Shown here piece after piece: positions 1 through 64,000 of a DNA stretch of 64,000 bases. Within the stretch, counting starts at the first letter, position 1. Every line of letters begins with the position of its first letter. The stretch spans positions 6,852,817-6,916,816 of the forward strand of contig NW_003314261.1 in NCBI RefSeq assembly GCF_000143415.4, read 5' to 3'. Source of the DNA: Selaginella moellendorffii. Lineage: Eukaryota > Plantae > Lycopodiophyta. Made by a program: the position numbers and the translations under genes. The notes beneath the pieces are model-generated. The model had not been told where the DNA came from. It saw only the letters and a list, made by a program, of their open reading frames with translations, and did no database searches.

Positions 1-274
1 TCGAGTGGAATATCTCCCTGGCTTGATCAATCTGGCGGTTCTTGCAGTAGACTGTGAGCATGAGATCCCAGGAGAAACAATCCCTTGTGGCCATGGAATC
101 AAAGACGAGCAGCGCATCCTCGGCGCTTCCACACCGCCCATACATCTCGATGAGCTTGTTGAGGAGAAAGAGATCAGTGGCATGGATCGCCGATTGGATG
201 CGCTTGTGGAGCTCCCTTGCGACCGTGATGCTGCGGCATTCCTGGATCAAGCCAAGGCAGTCACTGCGTTTCAT
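1..274 (-). CDS. PLS-class pentatricopeptide repeat protein, 5' part (runs off window)
   Basis: Minus-strand frame from ATG at 274 reads MKRSDCLGLIQECRSITVARELHKRI...DLFLLNKLIEMYGRCGSAEDALLVFDSMATRDCFSWDLMLTVY, which are typical PLS PPR motifs. Missed by the ORF track because it is open at the window edge. Confidence 0.85.
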   Translation of the reverse strand, partial: MKRSDCLGLIQECRSITVARELHKRIQSAIHATDLFLLNKLIEMYGRCGSAEDALLVFDSMATRDCFSWDLMLTVYCKNRQIDQAREIFHS

Positions 275-344
275 TCCATGATATAATTTTGATAAAGAAC
301 TCGTACGACATGACAGTCAGTGATCTGCCGTACGCTTGGGATCA

Positions 345-1861
345 TCATGACGAACCCAGATCATAGAAGTTCTTCTCGAATTTCTCCATGGTGTGTGGCA
401 TTAGCCCGAGCTTGAGGCAAATCCGGCGCTTATCCATCCCATCCCGCAGCAAGAACAGCACGTCTGGCAGCAACATCGCGACGGGCGTCGCGAATGCCGC
501 GGCGCCCCACCCGAAATCCAGCTGATCGAACGAGAACCTCGTCCAATCCGACACGATCGTCGTCTGCCGGAAGGATGGCAGCAGCCCGGACGATCCCTTG
601 ACGCTGTGCGCCGCCCGGAGAGCGTCGATCGATCCCCAGATGTAGTCCTCGGTGACGCTCGCCTTGGCGCTCTGGATCGCGCCCACCACCGCGTGGAATG
701 GCGCCGAGAGGAGATTCCCCGCGGCGGCGTTGGAGTAGGCCATGATGAATGCGTTGCCCATGAATCGGTGCGGGAGATCGATCTTCGGCCGCGTGTTGAC
801 GGTGAATTCCAGCAGCGCGCGCTCGCCATCGCCGATCTCCAGGGCCTTGATCCGCGCGAGCCAGGCGTGCGCGGCGAGGACCTCGAATGTGGTGCACGAG
901 GAGAGAGCGCTGCCCTCGTCGCGATCCATCGCCCTGGCCTTCAATCGCTGGATCATCTCGTCGCTGATGCTCAAGGCCTTGACGCGGCACTTGTGCCGAG
1001 CACCCAAATACTCCTCGATCGATTCGGCAGCGCTGGCACTACCCGGTCGGAGCAGTGGAATCCCCTGGAACCTCTCGCGGTAGAGCTCGCCGAGATCGAT
1101 CGCGCGGTCGGGCTCTTCCGCCTTGATCTTGGGACGGAGGCGCTGGCGGTCCTGACAGGGCGGCTCGATCTCTTCTACCCCTCCTCTCGCCAGCGCCGCC
1201 CAATCCGAGAGGAAATGGAGCGCGCTCAGCCCGTCGAAGAGCTCGTGCCTGGATCCAAATCCAATCACGAAGCCTCCACACCCACATCGCGTCACCTGGA
1301 AAGCCAGCCATGGATCTATCGTGAAGAACACCAAGAACACGACATTTCTACCTGGGCCACGATCAAAGCGGTGTCGGAGCTGGGCGGGATCTTGTACACG
1401 AACTTCTCGAATTCCTGATTCGCGTCGCGCATATCGCCGAAATCGTCGATCCTCGCGTCGGTGGAGGCCTCCACGAGCACCACGCCCTGATCCCCGCAGT
1501 GGAGCTCCGGCTCGCCGGATTCGCCATACCTGATCCTGCCCGCCGCGGGGAAATGCGGCACGAGATTGCGCTCCATGGCGTCGCGGAGGCGATCGAAGAC
1601 GCCGCTATCCCCGCCGGAGCGATAGAAATACAAGCTATACATGAAGAGCGGCGCCTGGCGATCGAGATGCGAGAGATACAAGACCTGGTGGCTCGATTGC
1701 GAGGATTTCGAATAGACGAGGACGGGATCTTCGAGATTGACGATCAGCTCGGCCGTGATCTTGGAGTGCCGGGGCCCTGGATCGTCCTGTTCTTGCTCAT
1801 CCACCGCCATAGCCGGAAATATTTCGAAATCCCGGCCCTCCTCCTGCCTGGATTCTTGCAT
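345..1861 (-). CDS. BAHD acyl-CoA acyltransferase, 2 exons
   Basis: HxxxDG (HELFDG) and DFGWG motifs; GT-AG intron 1351-1296 after ...IVAQ, the conserved BAHD Q intron. Start is either ATG 1861 or ATG 1810. Confidence 0.9.
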
Positions 1862-1995
1862 CGCAGCGACGCTCGATCGATTGCTGCTGGTCGAAAAGAT
1901 GGAGTGACGATCTTCGTCCCGGCGCACTGGCAAGTAGCGAGGATTTTTGGATTCTACCTCCCAGTGCGAGGCAGGAACTTGTGAGAACAGCTAGC

Positions 1996-4316
1996 ATGGA
2001 TGGAATTTACGCGCCGCGCTCTGAAAACCCTGGCGCTGTCACGGGTGGTAAGACGTCCCTGTTCTCTAGGGCCTCTTTTTCAAATCCAAGAATGTTCGTT
2101 TCATCGGGCTTAAGGTCTAGCGGCTTTAATCTCCTGGCTAAACCTCTACAGAGATTTAGGGTTCTTGCGTTGCGGCCAATGGAGGCGACGGAGGCGATGG
2201 CGCCAGTGGAGGCGAAGAAGAAGGAGAAAAAGGAGAAGAAGAAGCCATCGCAGGCGCCAGTAGCTGGTAAGCAAATTTTGTCGCGAATGCGCTTCTTTCT
2301 TAGTCTCGAGCGCCTTGCAGCCAAGAAGGAGGGGAAGAAGGAGACCGGGCTTGGCCTCACAGTGAAGAAAGGGGAGAATTTCGGGGAGTGGTATAGCGAG
2401 GTAAGCGCATTACTAGGTTGGATCTCGGGAGAGCTTTGATTTTATCTTTTCAACGATTCATAGGTGGTTGTCATGGGTGATATGATCGAGTATTATGATA
2501 TCTCCGGCTGCTACATTCTTCTTCCATGGTCTTACGCGATCTGGGAGTCGATCCAGGCAAGTCAATGATCTTAGATTTTCATCGCAAAGCGTAACTTTAT
2601 TTCTTCTCTCCTTTTTGCAGCGTTTTCTTGATGGGGAGATTAAAAATCTAGGAGTGGAAAATGCGTACTTCCCACTGTTTGTTTCCGAGAGAGCGCTTGT
2701 CACGGAAAAAAAACACGTAGAGGGATTTGCTCCTGAGGTAGATCCGCGACTATTTTTTTCTCGATGCTAAGATCCAGTTTTCCAGGTTGCATGGGTGACA
2801 AAGTCGGGAGAATCGGCTCTGGAAGTCCCTATAGCCATCCGTCCAACCAGCGAAACCGTGATGTACCCCATTTTTGCTAAGAGGATTCGGGGTCACAGAG
2901 ATCTTCCTTTCAAGATCAACCAGTGGTGTAACGTGGTTCGCTGGGAGTTTAAGCACCCAACTCCTTTCATAAGGTAGCTTCTCCTCGATTCTCTTTCTGA
3001 GATGATACGTAATTCTCTTTTCAGGAGTCGTGAGTTTCTTTGGCAAGAAGGCCACACCGCTTATGCAACCAAGAAAGAAGCGGATGAGGAAGTGTATGCG
3101 GTGCTTGATCTCTATCGAAGAGTGTACGAGGAATTACTCGCTATCCCCGTCATCAAGGGGGTGAAGAGTGAAGTCGAGAAGTTCGCGGGTGGACTCTACA
3201 CGACGACTGTGGAGGTAAAAAGTCTGATTCGAAGCCTGAACTTATTCAACTGGTACTGTTTGTTCCAGGCATTTATTCCGCTCACTGGTCGTGGAATCCA
3301 GGGTGCTACCTCGCATTGCTTGGGCCAGAACTTTGCGGAAATGTTCGACATTGTTTTTGAGGACGAGAAGCGTGAGCGTAAGAAAGTTTGGCAGAATTCG
3401 TGGGGTCTGACTACTCGAACAGTAAGCAGTTTTTCTTTCTTTCTTTCTTTTTCCACTTGATTCCTGACTTCGTGTTTGCTTGCTACATGTAAGATTGGCG
3501 TCATGATCATGGTACATGGAGATGACAAGGGTCTGGTGCTCCCTCCTCGCGTCGCTCCAGTACAGGTTATCATAATTCCAGTGCCTTACAAGGACGTGGA
3601 CACACAGAAGCTTTTTGACGCCGCCGCTAGCACAGCTCGCCAGCTTAAAGCCGCTGGACTGAGAGTGAAGGAGGACACGAGAGACAACTATTCGCCGGGT
3701 TGGAAATACTCGAATTGGGAGCTCAAAGGCGTCCCTTTGAGAGTTGAGATTGGTCCTCGAGATCTAGCAAACAGTCAGGTATGTTCACTTCTTTTGTTCT
3801 AGTGAGAACTTGGTTCTTTTGTTACAGGTCCGTGTTGTGAGGCGGGATACTGGCGCTAAAGAAGATGTGCCAATGGACAAGATCGTCGACCGTATCAGCG
3901 AGCTTTTGGAAGAGATCCAACTCCAGCTGCTAGAAAAGGCTCGCAAAGAGAGGGACGATTGCATCGTCAAGGCGTACACTTGGAAGGAGTTTATGAAGGC
4001 CCTGGACGACAAGAAGATGGTGCTCGCTCCATGGTGTGACGAAGAGGTGAGTTACAAGAACTTTGCATTTACATTTCCTTACACGATTGTTTGATATTTG
4101 GCAGAAAGTAGAAGAGGACGTCAAGGCCAGAACCAAAGGAGAGAGTGGAGCTGCCAAGACGCTGTGCATGCCTCTCGATCAGCCAGATCTCCCAGAAGGT
4201 ATCACGATTCCTCGGGGCTGGTTTTCGCGAATAATTTCTCTTTTTTCTCAGGGACGAGGTGCTTTGCTTCGGAAAAACCTGCAAAGAAGTGGGCTCTCTG
4301 GGGACGCAGCTACTGA
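1996..4316 (+). CDS. Prolyl-tRNA synthetase (eukaryote/archaeal type), multi-exon
   Basis: Motifs [55 protein letters not shown]-terminal WGRSY*. In-frame ATGs at 1996, 2092 and 2179. Confidence 0.95.
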
Positions 4317-4513
4317 GAATGAGATTATTTACGAAGAAAATGGAAAGACAATTCTTTTTGCTTCTTTTGCCATCATAAAGTTCATCCATTCGGTACTTTT
4401 TTGTGATTTTTGGTTTAAAGTTTAAAGTGTAAAGTTGGTTTGCTCACGGTGGTTTGTTTTTCGGAGAAATCCTTCAAACGCAACAAAAGTTCCATTCATT
4501 CCATTCATTCAGA

Positions 4514-4595
4514 GCATCAGACCATTTCATCTCGGGCTCAGCACAGATTTCTCTGATAGCGAATGGATGCGAAAAAGATGAAAGATCATCACTGC
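4514..4595 (-). ncRNA. Box C/D snoRNA candidate
   Basis: Minus strand: GCA-GTGATGA (box C, 4592-4586) ... internal CTGA/ATGA ... CTGA (box D, 4520-4517)-TGC terminal stem; about 82 nt; contains two tracts complementary to 25S rRNA as recalled. Confidence 0.7.
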
Positions 4596-4634
4596 ACTAG
4601 AGAATCGAGAGAGAGAAAGGAAGAGTAGTTTGGG

Positions 4635-4842
4635 GGATGTTTATCACATGGTCTGTCCAAAGAGGTAATCGCGGCATAGCCGCTCCCCATGGCAATGGAA
4701 TATGTGATAGCTGCCGCTCGGAATCCCGCCCCCGAGAGGGCGATCATCAACAAGCGCAGAAAATCAATCTGTGGCGACCCACCGTGGACCTTACGACACC
4801 AAAACAAGCCGCTCCACTTCTAGATTGTGAGTCCGTCCACGC
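4635..4842 (-). ncRNA. H/ACA snoRNA, snR30/U17 (SNORA73)-like
   Basis: 3' hairpin with an 8-bp basal stem TATCACAT/ATGTGATA; m1-like ATATTCCA (4703-4696) and m2-like AGACCAT (4654-4648) flank the internal loop; m2 lies 7 nt before ACA (4640-4638), followed by 3 nt. The 5' end is approximate. Confidence 0.78.
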
Positions 4843-4867
4843 AAAAACCCTTCGTTCTCGCGCATCG

Positions 4868-4909
4868 TTATAAAGCCCTCTCCCAGCCGCCATAAACCCT
4901 AAACCCTAA
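4868..4909 (-). promoter_or_regulatory. TATA box plus tandem telo-boxes; likely promoter of the snoRNA cluster
   Basis: AAACCCTAAACCCTAA at 4894-4909 and minus-strand TTTATAA at 4874-4868, about 26 nt upstream of the first hairpin. Confidence 0.6.
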
Positions 4910-5002
4910 TTAGGTCGAATCCCAGCCGCTCGTGGCGAGAGAGATCCAGGCCGTTGAAAAACTCGCGGGAGATTGTGAGAATATTCTGGGGATTTGAAAA
5001 TT

Positions 5003-5927
5003 TTAGAGGCCAAGGGAGCTCTTCAAGTTGTCCACGCCCTTTCCCACGAAGTCGGTGACCTTCTCTGTGATGGGCTTGAGATCCTCTTTGGGAGGAATCT
5101 GGATCAAGAACAAGAAAAAATGCTTAGAACTTTGGCGAGAGGAAAAAATAAGTGATCCTGACCAGAGTGACATCCACAGGCCGGAGAGCTTCGTTGGCTT
5201 TCTCTTCGTCCTGTTTCAAGAAGCAAGAGATTTGTGAGGATCGAAGCAGTGTGATCGAGCTCGAGAACAGTCTTAGCACTTACCACGAGCTTGTAACCAA
5301 ACTGGAACTCCTTCGCTGTTTTCAGCGTGGGGTAGGTCTTCACCACCGAGGCAATGATCTTCTCCTCGTCCTGGTCACATCTAAGAAACCATCGTTATGA
5401 AATTCCAAAGCCGATGTTTGTTTCAGTCCGATCTTTCCGATCGGCGTGCTTACTTTGTAAACAGCAGCACCGATGTTGTTTGTCAAGCTGTTGCCATAGA
5501 TCTTCTTTCCCCACTCGTTCTTAGTGACTCCCACCATGAACTTTGCCGCATTTCCTCCCGAGACAATGTTTAAAGGGTACCAAAGTGGAACCTGGAAGAA
5601 AGTATTAGATTCCAAAGAACGAGCGATCGATCGTGAGCTTACGTTCTTACTGCGAATGAAGATCACGAATCGCGGATTGTCGTCCTCCGCCGCTGGGACT
5701 TTCGGGAGTGATCTTTGCTGCATCTGCTGCTGCTGCTGCATCCTCCGCATCGGCCCTTTCCTCTTAGACGCTTCAATCGTCAAGACTTGCAAAGATCGCT
5801 CGCTGCTCGCCATGGCTACCCGATCCATCGCCGGCGACCTAAATTTCCCTAGAAACGAGCTTTCCAATCGCCTCGGCTGCGCCGACTCACCGCAATGCGG
5901 CCTCGAAATCGTTGACACTGTCTCCAT
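5003..5927 (-). CDS. HHL1: HYPERSENSITIVE TO HIGH LIGHT 1-like chloroplast thylakoid protein
   Basis: EDDNPRFVIFIR, LWYPLNIVSGG, LKTAKEFQFGYKLV and a transit-peptide-like N-terminus; multi-exon; TAA at 5005-5003. Confidence 0.8.
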
Positions 5928-6143
5928 GCCCGACGCTCAACGCGAAATACCCTAGGTAGGACGATCGTCGGAGAGAGATAGAAGGATCGAGAGAAAAAGA
6001 AAGAGAGCGCCATACCTGGTAGTGGTGGATCTTATCCGGACGAAGGAGAGCCAGGGCCAGGGCAAGATTCGAACGCGTGACCTTTCTTTTGCAAATTAAA
6101 ACTTACCGCCATAATTTAAATTTTAGGGTCCAGGATTTTAGCT

Positions 6144-7439
6144 ATGGCTTCTTCTTGCTGGCTCTCGCCGCCGAGGCTATGGCGGCCGCTGCCAGTCCAG
6201 GTGAAGAAATGCCAGTGGCGACGGCGCAGGATCGGCGCTCGCATTTGCGCTGTTGGGGCTGATTTCAGCGACATCGATGCCACGGATGAGAGCGATCAGG
6301 GAGGAGGATTCAAGGGGGGCGGCGCGAGGGCAAAAAGGCTGGAGAAAGTAAGGTATGAGAAGCAAGCTCGCAAGGAGAAGGAAGACTCCACATACCCCGA
6401 ATGGGCAAGGTTTGCTCATTCCTTTCGTGTTTGTGCTGACAAATGCTATGTATTTCCTTTGCTGCCAGGATTTTTGAAGACCAAGCTCGCAATGACGATG
6501 AAGTTCGGGAGATTCTCGGTGACAGCCTTGGCAATCCAGAGGAGATGGAAAAACGGGTGAGCACTTTTTCATTCGGAAAGAATTCATTCACTCTTTTTCT
6601 TGTTTTTTCCTCTTTTTTCTTTCTTTATAGTTGAGGGACAGGGTACTACGGAAAGGAAATGACCTCTTTACTCCGAAGACTGGTACTGCTATACCTCTGG
6701 AAGTACAGTTCCGAGAGTACGTTTCCATAGTTCTTTCTCGCTCATTTTTGTTTACTGTAATTGTCAACACAGCTTCGATCCAGCGGGAGCATTTATTTGG
6801 TTCGAGCTGTGTGGTGCGCCAACAGAAAAGGACTTGGACATCATCGGAGGCGTAAGTTCACTTTAAGATGATTAAAGTGTGATTCTTAAGTGGCAATCCA
6901 GGTCTTTAGATCATGGTACATTCTTGGCAAGCTGGGAGCTTTCAACACCTTTAACATGCAAGTAAGAGCGATGATACAAAAAATTTTGTTCACTGTGTGT
7001 TTTTTGGAGATTTTTCTCAGCTGACGAAGTTGCCAGTAGAAGCACCACCAAAGTACTCCGCGGAACTAGCCAAGCAATCCTTGCCAGCTTACTTCCACAA
7101 CATTGGCGATATAGAGTACCAAGACACTATCGGAAGAGTCTGGTAAATCTCGGAAGCTTCTATTACGATCTAAAAAATCTTGCTTTTCAACAAAGCAGGG
7201 TCGATCTGGGAACGTCCGACCCGCTTGCGTGGGATGTGATCATAAATTCCTTGTCTGCTGTAAGCTCCGAGTAAGTCTCACTAGATTTATGCCTCTCGAT
7301 AAGAAAAAACCTTTTTTTTTTCCTATCATTGCGTAGCCATGTCGGCATGAAGTTGCTCGTGTTTGGCGGTAACAAATTTGGCGACTGGGAGGACGGAATG
7401 AAAAATCCCGACGATGGCTACAAAGTCTACAAGATCTAA
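6144..7439 (+). CDS. DUF3531 family protein, probably plastid-targeted
   Basis: Spliced product contains FIWFEL, SWYILGKLGAFN, FHNIGDIEYQD, WVDLGTSD, LLVFGG, which I recognise as the DUF3531 pattern; R/S-rich N-terminus. Confidence 0.75.
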
Positions 7440-7957
7440 AGCCACTGACGACATGATATCCTTTCAATGAGAGGTAAGCATTGGTTGCTTCTCTTGGTTT
7501 CCTTCCCTTGTAGAAAGTGATTGGAGTGACTGACCAGACCGACTTTGTAGGGCCTGGGAATCGAACCGATTTTTTCACGTAAAACGGCGTGGCTGGCTAT
7601 GGTGGTGCCAAGTAAGCCCTATTTGCATGGGACACGTGGGTGCTACTGGAAGTGACACGTAACACTTGGCGAAAATGGAAAGCCTTGGCGATGGCGCTGG
7701 CGCTTTGCGCAGGAGGACGAGGAATCTAGATCTTTCTATTCTCTCCCTCTTCTTTTTCTTTGTTTAGGGCCCGGGAATAGGGAGAGCAGAGCTGTTGTGG
7801 CGATATTTTATTGTCTTGCATTGCATGGCTGCTAATAAGCGCGACTTGGCATGATGCGTGTCAAGATCACAGCGATCCATCATTTTCGTGCGTAATCGCA
7901 TCCACATCTCCTCCTCCTAGCTTACTAGGTCTAGATTTCGAGCGCGCTCGGGCGGGA

Positions 7958-10080
7958 ATGGGGCGATTTCGTCTGGAATGCGTCCTCTGGTTGCTGATTC
8001 TTGCGCAGCAGGCCTGCGCTGCGAGAAAATTCGAGTGGAAGAGGGATTCGAGTGCAAGCGACGAGTTCTTGGAGGATCAATCCGCCCGTGGCACGCGATG
8101 GGCTGTTCTACTCGCTGGCTCAGCTGGATATTGGAATTACAGACACCAGGTAACTTAGCGATCAAAGAAATCTTGGCTCTAGTATTATTAGAACTTTCTT
8201 TTCTTGTTCTTCTCGAGGATCTAGCTCTAATGTTTTGGAAAAAAAAATTCCAGGCGGATGTTTGCCATGCGTATCAACTCTTGAGGAGGGGAGGTATGAG
8301 AGAAGAGAATATAGTGGTGTTCATGTATGACGACATCGCGAATAACTTTGCGAATCCCCGGCCTGGAGTCATGATAAATCACCCCAATGGAGACAACGTT
8401 TATGCGGGTGTTCCAAAAGTGAGAACAATCTCTTTCATTCTAATAGACAACTTCCAGAACACTAAAAGGCCTGTTCTTTATTTTTCCACTACAGGACTAC
8501 ACTGGAGATCAAGTCACAGTGAACAATTTTCTGGCAGTCCTTCGCGGGGATAAAGAAGCTCTTCAAGGCGGCAGTGGAAAAGTTGTGGAAAGTGGTCCAA
8601 ATGATCATATCTTTGTGTTCTACTCGGATCATGGGGGTCCTGGCGTACTTGGTAAGGCACAGCTTCATTCTTTTCCTCTTTCGGTATATACTTAAACATG
8701 CTACGCAGGTATGCCGGTCACTCCGTATTTATATGCTGTTGATTTGGTCACAACTCTCCAAGATATGCACGACAACAATAAGTACAAGGAAATGGTATGC
8801 TTGGCTTTGTGTTGGAACGGGGAAGTTCTGACGACGTGTTTGCGGTGATCACAGGTGCTTTACATTGAAGCTTGTGAGAGTGGCAGCATCTTTGAGGGAT
8901 TACTTCCAAAAAACTTAAACATCTTCGTGACAACGGCATCCAACGCTGTTGAAAGCAGCTGGGGAACCTACTGTCCAGGAATGGAGCCTTCTCCACCACC
9001 AGAGTATGATACTTGCATCGGAGATCTTTACAGTGTGGCCTGGATGGAAGACAGGTACCTGAGATCAGAAAGAAATGGTTATGGAATTGAATTGGCTTCA
9101 ATCTTTTTGCAGTGAAGTACACAATCTCGACCATGAAAGGCTGAAGGATCAGTACAACACTGTAAGCGAAAAAAACAAATTTGCTTGCTCGATCGATGCC
9201 ATTCTTATCATTGTGCATAACTTTGCAGGTAAAAGCGAGAACCTCTGACGCGAATACTTATAGAATGGGATCCCATGTTATGAAGTATGGAGACACGAAC
9301 ATGGACAAGGAAAGGTTATCCTTGTATCTCGGGTTTGACCCGGCCAACGCCAATTTGACTTCCTACAGTGAAAAAGCTGTAGAATTGCTGCCCGTCGGGC
9401 TCAAGCTTTTTCTCCAAGACAAACCGGCTTCAAGCATTGGCCAGCGTGATGCCGACTTGCTACATTTCTGGCAGAAGGTATTGTCTCATAAAGCTTTGTA
9501 GCTCCAATTTTTCACGGTTCTCTAGATTGCGTCAGTACACTGGTGTTTTCTTTTATCTTTTCGACTTTTCTAACTTTGTCTCTCTCTCTTTTTCTGCTTT
9601 GCTTTGCAGTACAAAAACTCCAAGGAAAATTCACTAGAGAAGTCCAAGGCATTGCAAGAGTTCCTGGACGTGATAGGAAGGCGTACGCAGATTGACAGGA
9701 GCGTGGAACTTGTGGGAAGCGTTCTGTTGGGCTCAGAATCTGCCTCCCAAATCCTCAACTCCGTGAGACCCGAGGGACATCCACTTGTCGATAATTGGGA
9801 TTGTCTCAAGGAAATGGTGAGTGCCTCCACACTTTGGTTTCCATCAAAGCAAACCTTCCTAACGGAACGAGCTGACGGCTCTCCTTTTTTTTAACAGGTT
9901 CGAGTCTTCGAGACCAAGTGTGGACCTCTCGGACAGTATGGGATGAAGCACATGAGAGCGTTTGCGAATCTTTGCAATGCGGGTGTCGATCCCGAGAGGA
10001 TGAAATCAGCAGCAGGAGCTACGTGTGGTGGTATCTCTTACGTAGACGGTCATGATACCGCAAGCCATTCAAGTTTCTAA
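7958..10080 (+). CDS. VPE: Vacuolar processing enzyme / legumain (peptidase C13)
   Basis: Signal peptide, [24 protein letters not shown], catalytic SDHGGPG and [28 protein letters not shown]. Confidence 0.95.
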
Positions 10081-10273
10081 GCACGCAAGCCATTCAATCT
10101 TCTAGGCAAGTAAGCGATCAAAGTTTTGCATTTAACAGAAGACTAGATAGAAAGATAGATCATCTTCTATGTAGCTACGTTGATAGCATAACTTCTCCTC
10201 CTTCCACTTGTAAAAACCTTATCTACAGGGAATTCATGAAGAACTTTGAAGAACTAGAACACTTTCTGATCGA

Positions 10274-11902
10274 TCAGTGAGGCTTTGGCTTCTTGAGTAA
10301 AACTGTGGGTGAAGATCGCAGAGCTCGCGCTCGCTGCTCTTGGATGAGCTGCTCGGCAAACCAATCCAGCCGCTCGGCATTGGTTTGCTGCAAAGCTCTC
10401 ATCCCTCCAAATCCCATATGCTCCATCGCCTTTTGCTCGAGAAGCTCATCCGCCACGGAAGCCAATCTTTTGATATTACTATCGCTTGGATCGTCGGATT
10501 CGGCTGGATACCCCGAGGCCGGCATCACAGTCTGCGAGGAGATAGAAAACAAAAAAGATAGAAGTTTAGCGATGATTGCTCGTGCCCAGAAGGAAAACAA
10601 AGAAAAAACCCGGCTTTTGGAGCTACTTACTTGGAGACGAAGGTAGTTTTCTCGACCAGCCGAGGACGCGTACGCCATGGCCAGCATTTGATCCACCATG
10701 TCCGACACGTTGTCCAAAACTATCTCCGCCGCCGGCCTGGCCCATTGGCACGGCCCCCAGTCGGCCACTCCCTTGTCGTACCGCCGCTCAAACACACCGC
10801 TGCCCAGTGACAGTAGCAGCACGTCGCCGGCGTCACGTACCGCGGGAAACTCCTCGCCGTTGTGGAGGACGTGCGTCATGGCCGCCGCTGCCGGGTTGTT
10901 CATTACCATGCCAGCGTCCACCGCGGTACAGCGCGTCGTGCCGTCGACCGACGCCACGGCCGCCGGAGGAAAGAGACCCGGCGTCGCGGATGCCGCGCGG
11001 CACACGTCCGAGAGCCGGAAGTCCCATGCCGCGGACTCTAGCGCTCCCGCGCGGGAGAAGAGGAAGGGAGCTGACGTGGCCAGGTCGTAGCACGGGACTA
11101 GTACGGGCTTGAGCGTGTCGCGCAGTGTACGGTCGCCCAACATGTCGCGCAGCACGGCATCGAGGCCGTCGGTGGAGAACTTGGGACCCGTGCAGCCGGC
11201 GGTACCGCGCGGTGTCGCCCCAGGGACGGTGCCCGTCGCCGCCGCCGCCGGGTTCTTCTTCCTCCTGGAGAAGAGCTTCCGGAGGAATCCCCTCTTGGGA
11301 GCCGGATGCGACGATGCCGGCGCCTTGAGCTCCTCGATCCGGCGCTTGAAAATGGATCTCCCCTTGTGCGCGATGATGCTCCAGGCCTCCTCGGCGGAGA
11401 AGAGCGGGCGATTGGAATCGCTGCCCCCTTTGCCGGTGAAGAGCATCGTCCCAATCATCCCGCCCACATTGGATCCCGCCACGATGTCGAAGAAATCCAC
11501 GATTCGCGCCGAGGAATCGCCCGTCTTGAGCTGCAGGAGGCGCTCCAGATGCGCGAGGAGCTTGGCGGGGATGATCCCGCGCATCCCCCCGCCATCGATG
11601 CTAAGCACACAGACCTTGCCGCGCTGGTGCTGCTGGAGGTGGTGGTGATTCTTCTTGGTGGCGCTGCCGATGGAGTGGTGCTCCTGGTCGAGCCAGCCAT
11701 TGATGATGCGAGGAATGTAGATGGTGGCGCCGCCATTCTCAAAGTACTCGGTGATGAGTGCCTCCTGCCATCCATTCTCGAGCTTCTTCACGGGGCTGCC
11801 ACCGCTTGGGTGGTGGTGATTCTTGTCGATCATGCCATTCTTCGCAAGAACAATCTGGTGGTACTGCTCATGATGCGTAGCCATGGTCGCCGCCATCGCC
11901 AT
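10274..11902 (-). CDS. Patatin-related phospholipase, pPLAIII subgroup
   Basis: VLSIDGGGMRG, non-canonical esterase box GSNVGG, CRAASATP, VDAGMVMNNP; one intron about 10630-10532. First ATG at 11902. Confidence 0.9.
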   Translation of the reverse strand: MAMAATMATHHEQYHQIVLAKNGMIDKNHHHPSGGSPVKKLENGWQEALITEYFENGGATIYIPRIINGWLDQEHHSIGSATKKNHHHLQQHQRGKVCVLSIDGGGMRGIIPAKLLAHLERLLQLKTGDSSARIVDFFDIVAGSNVGGMIGTMLFTGKGGSDSNRPLFSAEEAWSIIAHKGRSIFKRRIEELKAPASSHPAPKRGFLRKLFSRRKKNPAAAATGTVPGATPRGTAGCTGPKFSTDGLDAVLRDMLGDRTLRDTLKPVLVPCYDLATSAPFLFSRAGALESAAWDFRLSDVCRAASATPGLFPPAAVASVDGTTRCTAVDAGMVMNNPAAAAMTHVLHNGEEFPAVRDAGDVLLLSLGSGVFERRYDKGVADWGPCQWARPAAEIVLDNVSDMVDQMLAMAYASSAGRENYLRLQVSSSKSRVFSLFSFWARAIIAKLLSFLFSISSQTVMPASGYPAESDDPSDSNIKRLASVADELLEQKAMEHMGFGGMRALQQTNAERLDWFAEQLIQEQRARALRSSPTVLLKKPKPH

Positions 11903-14900
11903 ATCTTCGAAGAGTCCCAAAGAGATGGAGGGAAGATCTATATCTAGCAGAGGGGAGCTAAACTATCCATTCGATGGTGGAAGCCTTCAAATGAGAACTT
12001 TGGAGCGACCCATCGATCGATCAGAGGACTTGCGGGATTTGGACCAACCGATGGATCGATACGATCCTTGTGCAGCAGATCGGATGCTCGGACAAGCAAA
12101 ACGGGAACTAGGCTAAAAGCCAGACAGGGGAAACAAAGAGAGAGAAGGAGAAAAACGCGAAAACGCTCTGCATTCTGCGTTCTGCTCCTGCGCCTGCGCC
12201 TGCACCTGCATCTGCATCTGCTCCTGCGTCTGCTTTCTGCTGCGGGCGGTGAACATCACAAACTGCTCAAGATTTGTCGCGCTGCTTGCTCCGCTTTCCT
12301 TGTCAATCCCGACTCGCTCACACTCTCGCGCCCGGTTTTTATTATTCCCACGATGCGGGCTTGCGCATTACATGCCACCTCTCGCAAGCATCCAAAACCC
12401 CAAAAACAAAACCCCCCAAGGGACAAGAACAACCAACAGGAAAGCCACGAAATTTCGCTCGCAATATCAAATGCCAATCACTGTCTGCTGGTGATTTGCT
12501 GCTCCACCCCGCAAGAACAACGCAAGAGCTTCTTCGTTCTTGCCTTCGCAGGATCGGTGGTTCTTGTCGAGAGAGAGAGAGAGAGATATCGACCGCAAAA
12601 GCCCCAACAGAGCAACACACCCACACTTTCCTTGCTACTGCGATTCTGCGAAACAAATAATGCCGATGATTCGCTGAGTCTCTCTCGGGATCTCTTTTTC
12701 CAAGCGCACACACACAAGGAACAGCCAACAAAACAATCTATCGCTCGCAACAAATCAATCCATCGCTCTTCTTAAATGCCTCCCAGTCTAAACCATACCC
12801 CTGAATATGCCCATTCCGGGCATATTCCCGCGCGAATACAGCATAAATGCCCATCGTGGTGAAAATACATGTGAGAGCGTTTAACCCCGCGCGTAATGAG
12901 CGCCAGCCAGCTATTCATTATTTTTACAAATTACACCTGATTCTTCTTCCAAGTTTCATGGCAGTAATTTTCACCTCTCGTAAAAATCTCGCACTTGCCA
13001 CTGACATTGACAGTGATCCGAAATGTCTTGGGTGTTTGGGAGGGAATGAAAACGGCATCTGGAGATTCCTTTGAGTTGACCAACATATATCGATCAAAAT
13101 CAGCTTGTCAACACCTCTCACATGATCCGCAAAGACCCATCAAGTAAACAAACGAGAGGAGAAGCGGGGATGAAAACAAAAGAGTTTAGCAGCTCGCAAT
13201 TGATGGATCTGTCGAGACTTTTCGAGAGTAAACACGCTGGAGTTTGTTTTTGTGGAGAAAGTGTAGTGGAAGCATCAAACACGCCGACACTTGCTCCCTC
13301 CAATTCATCCTCTTATAAACAAAAAAATCCAAAACTCTGGCAGGAATATCGTGTAAGTGCTCGAGCTTAAGTTGCATTTGGCTTTGTGTCATCTCTAAGG
13401 TTGAGATTATGCTTCAACCAAATGGAGAAGTTTCGCCATCATTTTGCCCCTTTGTGTGGGTCAGCCTGTGCTCGTAAGAGTTCGTGTCATGATTGCCACA
13501 AGAACGTATTCTCAATGCCTGGGATCGATCTTTTTATGAGCTTTTGAAGTTTTTGCTTCTAGTGGGCTGCTGTTAACATCGGACCAAGTTTCCAGACTCC
13601 ACTCAGAGAAAAGCCTGGAGATTAGTTGAGTGAAATTTACAACACAAAGAAAACTGCTTTCCTGCTGCTTCTGCTGCTGCTGATGCATGCGTTGCGTGCC
13701 AAAAAGCAATCAGATCGTCCTCACGAGCACCGAGAGGTTTTGCAATTTGCTGCTGATGCAAGAACACTCATTTGAAAAATAGAGAGCTACAAAAGTAAAA
13801 CAAACCGAAAACAAGAATAAAATATGACTTTCCCTGGCAAACAGTTCTGAAGAAAAAGACCATGGCATAAAAACACATCCCCAGACAAGTTCTCCTCTTA
13901 GATCTGGTCCAAAAATGAAAGTTAATTTCTCTCTTTCTCAAAGAAGAATGTAAACAACAACACATACATAGTCCCACCAACTTCTCTCACAACTTTTTCC
14001 AAGTTCGTGAATCATGCAACATGCGCTCCCATTGCTTGCCTCGTTGCTTCTCACATTTCCTCCTTTCGGTGCAGATTGAAGGGTATGGGGCCACCGCCCA
14101 AAGAGCTGCTGCTGTTTCTTCCCGGGCCACCACTTTTGTTTCTCTCCATTACCCTCTGCAACTTCCGATGTACCAGAAAAGTTCTTTTTCTGATTTCCAA
14201 GATCCGATCCTGTTGCATCTCGTGGCAGAAAAGGTGGTGGGCATCTTGGCTCCGTAGTTGTCGTCGCCACCCCCTCGTGCAACGAGATCAGTCTCCAGAC
14301 AGGCTCACCTGAACAAATTCTGATCATGAATGTCGAACTTATACACACATCTGCACGTTACCTTAAAAGTTGACATTCAACACTCCTTCGAAGTCAACAA
14401 AGCATCAAAAAATTTCATTCTGTGAAACATGCACCTTGACTCTTGACTCTTATCAACCATCCAAGAGTATCTTTCTCAAACCAGGAAATGAAACCAGTCT
14501 CACTCATTAATATTCTAAGGTGTAAGAAACTTTGAAAGAGTAGAATGGGTATAATAGTTTAAGTAGTAATCTGTTGTGGATTGAGATAGATGAACCACGA
14601 CTACTGCTAAGAAATTAGAAGAATAATTCTGAAAGAATTTAATTTTAGAGTTGAGCATATTTCACAGGTTTTCTAGTGTTCAATCAGTGTCTTCAATTTC
14701 TTAGCAGTTCACTTATCTCAATCAATAATTATTACATCTTAATTAATCAACTAAGATATGACTATTTAATAAAAAAACCATAAAATAAAAGAAAATTGAT
14801 TAGCAGAACTTAAACAACTTACACTATTTAAACTATCACATTTAATTCTAATTATAATTTTTAAGTAGTAATTATGGCTCATCTATCTCAATCAATAACT

Positions 14901-14979
14901 TCTAAAATGTGCCATTCAACTATTTATCAAGCTATCACTAGTAATTCTAAGAATGAAAAAAATATGAATTTCATACAAA

Positions 14980-14980
<1 letters not shown>

Positions 14981-15054
<74 letters not shown>
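14981..15054. repeat. (TA)n microsatellite
   Basis: Perfect TA run of about 74 nt. Confidence 0.95.
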
Positions 15055-15060
<6 letters not shown>

Positions 15061-15326
15061 AAAAACTTTTATTAAAAAATATAATAATATTTTAAGTAAC
15101 AAGGATTAGCATAAATTATAGTTCACTTATATCAATTAATAACTACTACTAACTAGAACTATGACTATGTATTATTCTAGCTATGAAAACGACTTCACCT
15201 TTTTGTTATTGTAAAAGATGGTTTCTGAAATAAAAATAAAAATGTTTAAAGTTCTCAAAATTTTATATATTAAAGTACTAAAATAAATTAAAATTAAATT
15301 ATATCTTCAATTATAACTAACACACA

Positions 15327-15330
<4 letters not shown>

Positions 15331-15396
<66 letters not shown>
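15331..15396. repeat. (TA)n microsatellite abutting the old Gypsy LTR
   Basis: Perfect TA run of about 66 nt. Confidence 0.95.
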
Positions 15397-15400
<4 letters not shown>

Positions 15401-17269
15401 GTATTGAGATTTTGGTAGCCGTTAGATTAGTTTTAATCTAGACCATTCATTTTCATATATAAACTAAGATTTTTGGGCTAATTGATATATACATTTTTTG
15501 TATTCCCTTTCCATATGCCATGCACTCACATTGGTGAAGGTGAAAGGCACCTTTGATTGTCCCTAAGGAGTGTTTGAATATGGGATTTTGGTTTAAATCT
15601 AACTTTTGCATTTTCTAGATTTAGTTTTTTCCATTTCCTTTCTTTTATTTATTTTTTCAAGATTTTGGTTTAGATCTAATTTTTGCATTATCTAGATCTC
15701 CCTTTCCTTTTAGCTTTTTTTTCATTTTTTTTCTTTTGTTCTTTCCTTTTCATTCATTTTTATGGTAGAGCAGCAATCTCTTCCTCCTTTGACTCTAAAG
15801 TAGCATTTGGTGCAATTTCTTGATGTTATACAATTGTAATTGAATAACCAAACTCAATTGATGGCAACATTCATAGCATATAGTATAGTTCTTCTTACTC
15901 TTGGTGCCAATCCTCACGTTTGGCTGGAGTTCTTTTGTAAGAGTTGTAGGGATGATGTGTACCATTGGTTCAATCACTTCATGCCATATATTATTTTTAG
16001 GATGATGCTCAATGTTTGCATGAGCTTCCCACGTGTCTCCAAAGGACAATGCTGTAGTGGTACAATGGTTTGAGTGCAGCCACTTATAGGGATTGAAGTG
16101 TTATCTTAGATGTCTTCAAATACACATTTGAACATGCTGACTATTGTGATGATGCCTTCCAACAATTGCATCATCCTCATTAAGGGCCATCTAAGTCAAT
16201 GATGCAATTTGACGTTCGTTTCCAAAGCTTCTTGCTTCGTGTGAAACAAAATATATTGGAGCAGATCAAGCTAGGAATGTTATGGTTAGCACTTCGTCAA
16301 AATATTGTCGGACTTGTGCATACACTTGCTTTAGCCACCCTTGACAATGCTTTTCACTTGGCACAACATTATGAGACATTGCCTCTTCCACTTCTGGTTG
16401 CATGTCCTTGAACTCCATTTCCTGTGGGCAATGGTTCTATTCCAATAAAAGTTGATGCTACTGTTGCTCCAATCTAAGGATAAGGGCGAGGACATAGTCA
16501 TGGCCGTGATGTTCGCTACTGAGCATGTGATGAAATTGATCACACTTATTAGTGTTGTTAGCATTTTCTAGATTAGTAGCCTTTATTTCTTGAGTGGAGA
16601 CCTTGGCGTTAACAACGTTCTATTGGTGTTGCTGTAGTGGAACATCTGGATACCAAGATGCATCCAAAAAATAAAGAGTCACGCAAGTAACGAAGGGACT
16701 TTGCACAAATAAGTCAATGACCCATCTATCTTTCTTTCGGGAGTATAATCAAGGGATTCACTTGGCACAAGTTAATCCAGTGTTGACTTTCCAAACTTGT
16801 TTTTATAACAAAAGGTCTTCTATTATTCTCTTTGTATTGGTTGATATAGTTTCGAGTTTATTTTCTATTGCTCAACCTGTTGCCACACGTTGCCATCAAC
16901 ACTTGTGTCATGTGGTGAAGCCAATTTTCATTCTTTATGGCAATAGCCATACACATGCATATGCATGGGATGAGGTGGATCTAGAGATGCTTATAGGTGA
17001 TTTTGAGCTTGGGTTGTAGTCATTGTAGGTGGTGCCGAGTCAAGCTTTTTATCTCATCCTTGGTATAAATTGATTGTAGTGCAATCATGCCAAATATGAC
17101 TTTAAGGTTTCTCCCTCTTGTCTTATACTTCTTTATATTTCATCCATTCCTCTCACTTTCGTACCTCTTTATCCTTTTGCTTTTACCTCTATGTAAGGAA
17201 CCGACTCCCCGAGATGTTGTAGGCTAAAGGATCCCCAAAAGCTTGACCGAAGTGACAAAGAGTTCATCG

Positions 17270-17550
17270 AATGGGACCAAGTCGAGGATCGAGTCCAAGA
17301 CCGACTCTAGGACCGAGTTCGAGATAGAGTCCGGAATCGAGTCCGAGACCGACTCGGGGACCGAGTTCGAGTCCGAGTTCGAGACCGAGTTCGAGACGGA
17401 GTCCGAGATCCGAAATCGGGTCTAAGACCGAGTCCGAGGTCGAGTCCGAGGTCGGATCCGAGATCGGGTCCGAGATCGAGTCCGTGATCGAGTCCGAACC
17501 CGAATCCGAAGTCGGATCCGAAATCGGGTCCGAGATCGAGCCAGAGACTA
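17270..17550. repeat. Degenerate hexamer array (GAGTCC/GAGACC/GAGTTC/GAGATC) in the LTR; second copy about 23655-23935
   Basis: 6-nt periodicity visible directly; CG-rich. Confidence 0.9.
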
Positions 17551-18399
17551 AGTCCAAATACTAATACGGGTCAAGGGGTGAAAGCCCAAAGCGTGCGTCT
17601 CCCAGGGGGGGGGGGGCTGCAGGGGGTTCCAAAAGTATAGTAGGGATAGTGAGGTCCAGGAACCAGTTTTGAAGGGACTCTCCAGTTGGGCTTCCAAACC
17701 GACTTGAGGTTGGGACTGGGACCGAGGGGCCTTGGGTGGGAGTGAGCATGGACTTGGTTGGTGCCGGAGGGGCCATCCAAGGAAGTGCTCAAGAGCAGCT
17801 CCCACTCCCGAAAGGGAAACCGATTGCGGTGCTCCCGGCTCATGTGGAGTGGTGCCCCACTTGAGTACCATGCGGCTCATTGGTCCTCGCCCTTCCTAGG
17901 GGCTTGGGCCTTCCTTCGGGATGGAAGTGGGGGGCGAGAGGTACCCATACCGGGCCGCTAGGCCACGGTGTTTCGCCCCGGCGTCCCGAAGCAAGTGTTG
18001 CACTCAAGACTTGGGATTTAGAGGGTCCCATGATCAAGTCTTGTGGTACCAAGGGATGTTAGGAACCTGGAAGCTTGGTGTGCTTGGCTGCTTGTGCTTG
18101 CGGGGAGTGTAGCCGAACCTTAAGTCTAGTCTAACCTGGGGAGGGGGATTGGGAGTGATTTGGGAATCCATGGAAGGATGGCTAACACTCCGTTGCTCGT
18201 GCAGTGAGTAGCTGAAACCAAGTAGGAGCTGGTACCATAGGCGAGAACCTTGGCGAGTGAACTTAGCAAAAGCCAAGGCAGTGTTGGACGGATAGGCGAG
18301 GTAAGCTGGCAAAGTGGAAAGGAAAAATTTGTGGCTTACAATTTGGTATCGGAGCCTTCTCCTCAGTTCTAGCGAAGGATAGAGGCGGATTGCTGGGAG

Positions 18400-21300
18400 A
18401 TGGCAAGGGCAGGGCGTAAGCGAACCCAGGCGGAGACAGAACCTCCGCCAGAGCTGGAGCCTCCGGTCGAACAAGAGGCTATGGATGAGGAATCCTTGCA
18501 TGAGGAGGACTCTAGTGAGGAAACTTCCAAACAGGAGTCCGGTGGCGAGGTTCGGTCGTCCAAGGCTCGATTGGACGTTCTAGAAGGTCAATTGGCGCAG
18601 ACCAATGCCCTGCTGGAGACTCTCGTACACAAGCTAAAGCGTGACGAGAAACGGAAGAAAAGGCGAAAGACTGCGGATGCTGGCAGCGCAGAAGGTGCGG
18701 ACCCTTCGGCAGGGACTGAGGCAAAACCAGACAAGGTCGAACAGACCGAAGTGGAATCAGTCCCTCAGGCAGTTCCCAAGTACAAACCAAAGCCCCCACC
18801 GGTGTTCAAGGGAGTGAACGACTATAAGGTTGTGGAGGATTGGTTTTACGATATGGAGGACTACTTCCGAGCGTTACGATTACCGAGCTCGGAGAAGGTC
18901 CCATGTGCAAAACCATACTTGGCAGATAATGCCAAGTCTTGGTGGAGAACAACGGAGGCCAACGAAGGACCGGTGGCCACCTGGGACATGATGAAGGCGA
19001 GGATCCGCGCGACATACGTTCCTCCGAATGCCACTCTGCATCTGAGAGATGAGCTGAGTAGGCTGAAGCAGACTGGAACCATCCAGGAATATGTGAATGG
19101 GTTCATGGCAAAGAGGATACTTGTCACGGACATGGGGGATATGGATGCGTTCCATGCCTTTATATCAGGTTTGCAAACCTGGGCTCGCGGTGAGGTGATG
19201 CGCTGGAACCCGACCAACTACAAGGAAGCGTTGGATGCGGCCATCAAGGTGCATTTCAACGATAACCTGCGAAAGGGGAACACGACGGGGTCGGGATCCA
19301 CATTTCACAAAGGGGCCAAACCGAGGGGAACATATAGCAGGGGGAAATTCAAGAAGAGTTTCTCTAAGAATGAGTCCTCGGGATTTCGGAAAGGCAAATC
19401 CGGTGGCCAGCGAGCAAGTACGTGGGGGAGTCAAGCGAAAAGAGACAAACCCACGGATAAGAAGGTCAAGTCATATAGCAGCGTGGGAAACAACGTATGC
19501 TATAACTGCGGTGAAGCGGGACACTTTTCGAGGGAATGTCCCTACCCGAAGAAGGCCAGAGCCAATATGGCCATCAAGTCGGGCGAAGTCCAAAATGAGG
19601 TATGTGATCCAGTCCCTAACTCAAAGTTACTCATTACACGAGCAACTTTGGTAGAGAGTCGTTCGCGACATCTACTAGCCCTCCGAGGGAAGCTCGGAGG
19701 TAGCTTTGTTAAGATCCTTATTGACACGGGTGCTTCGGATAATTTTGTGGCTGCAGACATAGTCCGGCAAGCCGGACTAACGGTGCAGCGGCTAGGCGAA
19801 CCAAGGACTATAGAGTTTGTTCAAGGTAGCCAAAGTACCGATGAGGTACTTCGACAAGCGAAAGTCGAAGTAGGGACATGGAAGGTAGACATGGATTTCA
19901 CCGTGTTGGACATGGCGGGATTTGACGTGATCTTCGGAATGGATTGGTTCAATCGGTTCGTGGTAGCCCTACATGGACAAGGTAGGAACCTTGTGGTACT
20001 GGCGAATGCCCAAGGAAGAAGATCTAGGGTGGAAGCCCAGGATCTAAAGGTAGGGCAAAGCAAGGCCAAAGAATCCTGCTTAAACCTGGTGTCCACGAGA
20101 GGACAACTCACTAAAGGAACTAAGGCAGCCTTTTTGTGCTTACTCTCGGTGAAGAGTGACAAAAAGACAAGAACGGAAGAAGTGCCTTTAGTGATCCAGC
20201 GGGTGTTGGACCAATTCCAGGATACCATGCCGGAGGAGCTACCGGCGGGGCTGCCCCCAGCACGACCGATAGAACATAAGATTGAGCTGGTCGAGGGTGC
20301 TGAGGCAGTGGTTCGTCCCCCTTATCGTTTGAACGAAAAAGAACTCAAGGAGCTCAAGTGCCAACTAGAGGAGTTGGTGGACAAAGGGTATGTTAGGTTG
20401 AGCAAGTCGCCGTATGGGGCGCCGGTGTTATTTGTGAAAAAGAAAGATGGATCTATGCGCATGTGCATAGATTACCGCTTGCTCAACAAGTATACAAAGA
20501 AGAACAAGTACCCTTTGCCAAGGATTGAGGACCTGTTCGATAGGTTGGGAAAGGCAAAATATTTCTCGAGGATTGACCTAAGGTCAGGATACTACCAGAT
20601 CAGGGTAGCCGAGGAAGATGTCGAGAAGACAACCTGTCGAACGAGGTATGGGAGCTTTGAGTTTCTGGTGATGCCCTTCGGGCTATGTAATGCGCCGGCA
20701 ACGTTTTCGGCGCTAATGAACCACGTCTTTGTACCCTATCTGGATCACTTCGTGGTCGTCTATATCGACGACATCCTGATCTATAGCGAGACGCTAGAAG
20801 AGCATGCCGAACACTTGGCGAAGGTGTTTGAGAAACTAAGGGAACACAAGCTGTATGCTAAAGAGAGCAAATGTGACTTTGCTCAACAAGAGGTAAAGTT
20901 TCTCGGGCATGTGGTGGGCCAGGACGGGCTCAAGGTGGACTTGGAGAAGGTCCAAGCGATCCAGGAATGGGAGCGACCATCGAATGTACATGAGTTGAGG
21001 GCGTTCCTGGGGCTATGCAACTACTATCGAAAGTTTATCAGACACTATTCGAGAGTAGCCCTGCCCTTAACGGACCAAACAGGAAAAGGGAAGATGGTAT
21101 GGACAGCAGAATGCGAGGCGGCATTCGTCCACCTCAAAGGGAAGTTGAGGAAGGCTCCCGTATTGGCATTGCCAGACTTTGGTAAGGACTTTGAGGTAGA
21201 AACGGATGCTTCGGACTTTGCGTTGGGCGCAGTTCTGAAGCAAGACAACCATCCGGTAGCGTTCTTCTCGAAGAAGCTGGACAAGGCTCAACGGAAGTGG

Positions 21301-23172
21301 CCTGCCCATGAGAAGGAATTGTTTGCGGTGGTCAAGGCACTCAAGGAGTGGCGACACTACCTTGGGAGACACTTCAAGGTTTACACGGACAATGTGGCAA
21401 CGAAACACTTCTTGTCACAGCCCGACCTAAGAGGGAAACAAGGTCGGTGGGCCAATGCCTTGGCCGAGTTTGATTGCGAAATTCTGTACAAGCCTGGGAA
21501 GAGCAACATCGTGGCGGATGCGCTAAGTCGAAAAGCGAGCTTGAAGTTGGCAATATCCAGCGCAACAGCAACCTTCTGGGACGATGTGCGGACAGCATAT
21601 GAGAACGATGGTCTAGCACAAGAAGTGTTGCTGAGGAATCTAGAGGCGCGGGAAGCTCACCAGAGAGGTGAGCTGCCAACGGAAGAGAAAACGGGCTATG
21701 CGGAACACAACGGACTCATTTATTACAAGCAAACGAGGGTGTATGTTCCAGAAGGGGAACTAAGGAAGGTGGCCTTAGAAGAGTGTCATGACGGACCTCT
21801 TGCGGGACACGGCGGAGTGCCCAAGACAATGGGCTTACTCAAGAGGAAGTACCATTGGCCAGATATGGCTAAGGACGTCCAAGACTATGTAAAGACATGT
21901 CCAACATGTCAGTAGGTCAAAGCCGTGACTAAGGCTAGTGGGGGCTTGTTGCAAAGCATCCCAATTCCAGATCGCCCGTGGAAATGTCTTACGATGGACT
22001 TCATCACGGGACTACCCCCAAGCGAGGGGTTCGATGCGATATTCGTGGTGGTGGACCGATTTTCAAAGATGGCACATTTCATACCCACCACAACGGACGT
22101 GGATGCGGAAGGTGTGGCGAAGCTGTTCTTTGAACAAGTGGTTCGAGTGCGGGGAAGGCCGGAAGAGATTATCTCAGATCGAGATAAGATCTTCACTAGT
22201 AGGTTCTAGAGGACACTCCTAGAACAGTATCGCACCAAATTGAAATTCAGCACAGCCTATCACCCACAGACAGGTAATGGGTATTAAGTCAAGATTGATG
22301 GCACTAACACTTCTTGACAGACTGACAAACGGAAAGGGTGAATAGGCAGCTGGAGGATTATTTGCGATGCTATGTCTCGGGAGACCAGACCGACTGGGTA
22401 AGTCATTTGGGACTTGCGGAAATGTGTTATAACAACTCACCACACTCAAGCATCGGGGTGAGTCCATGGGAAGTCATCAATGGGCGAGCTATTGAAGGTC
22501 CTGTGGAACTCGGCGTGGCCGAGTATCATGGAGAGTTACCCGCAGTGGAGGCATTCACGGCGGAAAGACTTAACATTTGGAATCTAGTGAGGGATTCCTT
22601 GGAACGGGCTCAACAAAGGCAAACTAAGTACGCGAACCAAAAGCGTCGGGATGTGGAGTTCCAAGCTGGGGAGAAGGTGTGGCTGAACACCAAGAACCTC
22701 AGACTACCAAGCTGGATCAGCCGAAAGTTGACCCAAAGGTAAAGACGCATGTATTCCTGTAAATGAATTGATCTTGAGTTCCTTAAGCAGGTTCGCGGGG
22801 CCTTATGAAATTGAGGCACGAATCGGTAAAGTGGCTTACCGACTCCGACTTCCTCGAGAGATGGGGAAGATGCACCCAGTGTTCCACGTGAACTTACTCA
22901 AGCCGTACTTTGAGGATCCGCTTCGCAAGGACCAAGTGAGACCTTTACCTGAGGTTATCCAAGGGGAAGAGGAATATGAAGTCGAGGCCATCCTCAATGC
23001 GCGCAAGAGCAAGCGACAAGGACGCGAGGTGAGAGAGTTCCATGTGAAGTGGAAAGGATTTCCACACTGCGAAGCAACATGGGAACCGGAGGAGAACCTA
23101 GCGAACGCACAAGATCTAGTGGAGGAATTTCTGCAAGGCAGAACTTTATGTACTTATGCAAAATTCAATTAA
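18400..23172 (+). pseudogene. gag-pol polyprotein (Gag-PR-RT-RNase H-integrase-chromodomain); integrase interrupted by intron-like inserts and three stops
   Basis: Zn knuckle [30 protein letters not shown], RNase H, integrase HHCC and core, GPY motif, chromodomain EEYEVEAIL...VKWKGF...TWEPEENL. Stops at 21913, 22207 and 22323. Confidence 0.93.
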
Positions 23173-26100
23173 AAATATCAATTTGCAAAGTTGAGCAAAT
23201 GGCATATGTTGGGACCCGAAGGCGCGCCAAAGGTAAGCTAATTAGCATGGGTTGGATAGGTCGACCAGGCGTAGGGCACTACGCCCGACTCCCTGCGGGG
23301 ATGTCGAATCCGTAGACGTATTCTACGGAGGTTGGGTTCGAGTCCCAACCCCCTAGTAAAGCAAGGCTGGGTTCAAGTCCCGACCCTATACTAGGGCGTG
23401 GTGAGGTGAGGGGTATAGGGACACCTATATTCCGTTGTCATGGGCTCTTGGCCGGGGAGGCTAACTTAGGCACACCGCTAAGTGGGGGGATGCCCCCGGA
23501 GACATGGACAACAAGTCGTAGGATAAAATGAGACGTTCAATGTGGGCATCGAACTTCTTCTATGGGTGGTGGAGTTGTAAGGAACCGACTCCCCGAGATG
23601 TCGTAGGCTAAAGGATCCCCAAAAGCTTGACCGAAGTGACAAAGAGTTCATCGGATGGGACCAAGTCGAGGATCGAGTCCAAGACCGACTCTAGGACCGA
23701 GTTCGAGATAGAGTCCGGAATCGAGTCCGAGACCGACTCGGGGACCGAGTTCGAGTCCGAGTTCGAGACCGAGTTCGAGACGGAGTCCGAGATCCGAAAT
23801 CGGGTCCAAGACCGAGTCCGAGGTCGAGTCCGAGGTCGGATCCGAGATCGGGTCCGAGATCGAGTCCGTGATCGAGTCCGAACCCGAATCCGAAGTCGGA
23901 TCCGAAATCGGGTCCGAGATCGAGCCAGAGACTAAGTCCAAATACTAATACAGGTCAAGGGGTGAAAGCCCAAAGCGTGCGTCTCCCAGGGGGGGGGGGC
24001 TGCAGGGGGTTCCAAAAGTATAGTAGGGATAGTGAGGTCCAGGAACCAGTTTTGAAGGGACTCTCCAGTTGGGCTTCCAAACCGACTTGAGGTTGGGACT
24101 GGGACCGAGGGGCCTTGGGTGGGAGTGAGCATGGACTTGGCTGGTGCCGGAGGGGCCATCCAAGGAAGTGCTCAAGAGCAGCTCCCACTCCCGAAAGGGA
24201 AACCGATTGCGGTGCTCCCGGCTCATGTGGAGTGGTGCCCCACTTGAGTACCATGCGGCTCATTGGTCCTCGCCCTTCCTAGGGGCTTGGGCCTTCCTTC
24301 GGGATGGAAGTGGGGGGCGAGAGGTACCCATACCGGGCCGCTAGGTCACGGTGTTTCGCCCCGGCGTCCCGAAGCAAGTGTTGCACTCAAGACTTGGGAT
24401 TTAGAGGGTCCCATGATCAAGTCTTGTGGTACCAAGGGATGTTAGGAACCTGGAAGCTTGGTGTGCTTGGCTGCTTGTGCTTGCGGGGAGTGTAGCCGAA
24501 CCTTAAGTCCAGTCTAACCCGGGGAGGGGGATTGGGAGTGATTTGGGAATCCATGGAAGGATGGCTAACACTCCGTTGCTCGTGCAGTGAGTAGCTGAAA
24601 CCAAGTAGGAGCTGGTACCATAGGCGAGAACCTTGGCGAGTGAACTTAGCAAAAGCCAAGGCAGTGTTGGACGGATAGGCGAGGTAAGCTGGCAAAGTGG
24701 AAAGGAAAAATTTGTAGCTTACACTCTACTTCCATTACTTTTGTCTCCCCATTACTTCCTCATAGATTTCCATTTTGTTCTACTCTTCCCTTTTCCGATT
24801 CCTCCGACAGTCTTTATGTTGTAGCAATTGATTGACTCATGAAAGAGTATGCTGATCTCTTTGAATTTGAACTATCATCTGGGGCCAAGATTGCTATATA
24901 TCATCTGATTCCAACCAAGGATATTTGTCCAATCAAGGTTCTTGTTCATCGTTAATCACCCAAAAAGATCAAGATTTTATGTGCAAATGTTAAAGAGATA
25001 TTGTAAAAGGGTGTTATTCGAAAGTCGCAAAGTCCTTGGGCATGTAAACCTCATTTTATGACAAAGCTTAATGGGAATATTCATTTTGGCATTGACTATC
25101 ATTTGTTAAATGAAGTGACGATTTTGGATGTGTACCTTTTTCCTCACACTATTGATCTCTTAGATCATTTGGGGAAACGTCATTAGTTCATTAAGTTAAA
25201 TCTTGCTTCTGGGTACTAGTAAGTATCAATAGCCAAAGAAGATATTCCTAATATTGCTTTTTGTACACTGTTTGGTTTGTATGAGTTTTCTGGTAATGCC
25301 GTTTGGTTTAAATAATGCTCCAACAACTTTCCAGCAGATGATGGATGAAGTTCTTTGCGATATACCAGAGATGACTGCTAACTTCACTGATGATATCTTG
25401 ATCCACTCGGAGGGGACATCAGAGGAACACGTCCCTGATGTTTGTAAAGTGTTGAATCGGCTACAATACGTTCATTTAAAGCTGAAGCAATTGAAGTGCG
25501 TGTTTAGGTCCAATAACACAATTTATAATGAGTACCTTATTTCTTGTGAGGTTTACAAGTTGATCCAAAGGAACTTATGGTTGTCCTAAAGTTCCCTACT
25601 CTGAAATATGTTAATGATGTATAGCACTTTCTAGGTAAGGTGTAGTATCTCAGTCATTTTGTGGATCATCTTTCTTATTGCACTACACCTTTGCGAGCGT
25701 TGCTGAAGTCATTAACATCATCTTTTATCTAATCTCCAAATTGTGAGTAGGTGTTCATGGATCTCAAATAACTATTAATGACTCTTCTAGTTTTGGCATA
25801 TCCTGATTACACTTGACCTTTCATTTTGTGCGTGGATGCTTTTCATATTAGTCTTGGAGGTGTCTTGATGCAAGAAAGCCTAACTATGTCTAAGTGTGCC
25901 TGATTAACACTATTCTATTGTATATATAAACCATACATTACAACTAGTGGAAGTGAACTACTCCAGGACAGAGAAGAAGTGTTTAGTTGTAATCTAGGGT
26001 TTCGAGAAACTTCATGCATATTTAGATAGTTCTTGGACATTACTAAAAAGTGATTATGTTGTCGTTACTTCATTATTGAAGCGGAAGAACCTGATTGGTC

Positions 26101-26311
26101 ATACTACTCAGTGGGCTTTAAAACTTCAAATATATCATTTTGATATTGTTCATCGCTTGGGGAGTTCTATGGACGATGCTGATGCTTTTTTTTTAGCTCC
26201 TCTTCCTTCTTCACTCTTTTCTTATGTTTCTGACGAACTTATTATTCCAACATATGTGGATTTTCTATACAAGAATTATATGTCGTTAGTGGTTGTTTTA
26301 CTTCATGTTTA

Positions 26312-26904
26312 TGTAAGCAATCGAAGAAAACAACTTGAGAGACGATCCATGGGATTCAAATATAAAGGGAAAGGGCCTATGAACAAGAATACACCCCTTT
26401 TTCCAATTGGTTAAGGGTTTTGGGATATTTGGGGTTAAGCGTAATTAGGTTTGAATAGTATTAGGCTGGGTGACCTCCCGAGAAGTCCAAATTCAGGAGC
26501 TTACATTTGGTATCGGAGCGGTCTCGGGTCCGACTCTGTTGGTTGGCTAGGGGAATCACACCATATGTTGATTGACATTTGGCTAGTCCAGTTTGCTCCT
26601 ACTAGGCTCGACCCAAGAGGTAGGGTGTCAAGAGAGCGGGGCTCTTAGGAGAGCTACGGCTCTTAGCTTTCGTTCACGAGGGCTTGAACTTGTAGGGAAG
26701 CGTAGTGGATTGTAAGTAACCAAAAAGAACGACTTGAAAAACAATCCATGAGGTTCAAATATAAAGGGAAAGGGCTTATAAACAGAAGTGCACACCCTTT
26801 TTCAATCGGTTAAAAGTCTTGGGATATTTGGGGTTAAGTGTCATTGGGTTTAAATAGTACTGGGTTGGGTGACTTCCTAAGAAGTTTAAATTCAGGAGCT
26901 TACA
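26312..26904 (+). mobile_element. Cassandra-type TRIM with 5S rRNA-derived segment in LTRs
   Basis: LTRs 26312-26505 and 26711-26904 (194 nt), GTTTA TSD, PBS TGGTATCGGAGC, about 205 nt non-coding interior; LTR contains GTTAAGCG...TAGTATTAGGCTGGGTGACCTCCCGAGAAGTCC, resembling the 5S rRNA internal control region. Confidence 0.9.
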
Positions 26905-28218
26905 GTTTAATGTCCACAAGGTGTAAAGCAAGATTTACCTTCTTTTGATGAGGTTCGTAAGGCTCAAAAGATTGAGCCATGGATTTGAAGCCTTCAAGAT
27001 GGGTTTAAAAATTATGCATCATTTATTGTTGATGACTTGCCATTCAGGCATTTATATTCTCAATATCGCCTTAAAAACAGCTTTCTTTATTTTGTAGGGA
27101 TGGATTTTGATAATCATTTACAGCTGGTGGTGCCTTCCGTTATTCCACGGTTTCTCCATGCCTACCTTGATTCTCCTATTTTAGGCGAGTATATAGGGCA
27201 TCATCGTATGATCGAGTCTTAATAGGAGGTTAAATACGAATAAGAATATATATTCTTGTAGATCTTTCCATTAGCTAGAGACGTGATGTTATCTAGTATG
27301 TGTGTCATTGCATTTGGTGCCAAACTCATAATACTCCCTCTCGTGGTGTGGAAGGGTAGTTAGAGTCAATTGCAATTGCCCATCTGTTTAAGTTGGTGGC
27401 ATTTAATTTTATAGGACCTTTTCCACGATTAATTGCTTCCAATGAATATGTTATTATTGTTTTTCACTATTTGACTTGTGTTGGTGCCCTTGCTAGCACT
27501 TTTGCAACTACTGTTGAAGACTTCCTCCTCAATTGAGTGGTGTTCTAGCATTTTTATCCAGAGCAGATTCTTTCAGATAATGGTCCCGCATTTATGCTAA
27601 GACACTTCATATTTTCATGTCTCAGTTGGGGATACGCCACACTTTCACGAGTATTTATCATCCACAATCAAATGTTTTGGTGAAATAGCTCGTTTGGACA
27701 TTCAAAGGAATAATCATGAAGTACCTAAACTTTCAGCATTTGAATTGAGATAGTTATTTGTTGTTTCTTTGGTATACATATGTCACAGGGGTGTAGAGTT
27801 CTATTGGTGCTTCACCATATAAGCTCTTATATCATTATTTGATGAGCATTCTTCCACTTATCCAAGATAAGTCTTCTTAACACTTAGGTTGCGTATATGT
27901 GGGACAACAATGATGCTATAACTCCTGTTATTATCCATTTATAAAGTACAAAGTGGATGACTTGGTGTTAATTTGTTTTCCCCATCTTACAGTACATAGT
28001 TTATCTAAATGGCTCCTTACTCAGTAGAAAGGACTATATCAAGTGTTATAGCAAGTTGAACCACAAGTTTATAAGGTTTGGTATAATGTTCAACAAGCCA
28101 ATCCTTTAGAAATTGTGTATGTGCAACGGTTAAAACACTTCATACAAAAAAATTAGGAATAACAAATACCATCTATATATCCATTGATGCCTCCTCCTTA
28201 CGTTCCTCCAAATCCTAG

Positions 28219-28798
28219 TGTAAGCAACCAAAGAGAACGACCTGAGAGATGATCCATGGGGTTCAAATATAGAGGGAAAGGGCCCATGAACAAGAGTGCA
28301 CCCCCTTTTCCAATTGGTTAAGGGTCTTGGGATATTTTGGGGTTAAGCGTCCTTGGGTTTGAATAGTACTGGGTTGGGTAACCTCCCGGGAAGTCCAAAC
28401 TCATGAGCTTACATTTGGTATCAGAGCGGTCTCGGGTTCGACTCTATTGGTTGGCTAGGGGAATCATACCACATGTTGATTAACATCTGGCTGGTCCAGT
28501 TTGCTCCCGAGGGGTAGGGTGTCAAGAGAGCGGGGCTCTCGAGAGAGCTGCGGCTTTCAGCTTTCGTTCACGAGGGTGTGAACTTGCAGGGAAGTATAGT
28601 GGATTATAAGCAACCAAAGAGAACGATTTGAGAGACGATCCATGGGGTTCAAATATAGAGGGAAAGGGCCCATGAACAAGAGTGCACCCCCTTTTCAAAT
28701 CGGTTAATGGTCTTGGGATATTTGGGGTTAAGTGTCCTTGGGTTTGAATATTACTGGGCTGAGTAACCTCCCAGGAACTCCAAACTCAGGAGCTTACA
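28219..28798 (+). mobile_element. Second Cassandra-type TRIM
   Basis: LTRs 28219-28413 and 28605-28798, CCTAG TSD, PBS TGGTATCAGAGC at 28416; 5S-like tract GGTTAAGCGTCCTTGGG...TAGTACTGGGTTGGGTAACCTCCCGGGAAGTCC at 28341-28396. Confidence 0.9.
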
Positions 28799-29999
28799 CC
28801 TAGTCTATGTACAAGAGAACCCTGATGATTTTTCATTATTCCGAAAGGAAAGGATGATGTGAAGTTTAAATGTATAACTACGATGCTATATACTAATACT
28901 AGTGTAATGGGATTTTGGTAGCCATCAATCCGGACCATTTGCTATTATATATAAGCTAGGGTTTTTAGGCTAATTGTATGCACATTTTATGTATTCCCTT
29001 TCTATATTCCATGCACTCACATAATATAATTTTAGTTCATCTATCTCATTATTAAAATTATAATTAAATTATTATATATATATTTTTAAATTTTTTAAAT
29101 TTCTTAAAAACATTATGGTTCATATTTCTTAATCAACAATTATGGTGAAAACTATTTCAACAGAAGATAAACTATTATATTTCTTATTCAAAAGTTTCAG
29201 TAACACATATCAGAACTTTAGTTAATAATAACTATACTACTATAAAACTGATAAAAGCTCCCAAATGTCAAGGTTCATAAATTTTGGAGTTTATATACAT
29301 ATTACTTTAAAGGTTTTAAACTATTATTATTATTTCTATATATATATATATATATAACTAATATATTATATCATAAAAATGAATATAAAATAAAATAAAA
29401 TCTATCAATTTCATTTAAGATATATATATATTAGTATAGATATTTAGATTTTCTTATTACTAATTAATACCATTATTAACTAGTAGCTACTAATAAAAAA
29501 CGTAAATGTTTAAGTTAAAATATATAAAAACTAACATTACAATAAAAGATAGCTTAATTTTTAATTATGAAACTCAAAATCTTAATTATTAGGTACTAGA
29601 CTATTGTGGATGTCGTTAAATTTAAAAACCTATAGGTTGAACATGTTTATGACACTCTCAATGAGATAATAATTACTTTAAGTTATAATTAAATATAAAT
29701 ATCATAAAAAATCAATCAATTTTATAAACGTTTCCTTCTTTCACTAGGATAGCATTAATAAAATTTAGAACTAATGGGTTCTTAGTAAATAACACTAGCT
29801 AGAAGATGAAAATTGCTTATGCTATATGATTAATGATATGCATTTATAGTGTATATGATTATGAGATGAAATTTAAATACAATGTATTTAAACCAGTGGA
29901 TTTTTAGAACCTTTGGTTCTCTCATTAAGCAATTGCTTCTTTTTCAGTTGGTTTAAGGAAAAAGAGATAAAATATACTATAACAAAATACATCTATAAA

Positions 30000-32900
30000 A
30001 TATTACCTCTTTTATTCTATTATCTTCTTCTCATTTATATTACATTTCACCCCTTTATTTTTACTTTTGTCTCTATCACTTTTATTTCTTATTACTTTCT
30101 ACTGTGTTTCTTTCTTGTTTTTATATTACCTCTCCAGATCCCTTAAATAGTCTTTGTGTTATGATGATTGACTGGATTAAGCAAGAGTATGTTGATCTTT
30201 CTTACTTTAACCTATTATTTAGGGCCAAAATTGCAATATGTTTTTCTATTTCAACTAGGGATATTTATTTGATCAAGATTTATATTCAATATTGGTCATT
30301 AAAAGGTATCAAGATTTTCCAAGCAAGAGATATTGAAGATAGGTGTTATTTAAAAGTCTTAGAGTTTTTAGGCATATGAACCTCATTAAAGCTTAATGGT
30401 AGTATTTAATTCTGCATTGATTATTGTTGATTAAATGATATAATGATCTTGAATATATACTATGTTCTTCATATTGTTGGTATTTTGGATTGTTTGGGGC
30501 GAAGTTGTTAATTCAGTAGATTAAATATTAGTTCTAGATATTGGCAAATGTAAATGGCTAAAGAAAATGTTCTTAAAACTACATTTAGTTTGTATATATT
30601 TTTGATAATGCTATTTAAGTTAATAAATTTTTCAATAAATGATGGAGGAGGTTTTCTGTCATATGCTAAAGGTGACAATTGAGTTCATCAATAATATTTA
30701 AATACACTTAAAGGGATGTGGGAAGAACACATCCATGATATCTGTTAAGAACTTTGTAAGTTTTGGTATATCTTAATTACACTTGATTTTTCATTTTATA
30801 TGTAAATGCTTTTAATATTAGTATTGAAAATGTATTAATAGAAGTGTGCTTGGTTAGTGTCATCCCATTATATATATTAATTGTACATTACAACCAATGG
30901 AGGTGAACTACGCTATGATAAAAGAAAAGTTTTTAGCAATAGTTTAGTATTTTAAGAAATTTCATATATACATACATGATTTTTAGATATTGCTAAAGGG
31001 TGACTATGCCATTATCACTTCATTATAGATGCGGAAAACTTGGTTAGTTATATTATTTAGTAGGCTCTAAAGCTTCAAATATATAATTTCAAAGTAGTTG
31101 ATCACTTGAGGAGTTCTATACTTGATATTGATGCCCTTTCTTAAGCTTTTATCCCTTTTTTACACTATTTTCATATTTATGATAAATTAGTTGTTCCAAT
31201 ATCAATTGTAGCGCATGTGATCATGGGATGAGATTTAGATATACTATCGCTATGGATCTTTGGAACCTTGGGGGGATAAAATAGCCAATAAAAGTTCTTT
31301 TATCAAGCAATTATTTTCTTTCCAGTTGACTTAAGGGGAGAAAGATAAAGTGTACTATATGTGGTATTAGAGCAAATGGCACAGGTTCGATTTCTATTAA
31401 TTAGTGGCTACTTAAAAAAATATAATATACCCTTGAGCAAAGTATATTCCTACTCCTAAATTTGAAATCATACGTATCAGGCATCTATATATATGTTCTT
31501 CTTCTTCTCTGGAGTATCTACAGACGAAGGTATCCACCATCAAATTGCAGTACAGATGGATGACTAATTGCCTAATACCACAATGGAAGGATTCTTCTTC
31601 TTTGGATTTGGTTAGGATTTGGTTTGGTAGGGGTTATTAGTTAATAGTTAATAAGGACATTAACATTTTTGAAGCAGGGGTGAGTATCTTTAGGGAGATA
31701 AAATAGTCACTAAGGGCTCTTTCATCAAGTAATTGCCCTTTTTCCAATTTGCTTAAGGGAAGAGAGATAATATCAATGGATCTTCTAAACAAAGATTTTG
31801 TGTTTTTGGAAGTTATCATTGTTCATAAAATATAGAACTTAATTTACCTTCTCTTGATTTTGTGAAGCTCAAAAAGTTGTGTCATTAATTTAAAGGTTTT
31901 ATAGATTTAAGAATCTTGCATCACTTGTTAATAACTTACTATTTTGGCATTTATATTCTCAATATCACCTTTATTACAACCTTTTTTACTTTGTGGGGCT
32001 AATTCTAATGAATATCATTTGCAGTTGGTAGTGCTTATGATCTTTATTGCATGGTTTCTCCATACTCACCATAACTATTATATTTTAGTTGAGTATATAA
32101 AATATTGTTGTATGACTGAGAAACTACATGACTCTTTTAATGTAATATTATTTGGTATGTGTATAATTATGTTTTTTTGCCAAGCTCATAATACTTTCCC
32201 TTATGTTCTAAAAAGACTGTTGGAATCAATTGTCATTTCCCATCTGCTTGAGTTGATAGCATTTAATTTTATAAGGCTTTTTCCATAGTCAACTATTAAC
32301 AATGAATACATCATTATTGCTTCTAACTATTTGATTCATTAGGTGGAAATTGATGCTCTTGCTAATATGTTTGCAACTATTATTAAATACTTCCTCCTTA
32401 ATCAAATGGTGTTTTAGCATTTTTGTCCAGAGTGGTTTCTCTCGAATAATAATCTTGTATTTATGGCTAAAGCATTTCATGTCTTGATATCTCAGTTGGG
32501 GATACTTATCATCCATAAATAAATGATTTGGTAAATTAGTTTCTTTGAACATTTAAAGGGACAATCACGAAGTACATGCTTTCAATATTTGGATTGAGAT
32601 AGCAATTTGTCATCTTTTCAATATGTGTATGTTATAGAGGTATAAAGTTCTATTAATGTTTCACCATATAAACTCTTATATAATTATGATTTGATATTGT
32701 TAACAAAGTTGAGTTTACCTTTGCAATTGCCACAAGTTGTTAATATTATGTTATGATATCAGAATTTAATAAACATTCTTTCACTAAGTTGAGAGGAGTT
32801 TATTTAACATTTGAGTTACATACAAGTGGGACAACAATGGCATTACAACTTATTTACAAAGTACAAAGTGGATGATCTAATATTGATTTGTTTTCCCAAA

Positions 32901-33250
32901 TTTATAGGTATATGGTTTGTCTAACAACTCTTTGTATTGAGTGTTCTAGCAAGTTAAACAAGTTTATGAGATATAGCATTATATTTAACAATTTAATCCT
33001 CCAAAAATTTTATATATATATATAGCAAATTGAAGTGCTTTATAAAAGCAAATTGCACCACTTACAAATTCACTTGATGCTTCCTCTTGATGTTCCTCTA
33101 GATTTTGATTAACCAAGAACTTTAATTGCCTTCCATATGAGGGGATGATATGAACTACAATGCAATATATTAATATTAGGGTATGAATTGATTTCATTCT
33201 ATATATATGTTTTTGGGTTAATTGAATATGCATATTTAGTGAAGGCACCT
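30000..33250 (+). mobile_element. Highly decayed second copy of the old Gypsy family
   Basis: Colinear similarity to about 24730-28150 (e.g. AAGCTTAATGG, GGTGAACTAC, TCTCAGTTGGGGATAC, GTGGGACAACAATG, AAAGTACAAAGTGGATGA); AT-rich with no intact ORF. Boundaries approximate. Confidence 0.7.
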
Positions 33251-34376
33251 GAAGATTACTTAGATTTGTGTTTGTTTAGATCTAGCTTATCTCAAAATTT
33301 AAATTGACCTATATACAATAGTCTTAGCTACATAATTTTTGTAGTAATTTTATTTTTGATCCTGATCTTAAGCGGCCAACCAAAGAAAATACTGTAACTA
33401 ATTTGATATACATCAAAACAAATTTGAATTTGGTGGTCTATTAGAACTTGGAGGCTGTGATATCCAGAATTAAAGAGTGTGCTCGAGTAGATATGTGGAT
33501 TGCTGCCCTAATCCATTTCGTTTGTTAAAAATACTGCAGCTTAGTATCCAGGAATTAGTGACTCTTGCAGCTCCTAAAAGATTCAGCATGGCATGGTAGA
33601 TGTTGTACTGCTGCACTGTCCTTTGGGAGAGCCATAACTGGAAGGCATGAGGCATCTTCCAGGAGTAATCAATGGGATCTTGAAGGATCCAGATCAAAGC
33701 CTATCTGCCTTGTCCATTTTCTGAGGTCAGACCACCATTTGTCATCCCTCTTGAAATGGAGTCATTGATTGACAATTTCATCTGAAGTTGGCTGAGCCTT
33801 TGATGTACGATTTCTTTCTTCTAGGCCAAGAGCTCAAGAGGCCAAAGACTGGATTCAAGAGACGAGGAACCTGAACTGGTACTACACAGTTGTTCCCACA
33901 AACTGATGTTTATTCCTGGCATTGTAACTTCAAATATAGCCTGACTAGAACTGTGCTGCTGCCAATCTCAGATCATCAAGGGTTTTTGGAGTACATAATA
34001 TAGCTAAGGTATTTCTATTTTCCACCATCTCATGGAAGAATCTTTTTGTAACTGGTTGGCCAAGGGCCATGATTTGTGTCCCAGTAAGATTTACCTCCAT
34101 ATAAGATATTTTGCAATTTTCTAGGGCTACATATAGTAGGACCATTTTTGAGCTAAGAACAAAACAATGGATACAAATTGAAAACTTATCACTCCTGATC
34201 CCTCCAGTCTTCAGTCTTGAGTACCCACATCCTTTGCCAATGGGATTGCTGTCAAAGATTTGCAGCTGGACAGTGCAATAGAGTTACAGGCTTGGGAGTT
34301 TGATCTCAGACCTTTTCTAAAAGAAAAGAAAAGACTCTGAATCAGTTTTAAATTGAGATTCAAAGTTTTTTTTTTT

Positions 34377-37327
34377 TCAGACGTAGTAAATCATTCCCAC
34401 CTCGATGAGGCAAATGTGAGGAATGTCGAGTGCTACAGCCGGCCCCCGGCAGTTCTTTCTCAAAAAGTTGTAGCAAACGTCGATGACGAACTTCTTCATG
34501 AAGGACGAGGAGCGCTTGGCCTTGACATACGAGTGCCCCAGCATGTACGCCACCCCCGAGTTCTTGGCATCAAACAGCTCCGTCAGCTCCGCCCGGATGT
34601 CTGGATCCAGTTCCGGGCTCCTCGGCAGCTCGAACCTCACCCTCCTTGGTTGCAAAGCTTCGATCTCCGGCGTGCCCAGGGACAGCGATCTGATCGACTG
34701 CTTGTCACTGTCTTCCAGCCCCGAGGTTACCATCTTGATGCTGGACTGGAGCGGCAATCCCATCATCGTCATCCTCCCGTCAACGGACGAGTGGTCGCTG
34801 CTCGACGGGGCCCAAGTGCTCGATGCCTCGGTTTGGATGAACTCCCCAACGTTGAAGATAAGCTGGTTCTCGAAATCGTTGTCGTCCTTGTGGACGTCCT
34901 TGTAGCCATAGCGCACGATGCACCGGAACATCCTGTACTCCTTGGGACCGATGCGGCCGATGAGATACCTCTCCTCTGGCCGGACGTAGGGAACTGGGAC
35001 CGATTTGATGCACACGAAGATGAGCACCTGGTGGAAGGCCGGAAGATTGGTGACGAAGTGGGAGAAGATCGCGGGGACGCCAGTGACGAGCTCCGAGTAG
35101 ATGAGCCCGATCCCAGGGACACGGACGATGCCGAGGCTCGGCCCAAGAGTGAGCAGCCACTTCATAGAGACCTTGTTCTGGAGATCAAAGTCATACTTTT
35201 TCGCCGTGCCGTAGTGCCAAGTGTACATGACCGCGACGAAGAACACGGATAGCGCCAGCGGCACCCAGCCGCCTTCGTGTACTTTGAGCATCGCGGATGA
35301 GACGTACATGAGCTCGATCGTGCCGAAGAACATGAAAAAGATGATGGCAAGGATGATGCTCCGCTTCCATACGATCACAATCACCAGTGACATGAGGAAC
35401 GTCGTCACAAACATGACCGTGATGACAGCAAGTCCTGTGTGATCATGACACATTTGCGAGGATAAGTCTTCAACACAAACACGAAGTTTTCATACAAACG
35501 TACCATAAGCGTGGCCGATGAAAATTGTGCTTCTAAAGCCCAGAGTGACTGCCAGGCAGAGGATGAGCAGTATCCAATTAACCTCGGGAATGTAGATTTG
35601 TCCATATATGTCTTTTGATGTGTGGACGACTTTCACCCTTGGAAAACAGCCCAAGGACATGCACTGTTTGATGATTGAGAAGGTTGCTGAGATCACTGCC
35701 TGGCTCCCCACCACTGACGCAAGTGTTGCTATGACGACAACTGGCCAGTAAACAGGCTCTGTGACAGCAACACATAAGTATTCAATAACAACAGTGGGAC
35801 AATGACATACTTGGGATCGACTTGTAGAAGCTGCCCTCAATGTCGCTGTGATTACGAGACAAATAGGCGGCTTGGCCCATATAAGCACAAACCAGGCAAG
35901 GATAAACGACACAGCCAAAAGCAATCTGCAAACACAAATACACACAGTGATCTCAGCTCGGGGAATCACAGCTCTCACCTGGATAGACAGCTCAGAAAAG
36001 TGTCCCAAATCTGCAAACATGGCCTCTGTGCCTGCAAAAGTAGAGTGCTTCAGTCCGCGGACGAGCGTTGTATATCGTATAATTGAGCAAACCTGTGATG
36101 CAAAGCAGCACTCCTCCCATAGATATCCAGCCATCGAATCCGGTTCTCTTGAAATACTTGTACATATAGTAAGGGGATAAAGCTCGGACGACGTGAGGGT
36201 TCCAGCGAGCGATGTTGTAAATTCCAATGGCGCCGATGCTGAATAGCCAGGCCAGCACTATGGGAGCGAACATAAATGCCACCTTGTGCGTGCCATGGTG
36301 CTGCAGCGCGAAAAGCCCCACCAAAATGAGGCAGGCGATCAGTTCTACTACGTCTGCGAGCCAACAAGAAAATGCACAGCATAAGTCTCACTGACAAGAA
36401 AACCATAAGGTTGGCCTTACGCTTGTTGAGGTCATCGACAGCCACTTTGATGCCATAAACAGAAGATAGAACTGAAAGCCGTCCATTAGTTACAGATAGC
36501 GTTGAAAAAAAAGAGGAAAAGCAAAGCTTATTACCCGAGATGGCGGGAGTTAAAACCCCGTCACCAATCACCATGCACGTCCCCAGCAAAACCACTAGCA
36601 GCAAAGCAATGCGGAGGCTCTTGTGCCTTTCCAGGAGCCCTTTCATCCTTGCCCCACGATAGCTCTCCCTGACGTTCTGGAGCTTGTAAGTCGATAGCTC
36701 CTCGTCAACCGCCTGTTGATTTGGCAAGAGGCTTAACTTTGCGTGCCTGCACAGCAGTGAATATAACGCGAATGTTCCACCTGCAACAGAAGGACAAAAC
36801 ACCAAAACCAGTGAGAGTGATTCGCAAAAACTAGAAAACTTCTCCTAAAAGTCTATCTATCTCTCGAGATTTTCCTCTCCAACCTTGCTACGAATCAAAA
36901 ACTCCCACCACCACCACCCACCTTCGCCGTTGTCATCAGCACGGAGTACGATGAGAACATACTTGAGTAAAGGAATGAGTGTCAGGGTGTAAAGGATGAA
37001 CGAGAGAACCCCCAAAACCTCCGTGTCGTCCTCGTGGAGCTGGAGCTTTCCCGAAAATGTGCTCCGGTACACATAGAGAGGAGAGGTGCTCAAATCTCCA
37101 TAGACCACACCAAAGCTCTGGTACGCCAAGAGCAGCACCGCCTTGAGGGATTTCCTCCGGTAGCTCTGCCAAGAACAAACAAACAAACCATCCATCGGTT
37201 AGTCCGGATCGAAATTGGGGATTCCCGGCGCCGCGGCAGCCCCGAAATCGCAGCAAAGATCCATCCATACCTTAGGATTGAGGTCGATGAAGCTGTTGCC
37301 TCCGACAGACGACACCTCGGGATCCAT
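34377..37327 (-). CDS. HAK/KUP/KT potassium transporter
   Basis: [59 protein letters not shown]-terminal EVGMIYYV*; first exon [10 protein letters not shown]. Confidence 0.95.
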
Positions 37328-38003
37328 CGCCACGAAATTTCGGCCGCGCTCGCCTCTAGAACCAAATGCTCCCCGCGGATCGCAGCAAAACCTCGCCAGC
37401 TCCTAGAATGCAGCATCGGCGGCAGCGCCTAGCCGCCGCGGCGGCGATCGGCGACCGAAAATCTGCATTGAGCGCCCGCGCACAAGATTCCTGACGACAC
37501 AACATCCCTGTTCTTCTTGTCCATCTCTTTCTCGTCCCTCTCACTCACGCAAACGCTCTCCCCTCTCTCTTTCTCATTCGATCTCTCTCTCTCTCCTATC
37601 ACTTCTATCACTTCTATCGCGCTCTAGCTAGGCTTTGCGAAAGGAAGGAAGCGAGAAAACTCCAGCGAAGGCTGCCACTGCCGTCAGTGGAGACAGCATA
37701 TACCGGTAGGATCGTTTATTCTGTTATCGAGATTGTAAAGAGATTCGCGGCCGTACTGTGGTCCATAGCCCGTGACCAATGGAATATAGGACACGGTGTT
37801 GTTGGTGGTACTGGAAATTACTGTCTGTTAGGTGGGTGATTAAACCGCGGTAAGAATCCAACGGGATTAAAAAACTACCGTGCTACGGCGTGCTTTGCGT
37901 GGACCATCTTCCACAACGGGAATCGAGGATGGTTTTTAAATTTTAAAAGATGCTTTGCGGATATGCTGTCCCTGATTTGTTAAGAACCCTAAAGTTAGGG
38001 CAA

Positions 38004-38653
38004 ATGGAGGAGCTCACGGAGGCAGAGCGGCGGGCGCTGCGCGGCAGCAAATTTCCGCCGCTGCAGCAGGATCCTGATCGATCGGGGAATGCGCAGCCCA
38101 GGTATGCGTGCAATCCACAGGGAAATCGCAGGTGTTTTTGACGACATTCAAGGCTGGCTCATCCAGGGGGAGCGCTCACCACCAACAAAGCTGCGGCATT
38201 GGCTAAGTTCCTGGAGAGGAAGCTCAAGGAGCCTGGGAGTCTCAGCTCGCTGGATCCAGATATCGTGGAGAGGGCAGTGCTCAATGCTAAAGCCGCTGTT
38301 AATCCAGGTAAGCTTAAAGCAAATGTATGTATTGTCTTACGATGTTCTTCGTTTTCTTGTGTGTTGTTTCCAGGGAAGCATTCCACCGGATTGAAGATCC
38401 GTCACGTTACTTCTTTTTCGGACTCTGAGGAGGTACAGACATGGATCGTTTAAAGTGTTTTCTGGTCCAAAATCTTTGCGATGGTTCACTCCAGGAATCG
38501 ATGAAGAGAACAGCGGGGCCGAGCTCGTCGCTGTCCGTTGCTGCTCCTGTCATAGACAAAAAGAAGAAAAACAAGAAGAATAAGAAGGGCAAGAACATCA
38601 TGAAGAAGAAGAAGAAGAAAAAGCAAAAGCAAAAACATAACAAACAGAACTAA
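38004..38653 (+). CDS. Small uncharacterised protein with Lys-rich C-terminus (probably nuclear/nucleolar), 4 exons
   Basis: Spliced product MEELTEAERRALRGSKF...LAHPGGALTTNKAAALAKFLERKL...poly-K tail; canonical GT-AG introns; telo-box-like AACCCTAA just upstream. Confidence 0.7.
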
Positions 38654-39022
38654 GTCAAAGCTTGGAAATGCAATAGAAAAGCGCGGCCTACAGAAGTACG
38701 TCCTTTCGGAACCTTTCTTTTGTACTTTAGTTGGCTGGATTTTCCTATTTCTCGTGCAGAGCTTGGACTTCGTCAAATCTATGAGCGCAAGCTTCCCTGG
38801 ATTTGGACCTTGTCAATGGGTTTTTTAAGCCTGGAAACAGTCATCAGAGGCAGCAGACACGGTTTATGACGACTAAGTTACGAGTAGCTTGGACTATAAG
38901 AGCCTTGTATCAGTGGTTCATTTCATCAAGGAGCGACGCTCATCTGCGGATCATCGATCACTGCCAAGAGAATTCGAGGAGGAAGAAGGAGTGCCAAGTG
39001 ATTGAAGAAGTTTAGAACGAGG

Positions 39023-40212
39023 ATGGAAACTTGGAGAGGGAGCGTTTTGGTTTTGCTCCTGCTGTCACTGAGCTTGGGTATCTTGGCTCACGGTGAGAGT
39101 GGAGGACGCAAGCATGGCTACCACAGCTACTCGAGATCTTGTCCTCAGGCCGAGAGGATCATAAGGGACACTCTAAGCAAGCACGCCGGTTGGGACAGGA
39201 CGATACCAGCAGGAGTTCTTCGCTTGCACTTCCACGACTGTTTCGTCGACGTGAGTAGCTTTACAAGATTTAAATTCTGGTTTTCTAACTTTGCTGTTCT
39301 CCAGGGCTGTGATGGATCGATTCTTCTCGACTCAACTCCCACCGACGGAACTAAAGTGGAAAAATTGTCCCTTCCAAACTTCATGTCCGCCAGGGGCTTC
39401 GAGGTGATTGAGGAAGCAAAGCAGAGGTTGGAAGCAGCTTGTCCTGGAGTTGTCTCCTGTGCCGACACTCTCGCCATAGCTGCCAGAGACTCGACCGTCA
39501 TGGTAAGCTTAGCATCTTTTGAGAAACGCTGAATCAAGTTCTAAGACGTTGTCACTGCAGCTTGGAGGAAAGTATTACCAAGTCCCAACCGGACGCTACG
39601 ACGGAAGAGTTTCCAGCCAGGAACGTGGCAACACCTTACCATCCCCGTTTGGCGATGCCTCGGCTCTCATTCAAAACTTCAAGGAGCGCGGCTTGTCAGT
39701 CCAGGACCTCGTCGTTCTCTCAGGTACGAATCGATTTCAACTTCCATCTCCTTCCCTCCAGTTTGTAAGTAGGCATTAACGCTACTCCCTTGCAAACCAC
39801 AGGTGGTCACACTCTTGGTACCGCCGGCTGCGCCACATTCAGCAATCGTTTGGACAACTTTACGAAAACTGGCAAGCCGGACCCGACCATCAATCCCAGA
39901 TACCTCTCTCATCTCCGGAGGCAGTGCCCAGCACCGGGGTCGCCAAACCGTGTGGCGCTGGACAAAGGCTCGGAGTTTGTGTTCGACAACAGCTACCACA
40001 AGAACTTGGCCAGGAGAAACGGGGTCCTCACGTCGGATCAAGTTCTCAACGAGGACTCGAGAACAAGTCACTACGTCAAGAACTTTGCGCACAAGCAGCA
40101 CGACTTTTTGTCGCAGTTTGCGGCCTCGATGGTGAAGATGGGATACATTGGGTGGAAGAACAAGCACAATGGGGAAATCAGGAGGGTGTGCTCCATGGTA
40201 AACACCCATTAA
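39023..40212 (+). CDS. Class III secretory peroxidase, copy 1 (4 exons)
   Basis: Signal peptide, [46 protein letters not shown]. Confidence 0.95.
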
Positions 40213-40489
40213 ACACGGTGAAACCGTGACTGATTCTTTTTGGAAATAATCGTAAACTGTGAATATGGCCATTTTTCTTTACTGCGTCACAAAATCAAAT
40301 GCATAGTTTACCGTTCTTGCAGCTCAGGAAACTATATCACTTTCCAAATGACATGCTTGGGAAGCCTGGCCACGAGATTAATAAAGTAAAGGTATAGATC
40401 AACCATAAAATTATAAACTGTATCTTCACTACATAGAGCTTGAATTTCCAAGCTCTATCTTCACTACAAGGCAGGCATTGTTAGGCAAG

Positions 40490-41370
40490 GCGTAATCAGC
40501 CCACTCTTCCCGAGAAAAGGATTCCAAACGGAGAGCCTCCTCTCATGCCTGGAATATATCAACGCTTGTCCAGGCGGTCTGGCTGCGGACAATCACCGTG
40601 TGGCGCCACCATCGCATGAGCTTGCCGCTGCTGTCCTCGATCTAGTTGTCCTCCGCAAAGAACTTACCACTGTCCGCTCTTCAAGCTGGAGTACATGGCC
40701 GGACGGAATGCTTGCACTTCCTTGAGGAAGAACGAGTTCCGAGCTCGCACGTCGCCGTGGCCGAGCAAGTAGGCGATCCCCGTCTCTCGATACTTCCTAG
40801 AGAATCGTCCTCGCTCACGGACGAGCCAGCTCCTAGCTCGTCGTTGTCCGCCACCATCAAGTCCTCCTCGAACCTCCTCCTCAGCAGAAGCGGCCTCGTT
40901 GTTGGCGGCGGCGGCGTTCTCTGCTCGTTCCAAAACCTCCACGCGAAGATAAAGTTCTCCAGGAACTCCACCAGCAGCTGCTCGAATAGCCACGCCGTGG
41001 GGATTTTCCACAGGTTTAACACTTACCTCCCGGTGTTCTTCTGCATCAGATACGTGCCAGTCGCAACAGTTCCTCGCGAGATAAGGGCCCCAAGAGCTGC
41101 CACATACGTATACGTGAGGTATGGATACAGGGACATGTGGACGAGCTCGTTGTACACCAGTCCCAGGCCGGCCACCCTGTGCCTCACTTCGTACTTGTGT
41201 TTCATCTTCGTGCATATGTACATGACGAAGGCGAGAACTAGTGGAATCTTCCTTCCGTGAACAGAACCGATGACAACTATACGCCAGCTCGATGGTTCCA
41301 AAACGAAGGAAAATTTACCGAGTGATTAACATGATGGTGTGGCAACCACTGGACAAAGCATAAGGCGTGG
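40490..41370 (-). pseudogene. Deletion-collapsed F-box + HAK fragments
   Basis: Patchwork matches to the F-box gene (about 53220-53460) and the HAK2 last exon (about 53890-54780) with many internal deletions. Confidence 0.8.
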
Positions 41371-41857
41371 TTTCACCAGGAAAACGAGCGAACTCCTCCA
41401 TCGGTGGAGATGGTTCGTATAAAGGATGTTGTGGACAAGGACAACCGAAAATGAATGAAGTAACGATCGTAAATCCCTTCTCTTCTCGTCGTGATTCTAC
41501 GTTTCCAAGGTAGATGGACGATCTTCTACGATGGAAATTGGGTCCTAAGGCAAGAGCAATACGTTTCACTATGCCAATGGCGATACAATCATCAGTTGCA
41601 CTTTTGGAAAAATTTGAGGCATGCATCTTGTCTGTAGTGGTTTTTGCGGTTCTTCTCTCCCTTGGTGACGTTTTTGACGAAACAAGAAATGACGTTTTCT
41701 TAAGATTAGCGGTTGAAAGAAGGCCGCTGATGATCCTTAGATTCGCAAGATCCAAACAAATCTCTTTATATATATTCCTTCGATAATATTCCTTGTCTCT
41801 CACAAATTTCTAAATCGATACTTTACATAGTAACCCTGCCCTATTATATTGGCGGCG

Positions 41858-43910
41858 ATGGAAGCTCTAGCATTGGCGTTCTCCTGGTTGCGACGCGCTC
41901 CAGCACAGGCAAGCACACAGGCAAGCAGGGGATTGAAGATCCTCCTCCTTGAGGTGTGTACAGCTCGCTCGTTTCTCTCATTTTTTCTTGTTCCTTGACA
42001 TTTTTCGCGTGCCGGCAGACTCCTGCAGCAACAGCGGACAAGGAAGTGGAGGATTTCCCAGCACTGCCCTCGCAGCTCGAGGCAGTGATCGCCAGCAGTG
42101 ACCCAGCATCAAGTGTTCCCGAGTATGATGCACCTGTACTCGAGGAGGATGACGAGCATGACTTGCAAGAGGTAACTCCAGATGTAGCTAATCTTCTCTT
42201 GCAGCCGGTTGCTCCAATCGAGCTGGAGGATTCGTCCTCGCCAGCATCACCCTCGCAGCTCGAGGCAGTTAGTCACGCGGCAGCATCAAGTGTTCCCGAG
42301 TACGATCCACCACCATTACCTGTACTCGAGGATGACAACCATGATTCGCAAGAGGTAACTCCGAGAGCTTAGATGGTTTGCCTGGAACCGCACCAACCTT
42401 TTCTTGCAGCTAGAGGCGGTCATGGCTGGCGTTGAGGATTCAGTTCGGTATACTTCTCTCGGTGGCAAGACGCTTGCAATCGACGACAACGACGACAACC
42501 TGAGCTGGGAGGATATCCAGAGCTTCTTTCAGACCTGGACACTCCCGTCGATTGAGCTACCGTCCAGAGCCGATTTGCATCTGGAGGTGGAGGAACTTAA
42601 GAAGCTAGTTGGAGAGTGGACTTGGAAGCTACCGACCAGTCTCCAGTCGATAAAGGAAGAAATGTGGAGTAGGCTTTTGAACGCGGGCTTGGAGGAGGAC
42701 GAGGTGACGTCCCAGGAATTATGGGAAGAACTCACAAACTTCCTGGGGTGGCATCGAGTCCCAGTTACCAGTTCCCGACGGATGCTTCTGGAAGCAGCGC
42801 CAGGTCCTCCTATCTTCGTCTCCAACGAGAATGGACCTTCTCTGTTCCGCTGGGTGGATCGCTTCATAGCTCCACTGAGCGCTCAACAAGATGGGGAAGA
42901 ACAAGGCGGTGTTTCATCACCACCAGCCTCAGTCTTTTGGCAGAGGTTGAGAGGCGATGGCACCAGCAGCATGAGAAAGCACAGGAGGCCTCCAGACAAG
43001 AATAGTGAAGGACAAGAACTTATGGCAGCAATGGACGAGGAGTCATCCTACAAGGTATGTCTCTGTTGACAGGAATCAGATATGTATTCGTACTAAGATC
43101 TACACTGAACAGGTGCTAAAGTCTCATGCAGCAGCAGGATCTCGAAAGTTGTTGAGGCAAGCTGATGTTTCATCGACACCAGCTTCAGTCTTTTGGCGGA
43201 GCTTGCGAGGCGATGGCGTGGGAATGCACAGGAGGCTTCCATACAAGAACAGTGAGGAACTTGCAGCAGCAATGGCCGAGGAGTCATCTTACAAGGTATG
43301 CCTCTGCTGACAGGAATCAGATATATTCGTACTAAGATTGAAAATTGAACAGGTGCTAAAGTCCCATGCAGCCACAGGATTTCCATCTCAGAAGTTACTG
43401 GCTGGCGGCACTGTTGACACTAAGGAGGCTCGTAGCAATGCTTCACCACCACCAGCATCGCCACCACCTTTTATGTGGCGGTGGTTCCCTCGAAGCTTGG
43501 GCAAGGATGGTGGGAAGGCCAAGAGGATCAACACCGAAACTTTTCAAGAAGCTGAAGAGACTTCAATATCGAGCTCTCATAGTTTAGTGGATGACGTCGG
43601 GGTGGGCAGCAGCAGCGGCAGTGCCAGTGATTTCATCGAGTTGTTTGAAGGAGAAGGCATTAGCAGCAGTGATGCCTTCCTGAACTCGCTGTTGGAAAGC
43701 AAAGGTGGCGGCAGCAACAGCAATGCGGATCTTCAGCTGGCTTCCTCCAATGATCTCAACTTGCAAGCGACGGCTGTGGCGGCAACTCCGCTGCTTCTTC
43801 CAATCCTTGCCGGGCTGCTGGTCGCGCTGCTCTTCCTCTTCGTCCTCTACTTCCTCTCGGTGATCAGGAGGAGGTGGGGGAGGAGGAAGAGAGGGCTCCT
43901 GCCTCACTGA
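41858..43910 (+). CDS. Orphan acidic repeat protein with C-terminal transmembrane helix, copy 1
   Basis: Phase-0 GT-AG introns join open exons; internal duplicated exons; C-terminal LLLPILAGLLVALLFLFVLYFLSVI followed by RRRWGRRKR. The start is uncertain. Confidence 0.6.
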
Positions 43911-44750
43911 GTTCCAGCTTTCGATGCAAATGCATCAGGACGTGCAGTGGTTGCCGCAGGCATGGATCAAAACTTGAAGCCGGTGGCTTAACACTCCGTG
44001 ATGCTCCCCGTCGGGAGTGATAGAACTTCGGTGGCAGATTTTCATCGGCTGGAGAGAAGGTGGCTCATCAAGGCAAGAAGTGAGCGGAGATATCTTACAA
44101 AACAGAGGCCGCTGGTGGTTCTGGAGCTTTGTCTGGTCGTACACAACTTTCTACACCGATTGGTGGTGTAAGTGCAAGCTAGGAAGAAAGATCATATACT
44201 GAATGTTTGTAGCATTTAAACTTGGCTGATTCAGAAAAGAAACAGTTTTTTGTTTTCTTCAGAGGTTTGGTGGGAAACAAAAGAAGTAGCCAAGACTAGA
44301 TCAGCACCTGTTCACGAAATGAGTTACTACCCTGTGTGAGAAGCAAATCGATGGAAGGAAGCAATAGTTACAATTCCAGTAGCTTTGTGTCGCAATTTGA
44401 GTTGAGCTACAGTCAGGATCATGATAAGCCAGTGTATCTCATACAAAAACTGGCAAGCCGCCAGATACCTGTCATCTCCAGCGGCAGTGTCCATCGCCGG
44501 AATTGGCAAACCGTGTGGGGCTGGACAAAGGCTCGGAGTTTGACAAACTACAAAAGAAACGGGATCCTTCAAGTTCTCAAAGAACCAGGCACTGCGTGAA
44601 GAAATTTGCGCACAAGCAGCACGAGTTCCTGGGGTGGAACAAACACAAAGGGTAGAATGGAAACACCCATCAAGGATGGTGAGACATGCGTAAGAAACAA
44701 TCGTGAAATGTGAAGATAAGAATCAAGTTACAAAGGACAATAGTTATCTC

Positions 44751-45653
44751 CGAATTGCGCCTTGCCCAATGGTGGCAGGAATCGAGCATATCTCGTCACT
44801 TGGAAATCCAAGCTCTATCTTGATGGTAGTGTGCCGCGAGCTCAAGGTCCAGATCTTGGAGTTTGATTTGAAACTCGAAGAGTTTAACTTGAAACGTGGT
44901 GTGGTGAGCGAGTATGTGATCGATTTTGACGATTGTGGCCTCAGCTTCACTGGTCAAGCTAGGAACTACCTGAATTTTTGCTCCTACAAGATGAAGACTT
45001 ACGTCTACATGGATGCCGGGACTTGGGACAGGAACATCTACCGGCCTTTCTCGACACTTCTGAAAATTCAGACGCTTGATTGGTCCAATGCTTGGTCAAT
45101 AAGTTAAATCTGTGATATTTCGGTCGCATGGCGAGAGAGAAGTAGTGAAGGAGATCTTATAATCAGAAGCTATTAGTTGTGGTGTCAAGCTCAGTCACTC
45201 TTGTGCATAAGGAATCCATGTAAAACATCTTGCTGTGAGTCACCACAGGCCTTACCGAGATTTTGGCTTCTTCCAATCTGAACCAATCCTTGTCCCCGCG
45301 CGTGAAGGTGAAAACTTCACCATCGAAGTCCCACACCACGATCTTATTGTTGAAGATGCAAGCCCTGGACCAGTAGGGAATCTCTTCCCACACGTTGAGG
45401 AAAGGATTCCCAAGGTAGAGCTTCAAACGGAGTGTGGAGCGAGCCAGCATGAAACGCTTGTCCTCCGAGACCGCGCACAGGCAGTCTGGCTGCGGACCAT
45501 CACCGCGTCGCGCCCATCGCATCATCTTGCCGCCGCTGTCCACGACGTAGCTGCTCTTGAAGCTGGAGCTGTCCACGGCTGCTTTCCACGCCAGAGCGAC
45601 GATTAGGGCAGCTTGAGCAGTATCTCCTCCACAACCTCCTCTGCGGCAATGCC
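44751..45653 (-). pseudogene. F-box pseudogene with internal inversion and deletions
   Basis: 5' half on the minus strand with deletions in the F-box; 3' half (44751-45164) inverted relative to the copy at 52620-53010. Confidence 0.8.
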
Positions 45654-45769
45654 ATCGTTGTCTTCCTCCTCCCGCCCACAACTGCAACCTATATACATGA
45701 GAACTTCCTTCTTACGACAAAAGGTACTTACTCTTAATATACATTATACAAGTTCTGCGCGATCTTACC

Positions 45770-46117
45770 TTATACGAAATAAGTCATCCCAAGCTGGCCG
45801 GGCGGAATGTTGAGCATCTCGGCTCTCTGCTTGCAGTTCCTCCGGAGGAACGCGAGAGGTAATTGATGACAAGCTTCTTAAGGAAGAACGAGTCCTTTCG
45901 AGCTCTCACGTCGCCGTGGCCGAGCAAGTAGACGATCCCGGTCTCTCGGCGCTTCCTCAGCAACGCCAGAGAATCGTCCTCGCTCACGGACGAGCCAGCC
46001 TCGTCGTCGTTGTCCGCCACCATCAAGTCCTCCTCGAACCCCCTCCTCAGCAGAAGCGGCCTCGTTGTTGACGGCGGCGGCGGGGTTCTCTGCTCGTTCC
46101 AAAGCCTCCTCCCGAGC
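45770..46117 (-). pseudogene. 3' fragment of the HAK2 transporter
   Basis: Matches 53779-54159 ([27 protein letters not shown]) with deletions. Confidence 0.85.
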
Positions 46118-46804
46118 AAATGTATGTATTGTCTTACGATGTTCTTCGTTTTCTTGTGTGTTGTTTCCGGGGAAGCATTCCACCGGATTGAAGATCCATC
46201 ACGTTGCTTCTTTTTCGGACTCCGAGGAGGTACAGACATGGATCGTTTGAAGTGTTTTCTCGTCCACAATCTTTGCGATGGTTCACTCCAGGAATCGATG
46301 AAGACAACAGCGGGGCCGAGCTCGTCGCTGCCCGTCGCTGCTCCTGTCATAGACAAAAAGAAGAAAAACAAGAAGAATAAGAACATCATGAAGAAGAAGA
46401 AGAAGAAAAAGCAAAAAACATAACAAACAGAACTAAGTCAGAGCTTGGAAATGCAATAGAAAACGCGGCCTACAGATGTACGTCCTTTCGGAACCTTTCT
46501 TTTGTACGTTAGTTGGCTGGATTTTCCTATTTCTCGTGCAGAGCTTGGACTTCCTCAAATCTATGAGGTGCAAGCTTCTCTGGATTTGGACCTTGTCAAT
46601 GGGTTTTTTAAGCCTGGAAACAGTCATCAGAGGCAGCAGACACGCTTTATGACGACTAAGTTACAAGTAGCTTGGACTATAAGAGCCTTGTATCAGTGGC
46701 TCATTTCATAAGGAACGGCGCTCATCTTCGGATCATCGATCACTGCCAAGAGAATTTGAGGAGGAAGAAGAAGTGCCAAGTGATTGAAGAAGTTTGGAAC
46801 GAGG

Positions 46805-47994
46805 ATGGAAACTTGGAGAGGGAGCGTTTTGGTTTTGCTCCTGCTGTCACTGAGCTTGGGTATCTTGGCTCACGGTGAGAGTGGAGGACGCAAGCATGGC
46901 TACCACAGCTACTCGAGATCTTGTCCTCAGGCCGAGAGGATCATAAGGGACACTCTAAGCAAGCACGCCGGTTGGGACAGGACGATACCAGCAGGAGTTC
47001 TTCGCTTGCACTTCCACGACTGTTTCGTCGACGTGAGTAGCTTTACAAGATTTAAATTCTGGTTTTCTAACTTTGCTGTTCTCCAGGGCTGTGATGGATC
47101 GATTCTTCTCGACTCAACTCCCACCGACGGAACTAAAGTGGAAAAATTGTCCCTTCCAAACTTCATGTCCGCCAGGGGCTTCGAGGTGATTGAGGAAGCA
47201 AAGCAGAGGTTGGAAGCAGCTTGTCCTGGAGTTGTCTCCTGTGCCGACACTCTCGCCATAGCTGCCAGAGACTCGACCGTCATGGTAAGCTTAGCATCTT
47301 TTGAGAAACGCCGAATCAAGTTCTAAGACGTTGTCACTGCAGCTTGGAGGAAAGTATTACCAAGTCCCAACCGGACGCTACGACGGAAGAGTTTCCAGCC
47401 AGGAACGTGGCAACACCTTACCATCCCCGTTTGGCGATGCATCGGCTCTCATTCAAAACTTCAAGGAGCGCGGCTTGTCAGTCCAGGACCTCGTCGTTCT
47501 CTCAGGTACGAATCGATTTCAACTTCCATCTCCTTCCCTCCAGTTTGTAAGTAGGCATTAACGCTACTCCCTTGCAAACCACAGGTGGTCACACTCTTGG
47601 TACCGCCGGCTGCGCCACATTCAGCAATCGTTTGGACAACTTTACGAAAACTGGCAAGCCGGACCCGACCATCAATCCCAGATACCTCTCTCATCTCCGG
47701 AGGCAGTGCCCAGCACCGGGGTCGCCAAACCGTGTGGAGCTGGACAAAGGCTCGGAGTTTGTGTTCGACAACAGCTACCACAAGAACTTGGCCAGGAGAA
47801 ACGGGGTCCTCATGTCGGATCAAGTTCTCAACGAGGACTCGAGAACAAGTCACTACGTCAAGAACCTTGCGCACAAGCAGCACGACTTTTTGTCGCAGTT
47901 TGCGGCCTCGATGGTGAAGATGGGATACATTGGGTGGAAGAACAAGCACAATGGGGAAATCAGGAGGGTCTGCTCCATGGTAAACACCCATTAA
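46805..47994 (+). CDS. Class III secretory peroxidase, copy 2
   Basis: Near-identical to copy 1, with A>E, T>M and F>L changes in the last exon. Confidence 0.95.
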
Positions 47995-48289
47995 ACACGG
48001 TGAAACCGTGACTGATTCTTTTTGGAAATAATCGTAAACTGTGAATATGGCCATTTTTCTTTACTGCGTCACAAAATTAAATGCATAGTTTACCGTTCTT
48101 GCAGCTCAGGAAACTATATCACTTTCCAAATGACATGCTTGGGAAGCCTGGCCACGAGACTAATGGTCATGAGACCTTCATGCAGCTTGTTTTCTGTCAA
48201 AGTAAAGGTATGGATCAACCATAAAATTGTAAACTGTATCTTCACTACATAGAGCTTGAATTTCCAAGCTACAAGGTTGGCATTGTTGG

Positions 48290-49150
48290 GCAAGGCGTAA
48301 TCAGCCCACTCTCCCCGAGAAAAGGATTCCAAACGTAGAGCCTCCTCTCATGTCTGGAATATATCAACGCTTGTCCTCCGAGACTACGCACAGGCGGTCT
48401 GGCTGCGGACAATCACGGTGTGGCGCCACCATCGCATGAGCTTGCCGCTGCTGTCCTCGATCTAGTTGTCCTCCGCAAAGAACTTACCACTGTCCGCTCT
48501 TCAAGCTGGAGTACATGGCCGGACGGAATGCTTGCACTTCCTTGAGGAAGAACGAGTTCCGAGCTCGCACGTCGCCGTGGCCGAGCAAGTAGGCGATGCC
48601 AGCTCCTAGCTCGTCGTTGTCCGCCACCATCAAGCCCTCCTCGAACCCCCTCCTCAGCAGAAGCGGCCTCGGTGTTGGCGGCGGCGGCGTTCTCTGCTCG
48701 TTCCAAAACCTCCTCGCGAGCCTCCCTCGCGGCGGATAAAGTTCTCCAGGAACTCCACCAGCAGCTGCTCGAATAACCACTCCGTGGGGATTTTCCACGG
48801 TGTTCTTCTGCATCAGATACGTGCTAGTCGCAACAGTTCCCCGCGAGGAAAGGGCCCCAGGAGCTACCACATACGTGTACGTGAGGTATGGATATAGAGA
48901 CATGTGGACGAGCTCGTTGTACACCAGTCCCAGGCCGGCCACCCTGTGCCTCACTTCGTACTTGTGTTTCATCTTCGTGCATATGTACATGACGAAGGCG
49001 AGAACTACTGGAACCCATCTTCCTTCCGTGAGCAGAACCGATGACAAGTACACGCCAGCTCGATGGTTCCGAAAAGAAGGAAAACTTACCGAGTGATTAA
49101 CATGATAAGCGTGACCAAAGTAATGTGGCAACTACAGCAATGCCTGGACA
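48290..49150 (-). pseudogene. Deletion-collapsed F-box + HAK fragments (duplicate)
   Basis: Same patchwork as 40490-41370 with a partly different set of deletions. Confidence 0.8.
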
Positions 49151-49767
49151 AAGCATAAGGCGTGGTTTCATCAGGAAAACGAGCGAACTCCCCCATCAGT
49201 GGAGATGGTTTGTATAAAGGATGTTGTGGAGGAGGACAACCGAAAATGAATGAAGTAACGATCGTTAATCCCTTCTCTTCTCGTCGTGATTCTATGTTTC
49301 CAAGGTCGATGGACGATCTTCTACGATGGAAATTGGGTCCTAAGGCATGCCAATGGCGACGTATACCAAGGTCTCATCCATGGAAAGGCAAGGAAGAGCG
49401 AAACGTACAATCATCAGTTGCACTTTTGGAAAAATTTGAGGCATGCATCTTGTCGGTAGTGATTTTTGCGGTTCTTCTCTCCCTTGGTGACGTTTTTGAC
49501 GAAACAAGAAATAAGGTAGTGGTTTTTGCCTCTCCAGAAATAAAGTTTTCTTAAGATTAGCGGTTGAAAGAAGGCCGCTGATGATCCTCAGATTCGCAAA
49601 ATCCAAGCAAATCTCTTTACATATATTCCTCCGATATTATCTTTTATTAGCTAATAATTTTATTATTTTGGCAAAAAAATAAAAAAATTTAATGGAGAGG
49701 CTATAACTTAAATAGTATGGAAAGGTCTCACGATCTTCTAAATCGATACCCTATTATATTGGCGGCG

Positions 49768-51819
49768 ATGGAAGCTCTAGCATTGGCGTTCTCCTGGTTG
49801 CGACGCGCTCCAGCACAGGCAAGCACACAGGCAAGCAGGGGATTGAAGATCCTCCTCCTTGAGGTGTGTACAGCTCGCTCGTTTCTCTCATTTTTTCTTG
49901 TTCCTTGACATTTTTCGCGTGCGGGCAGACTCCTGCAGCAACAGCGGACAAGGAAGCGGAGGATTTCCCAGCACTGCCCTCGCAGCTCGAGGCAGTGATC
50001 GCCAGCAGTGACCCAGCATCAAGTGTTCCCGAGTATGATGCACCTGTACTCGAGGAGGATGACGAGCATGACTTGCAAGAGGTAACTCCAGATGTAGCTA
50101 ATCTTCTCTTGCAGCCGGTTGCTCCAATCGAGCTGGAGGATTCGTCCTCGCCAGCACCACCCTCGCAGCTCGAGGCAGTTAGTCACGCGGCAGCATCAAG
50201 TGTTCCCGAGTACGATCCACCACCATTACCTGTACTCGAGGATGACAACCATGATTCGCAAGAGGTAACTCAAGAGCTTAGATGGTTTGCCTGGAACCGC
50301 ACCAACCTTTTCTTGCAGCTAGAGGCGGTCATGGCTGGCTCTGAGGATTCAGTTCGGTATACTTCTCTCGGTGGCAAGACGCTTGCAATCGACGACAACG
50401 ACGACAACCTGAGCTGGGAGGATATCCAGAGCTTCTTTCAGACCTGGACACTCCCGTCGATTGAGCTACCGTCCAGAGCCGATTTGCATCTGGAGGTGGA
50501 GGAACTTAAGAAGCTAGTTGGAGAGTGGACTTGGAAGCTACCGACCAGTCTCCAGTCGATAAAGGAAGAAATGTGGAGTAGGCTTTTGAACGCGGGCTTG
50601 GAGGAGGACGAGGTGACGTCCCAGGAATTATGGGAAGAACTCACAAACTTCCTGGGGTGGCATCGAGTCCCAGTTACCAGTTCCCGACGGATGCTTCTGG
50701 AAGCAGCGCCAGGTCCTCCTATCTTCGTCTCCAACGAGAATGGACCTTCTCTGTTCCGCTGGGTGGATCGCTTCATAGCTCCACTGAGCGCTCAACAAGA
50801 TGGGGAAGAACAAGGCGGTGTTTCATCACCACCAGCCTCAGTCTTTTGGCAGAGGTTGAGAGGCGATGGCACCAGCAGCATGAGAAAGCACAGGAGGCCT
50901 CCAGACAAGAATAGTGAAGGACAAGAACTTATGGCAGCAATGGACGAGGAGTCATCCTACAAGGTATGTCTCTGTTGACAGGAATCAGATATGTATTCGT
51001 ACTAAGATCTACACTGAACAGGTGCTAAAGTCTCATGCAGCAGCAGGATCTCGAAAGTTGTTGAGGCAAGCTGATGTTTCATCGACACCAGCTTCAGTCT
51101 TTTGGCGGAGCTTGCGAGGCGATGGCGTGGGAATGCACAGGAGGCTTCCATACAAGAACAGTGAGGAACTTGCAGCAGCAATGGCCGAGGAGTCATCTTA
51201 CAAGGTATGCCTCTGCTGACAGGAATCAGATATATTCGTACTAAGATTGAAAATTGAACAGGTGCTAAAGTCCCATGCAGCCACAGGATTTCCATCTCAG
51301 AAGTTACTGGCTGGCGGCACTGTTGACACTAAGGAGGCTCGTAGCAATGCTTCACCACCACCAGCATCGCCACCACCTTTTATGTGGCGGTGGTTCCCTC
51401 GAAGCTTGGGCGAGGATGGTGGGAAGGCCAAGAGGATCAACACCGAAACTTTTCAAGAAGCTGAAGAGACTTCAATATCGAGCTCTCATAGTTTAGTGGA
51501 TGACGTCGGGGTGGGCAGCAGCAGCGGCAGTGCCAGTGATTTCATCGAGTTGTTTGAAGGAGAAGGCATTAGCAGCAGTGATGCCTTCCTGAACTCGCTG
51601 TTGGAAAGCAAAGGTGGCGGCAGCAACAGCAATGCGGATCTTCAGCTGGCTTCCTCCAATGATCTCAACTTGCAAGCGACGGCTGTGGCGGCAACCCCGC
51701 TGCTTCTTCCAATCCTTGCCAGGCTGCTGGTTGCGCTGCTGTTCCTCTTCGTCCTCTACTTCCTCTCGGTGATCAGGAGGAGGTGGGGGAGGAGAACGAG
51801 AGGGCTCCTGCCTCACTGA
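49768..51819 (+). CDS. Orphan acidic repeat membrane protein, copy 2
   Basis: Near-identical to copy 1, with exon frames preserved. Confidence 0.6.
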
Positions 51820-52593
51820 GTTCCAGCTTTCGATGCAAATGCATCAGGACGTGCAGTGGTTGCCGCAGGCATGGATCAAAACTTGAAGCCGGTGGCTTAA
51901 CACTCCGTGATGCTCCCCGTCGGGAGTGATAGAACTTCGGTGGCAGATTTTCATCGGCTGGAGAGAAGGTGGCTCATCAAGGCAAGAAGTGAGCGGAGAT
52001 ATCTTACAAAACAGAGGCCGCTGGTGGTTCTGGAGCTTTGTCTGGTCGTACACAACTTTCTACACCGATTGGTGGTGTAAGTGCAAGCTAGGAAGAAAGA
52101 TCATATACTGAATGTTTGTAGCATTTAAACTTGGCTGATTCAGAAAAACAGTTTTTTGTTTTCTTCAGAGGCTTGATGGGAAACAAAAGAAGTAGCCAAG
52201 ACTAGAAGTAACACGATTAGCACCTGTTCACGAAATGAGTTTCTATCCTGTGTGAGAAGCAAATCGATGGAAGGAAGCAATAGTTACGATTCCAGTAGCT
52301 TTGTGTTGCAATTTGAGTTGAGCTAAAGTCAGGATCATGATAAGCCAGTGTATCTCATACAAAAACTGGCAAGCCAAACCGTGTCCATCGCTGGAATTGC
52401 CAAACCGTGTGGAGCTGGACAAAGGCTCGGAGTTTGACAAGCCACAAAAGAAACGGGATCCTTCAAGGTCTCAAAGAACCAGGCACTGCGTGAAGAACTT
52501 TGCGCACAAGCAGCACGAGTTCCTGGGGTGGAACAAACATCAAGGATGGTGAGACATGCATAAGAAATAATCGTAAACTGTGAAAGATAAAAA

Positions 52594-53572
52594 TCAAGTT
52601 ACAAGAGCACAGTAGTTATCTCGATTTTTAAGATCTCCTTCACTGCTTCCGACCGAAATATCACAGGGACTCTTAGATTTAACTGACCATGCATTGGACC
52701 AATCAAGCGATATCTGTATTTGCAGAATTGTCGAGAAAGGCCGGTAGATGTTCTTGTCCCAAGTCCCGGCATCCATGTCGTAGGAGACGTAGGTCTTCAT
52801 CTTGTGGGAGCAAAAACTCAGGTAGTTCCCAGCTTGACCAGTGAACCTGAGATCACCAGAATCGATCACATACTCGCTCACCACACCACGTTTCAAGTTA
52901 AACTCTTCGACTTTCAAATCAAACTCCAAGATCTGGACCTTAGGCTCGCGGGCACTAGCATTCACTAGATAGAGCTTGGATTTCCAAGTGGCCATCACTG
53001 GGCAAGGTGCAATAGGAAAAGCTATTAGTTGTGGTGTCAAACTCGGTCACTCTCGTGCATAGAAGATTCATGTAAAACATCTTGTTGTCTATCACCACAG
53101 GGCTTACCAAGTATTTGGCTTCTTCCAATCTGAACCAATCCTTGTCCCTGCGTGTGAAGGTGAAAACTTCCAAGTCCCACACCACGATCTTGCTGTTGAA
53201 GATGCAAGCCCTGGACCAGTCACTCGAAAGCACGAACGGAATCTCTTCCCACTGGTTGAGGAAAGGATTCCCAAGGTACAGCCTCCTCTGGAGTGTGGAG
53301 CGAGCCAGCATGAAACGCTTGTCCTCCGAGACCGTGCACAGGCAGTCTGGCTGCGGACCATCACCGCGTGGCGCCCATCGCATCATCTTGCCGCTGCTGT
53401 CCACGACGCAGTTGTCCTTCGTGAAGAACTTAGCACTGTCCCTGTAGCTGCTCTTGAAGCTGGAGCTGTCCATCGCTGCTTTCCACGCCTTGCAAACGCA
53501 CTTGGCAGCCAAGAGCGACGAGTAGGGCAGCTTGAGCAGTATCTCCTCCACAACCTCTTGTGGCAAAGCCAT
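52594..53572 (-). pseudogene. F-box protein, frameshifted
   Basis: MALPQEVVEEILLKLPYSSLLAAKCVCKAW F-box; frame changes near 52990, where 20 nt present in the other copy are missing. Confidence 0.75.
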
Positions 53573-53778
53573 CGTTGTCTTCCTCCTCCCCCCACTGTAA
53601 CCTTGGCTACATGAGAACTTCCCTTTTAAGACAAAAAGGTACTTACTCTTAATGCTTCTAGCTCCTTTGGTTATGTGCAAGCCATTTACAGTTGCATCTC
53701 TGCCACCTTTCTAAAACCGAGGAAACCGCAATGTCAGTATACATTATACAAGTTCTGCGCGATATCAAACGTCTTACC

Positions 53779-56691
53779 TTATACGAAATAAGTCATCCCA
53801 ATCCTCAGCAGCTGGCCGGGCGGAATGTTGAGCGTCTCGGCTCTCTGCTTGCAGTTCCTCCGGAGGAACGCGTAGAAGTAATTGATGACAAGCTTCTTAA
53901 GGAAGAACGAGTCCTTTCGAGCTCTCACGTCGCCGTGGCCGAGCAAGTAGACGATCCCGGTCTCTCGGCACTTCCTCAGCAACGCCAGAGAATCGTCCTC
54001 GCTCACGGACGAGCCAGCCTCGTCGTCGTTGTCCGCCACCATCAAGTCCTCCTCGAACTCCCCGGACTCCACCCTTCTCAGCAGAAGCGGCGTGCACAAG
54101 CTCTCGTTGTTGGCGGCGGCGGCGGCGTTCTCTGCTCGTTCCAAAGCCTCCTCCCGAGCCTCGCGGCGGATAAAGTTCTCCAGGCACTCCACCAGCAGTT
54201 GCTCGAATAGCCACGCCGTCTCGGTTCGCATGTCCCTGTATCCATACCTCACGATGCACCTGTACATGTGATAGCTCTTGGGGCCGATACGCCTCACCAC
54301 TATCCTTTCCTCGCGAGGAACCGTCGCGACTGGCACGTATCTGATGCAGACAAACACCAGCACCGAGTGAATTGCAGGGAGGTAAGTGATAAACCTGTGG
54401 AAAATCCCCGGGACGCCATGGACGAGCTCGTTGTACACCAGTCCCAAGCCGGCCACCCTGACTGTCCCGAGATTGGAGCCCAGCTGAGATATCCAGTCCA
54501 TTGGAAGCTTGTGCCTCACTTCGTACTTGTGCTTCATCTTCGTGCCATAGTGCCATATGTACATGACGAAGAGGAGACCGGCTGCGAGAACTAGTGGAAC
54601 CCATCCACCTTCCGTGACTTTGAAAAGAACAGATGACAAGTACGCCAGCTCAATGGTTCCGAACAGAAGGAAAAAACCCAGTGCTACGAGGACATTGATC
54701 TGCCAGATCATTAACATGATGAGCGTGACCAAAGAAGTTGTGACGCACATCGTGGCAACCACGGCAATACCTGGAGAAAGTATGCGTTTGGCAAGGCAAA
54801 TTCATACAAGAAAAACGAACTTACCATATGCGTTTCCAAGTTGAGTTGTGTCCTTGAATCCTGCCGTGAGAGCTACAGTCAGGATCATGATAAGCCAGTT
54901 TATCTCAGGTATATAAATCTGCCCTGGAAACCGCTTTGACGTGTGAAGAATATGCACCCGAGGAAAACATCCCATTGATTCTGCCATCTTCATAACGGAG
55001 AAACTTGCTGATATCATAGCCTGGCTGGCGATAACAGCAGCCATAGTTGCTATTACGAATACAGGCCAGAAGATTGGACCTTCAAAAAAGGAAAAAGTGA
55101 AAAAAAAAATGTTCGTCAATCTACGAAAACAACACGTGTATACCAGGAATCGATTTGTAAAATGCCTCGCCCACATGTTCGGGATTTCTTATAAGATACG
55201 AAGCCTGTCCACCGTAGGCTAAAAGCAAACACGGAAGCACCACTGTTGTAAACGCAATCTGCACAAAAAGAAGACAACTTAGTTCCGGCTTTAGTATAAA
55301 CTGAAAGATACAGTAAACACTGAGGCTTTCTGAATACATCCCAGAAAAGGCCATTCCGTGCCCTGAGACCTGAATAGATTTCACAGAAAAGTGGCCAAGA
55401 TCAGCAAACATAGCTTCGGTTCCTACAGGAGAACCGAATCAAAACAGAACGTCTTGGCAAACACAATTATGGCTACCTGTAATGCACAAGACAATTCCTC
55501 CCAAAGATATCCATGCAACCTTCCCGTTCCTCTTAAAGTAGAGATAGATGTGCCACGGATTGAGAGCTTGGAAGACCCTCATGTCTCCTCTGCTCAAATT
55601 GTAGAGTCCAATGACACCAATTGTAAGAAACCACAACAGCAGAGCAGGGGCAAAAAGAAACGCCACTTTTGACGTTCCAAAACGCTGCAAGCTGAAGAGG
55701 ATGACCAGGACCACAATGGAAACAATAACAACGACATCTGAGCACGAAAGAAAGAATTAATGCCAAACATAAAAGCATTGTGGAGAAATGATTACTTTGG
55801 TCCATAGCTGGTACTGCCACTTTCAGACCACTGATAGCAGATAGAACTAAAGCAAACAAAAACAGAGAAAGCAATCCCGTCTGTAATTACCAGCAAAGAA
55901 AACGTACCCGAGATCGCTGGTGTAAGTGTTCCATCTCCTATAATCATACAGGTTCCAATTAACGTGATAAGGAGCAGTAAGTTCTTCAGAAGCCCACTGT
56001 TCTCGAGCTTCTCTTTGATCCACAGGGCCCGTTCCAGCTCTTTGCTAGGAACTTGCAACTTATAAGTCGAAAGCTGACGATCTGTAGGATGAACCACGCT
56101 GATTTTGGCATACCGAGAGATCAAAGAGTACAGTGCAAAGGTACCACCTGAAAATACGAGAACGAACACAGAAATTTCTTTTAGAATCTCTGGAAGAACT
56201 GTTCACGCTTACCTTCGCCATTGTCGTTTGCTCGCAGCACCACAAGCACGTATTTGCAAAGCGGGATGAGAAGCAAGGTGTAGAGAATAAGCGACAAGGC
56301 CCCGACGATATCCTTCTCCGGATTTGGGATATGCCCGCCAGTGAAAGTGCTGCTAAAGACGTACAATGGCGACGTCCCAAGGTCGCCATAGACGACTCCA
56401 ATCGATTGGAATGCGAGCTTGAAGAGCAGCAATCCAGAGCTAGACTGCAAATGCCGCAGGCGCATCGATCAGGAGAAGAATGCGGCAGCCATGGATTCGA
56501 AATCCGCGACTGACCTGATTGTGAGAATGCATCCATGGGAAATACGCGGCCTCCTCCTCCAAGGAATCGTGCCTGGAGATCAATCGCTTGAGCCGCCGCC
56601 GCAGATAATCCACCCCAGCCGTGGAATCCTCGTCGTCGTCTGATGACGAGATCCCGGCGGATTGAATCTCAGGGCTTCCACTCCCGACCAT
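53779..56691 (-). CDS. HAK/KUP/KT potassium transporter (second paralog, diverged from the first)
   Basis: [58 protein letters not shown]-terminal LRIGMTYFV*. Confidence 0.95.
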
Positions 56692-56861
56692 AGCCGCAAG
56701 AAAGAGTCCCCCCTGAAAGAACTTGGAAGAAGCTGCAAAACCCTAGCCCTAGAAACAGGGGAAGGTTTTGGCACTTTTTAACATAAAGGCCGACTAAAGT
56801 GTAAAGGAAAAGCGTGCTTTTAAAGTATAGAATGTACACTATGATGGATGGATGTGGCAAG

Positions 56862-57790
56862 CTATGAAGCTACCAAGTCCATAAGAGCGGACAATTCCCA
56901 CGAAGACGAGGAAGAAGCACTGGATCCAAACGTCGAGCACGATGGGCTCTCCTCGCTATCGACCAAAGGATTGGTCGTGTCCATGAAACTCTCGCAATCC
57001 AGGCTTGGAAGTGGAACAAGCACAGTCTTGATCGCGTTGAGCTGCTGCTGTGGAATCGATGGAGACTCGAGCGATGGCTTGTCTGTTGCGGGGAGATCCG
57101 GGGTCCAGGAGTTTGACGGAGCTCGTCTCACCATGGAGCGCTTCTTGAAAATGCGACAAACAGCCCAGGATTCCTGGAAGAACAATGCCAGTGATCAGTG
57201 AACTAGCTTAAAAAAAAGAGAGAAGAGAACTTTCCAGTACCTCAAAGACTGGAGGGCGTTTTTTGGATGGATCCTTGGTAGAACCAAGGACTGGAAGTCG
57301 GAACTCGTGCATCACCCAGTCGGTCTTGGTGCCTTTGGCAGCTTTGCCTTTGTAGAAAACCAGAGATTTCTTGAGGCCAATGCATTTGGATCCGTCGCTC
57401 GTGTAGATGGCACGGTCCGGGCCCGTTGCTTTCCAGAATCCCCCCTTGGTCACTCTGTTCGGCCGCGTGCTGTTTCGATACTTTTGATCCCTCAAGCAGA
57501 AGAAATACCAGACGTTCTCTCCAGAGACCGCCATGTCTGGCAAGAACAAAAGAAGAAAAAACCAAGTTAGTATCACCGACAAACCCGAACGAGAAAGCAA
57601 ACTTACGTGGGAGATCCCATGGATCATACTTGTAAATGTCCAGCTGCGTGATCACCTCGAAAGGCAGAGTTTTGTGCTGGACTTTCCGGTGGAGATAAAA
57701 CCCAACGAGCTCCTCGTCAGTGGGATGGAACCTGAATCCCGGAAGAATGACTTCCGGCATCACATCAAAGTGATCGTTTTGATTTTGCAT
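56862..57790 (-). CDS. NAC-domain transcription factor, 3 exons
   Basis: [53 protein letters not shown]. Confidence 0.95.
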
Positions 57791-58726
57791 CCTGTGCGCT
57801 TGCGAGGAACTAAAAAAAAGGATTGAAAACACAGGGCGAGTGTTTTACCTCTCCATGCGCGGCTGGATTGGATACATATAAGGAAGCACAGCTCCAAACA
57901 GTGGAGGACTAAGATGCTGCTAATCTTGTCGTTAAGCTGGAGAGGAAAAAAACAATCCAGTGAGAACACTGGAGCACAAGCGAGAAAATAAAGACAAGCA
58001 ATTACCGGCCGGAGCATATCCCTCCATTTGCTGTGTTGTGATAGATCTTTCGGAAATTCGGATAATGACCAGCAAAGACTCCGTGCGAAGTTTTCATGGA
58101 GGAAGAAAAAAACGAGAGTCGACTGTTCTTAAGAAGAACAATCGCGCTGAAACTCGCTCGCTGCTTTCTTCTCTGCGAGATTCCTACAGGGAGACGTTAA
58201 AAGAAGTTTGGCTTTGAGATTCACCTGAGACATAAAAGCACAGAGATGTTTTTTTACCTCAGTTTCACCACTCCACGATCTTTGCTGCAAGAATGTGCTA
58301 CTTGTAAGAACAGGAAGTAAGAAAGAAAGAAAAGAGTTTTTTTACCGCCTCGTGGATAACTCCTTTCATCGTTTATGATGTTCCTCTCGATACGGCCGCG
58401 ATAGATCTTTTGTCCAAGACCATTCCTCTTGAGGATCTGGTGGTCAGATCTTCCAAAAGCGCTGTAAAATCCACAGAAACAAGAGCTATAGAGTGCTTAG
58501 ATGCTGCATTGATCCGAAAGAGAAGCCCTAGAATGAGCTCTTCCTTTTTCTTGACGATCTAGGGGGCCAGATCGTCGAAATGCGCTGTAAAATCCACACA
58601 AACAAGAGCTATGGAGTAGAAATGCTGCTCAGATTGATCCCGCGATGCGAACTGATCCGAAAGAGAAGAGAGGGATTCTAAAAGAGCCCTAGAATTTGAA
58701 AATTTCGGTGTTCTAGGGTTTGACAT

Positions 58727-60956
58727 TCACGAGATGGAATGGCGTCTCCTCCGGCTGGAGACGCGCGAATCCGGCGTCTGGGGCGCCGCGACGTGCGATT
58801 GATTCCTCGATCCGAAAGGATTCAATCGGCTCAGCCTCCTCGACACGGAATGTAGGAAGTTGTGCGCCGTGGAGCTCGTTTTCTCCATCTCCTGCTTCAT
58901 GCATACGTGCTCCTTCTCCAGCTCGGTAAGCCGCATTCTCATCCTCGCAACTTCCAGCTTGAGCTCGCGATTCTCCCTCCGGATTGACGCGTAGTGATCT
59001 CTCGGCGAGATGGCGGCGCTGAGGGCACCGCTGCCAAGCTTGTGGTGGAAATGCCCAAGGTTGTCTCCCTCCATCATGGACGCCGCCATCGCTGCCCGGA
59101 GCCTCACTTGCTCGAAGTAGAGCACCTGGACGACCACCTGGACAGGTAATCTCTCGTTTTGCGCTGCGTGAGAGCACGCCTCTTGCGATAGCTTCTGGAC
59201 GTCCATGAGCTTACAGATTTTTTTTCTTTCTCCCTCCGAAAGGTTGGAATGGGCCTGTTCAAGCGGACAAGCGAGGAAAAACGTTTTGTTTTTTACTTGT
59301 TAGAACACACTGAAGAACAAAGCACGTAAGTTAAAAAAACTTTGAGTTGTTTTACTCACCTTGAGATAGATGTCGATTGCTCGGTACAATCCATCGTTGA
59401 CAACTCTTGCGTAGTCCGGGACGAGCTCGGCCAGAGCGTAGAACTTGAGGAGCTTGAGGTTTGTATCGGGAGCAATCTCCGCGAGGTAATTGTCTATGAG
59501 CTTTGCGACTTTGATGGCTGCGCTTTGTGACGGGGGACTGGTACTCTCAGATTCGTAGCCGCCGGCTTGAGAGTCTTCCTTCTCCTTGTGCTGGAGGAAG
59601 TTTATCACCAGTCTTTGGACGACGTCCACATCGAACAAGGTGTCGCAAGTGAAGGACATGGATGGTATGAGTAGATCGTCCAGCGCTGCCTGATCCATTT
59701 GCATTCCTATTCTTTGCTCCAGCTCGATGCGGCAGCTGATGGATGCGTCTAGAATTATGGCCGAGCGAAGCAAGCCAAAGAGGAAGCTGCAGCTTATAGA
59801 GTTCTTCTCGCAAGGTAGCATGCTTGTAAGTGTTTCCACTAATGCTCGTTGTTCCTGCTCCAGAATTGAAGGAATACCAGAGTCGTGAACCGTTGCTGCT
59901 GGCGCTAGTTTCGTTTTGTTGTGACTAGTCACGGGCTTCATGTTGAGGCCTTTGAGGTATCTCTGAGCGTAGATTATCAGCGCTCCTCCAATGCTTTCGT
60001 GCAGCAAACCTCTGGACATCATTGCCGCTAAGGTACGCTGGTAGAAGTCGATTCTCAGAATTGCCAGATCTTCTGACCACCAGTGATCTGTTTTGCAGCT
60101 TTGAACTTGGCTGTCAATCCATCCCGAGCTGCCGTTGTACTCCATGCTTGAAGATAGTTGCTCTCTTGAAGGTAGCGAGGCCGTGGCTATAGCTGCTACC
60201 GCATCAACGCATCTGCTCACAATTTTGAGCTCTTCTGCTAATGGGACGAGGTTCTCACAGTTGTGCAATACAGCGAGCGATACGGAGAAATCCTGAATGA
60301 CGACTTCGTTAAGGTATGTCTCGGTGCGGACCACCAAGTTTCCTTCTCCGTAATCGTCAGTCATTTCCAGGTAGTGAGCAGCACACCTCAAGACCGCAAC
60401 ATTTGCAGTGGTAATCTCGAAGTTGATTCCATAGCAGAACTTGGCTACCAGCTCGAATACTTCTGCACCACCTGGTATTTCCAGTAACTTGATTTGTGAT
60501 GGATCTAAGTCTCTTGTCTCCACAACCAGCTTCCGTATTCTTCCACTCCGTGACACAAGTGGGAACTGTTAGCACATTAAACAGGCAAGTTTGAGAAAAC
60601 TTCAATAGTTCTTTGGGAGTTCTGTGATTGCTAATGGTGCTGGAATGTAAAGGAGATGATGTATGAATTCACCCACCTTGTGGAGTGCAAAGCTCGTACC
60701 TGCAACTTCCACGGATATATCTGTTGGGACATCTGATGTCATTACCCTGGAAGGCAAGAACACAATGAGAGACAAAGTAAGCTCCGATCAATTGCTACCA
60801 TTCGACAGTGCGTTTTGCTGCTGTGACTGCAGTGGCTCCAGTTGAAGCCGCAGCTGCTGCCGCTGCTGCTGCCGCGGCGGCGGCCGAGGAAGAAGAGAGT
60901 GAGGATGATGATGTCGAGCCACGCTTGTGCGACGAAATCTTATCATTCCTTGCCAT
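58727..60956 (-). CDS. NPH3/RPT2-like (NRL) BTB/POZ protein
   Basis: [11 protein letters not shown]...[50 protein letters not shown], coiled coil and C-terminal RRRRHSIS. Confidence 0.95.
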
Positions 60957-62270
60957 CTAAGCTATAGCTTCCAATCACTCCAGGTATCTCTCAAAGACGA
61001 CTTTGCATCCTGATGCTTGCTTTGTGCGGCCCTTCTTTTGCGAGACCGCAGTCATTTTTATATCGTCACTGTCGTCTTTGCTGCTACTTGCCTCGATGGA
61101 CTCCTTCTTTTTTCACTCCCTGCTTGTTTAATGATGCTGACCGATTCATAGGAATCGAACTTTTCTTGCGGGAAACTGTAGAGGATTCTATATGCTTTTT
61201 CTTAGCCAGTGGAAAAACTTCCCTGCGAGGGAACGAAAAGCTCCATGGGGCATGGATCGATTTCCGAGATTTGTAGCACCAGTTTTTCGAGGTTCGTGTT
61301 TTCAAAGTCTTAAAGTTTACTCATAGAGTATCTTGTGTTGTGTGACAGGCTTTCAATCCCAGCGAACCAATTTCTCTGCTAGCCGGCGCAAAGAATCCAT
61401 TTTCAATACAAGTAGTGAAGACGAGATTTCTCCGACTAAAGATTCGTGGCGAGTGGTGCTGGCATTCCAACTGGAGTTCCATGTGAAGTTCCAGGCTTAA
61501 AATTCTCCAAGCCAAGTATTCTACCTTGTCAATTCTCGTAGTTTTTCTTAAAACGGGGACGAAACGTTATTGTCCCAACAGCACACCATGTGAGGTGTTC
61601 CACTGGAGCTTAGATGCTTAAGCACATGTTTAGATGTATAATATCTCCACGGTACAGTGGTGAATCTCTCCCGCTGTCACGTGAAATACCCAGGCTCGAT
61701 CCGTGCGAATGCCAAAAGTATTTTCTTAGTGGTTGGCAATGTCCTAGATTTCACATTTTGATTGCTTTGATGATCTCATGAACATGGGATTTTAGTTTAT
61801 AAGCTGTCCAGTAGCTACTCAAAATGACCATCCAAAAGAAGCGTCTTTCAATGGTGGTAGAGTTATTCCTTCCTTTTTTCTTTTGGTTTTTGTTTTGCTT
61901 AACTAAACCTATAGGGGACTGGGATGGTAGTGAATATATCTAAAATATGCTTGGATATTCTAGGATATTCTACCATCTAATGGTTGGTATTCATTTAGAT
62001 TAATTTGGTATTTATAATTTATAAACATGTTTATAATTTATAAAGTTTTCTAAACCCTTTCTAGTATATTCTTTTTTATTCTATCATCTAATGGTTGATA
62101 TGCAATAAGATTAATCTTGTGTTTATAAATTACAAACATGCTTAGAGCGATCGCTTCGCATGCGATAGGTAAGGGGATCGATGCCCCTCATCTCCAAGTA
62201 TTATTTCGTTTTCGCGCTAGAGTTCGACTCCCGGCAACGCCGAATTTGAACTTTAGGGTTCTTACCGATG

Positions 62271-62966
62271 CTAGGGCTTTTGGGCCAAGAACTGGAGAAT
62301 GCTATCCAGGCAAGGACCAGCAGAGGTGTCCACCACGATCGTCCTCACGCCGCCAGTCTCGTAATCGCATTGCCCCTCGTACCTCGCCACATTCTTCTGG
62401 TGCTCCTCCCACGTCCTCGGCTTGTGCCACCACACGCTTGCGCTCGCATCGAACACGCTCTGGACGCCATCGGCCCACGCCTCGCGGCTGGAATCCGTTG
62501 CGATCGAAATCTGTGGAGGTAGTGGATCTTCCAGCAGCGCGGATTTTGCCCGGTGCTCCAGCCTCGTCTTCCACAGATTCTCGTCGCGGCACACGCATTC
62601 CACGATGATCATCTCGACGCCATTGCGCCGCGCGATGGACTGGCACTGGTGGAAGAGCCAGGGCCAGGCGAGCGGGCACACGACGATCACTCCCAGCCCC
62701 AATCGCAGCTGTGTCTCGGCAATCCGGAACATAATATCGTAGGAGATGGCATTGAGCTGCTTGGCGAGCCTGTTCTTCCTGGCCGCGTCTTGCTCCTCGC
62801 CCTGGATCATCATCGACAGGCAGTCGCGGGCATCGTCTTTGTCGATCAGAGGCCAGTGGAGGAATTTCGCCATGGATTCCCCGAGCGTCGACTTGCCTGT
62901 GGCTGGATGCCCCTTCATCGCTACCAGGACGGGCTTCATCGCCGCGCTACCGCAAGAGGCCGCCAT
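62271..62966 (-). CDS. P-loop NTPase / kinase-like protein (AAA_33-type), intronless
   Basis: Walker A GHPATGKST after a hydrophobic strand; LIDKDD. Confidence 0.8.
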   Translation of the reverse strand: MAASCGSAAMKPVLVAMKGHPATGKSTLGESMAKFLHWPLIDKDDARDCLSMMIQGEEQDAARKNRLAKQLNAISYDIMFRIAETQLRLGLGVIVVCPLAWPWLFHQCQSIARRNGVEMIIVECVCRDENLWKTRLEHRAKSALLEDPLPPQISIATDSSREAWADGVQSVFDASASVWWHKPRTWEEHQKNVARYEGQCDYETGGVRTIVVDTSAGPCLDSILQFLAQKP

Positions 62967-63300
62967 GGATCAATTGGATAGGTAAGCTAGTTCTTAACAC
63001 TTAAAAAAAAATTTCTCCACCTATCTCCTTCTTTCTATGTCTGTTTGCTAGCTTCCTGTTTGGTTTCTCTTTGTGGAGAAAGCATCGTGACGTTTCTTTC
63101 TTTTGTTTCCAGGAAACTCGTGAATTTTTCCAGCGAGAAACCACAACTATGCTTTCTCGACAAGAGATTTTTACCACGGAGTCATGATCTTGTTAGCAAG
63201 CATCATGTAAGTAAGCATCACCTTGCTTCTTTTGTTCATAGTTTTGATAACAGGAGGAGAGCTGAAACAGAAGAACGGACTCTTTGGATCTGCCAACGTG

Positions 63301-64000
63301 ATGTTGAAACTTAGCGCAAACTTGCATCGTCAAGAGCCATTCAGAGCCTCTGGCCATGGGAAAGGCGAGCAGCCGCAGGAACAGAAGAAGCAGAGGATTC
63401 GTTGCTTGCTTGCGGCTATCAAGGAAAGTGGTCGCTCAAGAAATCTGGAAAGTGGAAGGAGGTGTCATTCGGCAGCTCTCGAGCATGGAGACGACTCCAA
63501 CGTTTACGTCGCAAGCAGCCTGGTGGACATGTATGGGAAGTGTGGCAGCATGGCAGATGCGCGCAAGATCTTCGACAGGATGCAGCGTCCAGATGTGGTT
63601 TCGTTGACGTCACTCGTTCTGGGATACGCAGAGAATGGGGAGGCCCAAGAAGCTCTCAGATTGTTCCAGCTGATGAAAGGTGGCTGTGAGCCGAATGCCA
63701 GAACTTTTGTGGCGGGTCTCAAGGCTTGCTCAAGCCTGGCAGCAAGAGAAGAAGCGAAGGTGAGGGGCAGTGAGATTGTAAAGGTGGTGTCGCTGGAGAG
63801 AGGCCGGGAAATACACTCACAAGCGTCAAAGTTTGGATTCGACACGGATGTCTTCGTCTGCAACACTCTCATTGATATGTACTCGAAGTGTGGAAGCATG
63901 GTAGATGCGAGAAACGTCTTCGACACGATGCAGCGTGATACAATCTCCTGGAACGTTTTGATGCTTGGCTACGTGGGAAGCAAGGATGGGGAGGCCGCTC
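63301..64000 (+). CDS. PLS-class pentatricopeptide repeat protein, 5' part (runs off window)
   Basis: Open frame from ATG 63301: SSLVDMYGKCGSMADARKIFDRM, NTLIDMYSKCGSMVDARNVFDTM, DTISWN. Confidence 0.9.
   Translation, partial: MLKLSANLHRQEPFRASGHGKGEQPQEQKKQRIRCLLAAIKESGRSRNLESGRRCHSAALEHGDDSNVYVASSLVDMYGKCGSMADARKIFDRMQRPDVVSLTSLVLGYAENGEAQEALRLFQLMKGGCEPNARTFVAGLKACSSLAAREEAKVRGSEIVKVVSLERGREIHSQASKFGFDTDVFVCNTLIDMYSKCGSMVDARNVFDTMQRDTISWNVLMLGYVGSKDGEAA

Follow-up and report, generated by a model that had tools for sequence, protein, structure and literature searches.

How can a retrotransposon that is copied through RNA keep introns inside its own integrase gene? The classic proof that an element moves through RNA is that introns are lost on the way. 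The question is raised by a Ty3/Gypsy element in the window, the whole 64-kb stretch of Selaginella moellendorffii DNA analysed here, in which the initial annotation had noticed two short inserts that break the integrase frame.

Anatomy of the element

The features of the element are as follows.

17192..24723, forward strand: whole Ty3/Gypsy chromovirus copy, 7,532 nt
17187-17191 and 24724-24728: target site duplication CTCTA (5 bp), flanking the element
17192..18340, forward strand: 5' LTR, 1,149 nt, with TG..CA ends, a poly-G run at 17605 and an array of 12-nt-period repeats near its start
18344..18356, forward strand: primer binding site (PBS), 13 nt, presumably of the initiator-tRNA-Met type
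18400..22273, forward strand: coding exon 1 (Gag, protease, reverse transcriptase (RT), RNase H, HHCC finger and the integrase core through the second catalytic Asp)
19498-19539: CCHC knuckle of Gag, within coding exon 1
22274..22320, forward strand: integrase intron 1, 47 nt, GT..AG, GC 0.38, between the catalytic Asp and Glu
22321..22738, forward strand: coding exon 2 (catalytic Glu and the remainder of integrase)
22739..22790, forward strand: integrase intron 2, 52 nt, GT..AG, GC 0.37, directly before the GPY motif
22791..23172, forward strand: coding exon 3 (GPY/SH3 module and chromodomain; Pfam SH3_Tf2-1 2.8e-16, Chromo 4e-17; stop at 23170)
23564..23574, forward strand: polypurine tract
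23576..24723, forward strand: 3' LTR, 1,148 nt

Two TG..CA LTRs, the 5-bp target site duplication, the PBS, the polypurine tract and the Pfam domain order Gag-protease-RT-RNase H-integrase identify a Ty3/Gypsy element, and the PF00385 chromodomain (4e-17) at the integrase C terminus, encoded in exon 3 and connected to integrase only through splicing, identifies a chromovirus. A single frame runs from the ATG at 18400 through Gag, protease, RT, RNase H and the integrase core. The LTRs differ by nine transitions and one indel in 1,149 nt, in agreement with the identity of about 99% estimated initially. No second copy of the element and no other integrase relative was found within the 64-kb window.

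The window copy carries three private in-frame stops in the spliced frame, at 21913 and 22207 in exon 1 and at 22323 in exon 2. The stop that the initial annotation had placed at the Gly of the integrase motif HPQTDGQTERxN is present, but the two at 21913 and 22207 had gone unlisted. The family majority and the covering contigs of probable RNA (described below) have sense codons at all three positions; this copy is a young casualty.

Several features of the surroundings were recorded. The imperfect 12-nt repeat array occupies the first third of each LTR (17282-17570 and 23666-23950). An older, decayed Gypsy element (15900-17190 and 24729-26200) appears to host the nested copy, which is SM1-Galahad-like (see below); broken RT/RNase H frames of 21-46% identity lie behind the 3' LTR (25007-26189), and by eye gag/protease-like remains seem to sit before the 5' LTR. 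Two long (TA)n runs are found at 14980-15400, about 1.8 kb upstream of the element. Positions 38300-54800 hold a tandem duplication of about 7.8 kb, with blocks 93-99% identical and copies that have decayed unequally; it contains a class III peroxidase gene, potassium-transporter pieces and an F-box-like gene.

Two spliceosomal introns in the integrase gene

Both inserts were confirmed at the coordinates first assigned to them (22274-22320 and 22739-22790), bounded by GT..AG and with lengths that are not multiples of 3. When they are read through, translation stops: an in-frame TAA at 22285, within intron 1, closes the unspliced ORF at 3,885 nt (1,295 aa), and the exon-2 frame reading into intron 2 meets a TAA at the start of that intron. 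When both are excised, a frame of 1,557 codons results, interrupted in the window copy by the three private stops. The rebuilt motifs claimed initially (STAYHPQTD-stop-QTERVN and RKLTQRFAGPY) are recovered by this excision as HPQTD-stop-QTERVN and RKLTQRFAGPY, and excision of intron 1 brings back the D-35-E spacing of the catalytic residues (D1260, E1296).

Comparison with homologous proteins supports these boundaries. The alignment is gap-free within ±4 aa of junction 1 in 229 of the 229 covering homologs and of junction 2 in 182 of 186; within ±6 aa, for the first 123 proteins, the counts are 91/91 and 70/79. Among 219 homologs that contain the HPQT motif, none is interrupted by a stop within it. 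By chance, windows bounded by GT..AG occur in the coding DNA of the element at 14 of 3,800 positions for a length of 47 nt and at 31 of 3,800 for 52 nt.

The inserts also resemble host introns. Their GC content (0.37-0.38) is lower than that of the surrounding coding DNA (0.51-0.52), a value that by itself is unremarkable (about the lowest 1% of windows). The U1-like donor scores are 7/9 for intron 1 and 6/9 for intron 2, compared with 6-7/9 for three host introns. Intron 1 contains CTAAC 17 nt from its 3' end; intron 2 has no perfect CTRAY, and a TTGAT lies 23 nt from its 3' end. Eleven host introns delimited in two genes measure 52-141 nt (median 63), so that the size match proposed initially holds for the 52-nt insert, while the 47-nt insert is shorter than all 11. 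One of the host genes of the window, an intact KUP/HAK potassium transporter gene at 34377-37330 on the reverse strand, encodes 779 aa and has eight introns of 52-141 nt. Short direct repeats of 5 nt and 4 nt flank the integrase introns; they are mostly due to the AG/GT preference at splice junctions and give no evidence of an introner origin. We conclude that integrase introns 1 and 2 are U2-type spliceosomal introns.

Splicing at the predicted junctions in probable RNA

Transcripts were represented by assembled contigs from six probable RNA runs (four studies), for which the RNA label is a guess, and were compared with one DNA run; the RNA and DNA runs derive from different samples, and contigs lose rare variants, give neither strand nor levels and cannot phase four splices. 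Intron 1 was skipped in three of the six probable RNA runs (X4, X5 and X19; two of the four studies) and intron 2 in four (X4, X5, X19 and X20; three of the four studies). The 47-nt and 52-nt joints are both GT..AG and fall exactly at 22273/22321 and 22738/22791, the junctions that had been predicted from the DNA, and one X4 contig (contig 19) skips both introns together. Neither joint is present among the 7,131 contigs of the DNA run X1, for which the six-row joint table is complete, although rare intron-less copies could escape contigs.

Unspliced forms were seen as well. Intron 1 is kept in contigs of X6 (contig 26), X18 (contig 14) and X20, and X6 and X18 show cover inside intron 2. The spliced contigs differ from the window copy at 3-4 letters (X5), 8 and 16 letters (X19) and 22 letters (X20); these differences in haplotype mean that several copies use identical splice sites. 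In X20, a variant, chimeric copy has intron 2 spliced and intron 1 kept, which indicates that splicing is not strictly all-or-none. This contig (contig 12; 22240-22870, depth 59) joins about 250 unrelated letters to a variant integrase fragment in which the retained intron 1 measures 46 nt, and perhaps represents a truncated copy transcribed from a host promoter.

The element matches the SM1-Galahad family

By its published descriptors, as distinct from a sequence alignment, the window element matches SM1-Galahad of S. moellendorffii (Novikov et al. 2012, PMC3350952), described as a 7.5-kb family of hundreds of copies. That paper places SM1-Galahad in the Galadriel clade; another leaves some Selaginella chromoviruses unclassified (PMC6317226). 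The description gives LTRs of >1 kb (about 1.15 kb) with poly-G, a 13-bp tRNA-Met PBS, and a consensus with a 3,885-bp ORF (1,295 aa) lacking a chromodomain and two short ORFs downstream (PMC3350952). In the window copy, 3,885 nt counted from the ATG at 18400 end exactly at the TAA within intron 1, the chromodomain lies within an ATG ORF of 309 nt, equal to the published 309 bp, and the other short downstream ORF measures 318 nt versus 316 in print. The published family and the window element thus agree in size, LTRs, poly-G, PBS and ORF lengths, but the publication has three ORFs, for which its account of the family gives 'no intact copy', and no introns: neither its text nor its supplement contains the string 'intron' or 'splic'. 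The sister family, SM2-Galahad, is reported there with one ORF of 1,577 aa. The family had already been described, though without its introns.

Retention of the introns across the family

Cover in the DNA run is level across both inserts, with dips at 22696-22764 that coincide with family variants near the junction, and variants inside the introns are common to tens of DNA contigs. Together with the published consensus ORF, which ends at the intron-1 stop, this bears out the original proposal that the inserts travel with the element.

The segregating variants suggest which product is maintained. The listed DNA variants with a frequency of at least 5% include 25 that lie downstream of intron 1. 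Of these, 20 occupy the third codon position when read in the spliced frame (binomial p 2e-6 versus one third, the sites not being independent and 40 of 47 variant rows being covered); 21 of the 25 are synonymous in that frame and 4 are not. Because mostly synonymous variants segregate among intron-bearing copies, the spliced integrase product is likely under purifying selection. In the 40 of 47 rows covered, the GT and AG ends of the introns are free of variants. The expectation in the initial annotation that introns diverge faster than exons found no support: the listed variants at or above 5% number three in intron 1 and one in intron 2, versus 20 at about 166 third positions.

Outside the species, no close relative was found (best matches 59%, 55% and 43%), in searches of protein sets that favour intron-less ORFs; exon 2 alone recovered no close relative among 9 candidates, and 11 metagenome loci yielded weak fragments that said nothing about introns. 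The best whole-length matches are plant elements, 40-43% identical. A separate observation concerns the high-GC metagenome contigs L001-L004, which carry two head-to-head integrase C-terminal fragments about 18 nt apart. Homologs read straight through both integrase intron sites, which, with the single 1,577-aa ORF of SM2-Galahad, points to a gain of the introns in the SM1-Galahad lineage, as judged from sequence comparison.

Two further splices seen in one run, in the leader and in Gag

The contigs of X4 revealed two additional skipped segments.

18301..18366, forward strand: leader intron, 66 nt, AG/GTAAGC ... TTCTCCTCAG, covering the LTR end and the entire PBS
19600..19756, forward strand: alternative Gag intron, 157 nt, GT..AG, inside the ORF, containing the protease DTGA motif (19723-19734)

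The leader splice was seen in one contig of one run, in a loose end outside the aligned stretch. The alignment of X4 contig 17 begins at 18365 and leaves a loose end of 110 letters, of which the 30 examined match 18269-18298 at 29 positions; the same letters are found in the 3' LTR as well. The joint corresponds to a skip of 18301-18366 (GTAAGC..CTCAG), and the expected 2-nt junction ambiguity fits exactly. The donor is of U1 type (7/9), and the acceptor lies ten bases behind the PBS. One X6 contig crosses the start of the stretch and appears unspliced at the leader. Reverse transcription of LTR elements begins at the PBS. As the leader splice takes out the whole PBS, leader-spliced RNA cannot be copied. 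Another donor-like site scoring 7/9 (AAG/GTAAGC) occurs at 23233 in the 3' untranslated region, where an X6 contig is unspliced and no joint was seen.

Removal of 19600-19756 creates a stop one codon past the junction and leaves a Gag of 401 aa. Direct evidence comes from X4 only, in which contig 18 skips the intron; a contig of X6 begins at the acceptor, with 28 letters placed elsewhere, and X6 also has cover inside the intron. Two marks of a Copia-type shGAG, a protease-removing splice and a stop after Gag, are found here in this one run. A further mark of that type is that polyadenylation occurs early, behind the splice; the spliced X4 contig extends 760 nt beyond the stop, and contigs cannot show RNA ends.

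A model for the separation of genome and message

Unspliced RNA encodes only the 1,295-aa protein, the integrase of which is without the catalytic Glu, the GPY module and the chromodomain; integrase must therefore come from spliced RNA. Since the introns persist in genomic copies, spliced RNA must seldom serve as the template for copying. That integrase needs splicing is a weaker claim than the initial one, in which splicing controls how much integrase is made. The division into an unspliced template and a spliced mRNA, already suggested in the initial annotation, is the best reading of the family-wide inserts and of their skipping in probable RNA and not in DNA, with the packaging of unspliced RNA presumed. 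Retrotransposons must avoid packaging spliced RNA (Chang et al., PMC3735527).

The integrase introns are spliced in probable RNA and kept in genomic copies, and we consider it probable that they persist because the leader splice removes the PBS. With somewhat less assurance, we favour the further proposal that the PBS inside an intron acts as a lock, such that each RNA is either a genome without integrase or an uncopyable message, that pol can thereby acquire host-type introns, even between catalytic residues, and that a Copia-style Gag splice has arisen independently in this Gypsy element.

Three classes of RNA would be made under this lock. The first would be the unspliced, PBS-bearing genomic RNA, the sole copied template. 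In the second, the leader intron and both integrase introns would be spliced and the Gag intron kept, giving the mRNA for a 1,557-aa Gag-Pol; the X4 contigs aligned at the Gag intron all skip it, and we infer this class. The third, with the Gag intron spliced too, would be a Gag-only mRNA and could supply the Gag excess otherwise missing in a single-ORF element. In any transcript that engages the spliceosome, the cap-proximal leader intron would be lost no less readily than those in integrase, and for that reason intron-less templates would rarely be made. With the lock in place, reverse transcription could no longer rid pol of introns that it had gained, and this would account for the intron gain in this lineage. 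The coupling is the weak step: PBS-bearing RNA without the integrase introns would yield intron-less copies and must be rare.

The main rival is a separate pool of the kind described for BARE1. The integrase introns would then be real and required, but something else would set unspliced RNA apart (a promoter of its own or an uncapped pool, an intronic packaging signal, or an export route), with the leader splice incidental. We regard this as rather unlikely, though it has a precedent in BARE1, in which two TATA boxes give rise to separate RNA pools (PMC3735527), and gains from the leader splice being known from a single contig. A leader intron with a 7/9 donor and an acceptor just past the PBS, removal of which bars copying, speaks for the lock instead. 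Pairing between intron 1 and the leader reaches -31.0 kcal/mol, matched by 5 of 200 shuffles, a weak hint of a packaging signal, but that between intron 2 and the leader is unremarkable (123 of 200); as these were two tests against simple shuffles (5/200 and 123/200), we did not accept intron-leader pairing as evidence for such a signal.

Far less probable is a non-autonomous family, in which the inserts broke integrase, SM2-Galahad proteins mobilise the copies and the host spliceosome removes the inserts accidentally. The describing paper's account of no intact copy (PMC3350952), the intron-less sister family in the same genome and the three stops of the window copy would fit, but those stops are private to this copy, the variants downstream of intron 1 are chiefly synonymous in the spliced frame and both integrase splices restore the frame exactly, and accidental splicing leaves the absence of intron-less copies from spliced RNA unexplained. 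Least probable of all, the skipping contigs would stem from intron-less genomic copies and the inserts would be DNA-level insertions in a subfamily, for which the guessed run types, the different samples and the 5- and 4-nt flanking repeats could be cited, but the DNA run has neither integrase joint, the skipping contigs are of different haplotypes and one skips intron 2 only, X4 also shows skips of two more GT..AG segments, one of which contains the PBS, indispensable to any transposed copy, and the published consensus retains intron 1.

Comparison with known systems

A high-copy family here requires two splices for any active integrase, yet retains its introns. On the preferred reading, the 66-nt intron over the PBS is what lets the retroelement separate genome from message, an answer that can be tested directly. 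ORF-based screens label such families dead or non-autonomous, and more may hide in intron-rich small genomes.

According to a 2025 review, plant LTR elements are generally without introns, with Ogre and EVD named as exceptions (PMC12786077). Ogre, also Ty3/Gypsy, keeps its intron in genomic copies, and splicing permits translation of the whole polyprotein (PMC6317226, PMC12786077). As described there, Ogre is not a chromovirus and has a single intron, about 270 bp long, that separates two ORFs, whereas the window element has two host-sized introns inside integrase, one of them, unlike the Ogre intron, between catalytic residues. We rejected membership in Ogre because a chromodomain is present and Gag to RNase H lie in one frame; the element functions like Ogre only.

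The Gag splice has its counterpart in the shGAG of the Ty1/Copia elements EVD and BARE1, where an alternative intron likewise takes out the protease site with a stop right after Gag; the unspliced RNA of those elements encodes complete Gag-Pol, whereas that of the window element does not. Such a conserved splice was not found in Arabidopsis Gypsy elements in the survey reported by Oberlin et al. (PMC5580714). BARE1 also resembles our proposal in having separate RNA pools for translation and copying (PMC3735527), set in that description by the promoter and R region rather than by a PBS intron. The centromeric chromoviruses of rice (CRR) have spliced transcripts too, but there RT is removed and, in the account cited, integrase is not built by splicing (PMC3735527). 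Penelope-like elements, which are non-LTR and use another mechanism, also keep spliceosomal introns after retrotransposition, with the significance of this retention given as unknown in the section cited (PMC8557442).

Our searches of the openly accessible literature yielded no report of introns in SM1-Galahad, of host-sized introns inside the integrase of an LTR element, or of a plant element with an intron over its PBS.

In foamy viruses, the major splice donor lies upstream of the PBS. Their Pol enzymes come from a spliced mRNA, the unspliced RNA is the genome, and the major splice donor is near the 5' end (PMC7828637), an arrangement like the one proposed here. As set out in that source, the foamy virus reaches a separate Pol ORF through a single large splice, with Pol unfused to Gag and no integrase introns, and in these respects the window element differs. 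Each ingredient of the model thus has a partial precedent, in Ogre, in shGAG, in the foamy-virus pol mRNA and in Penelope-like elements.
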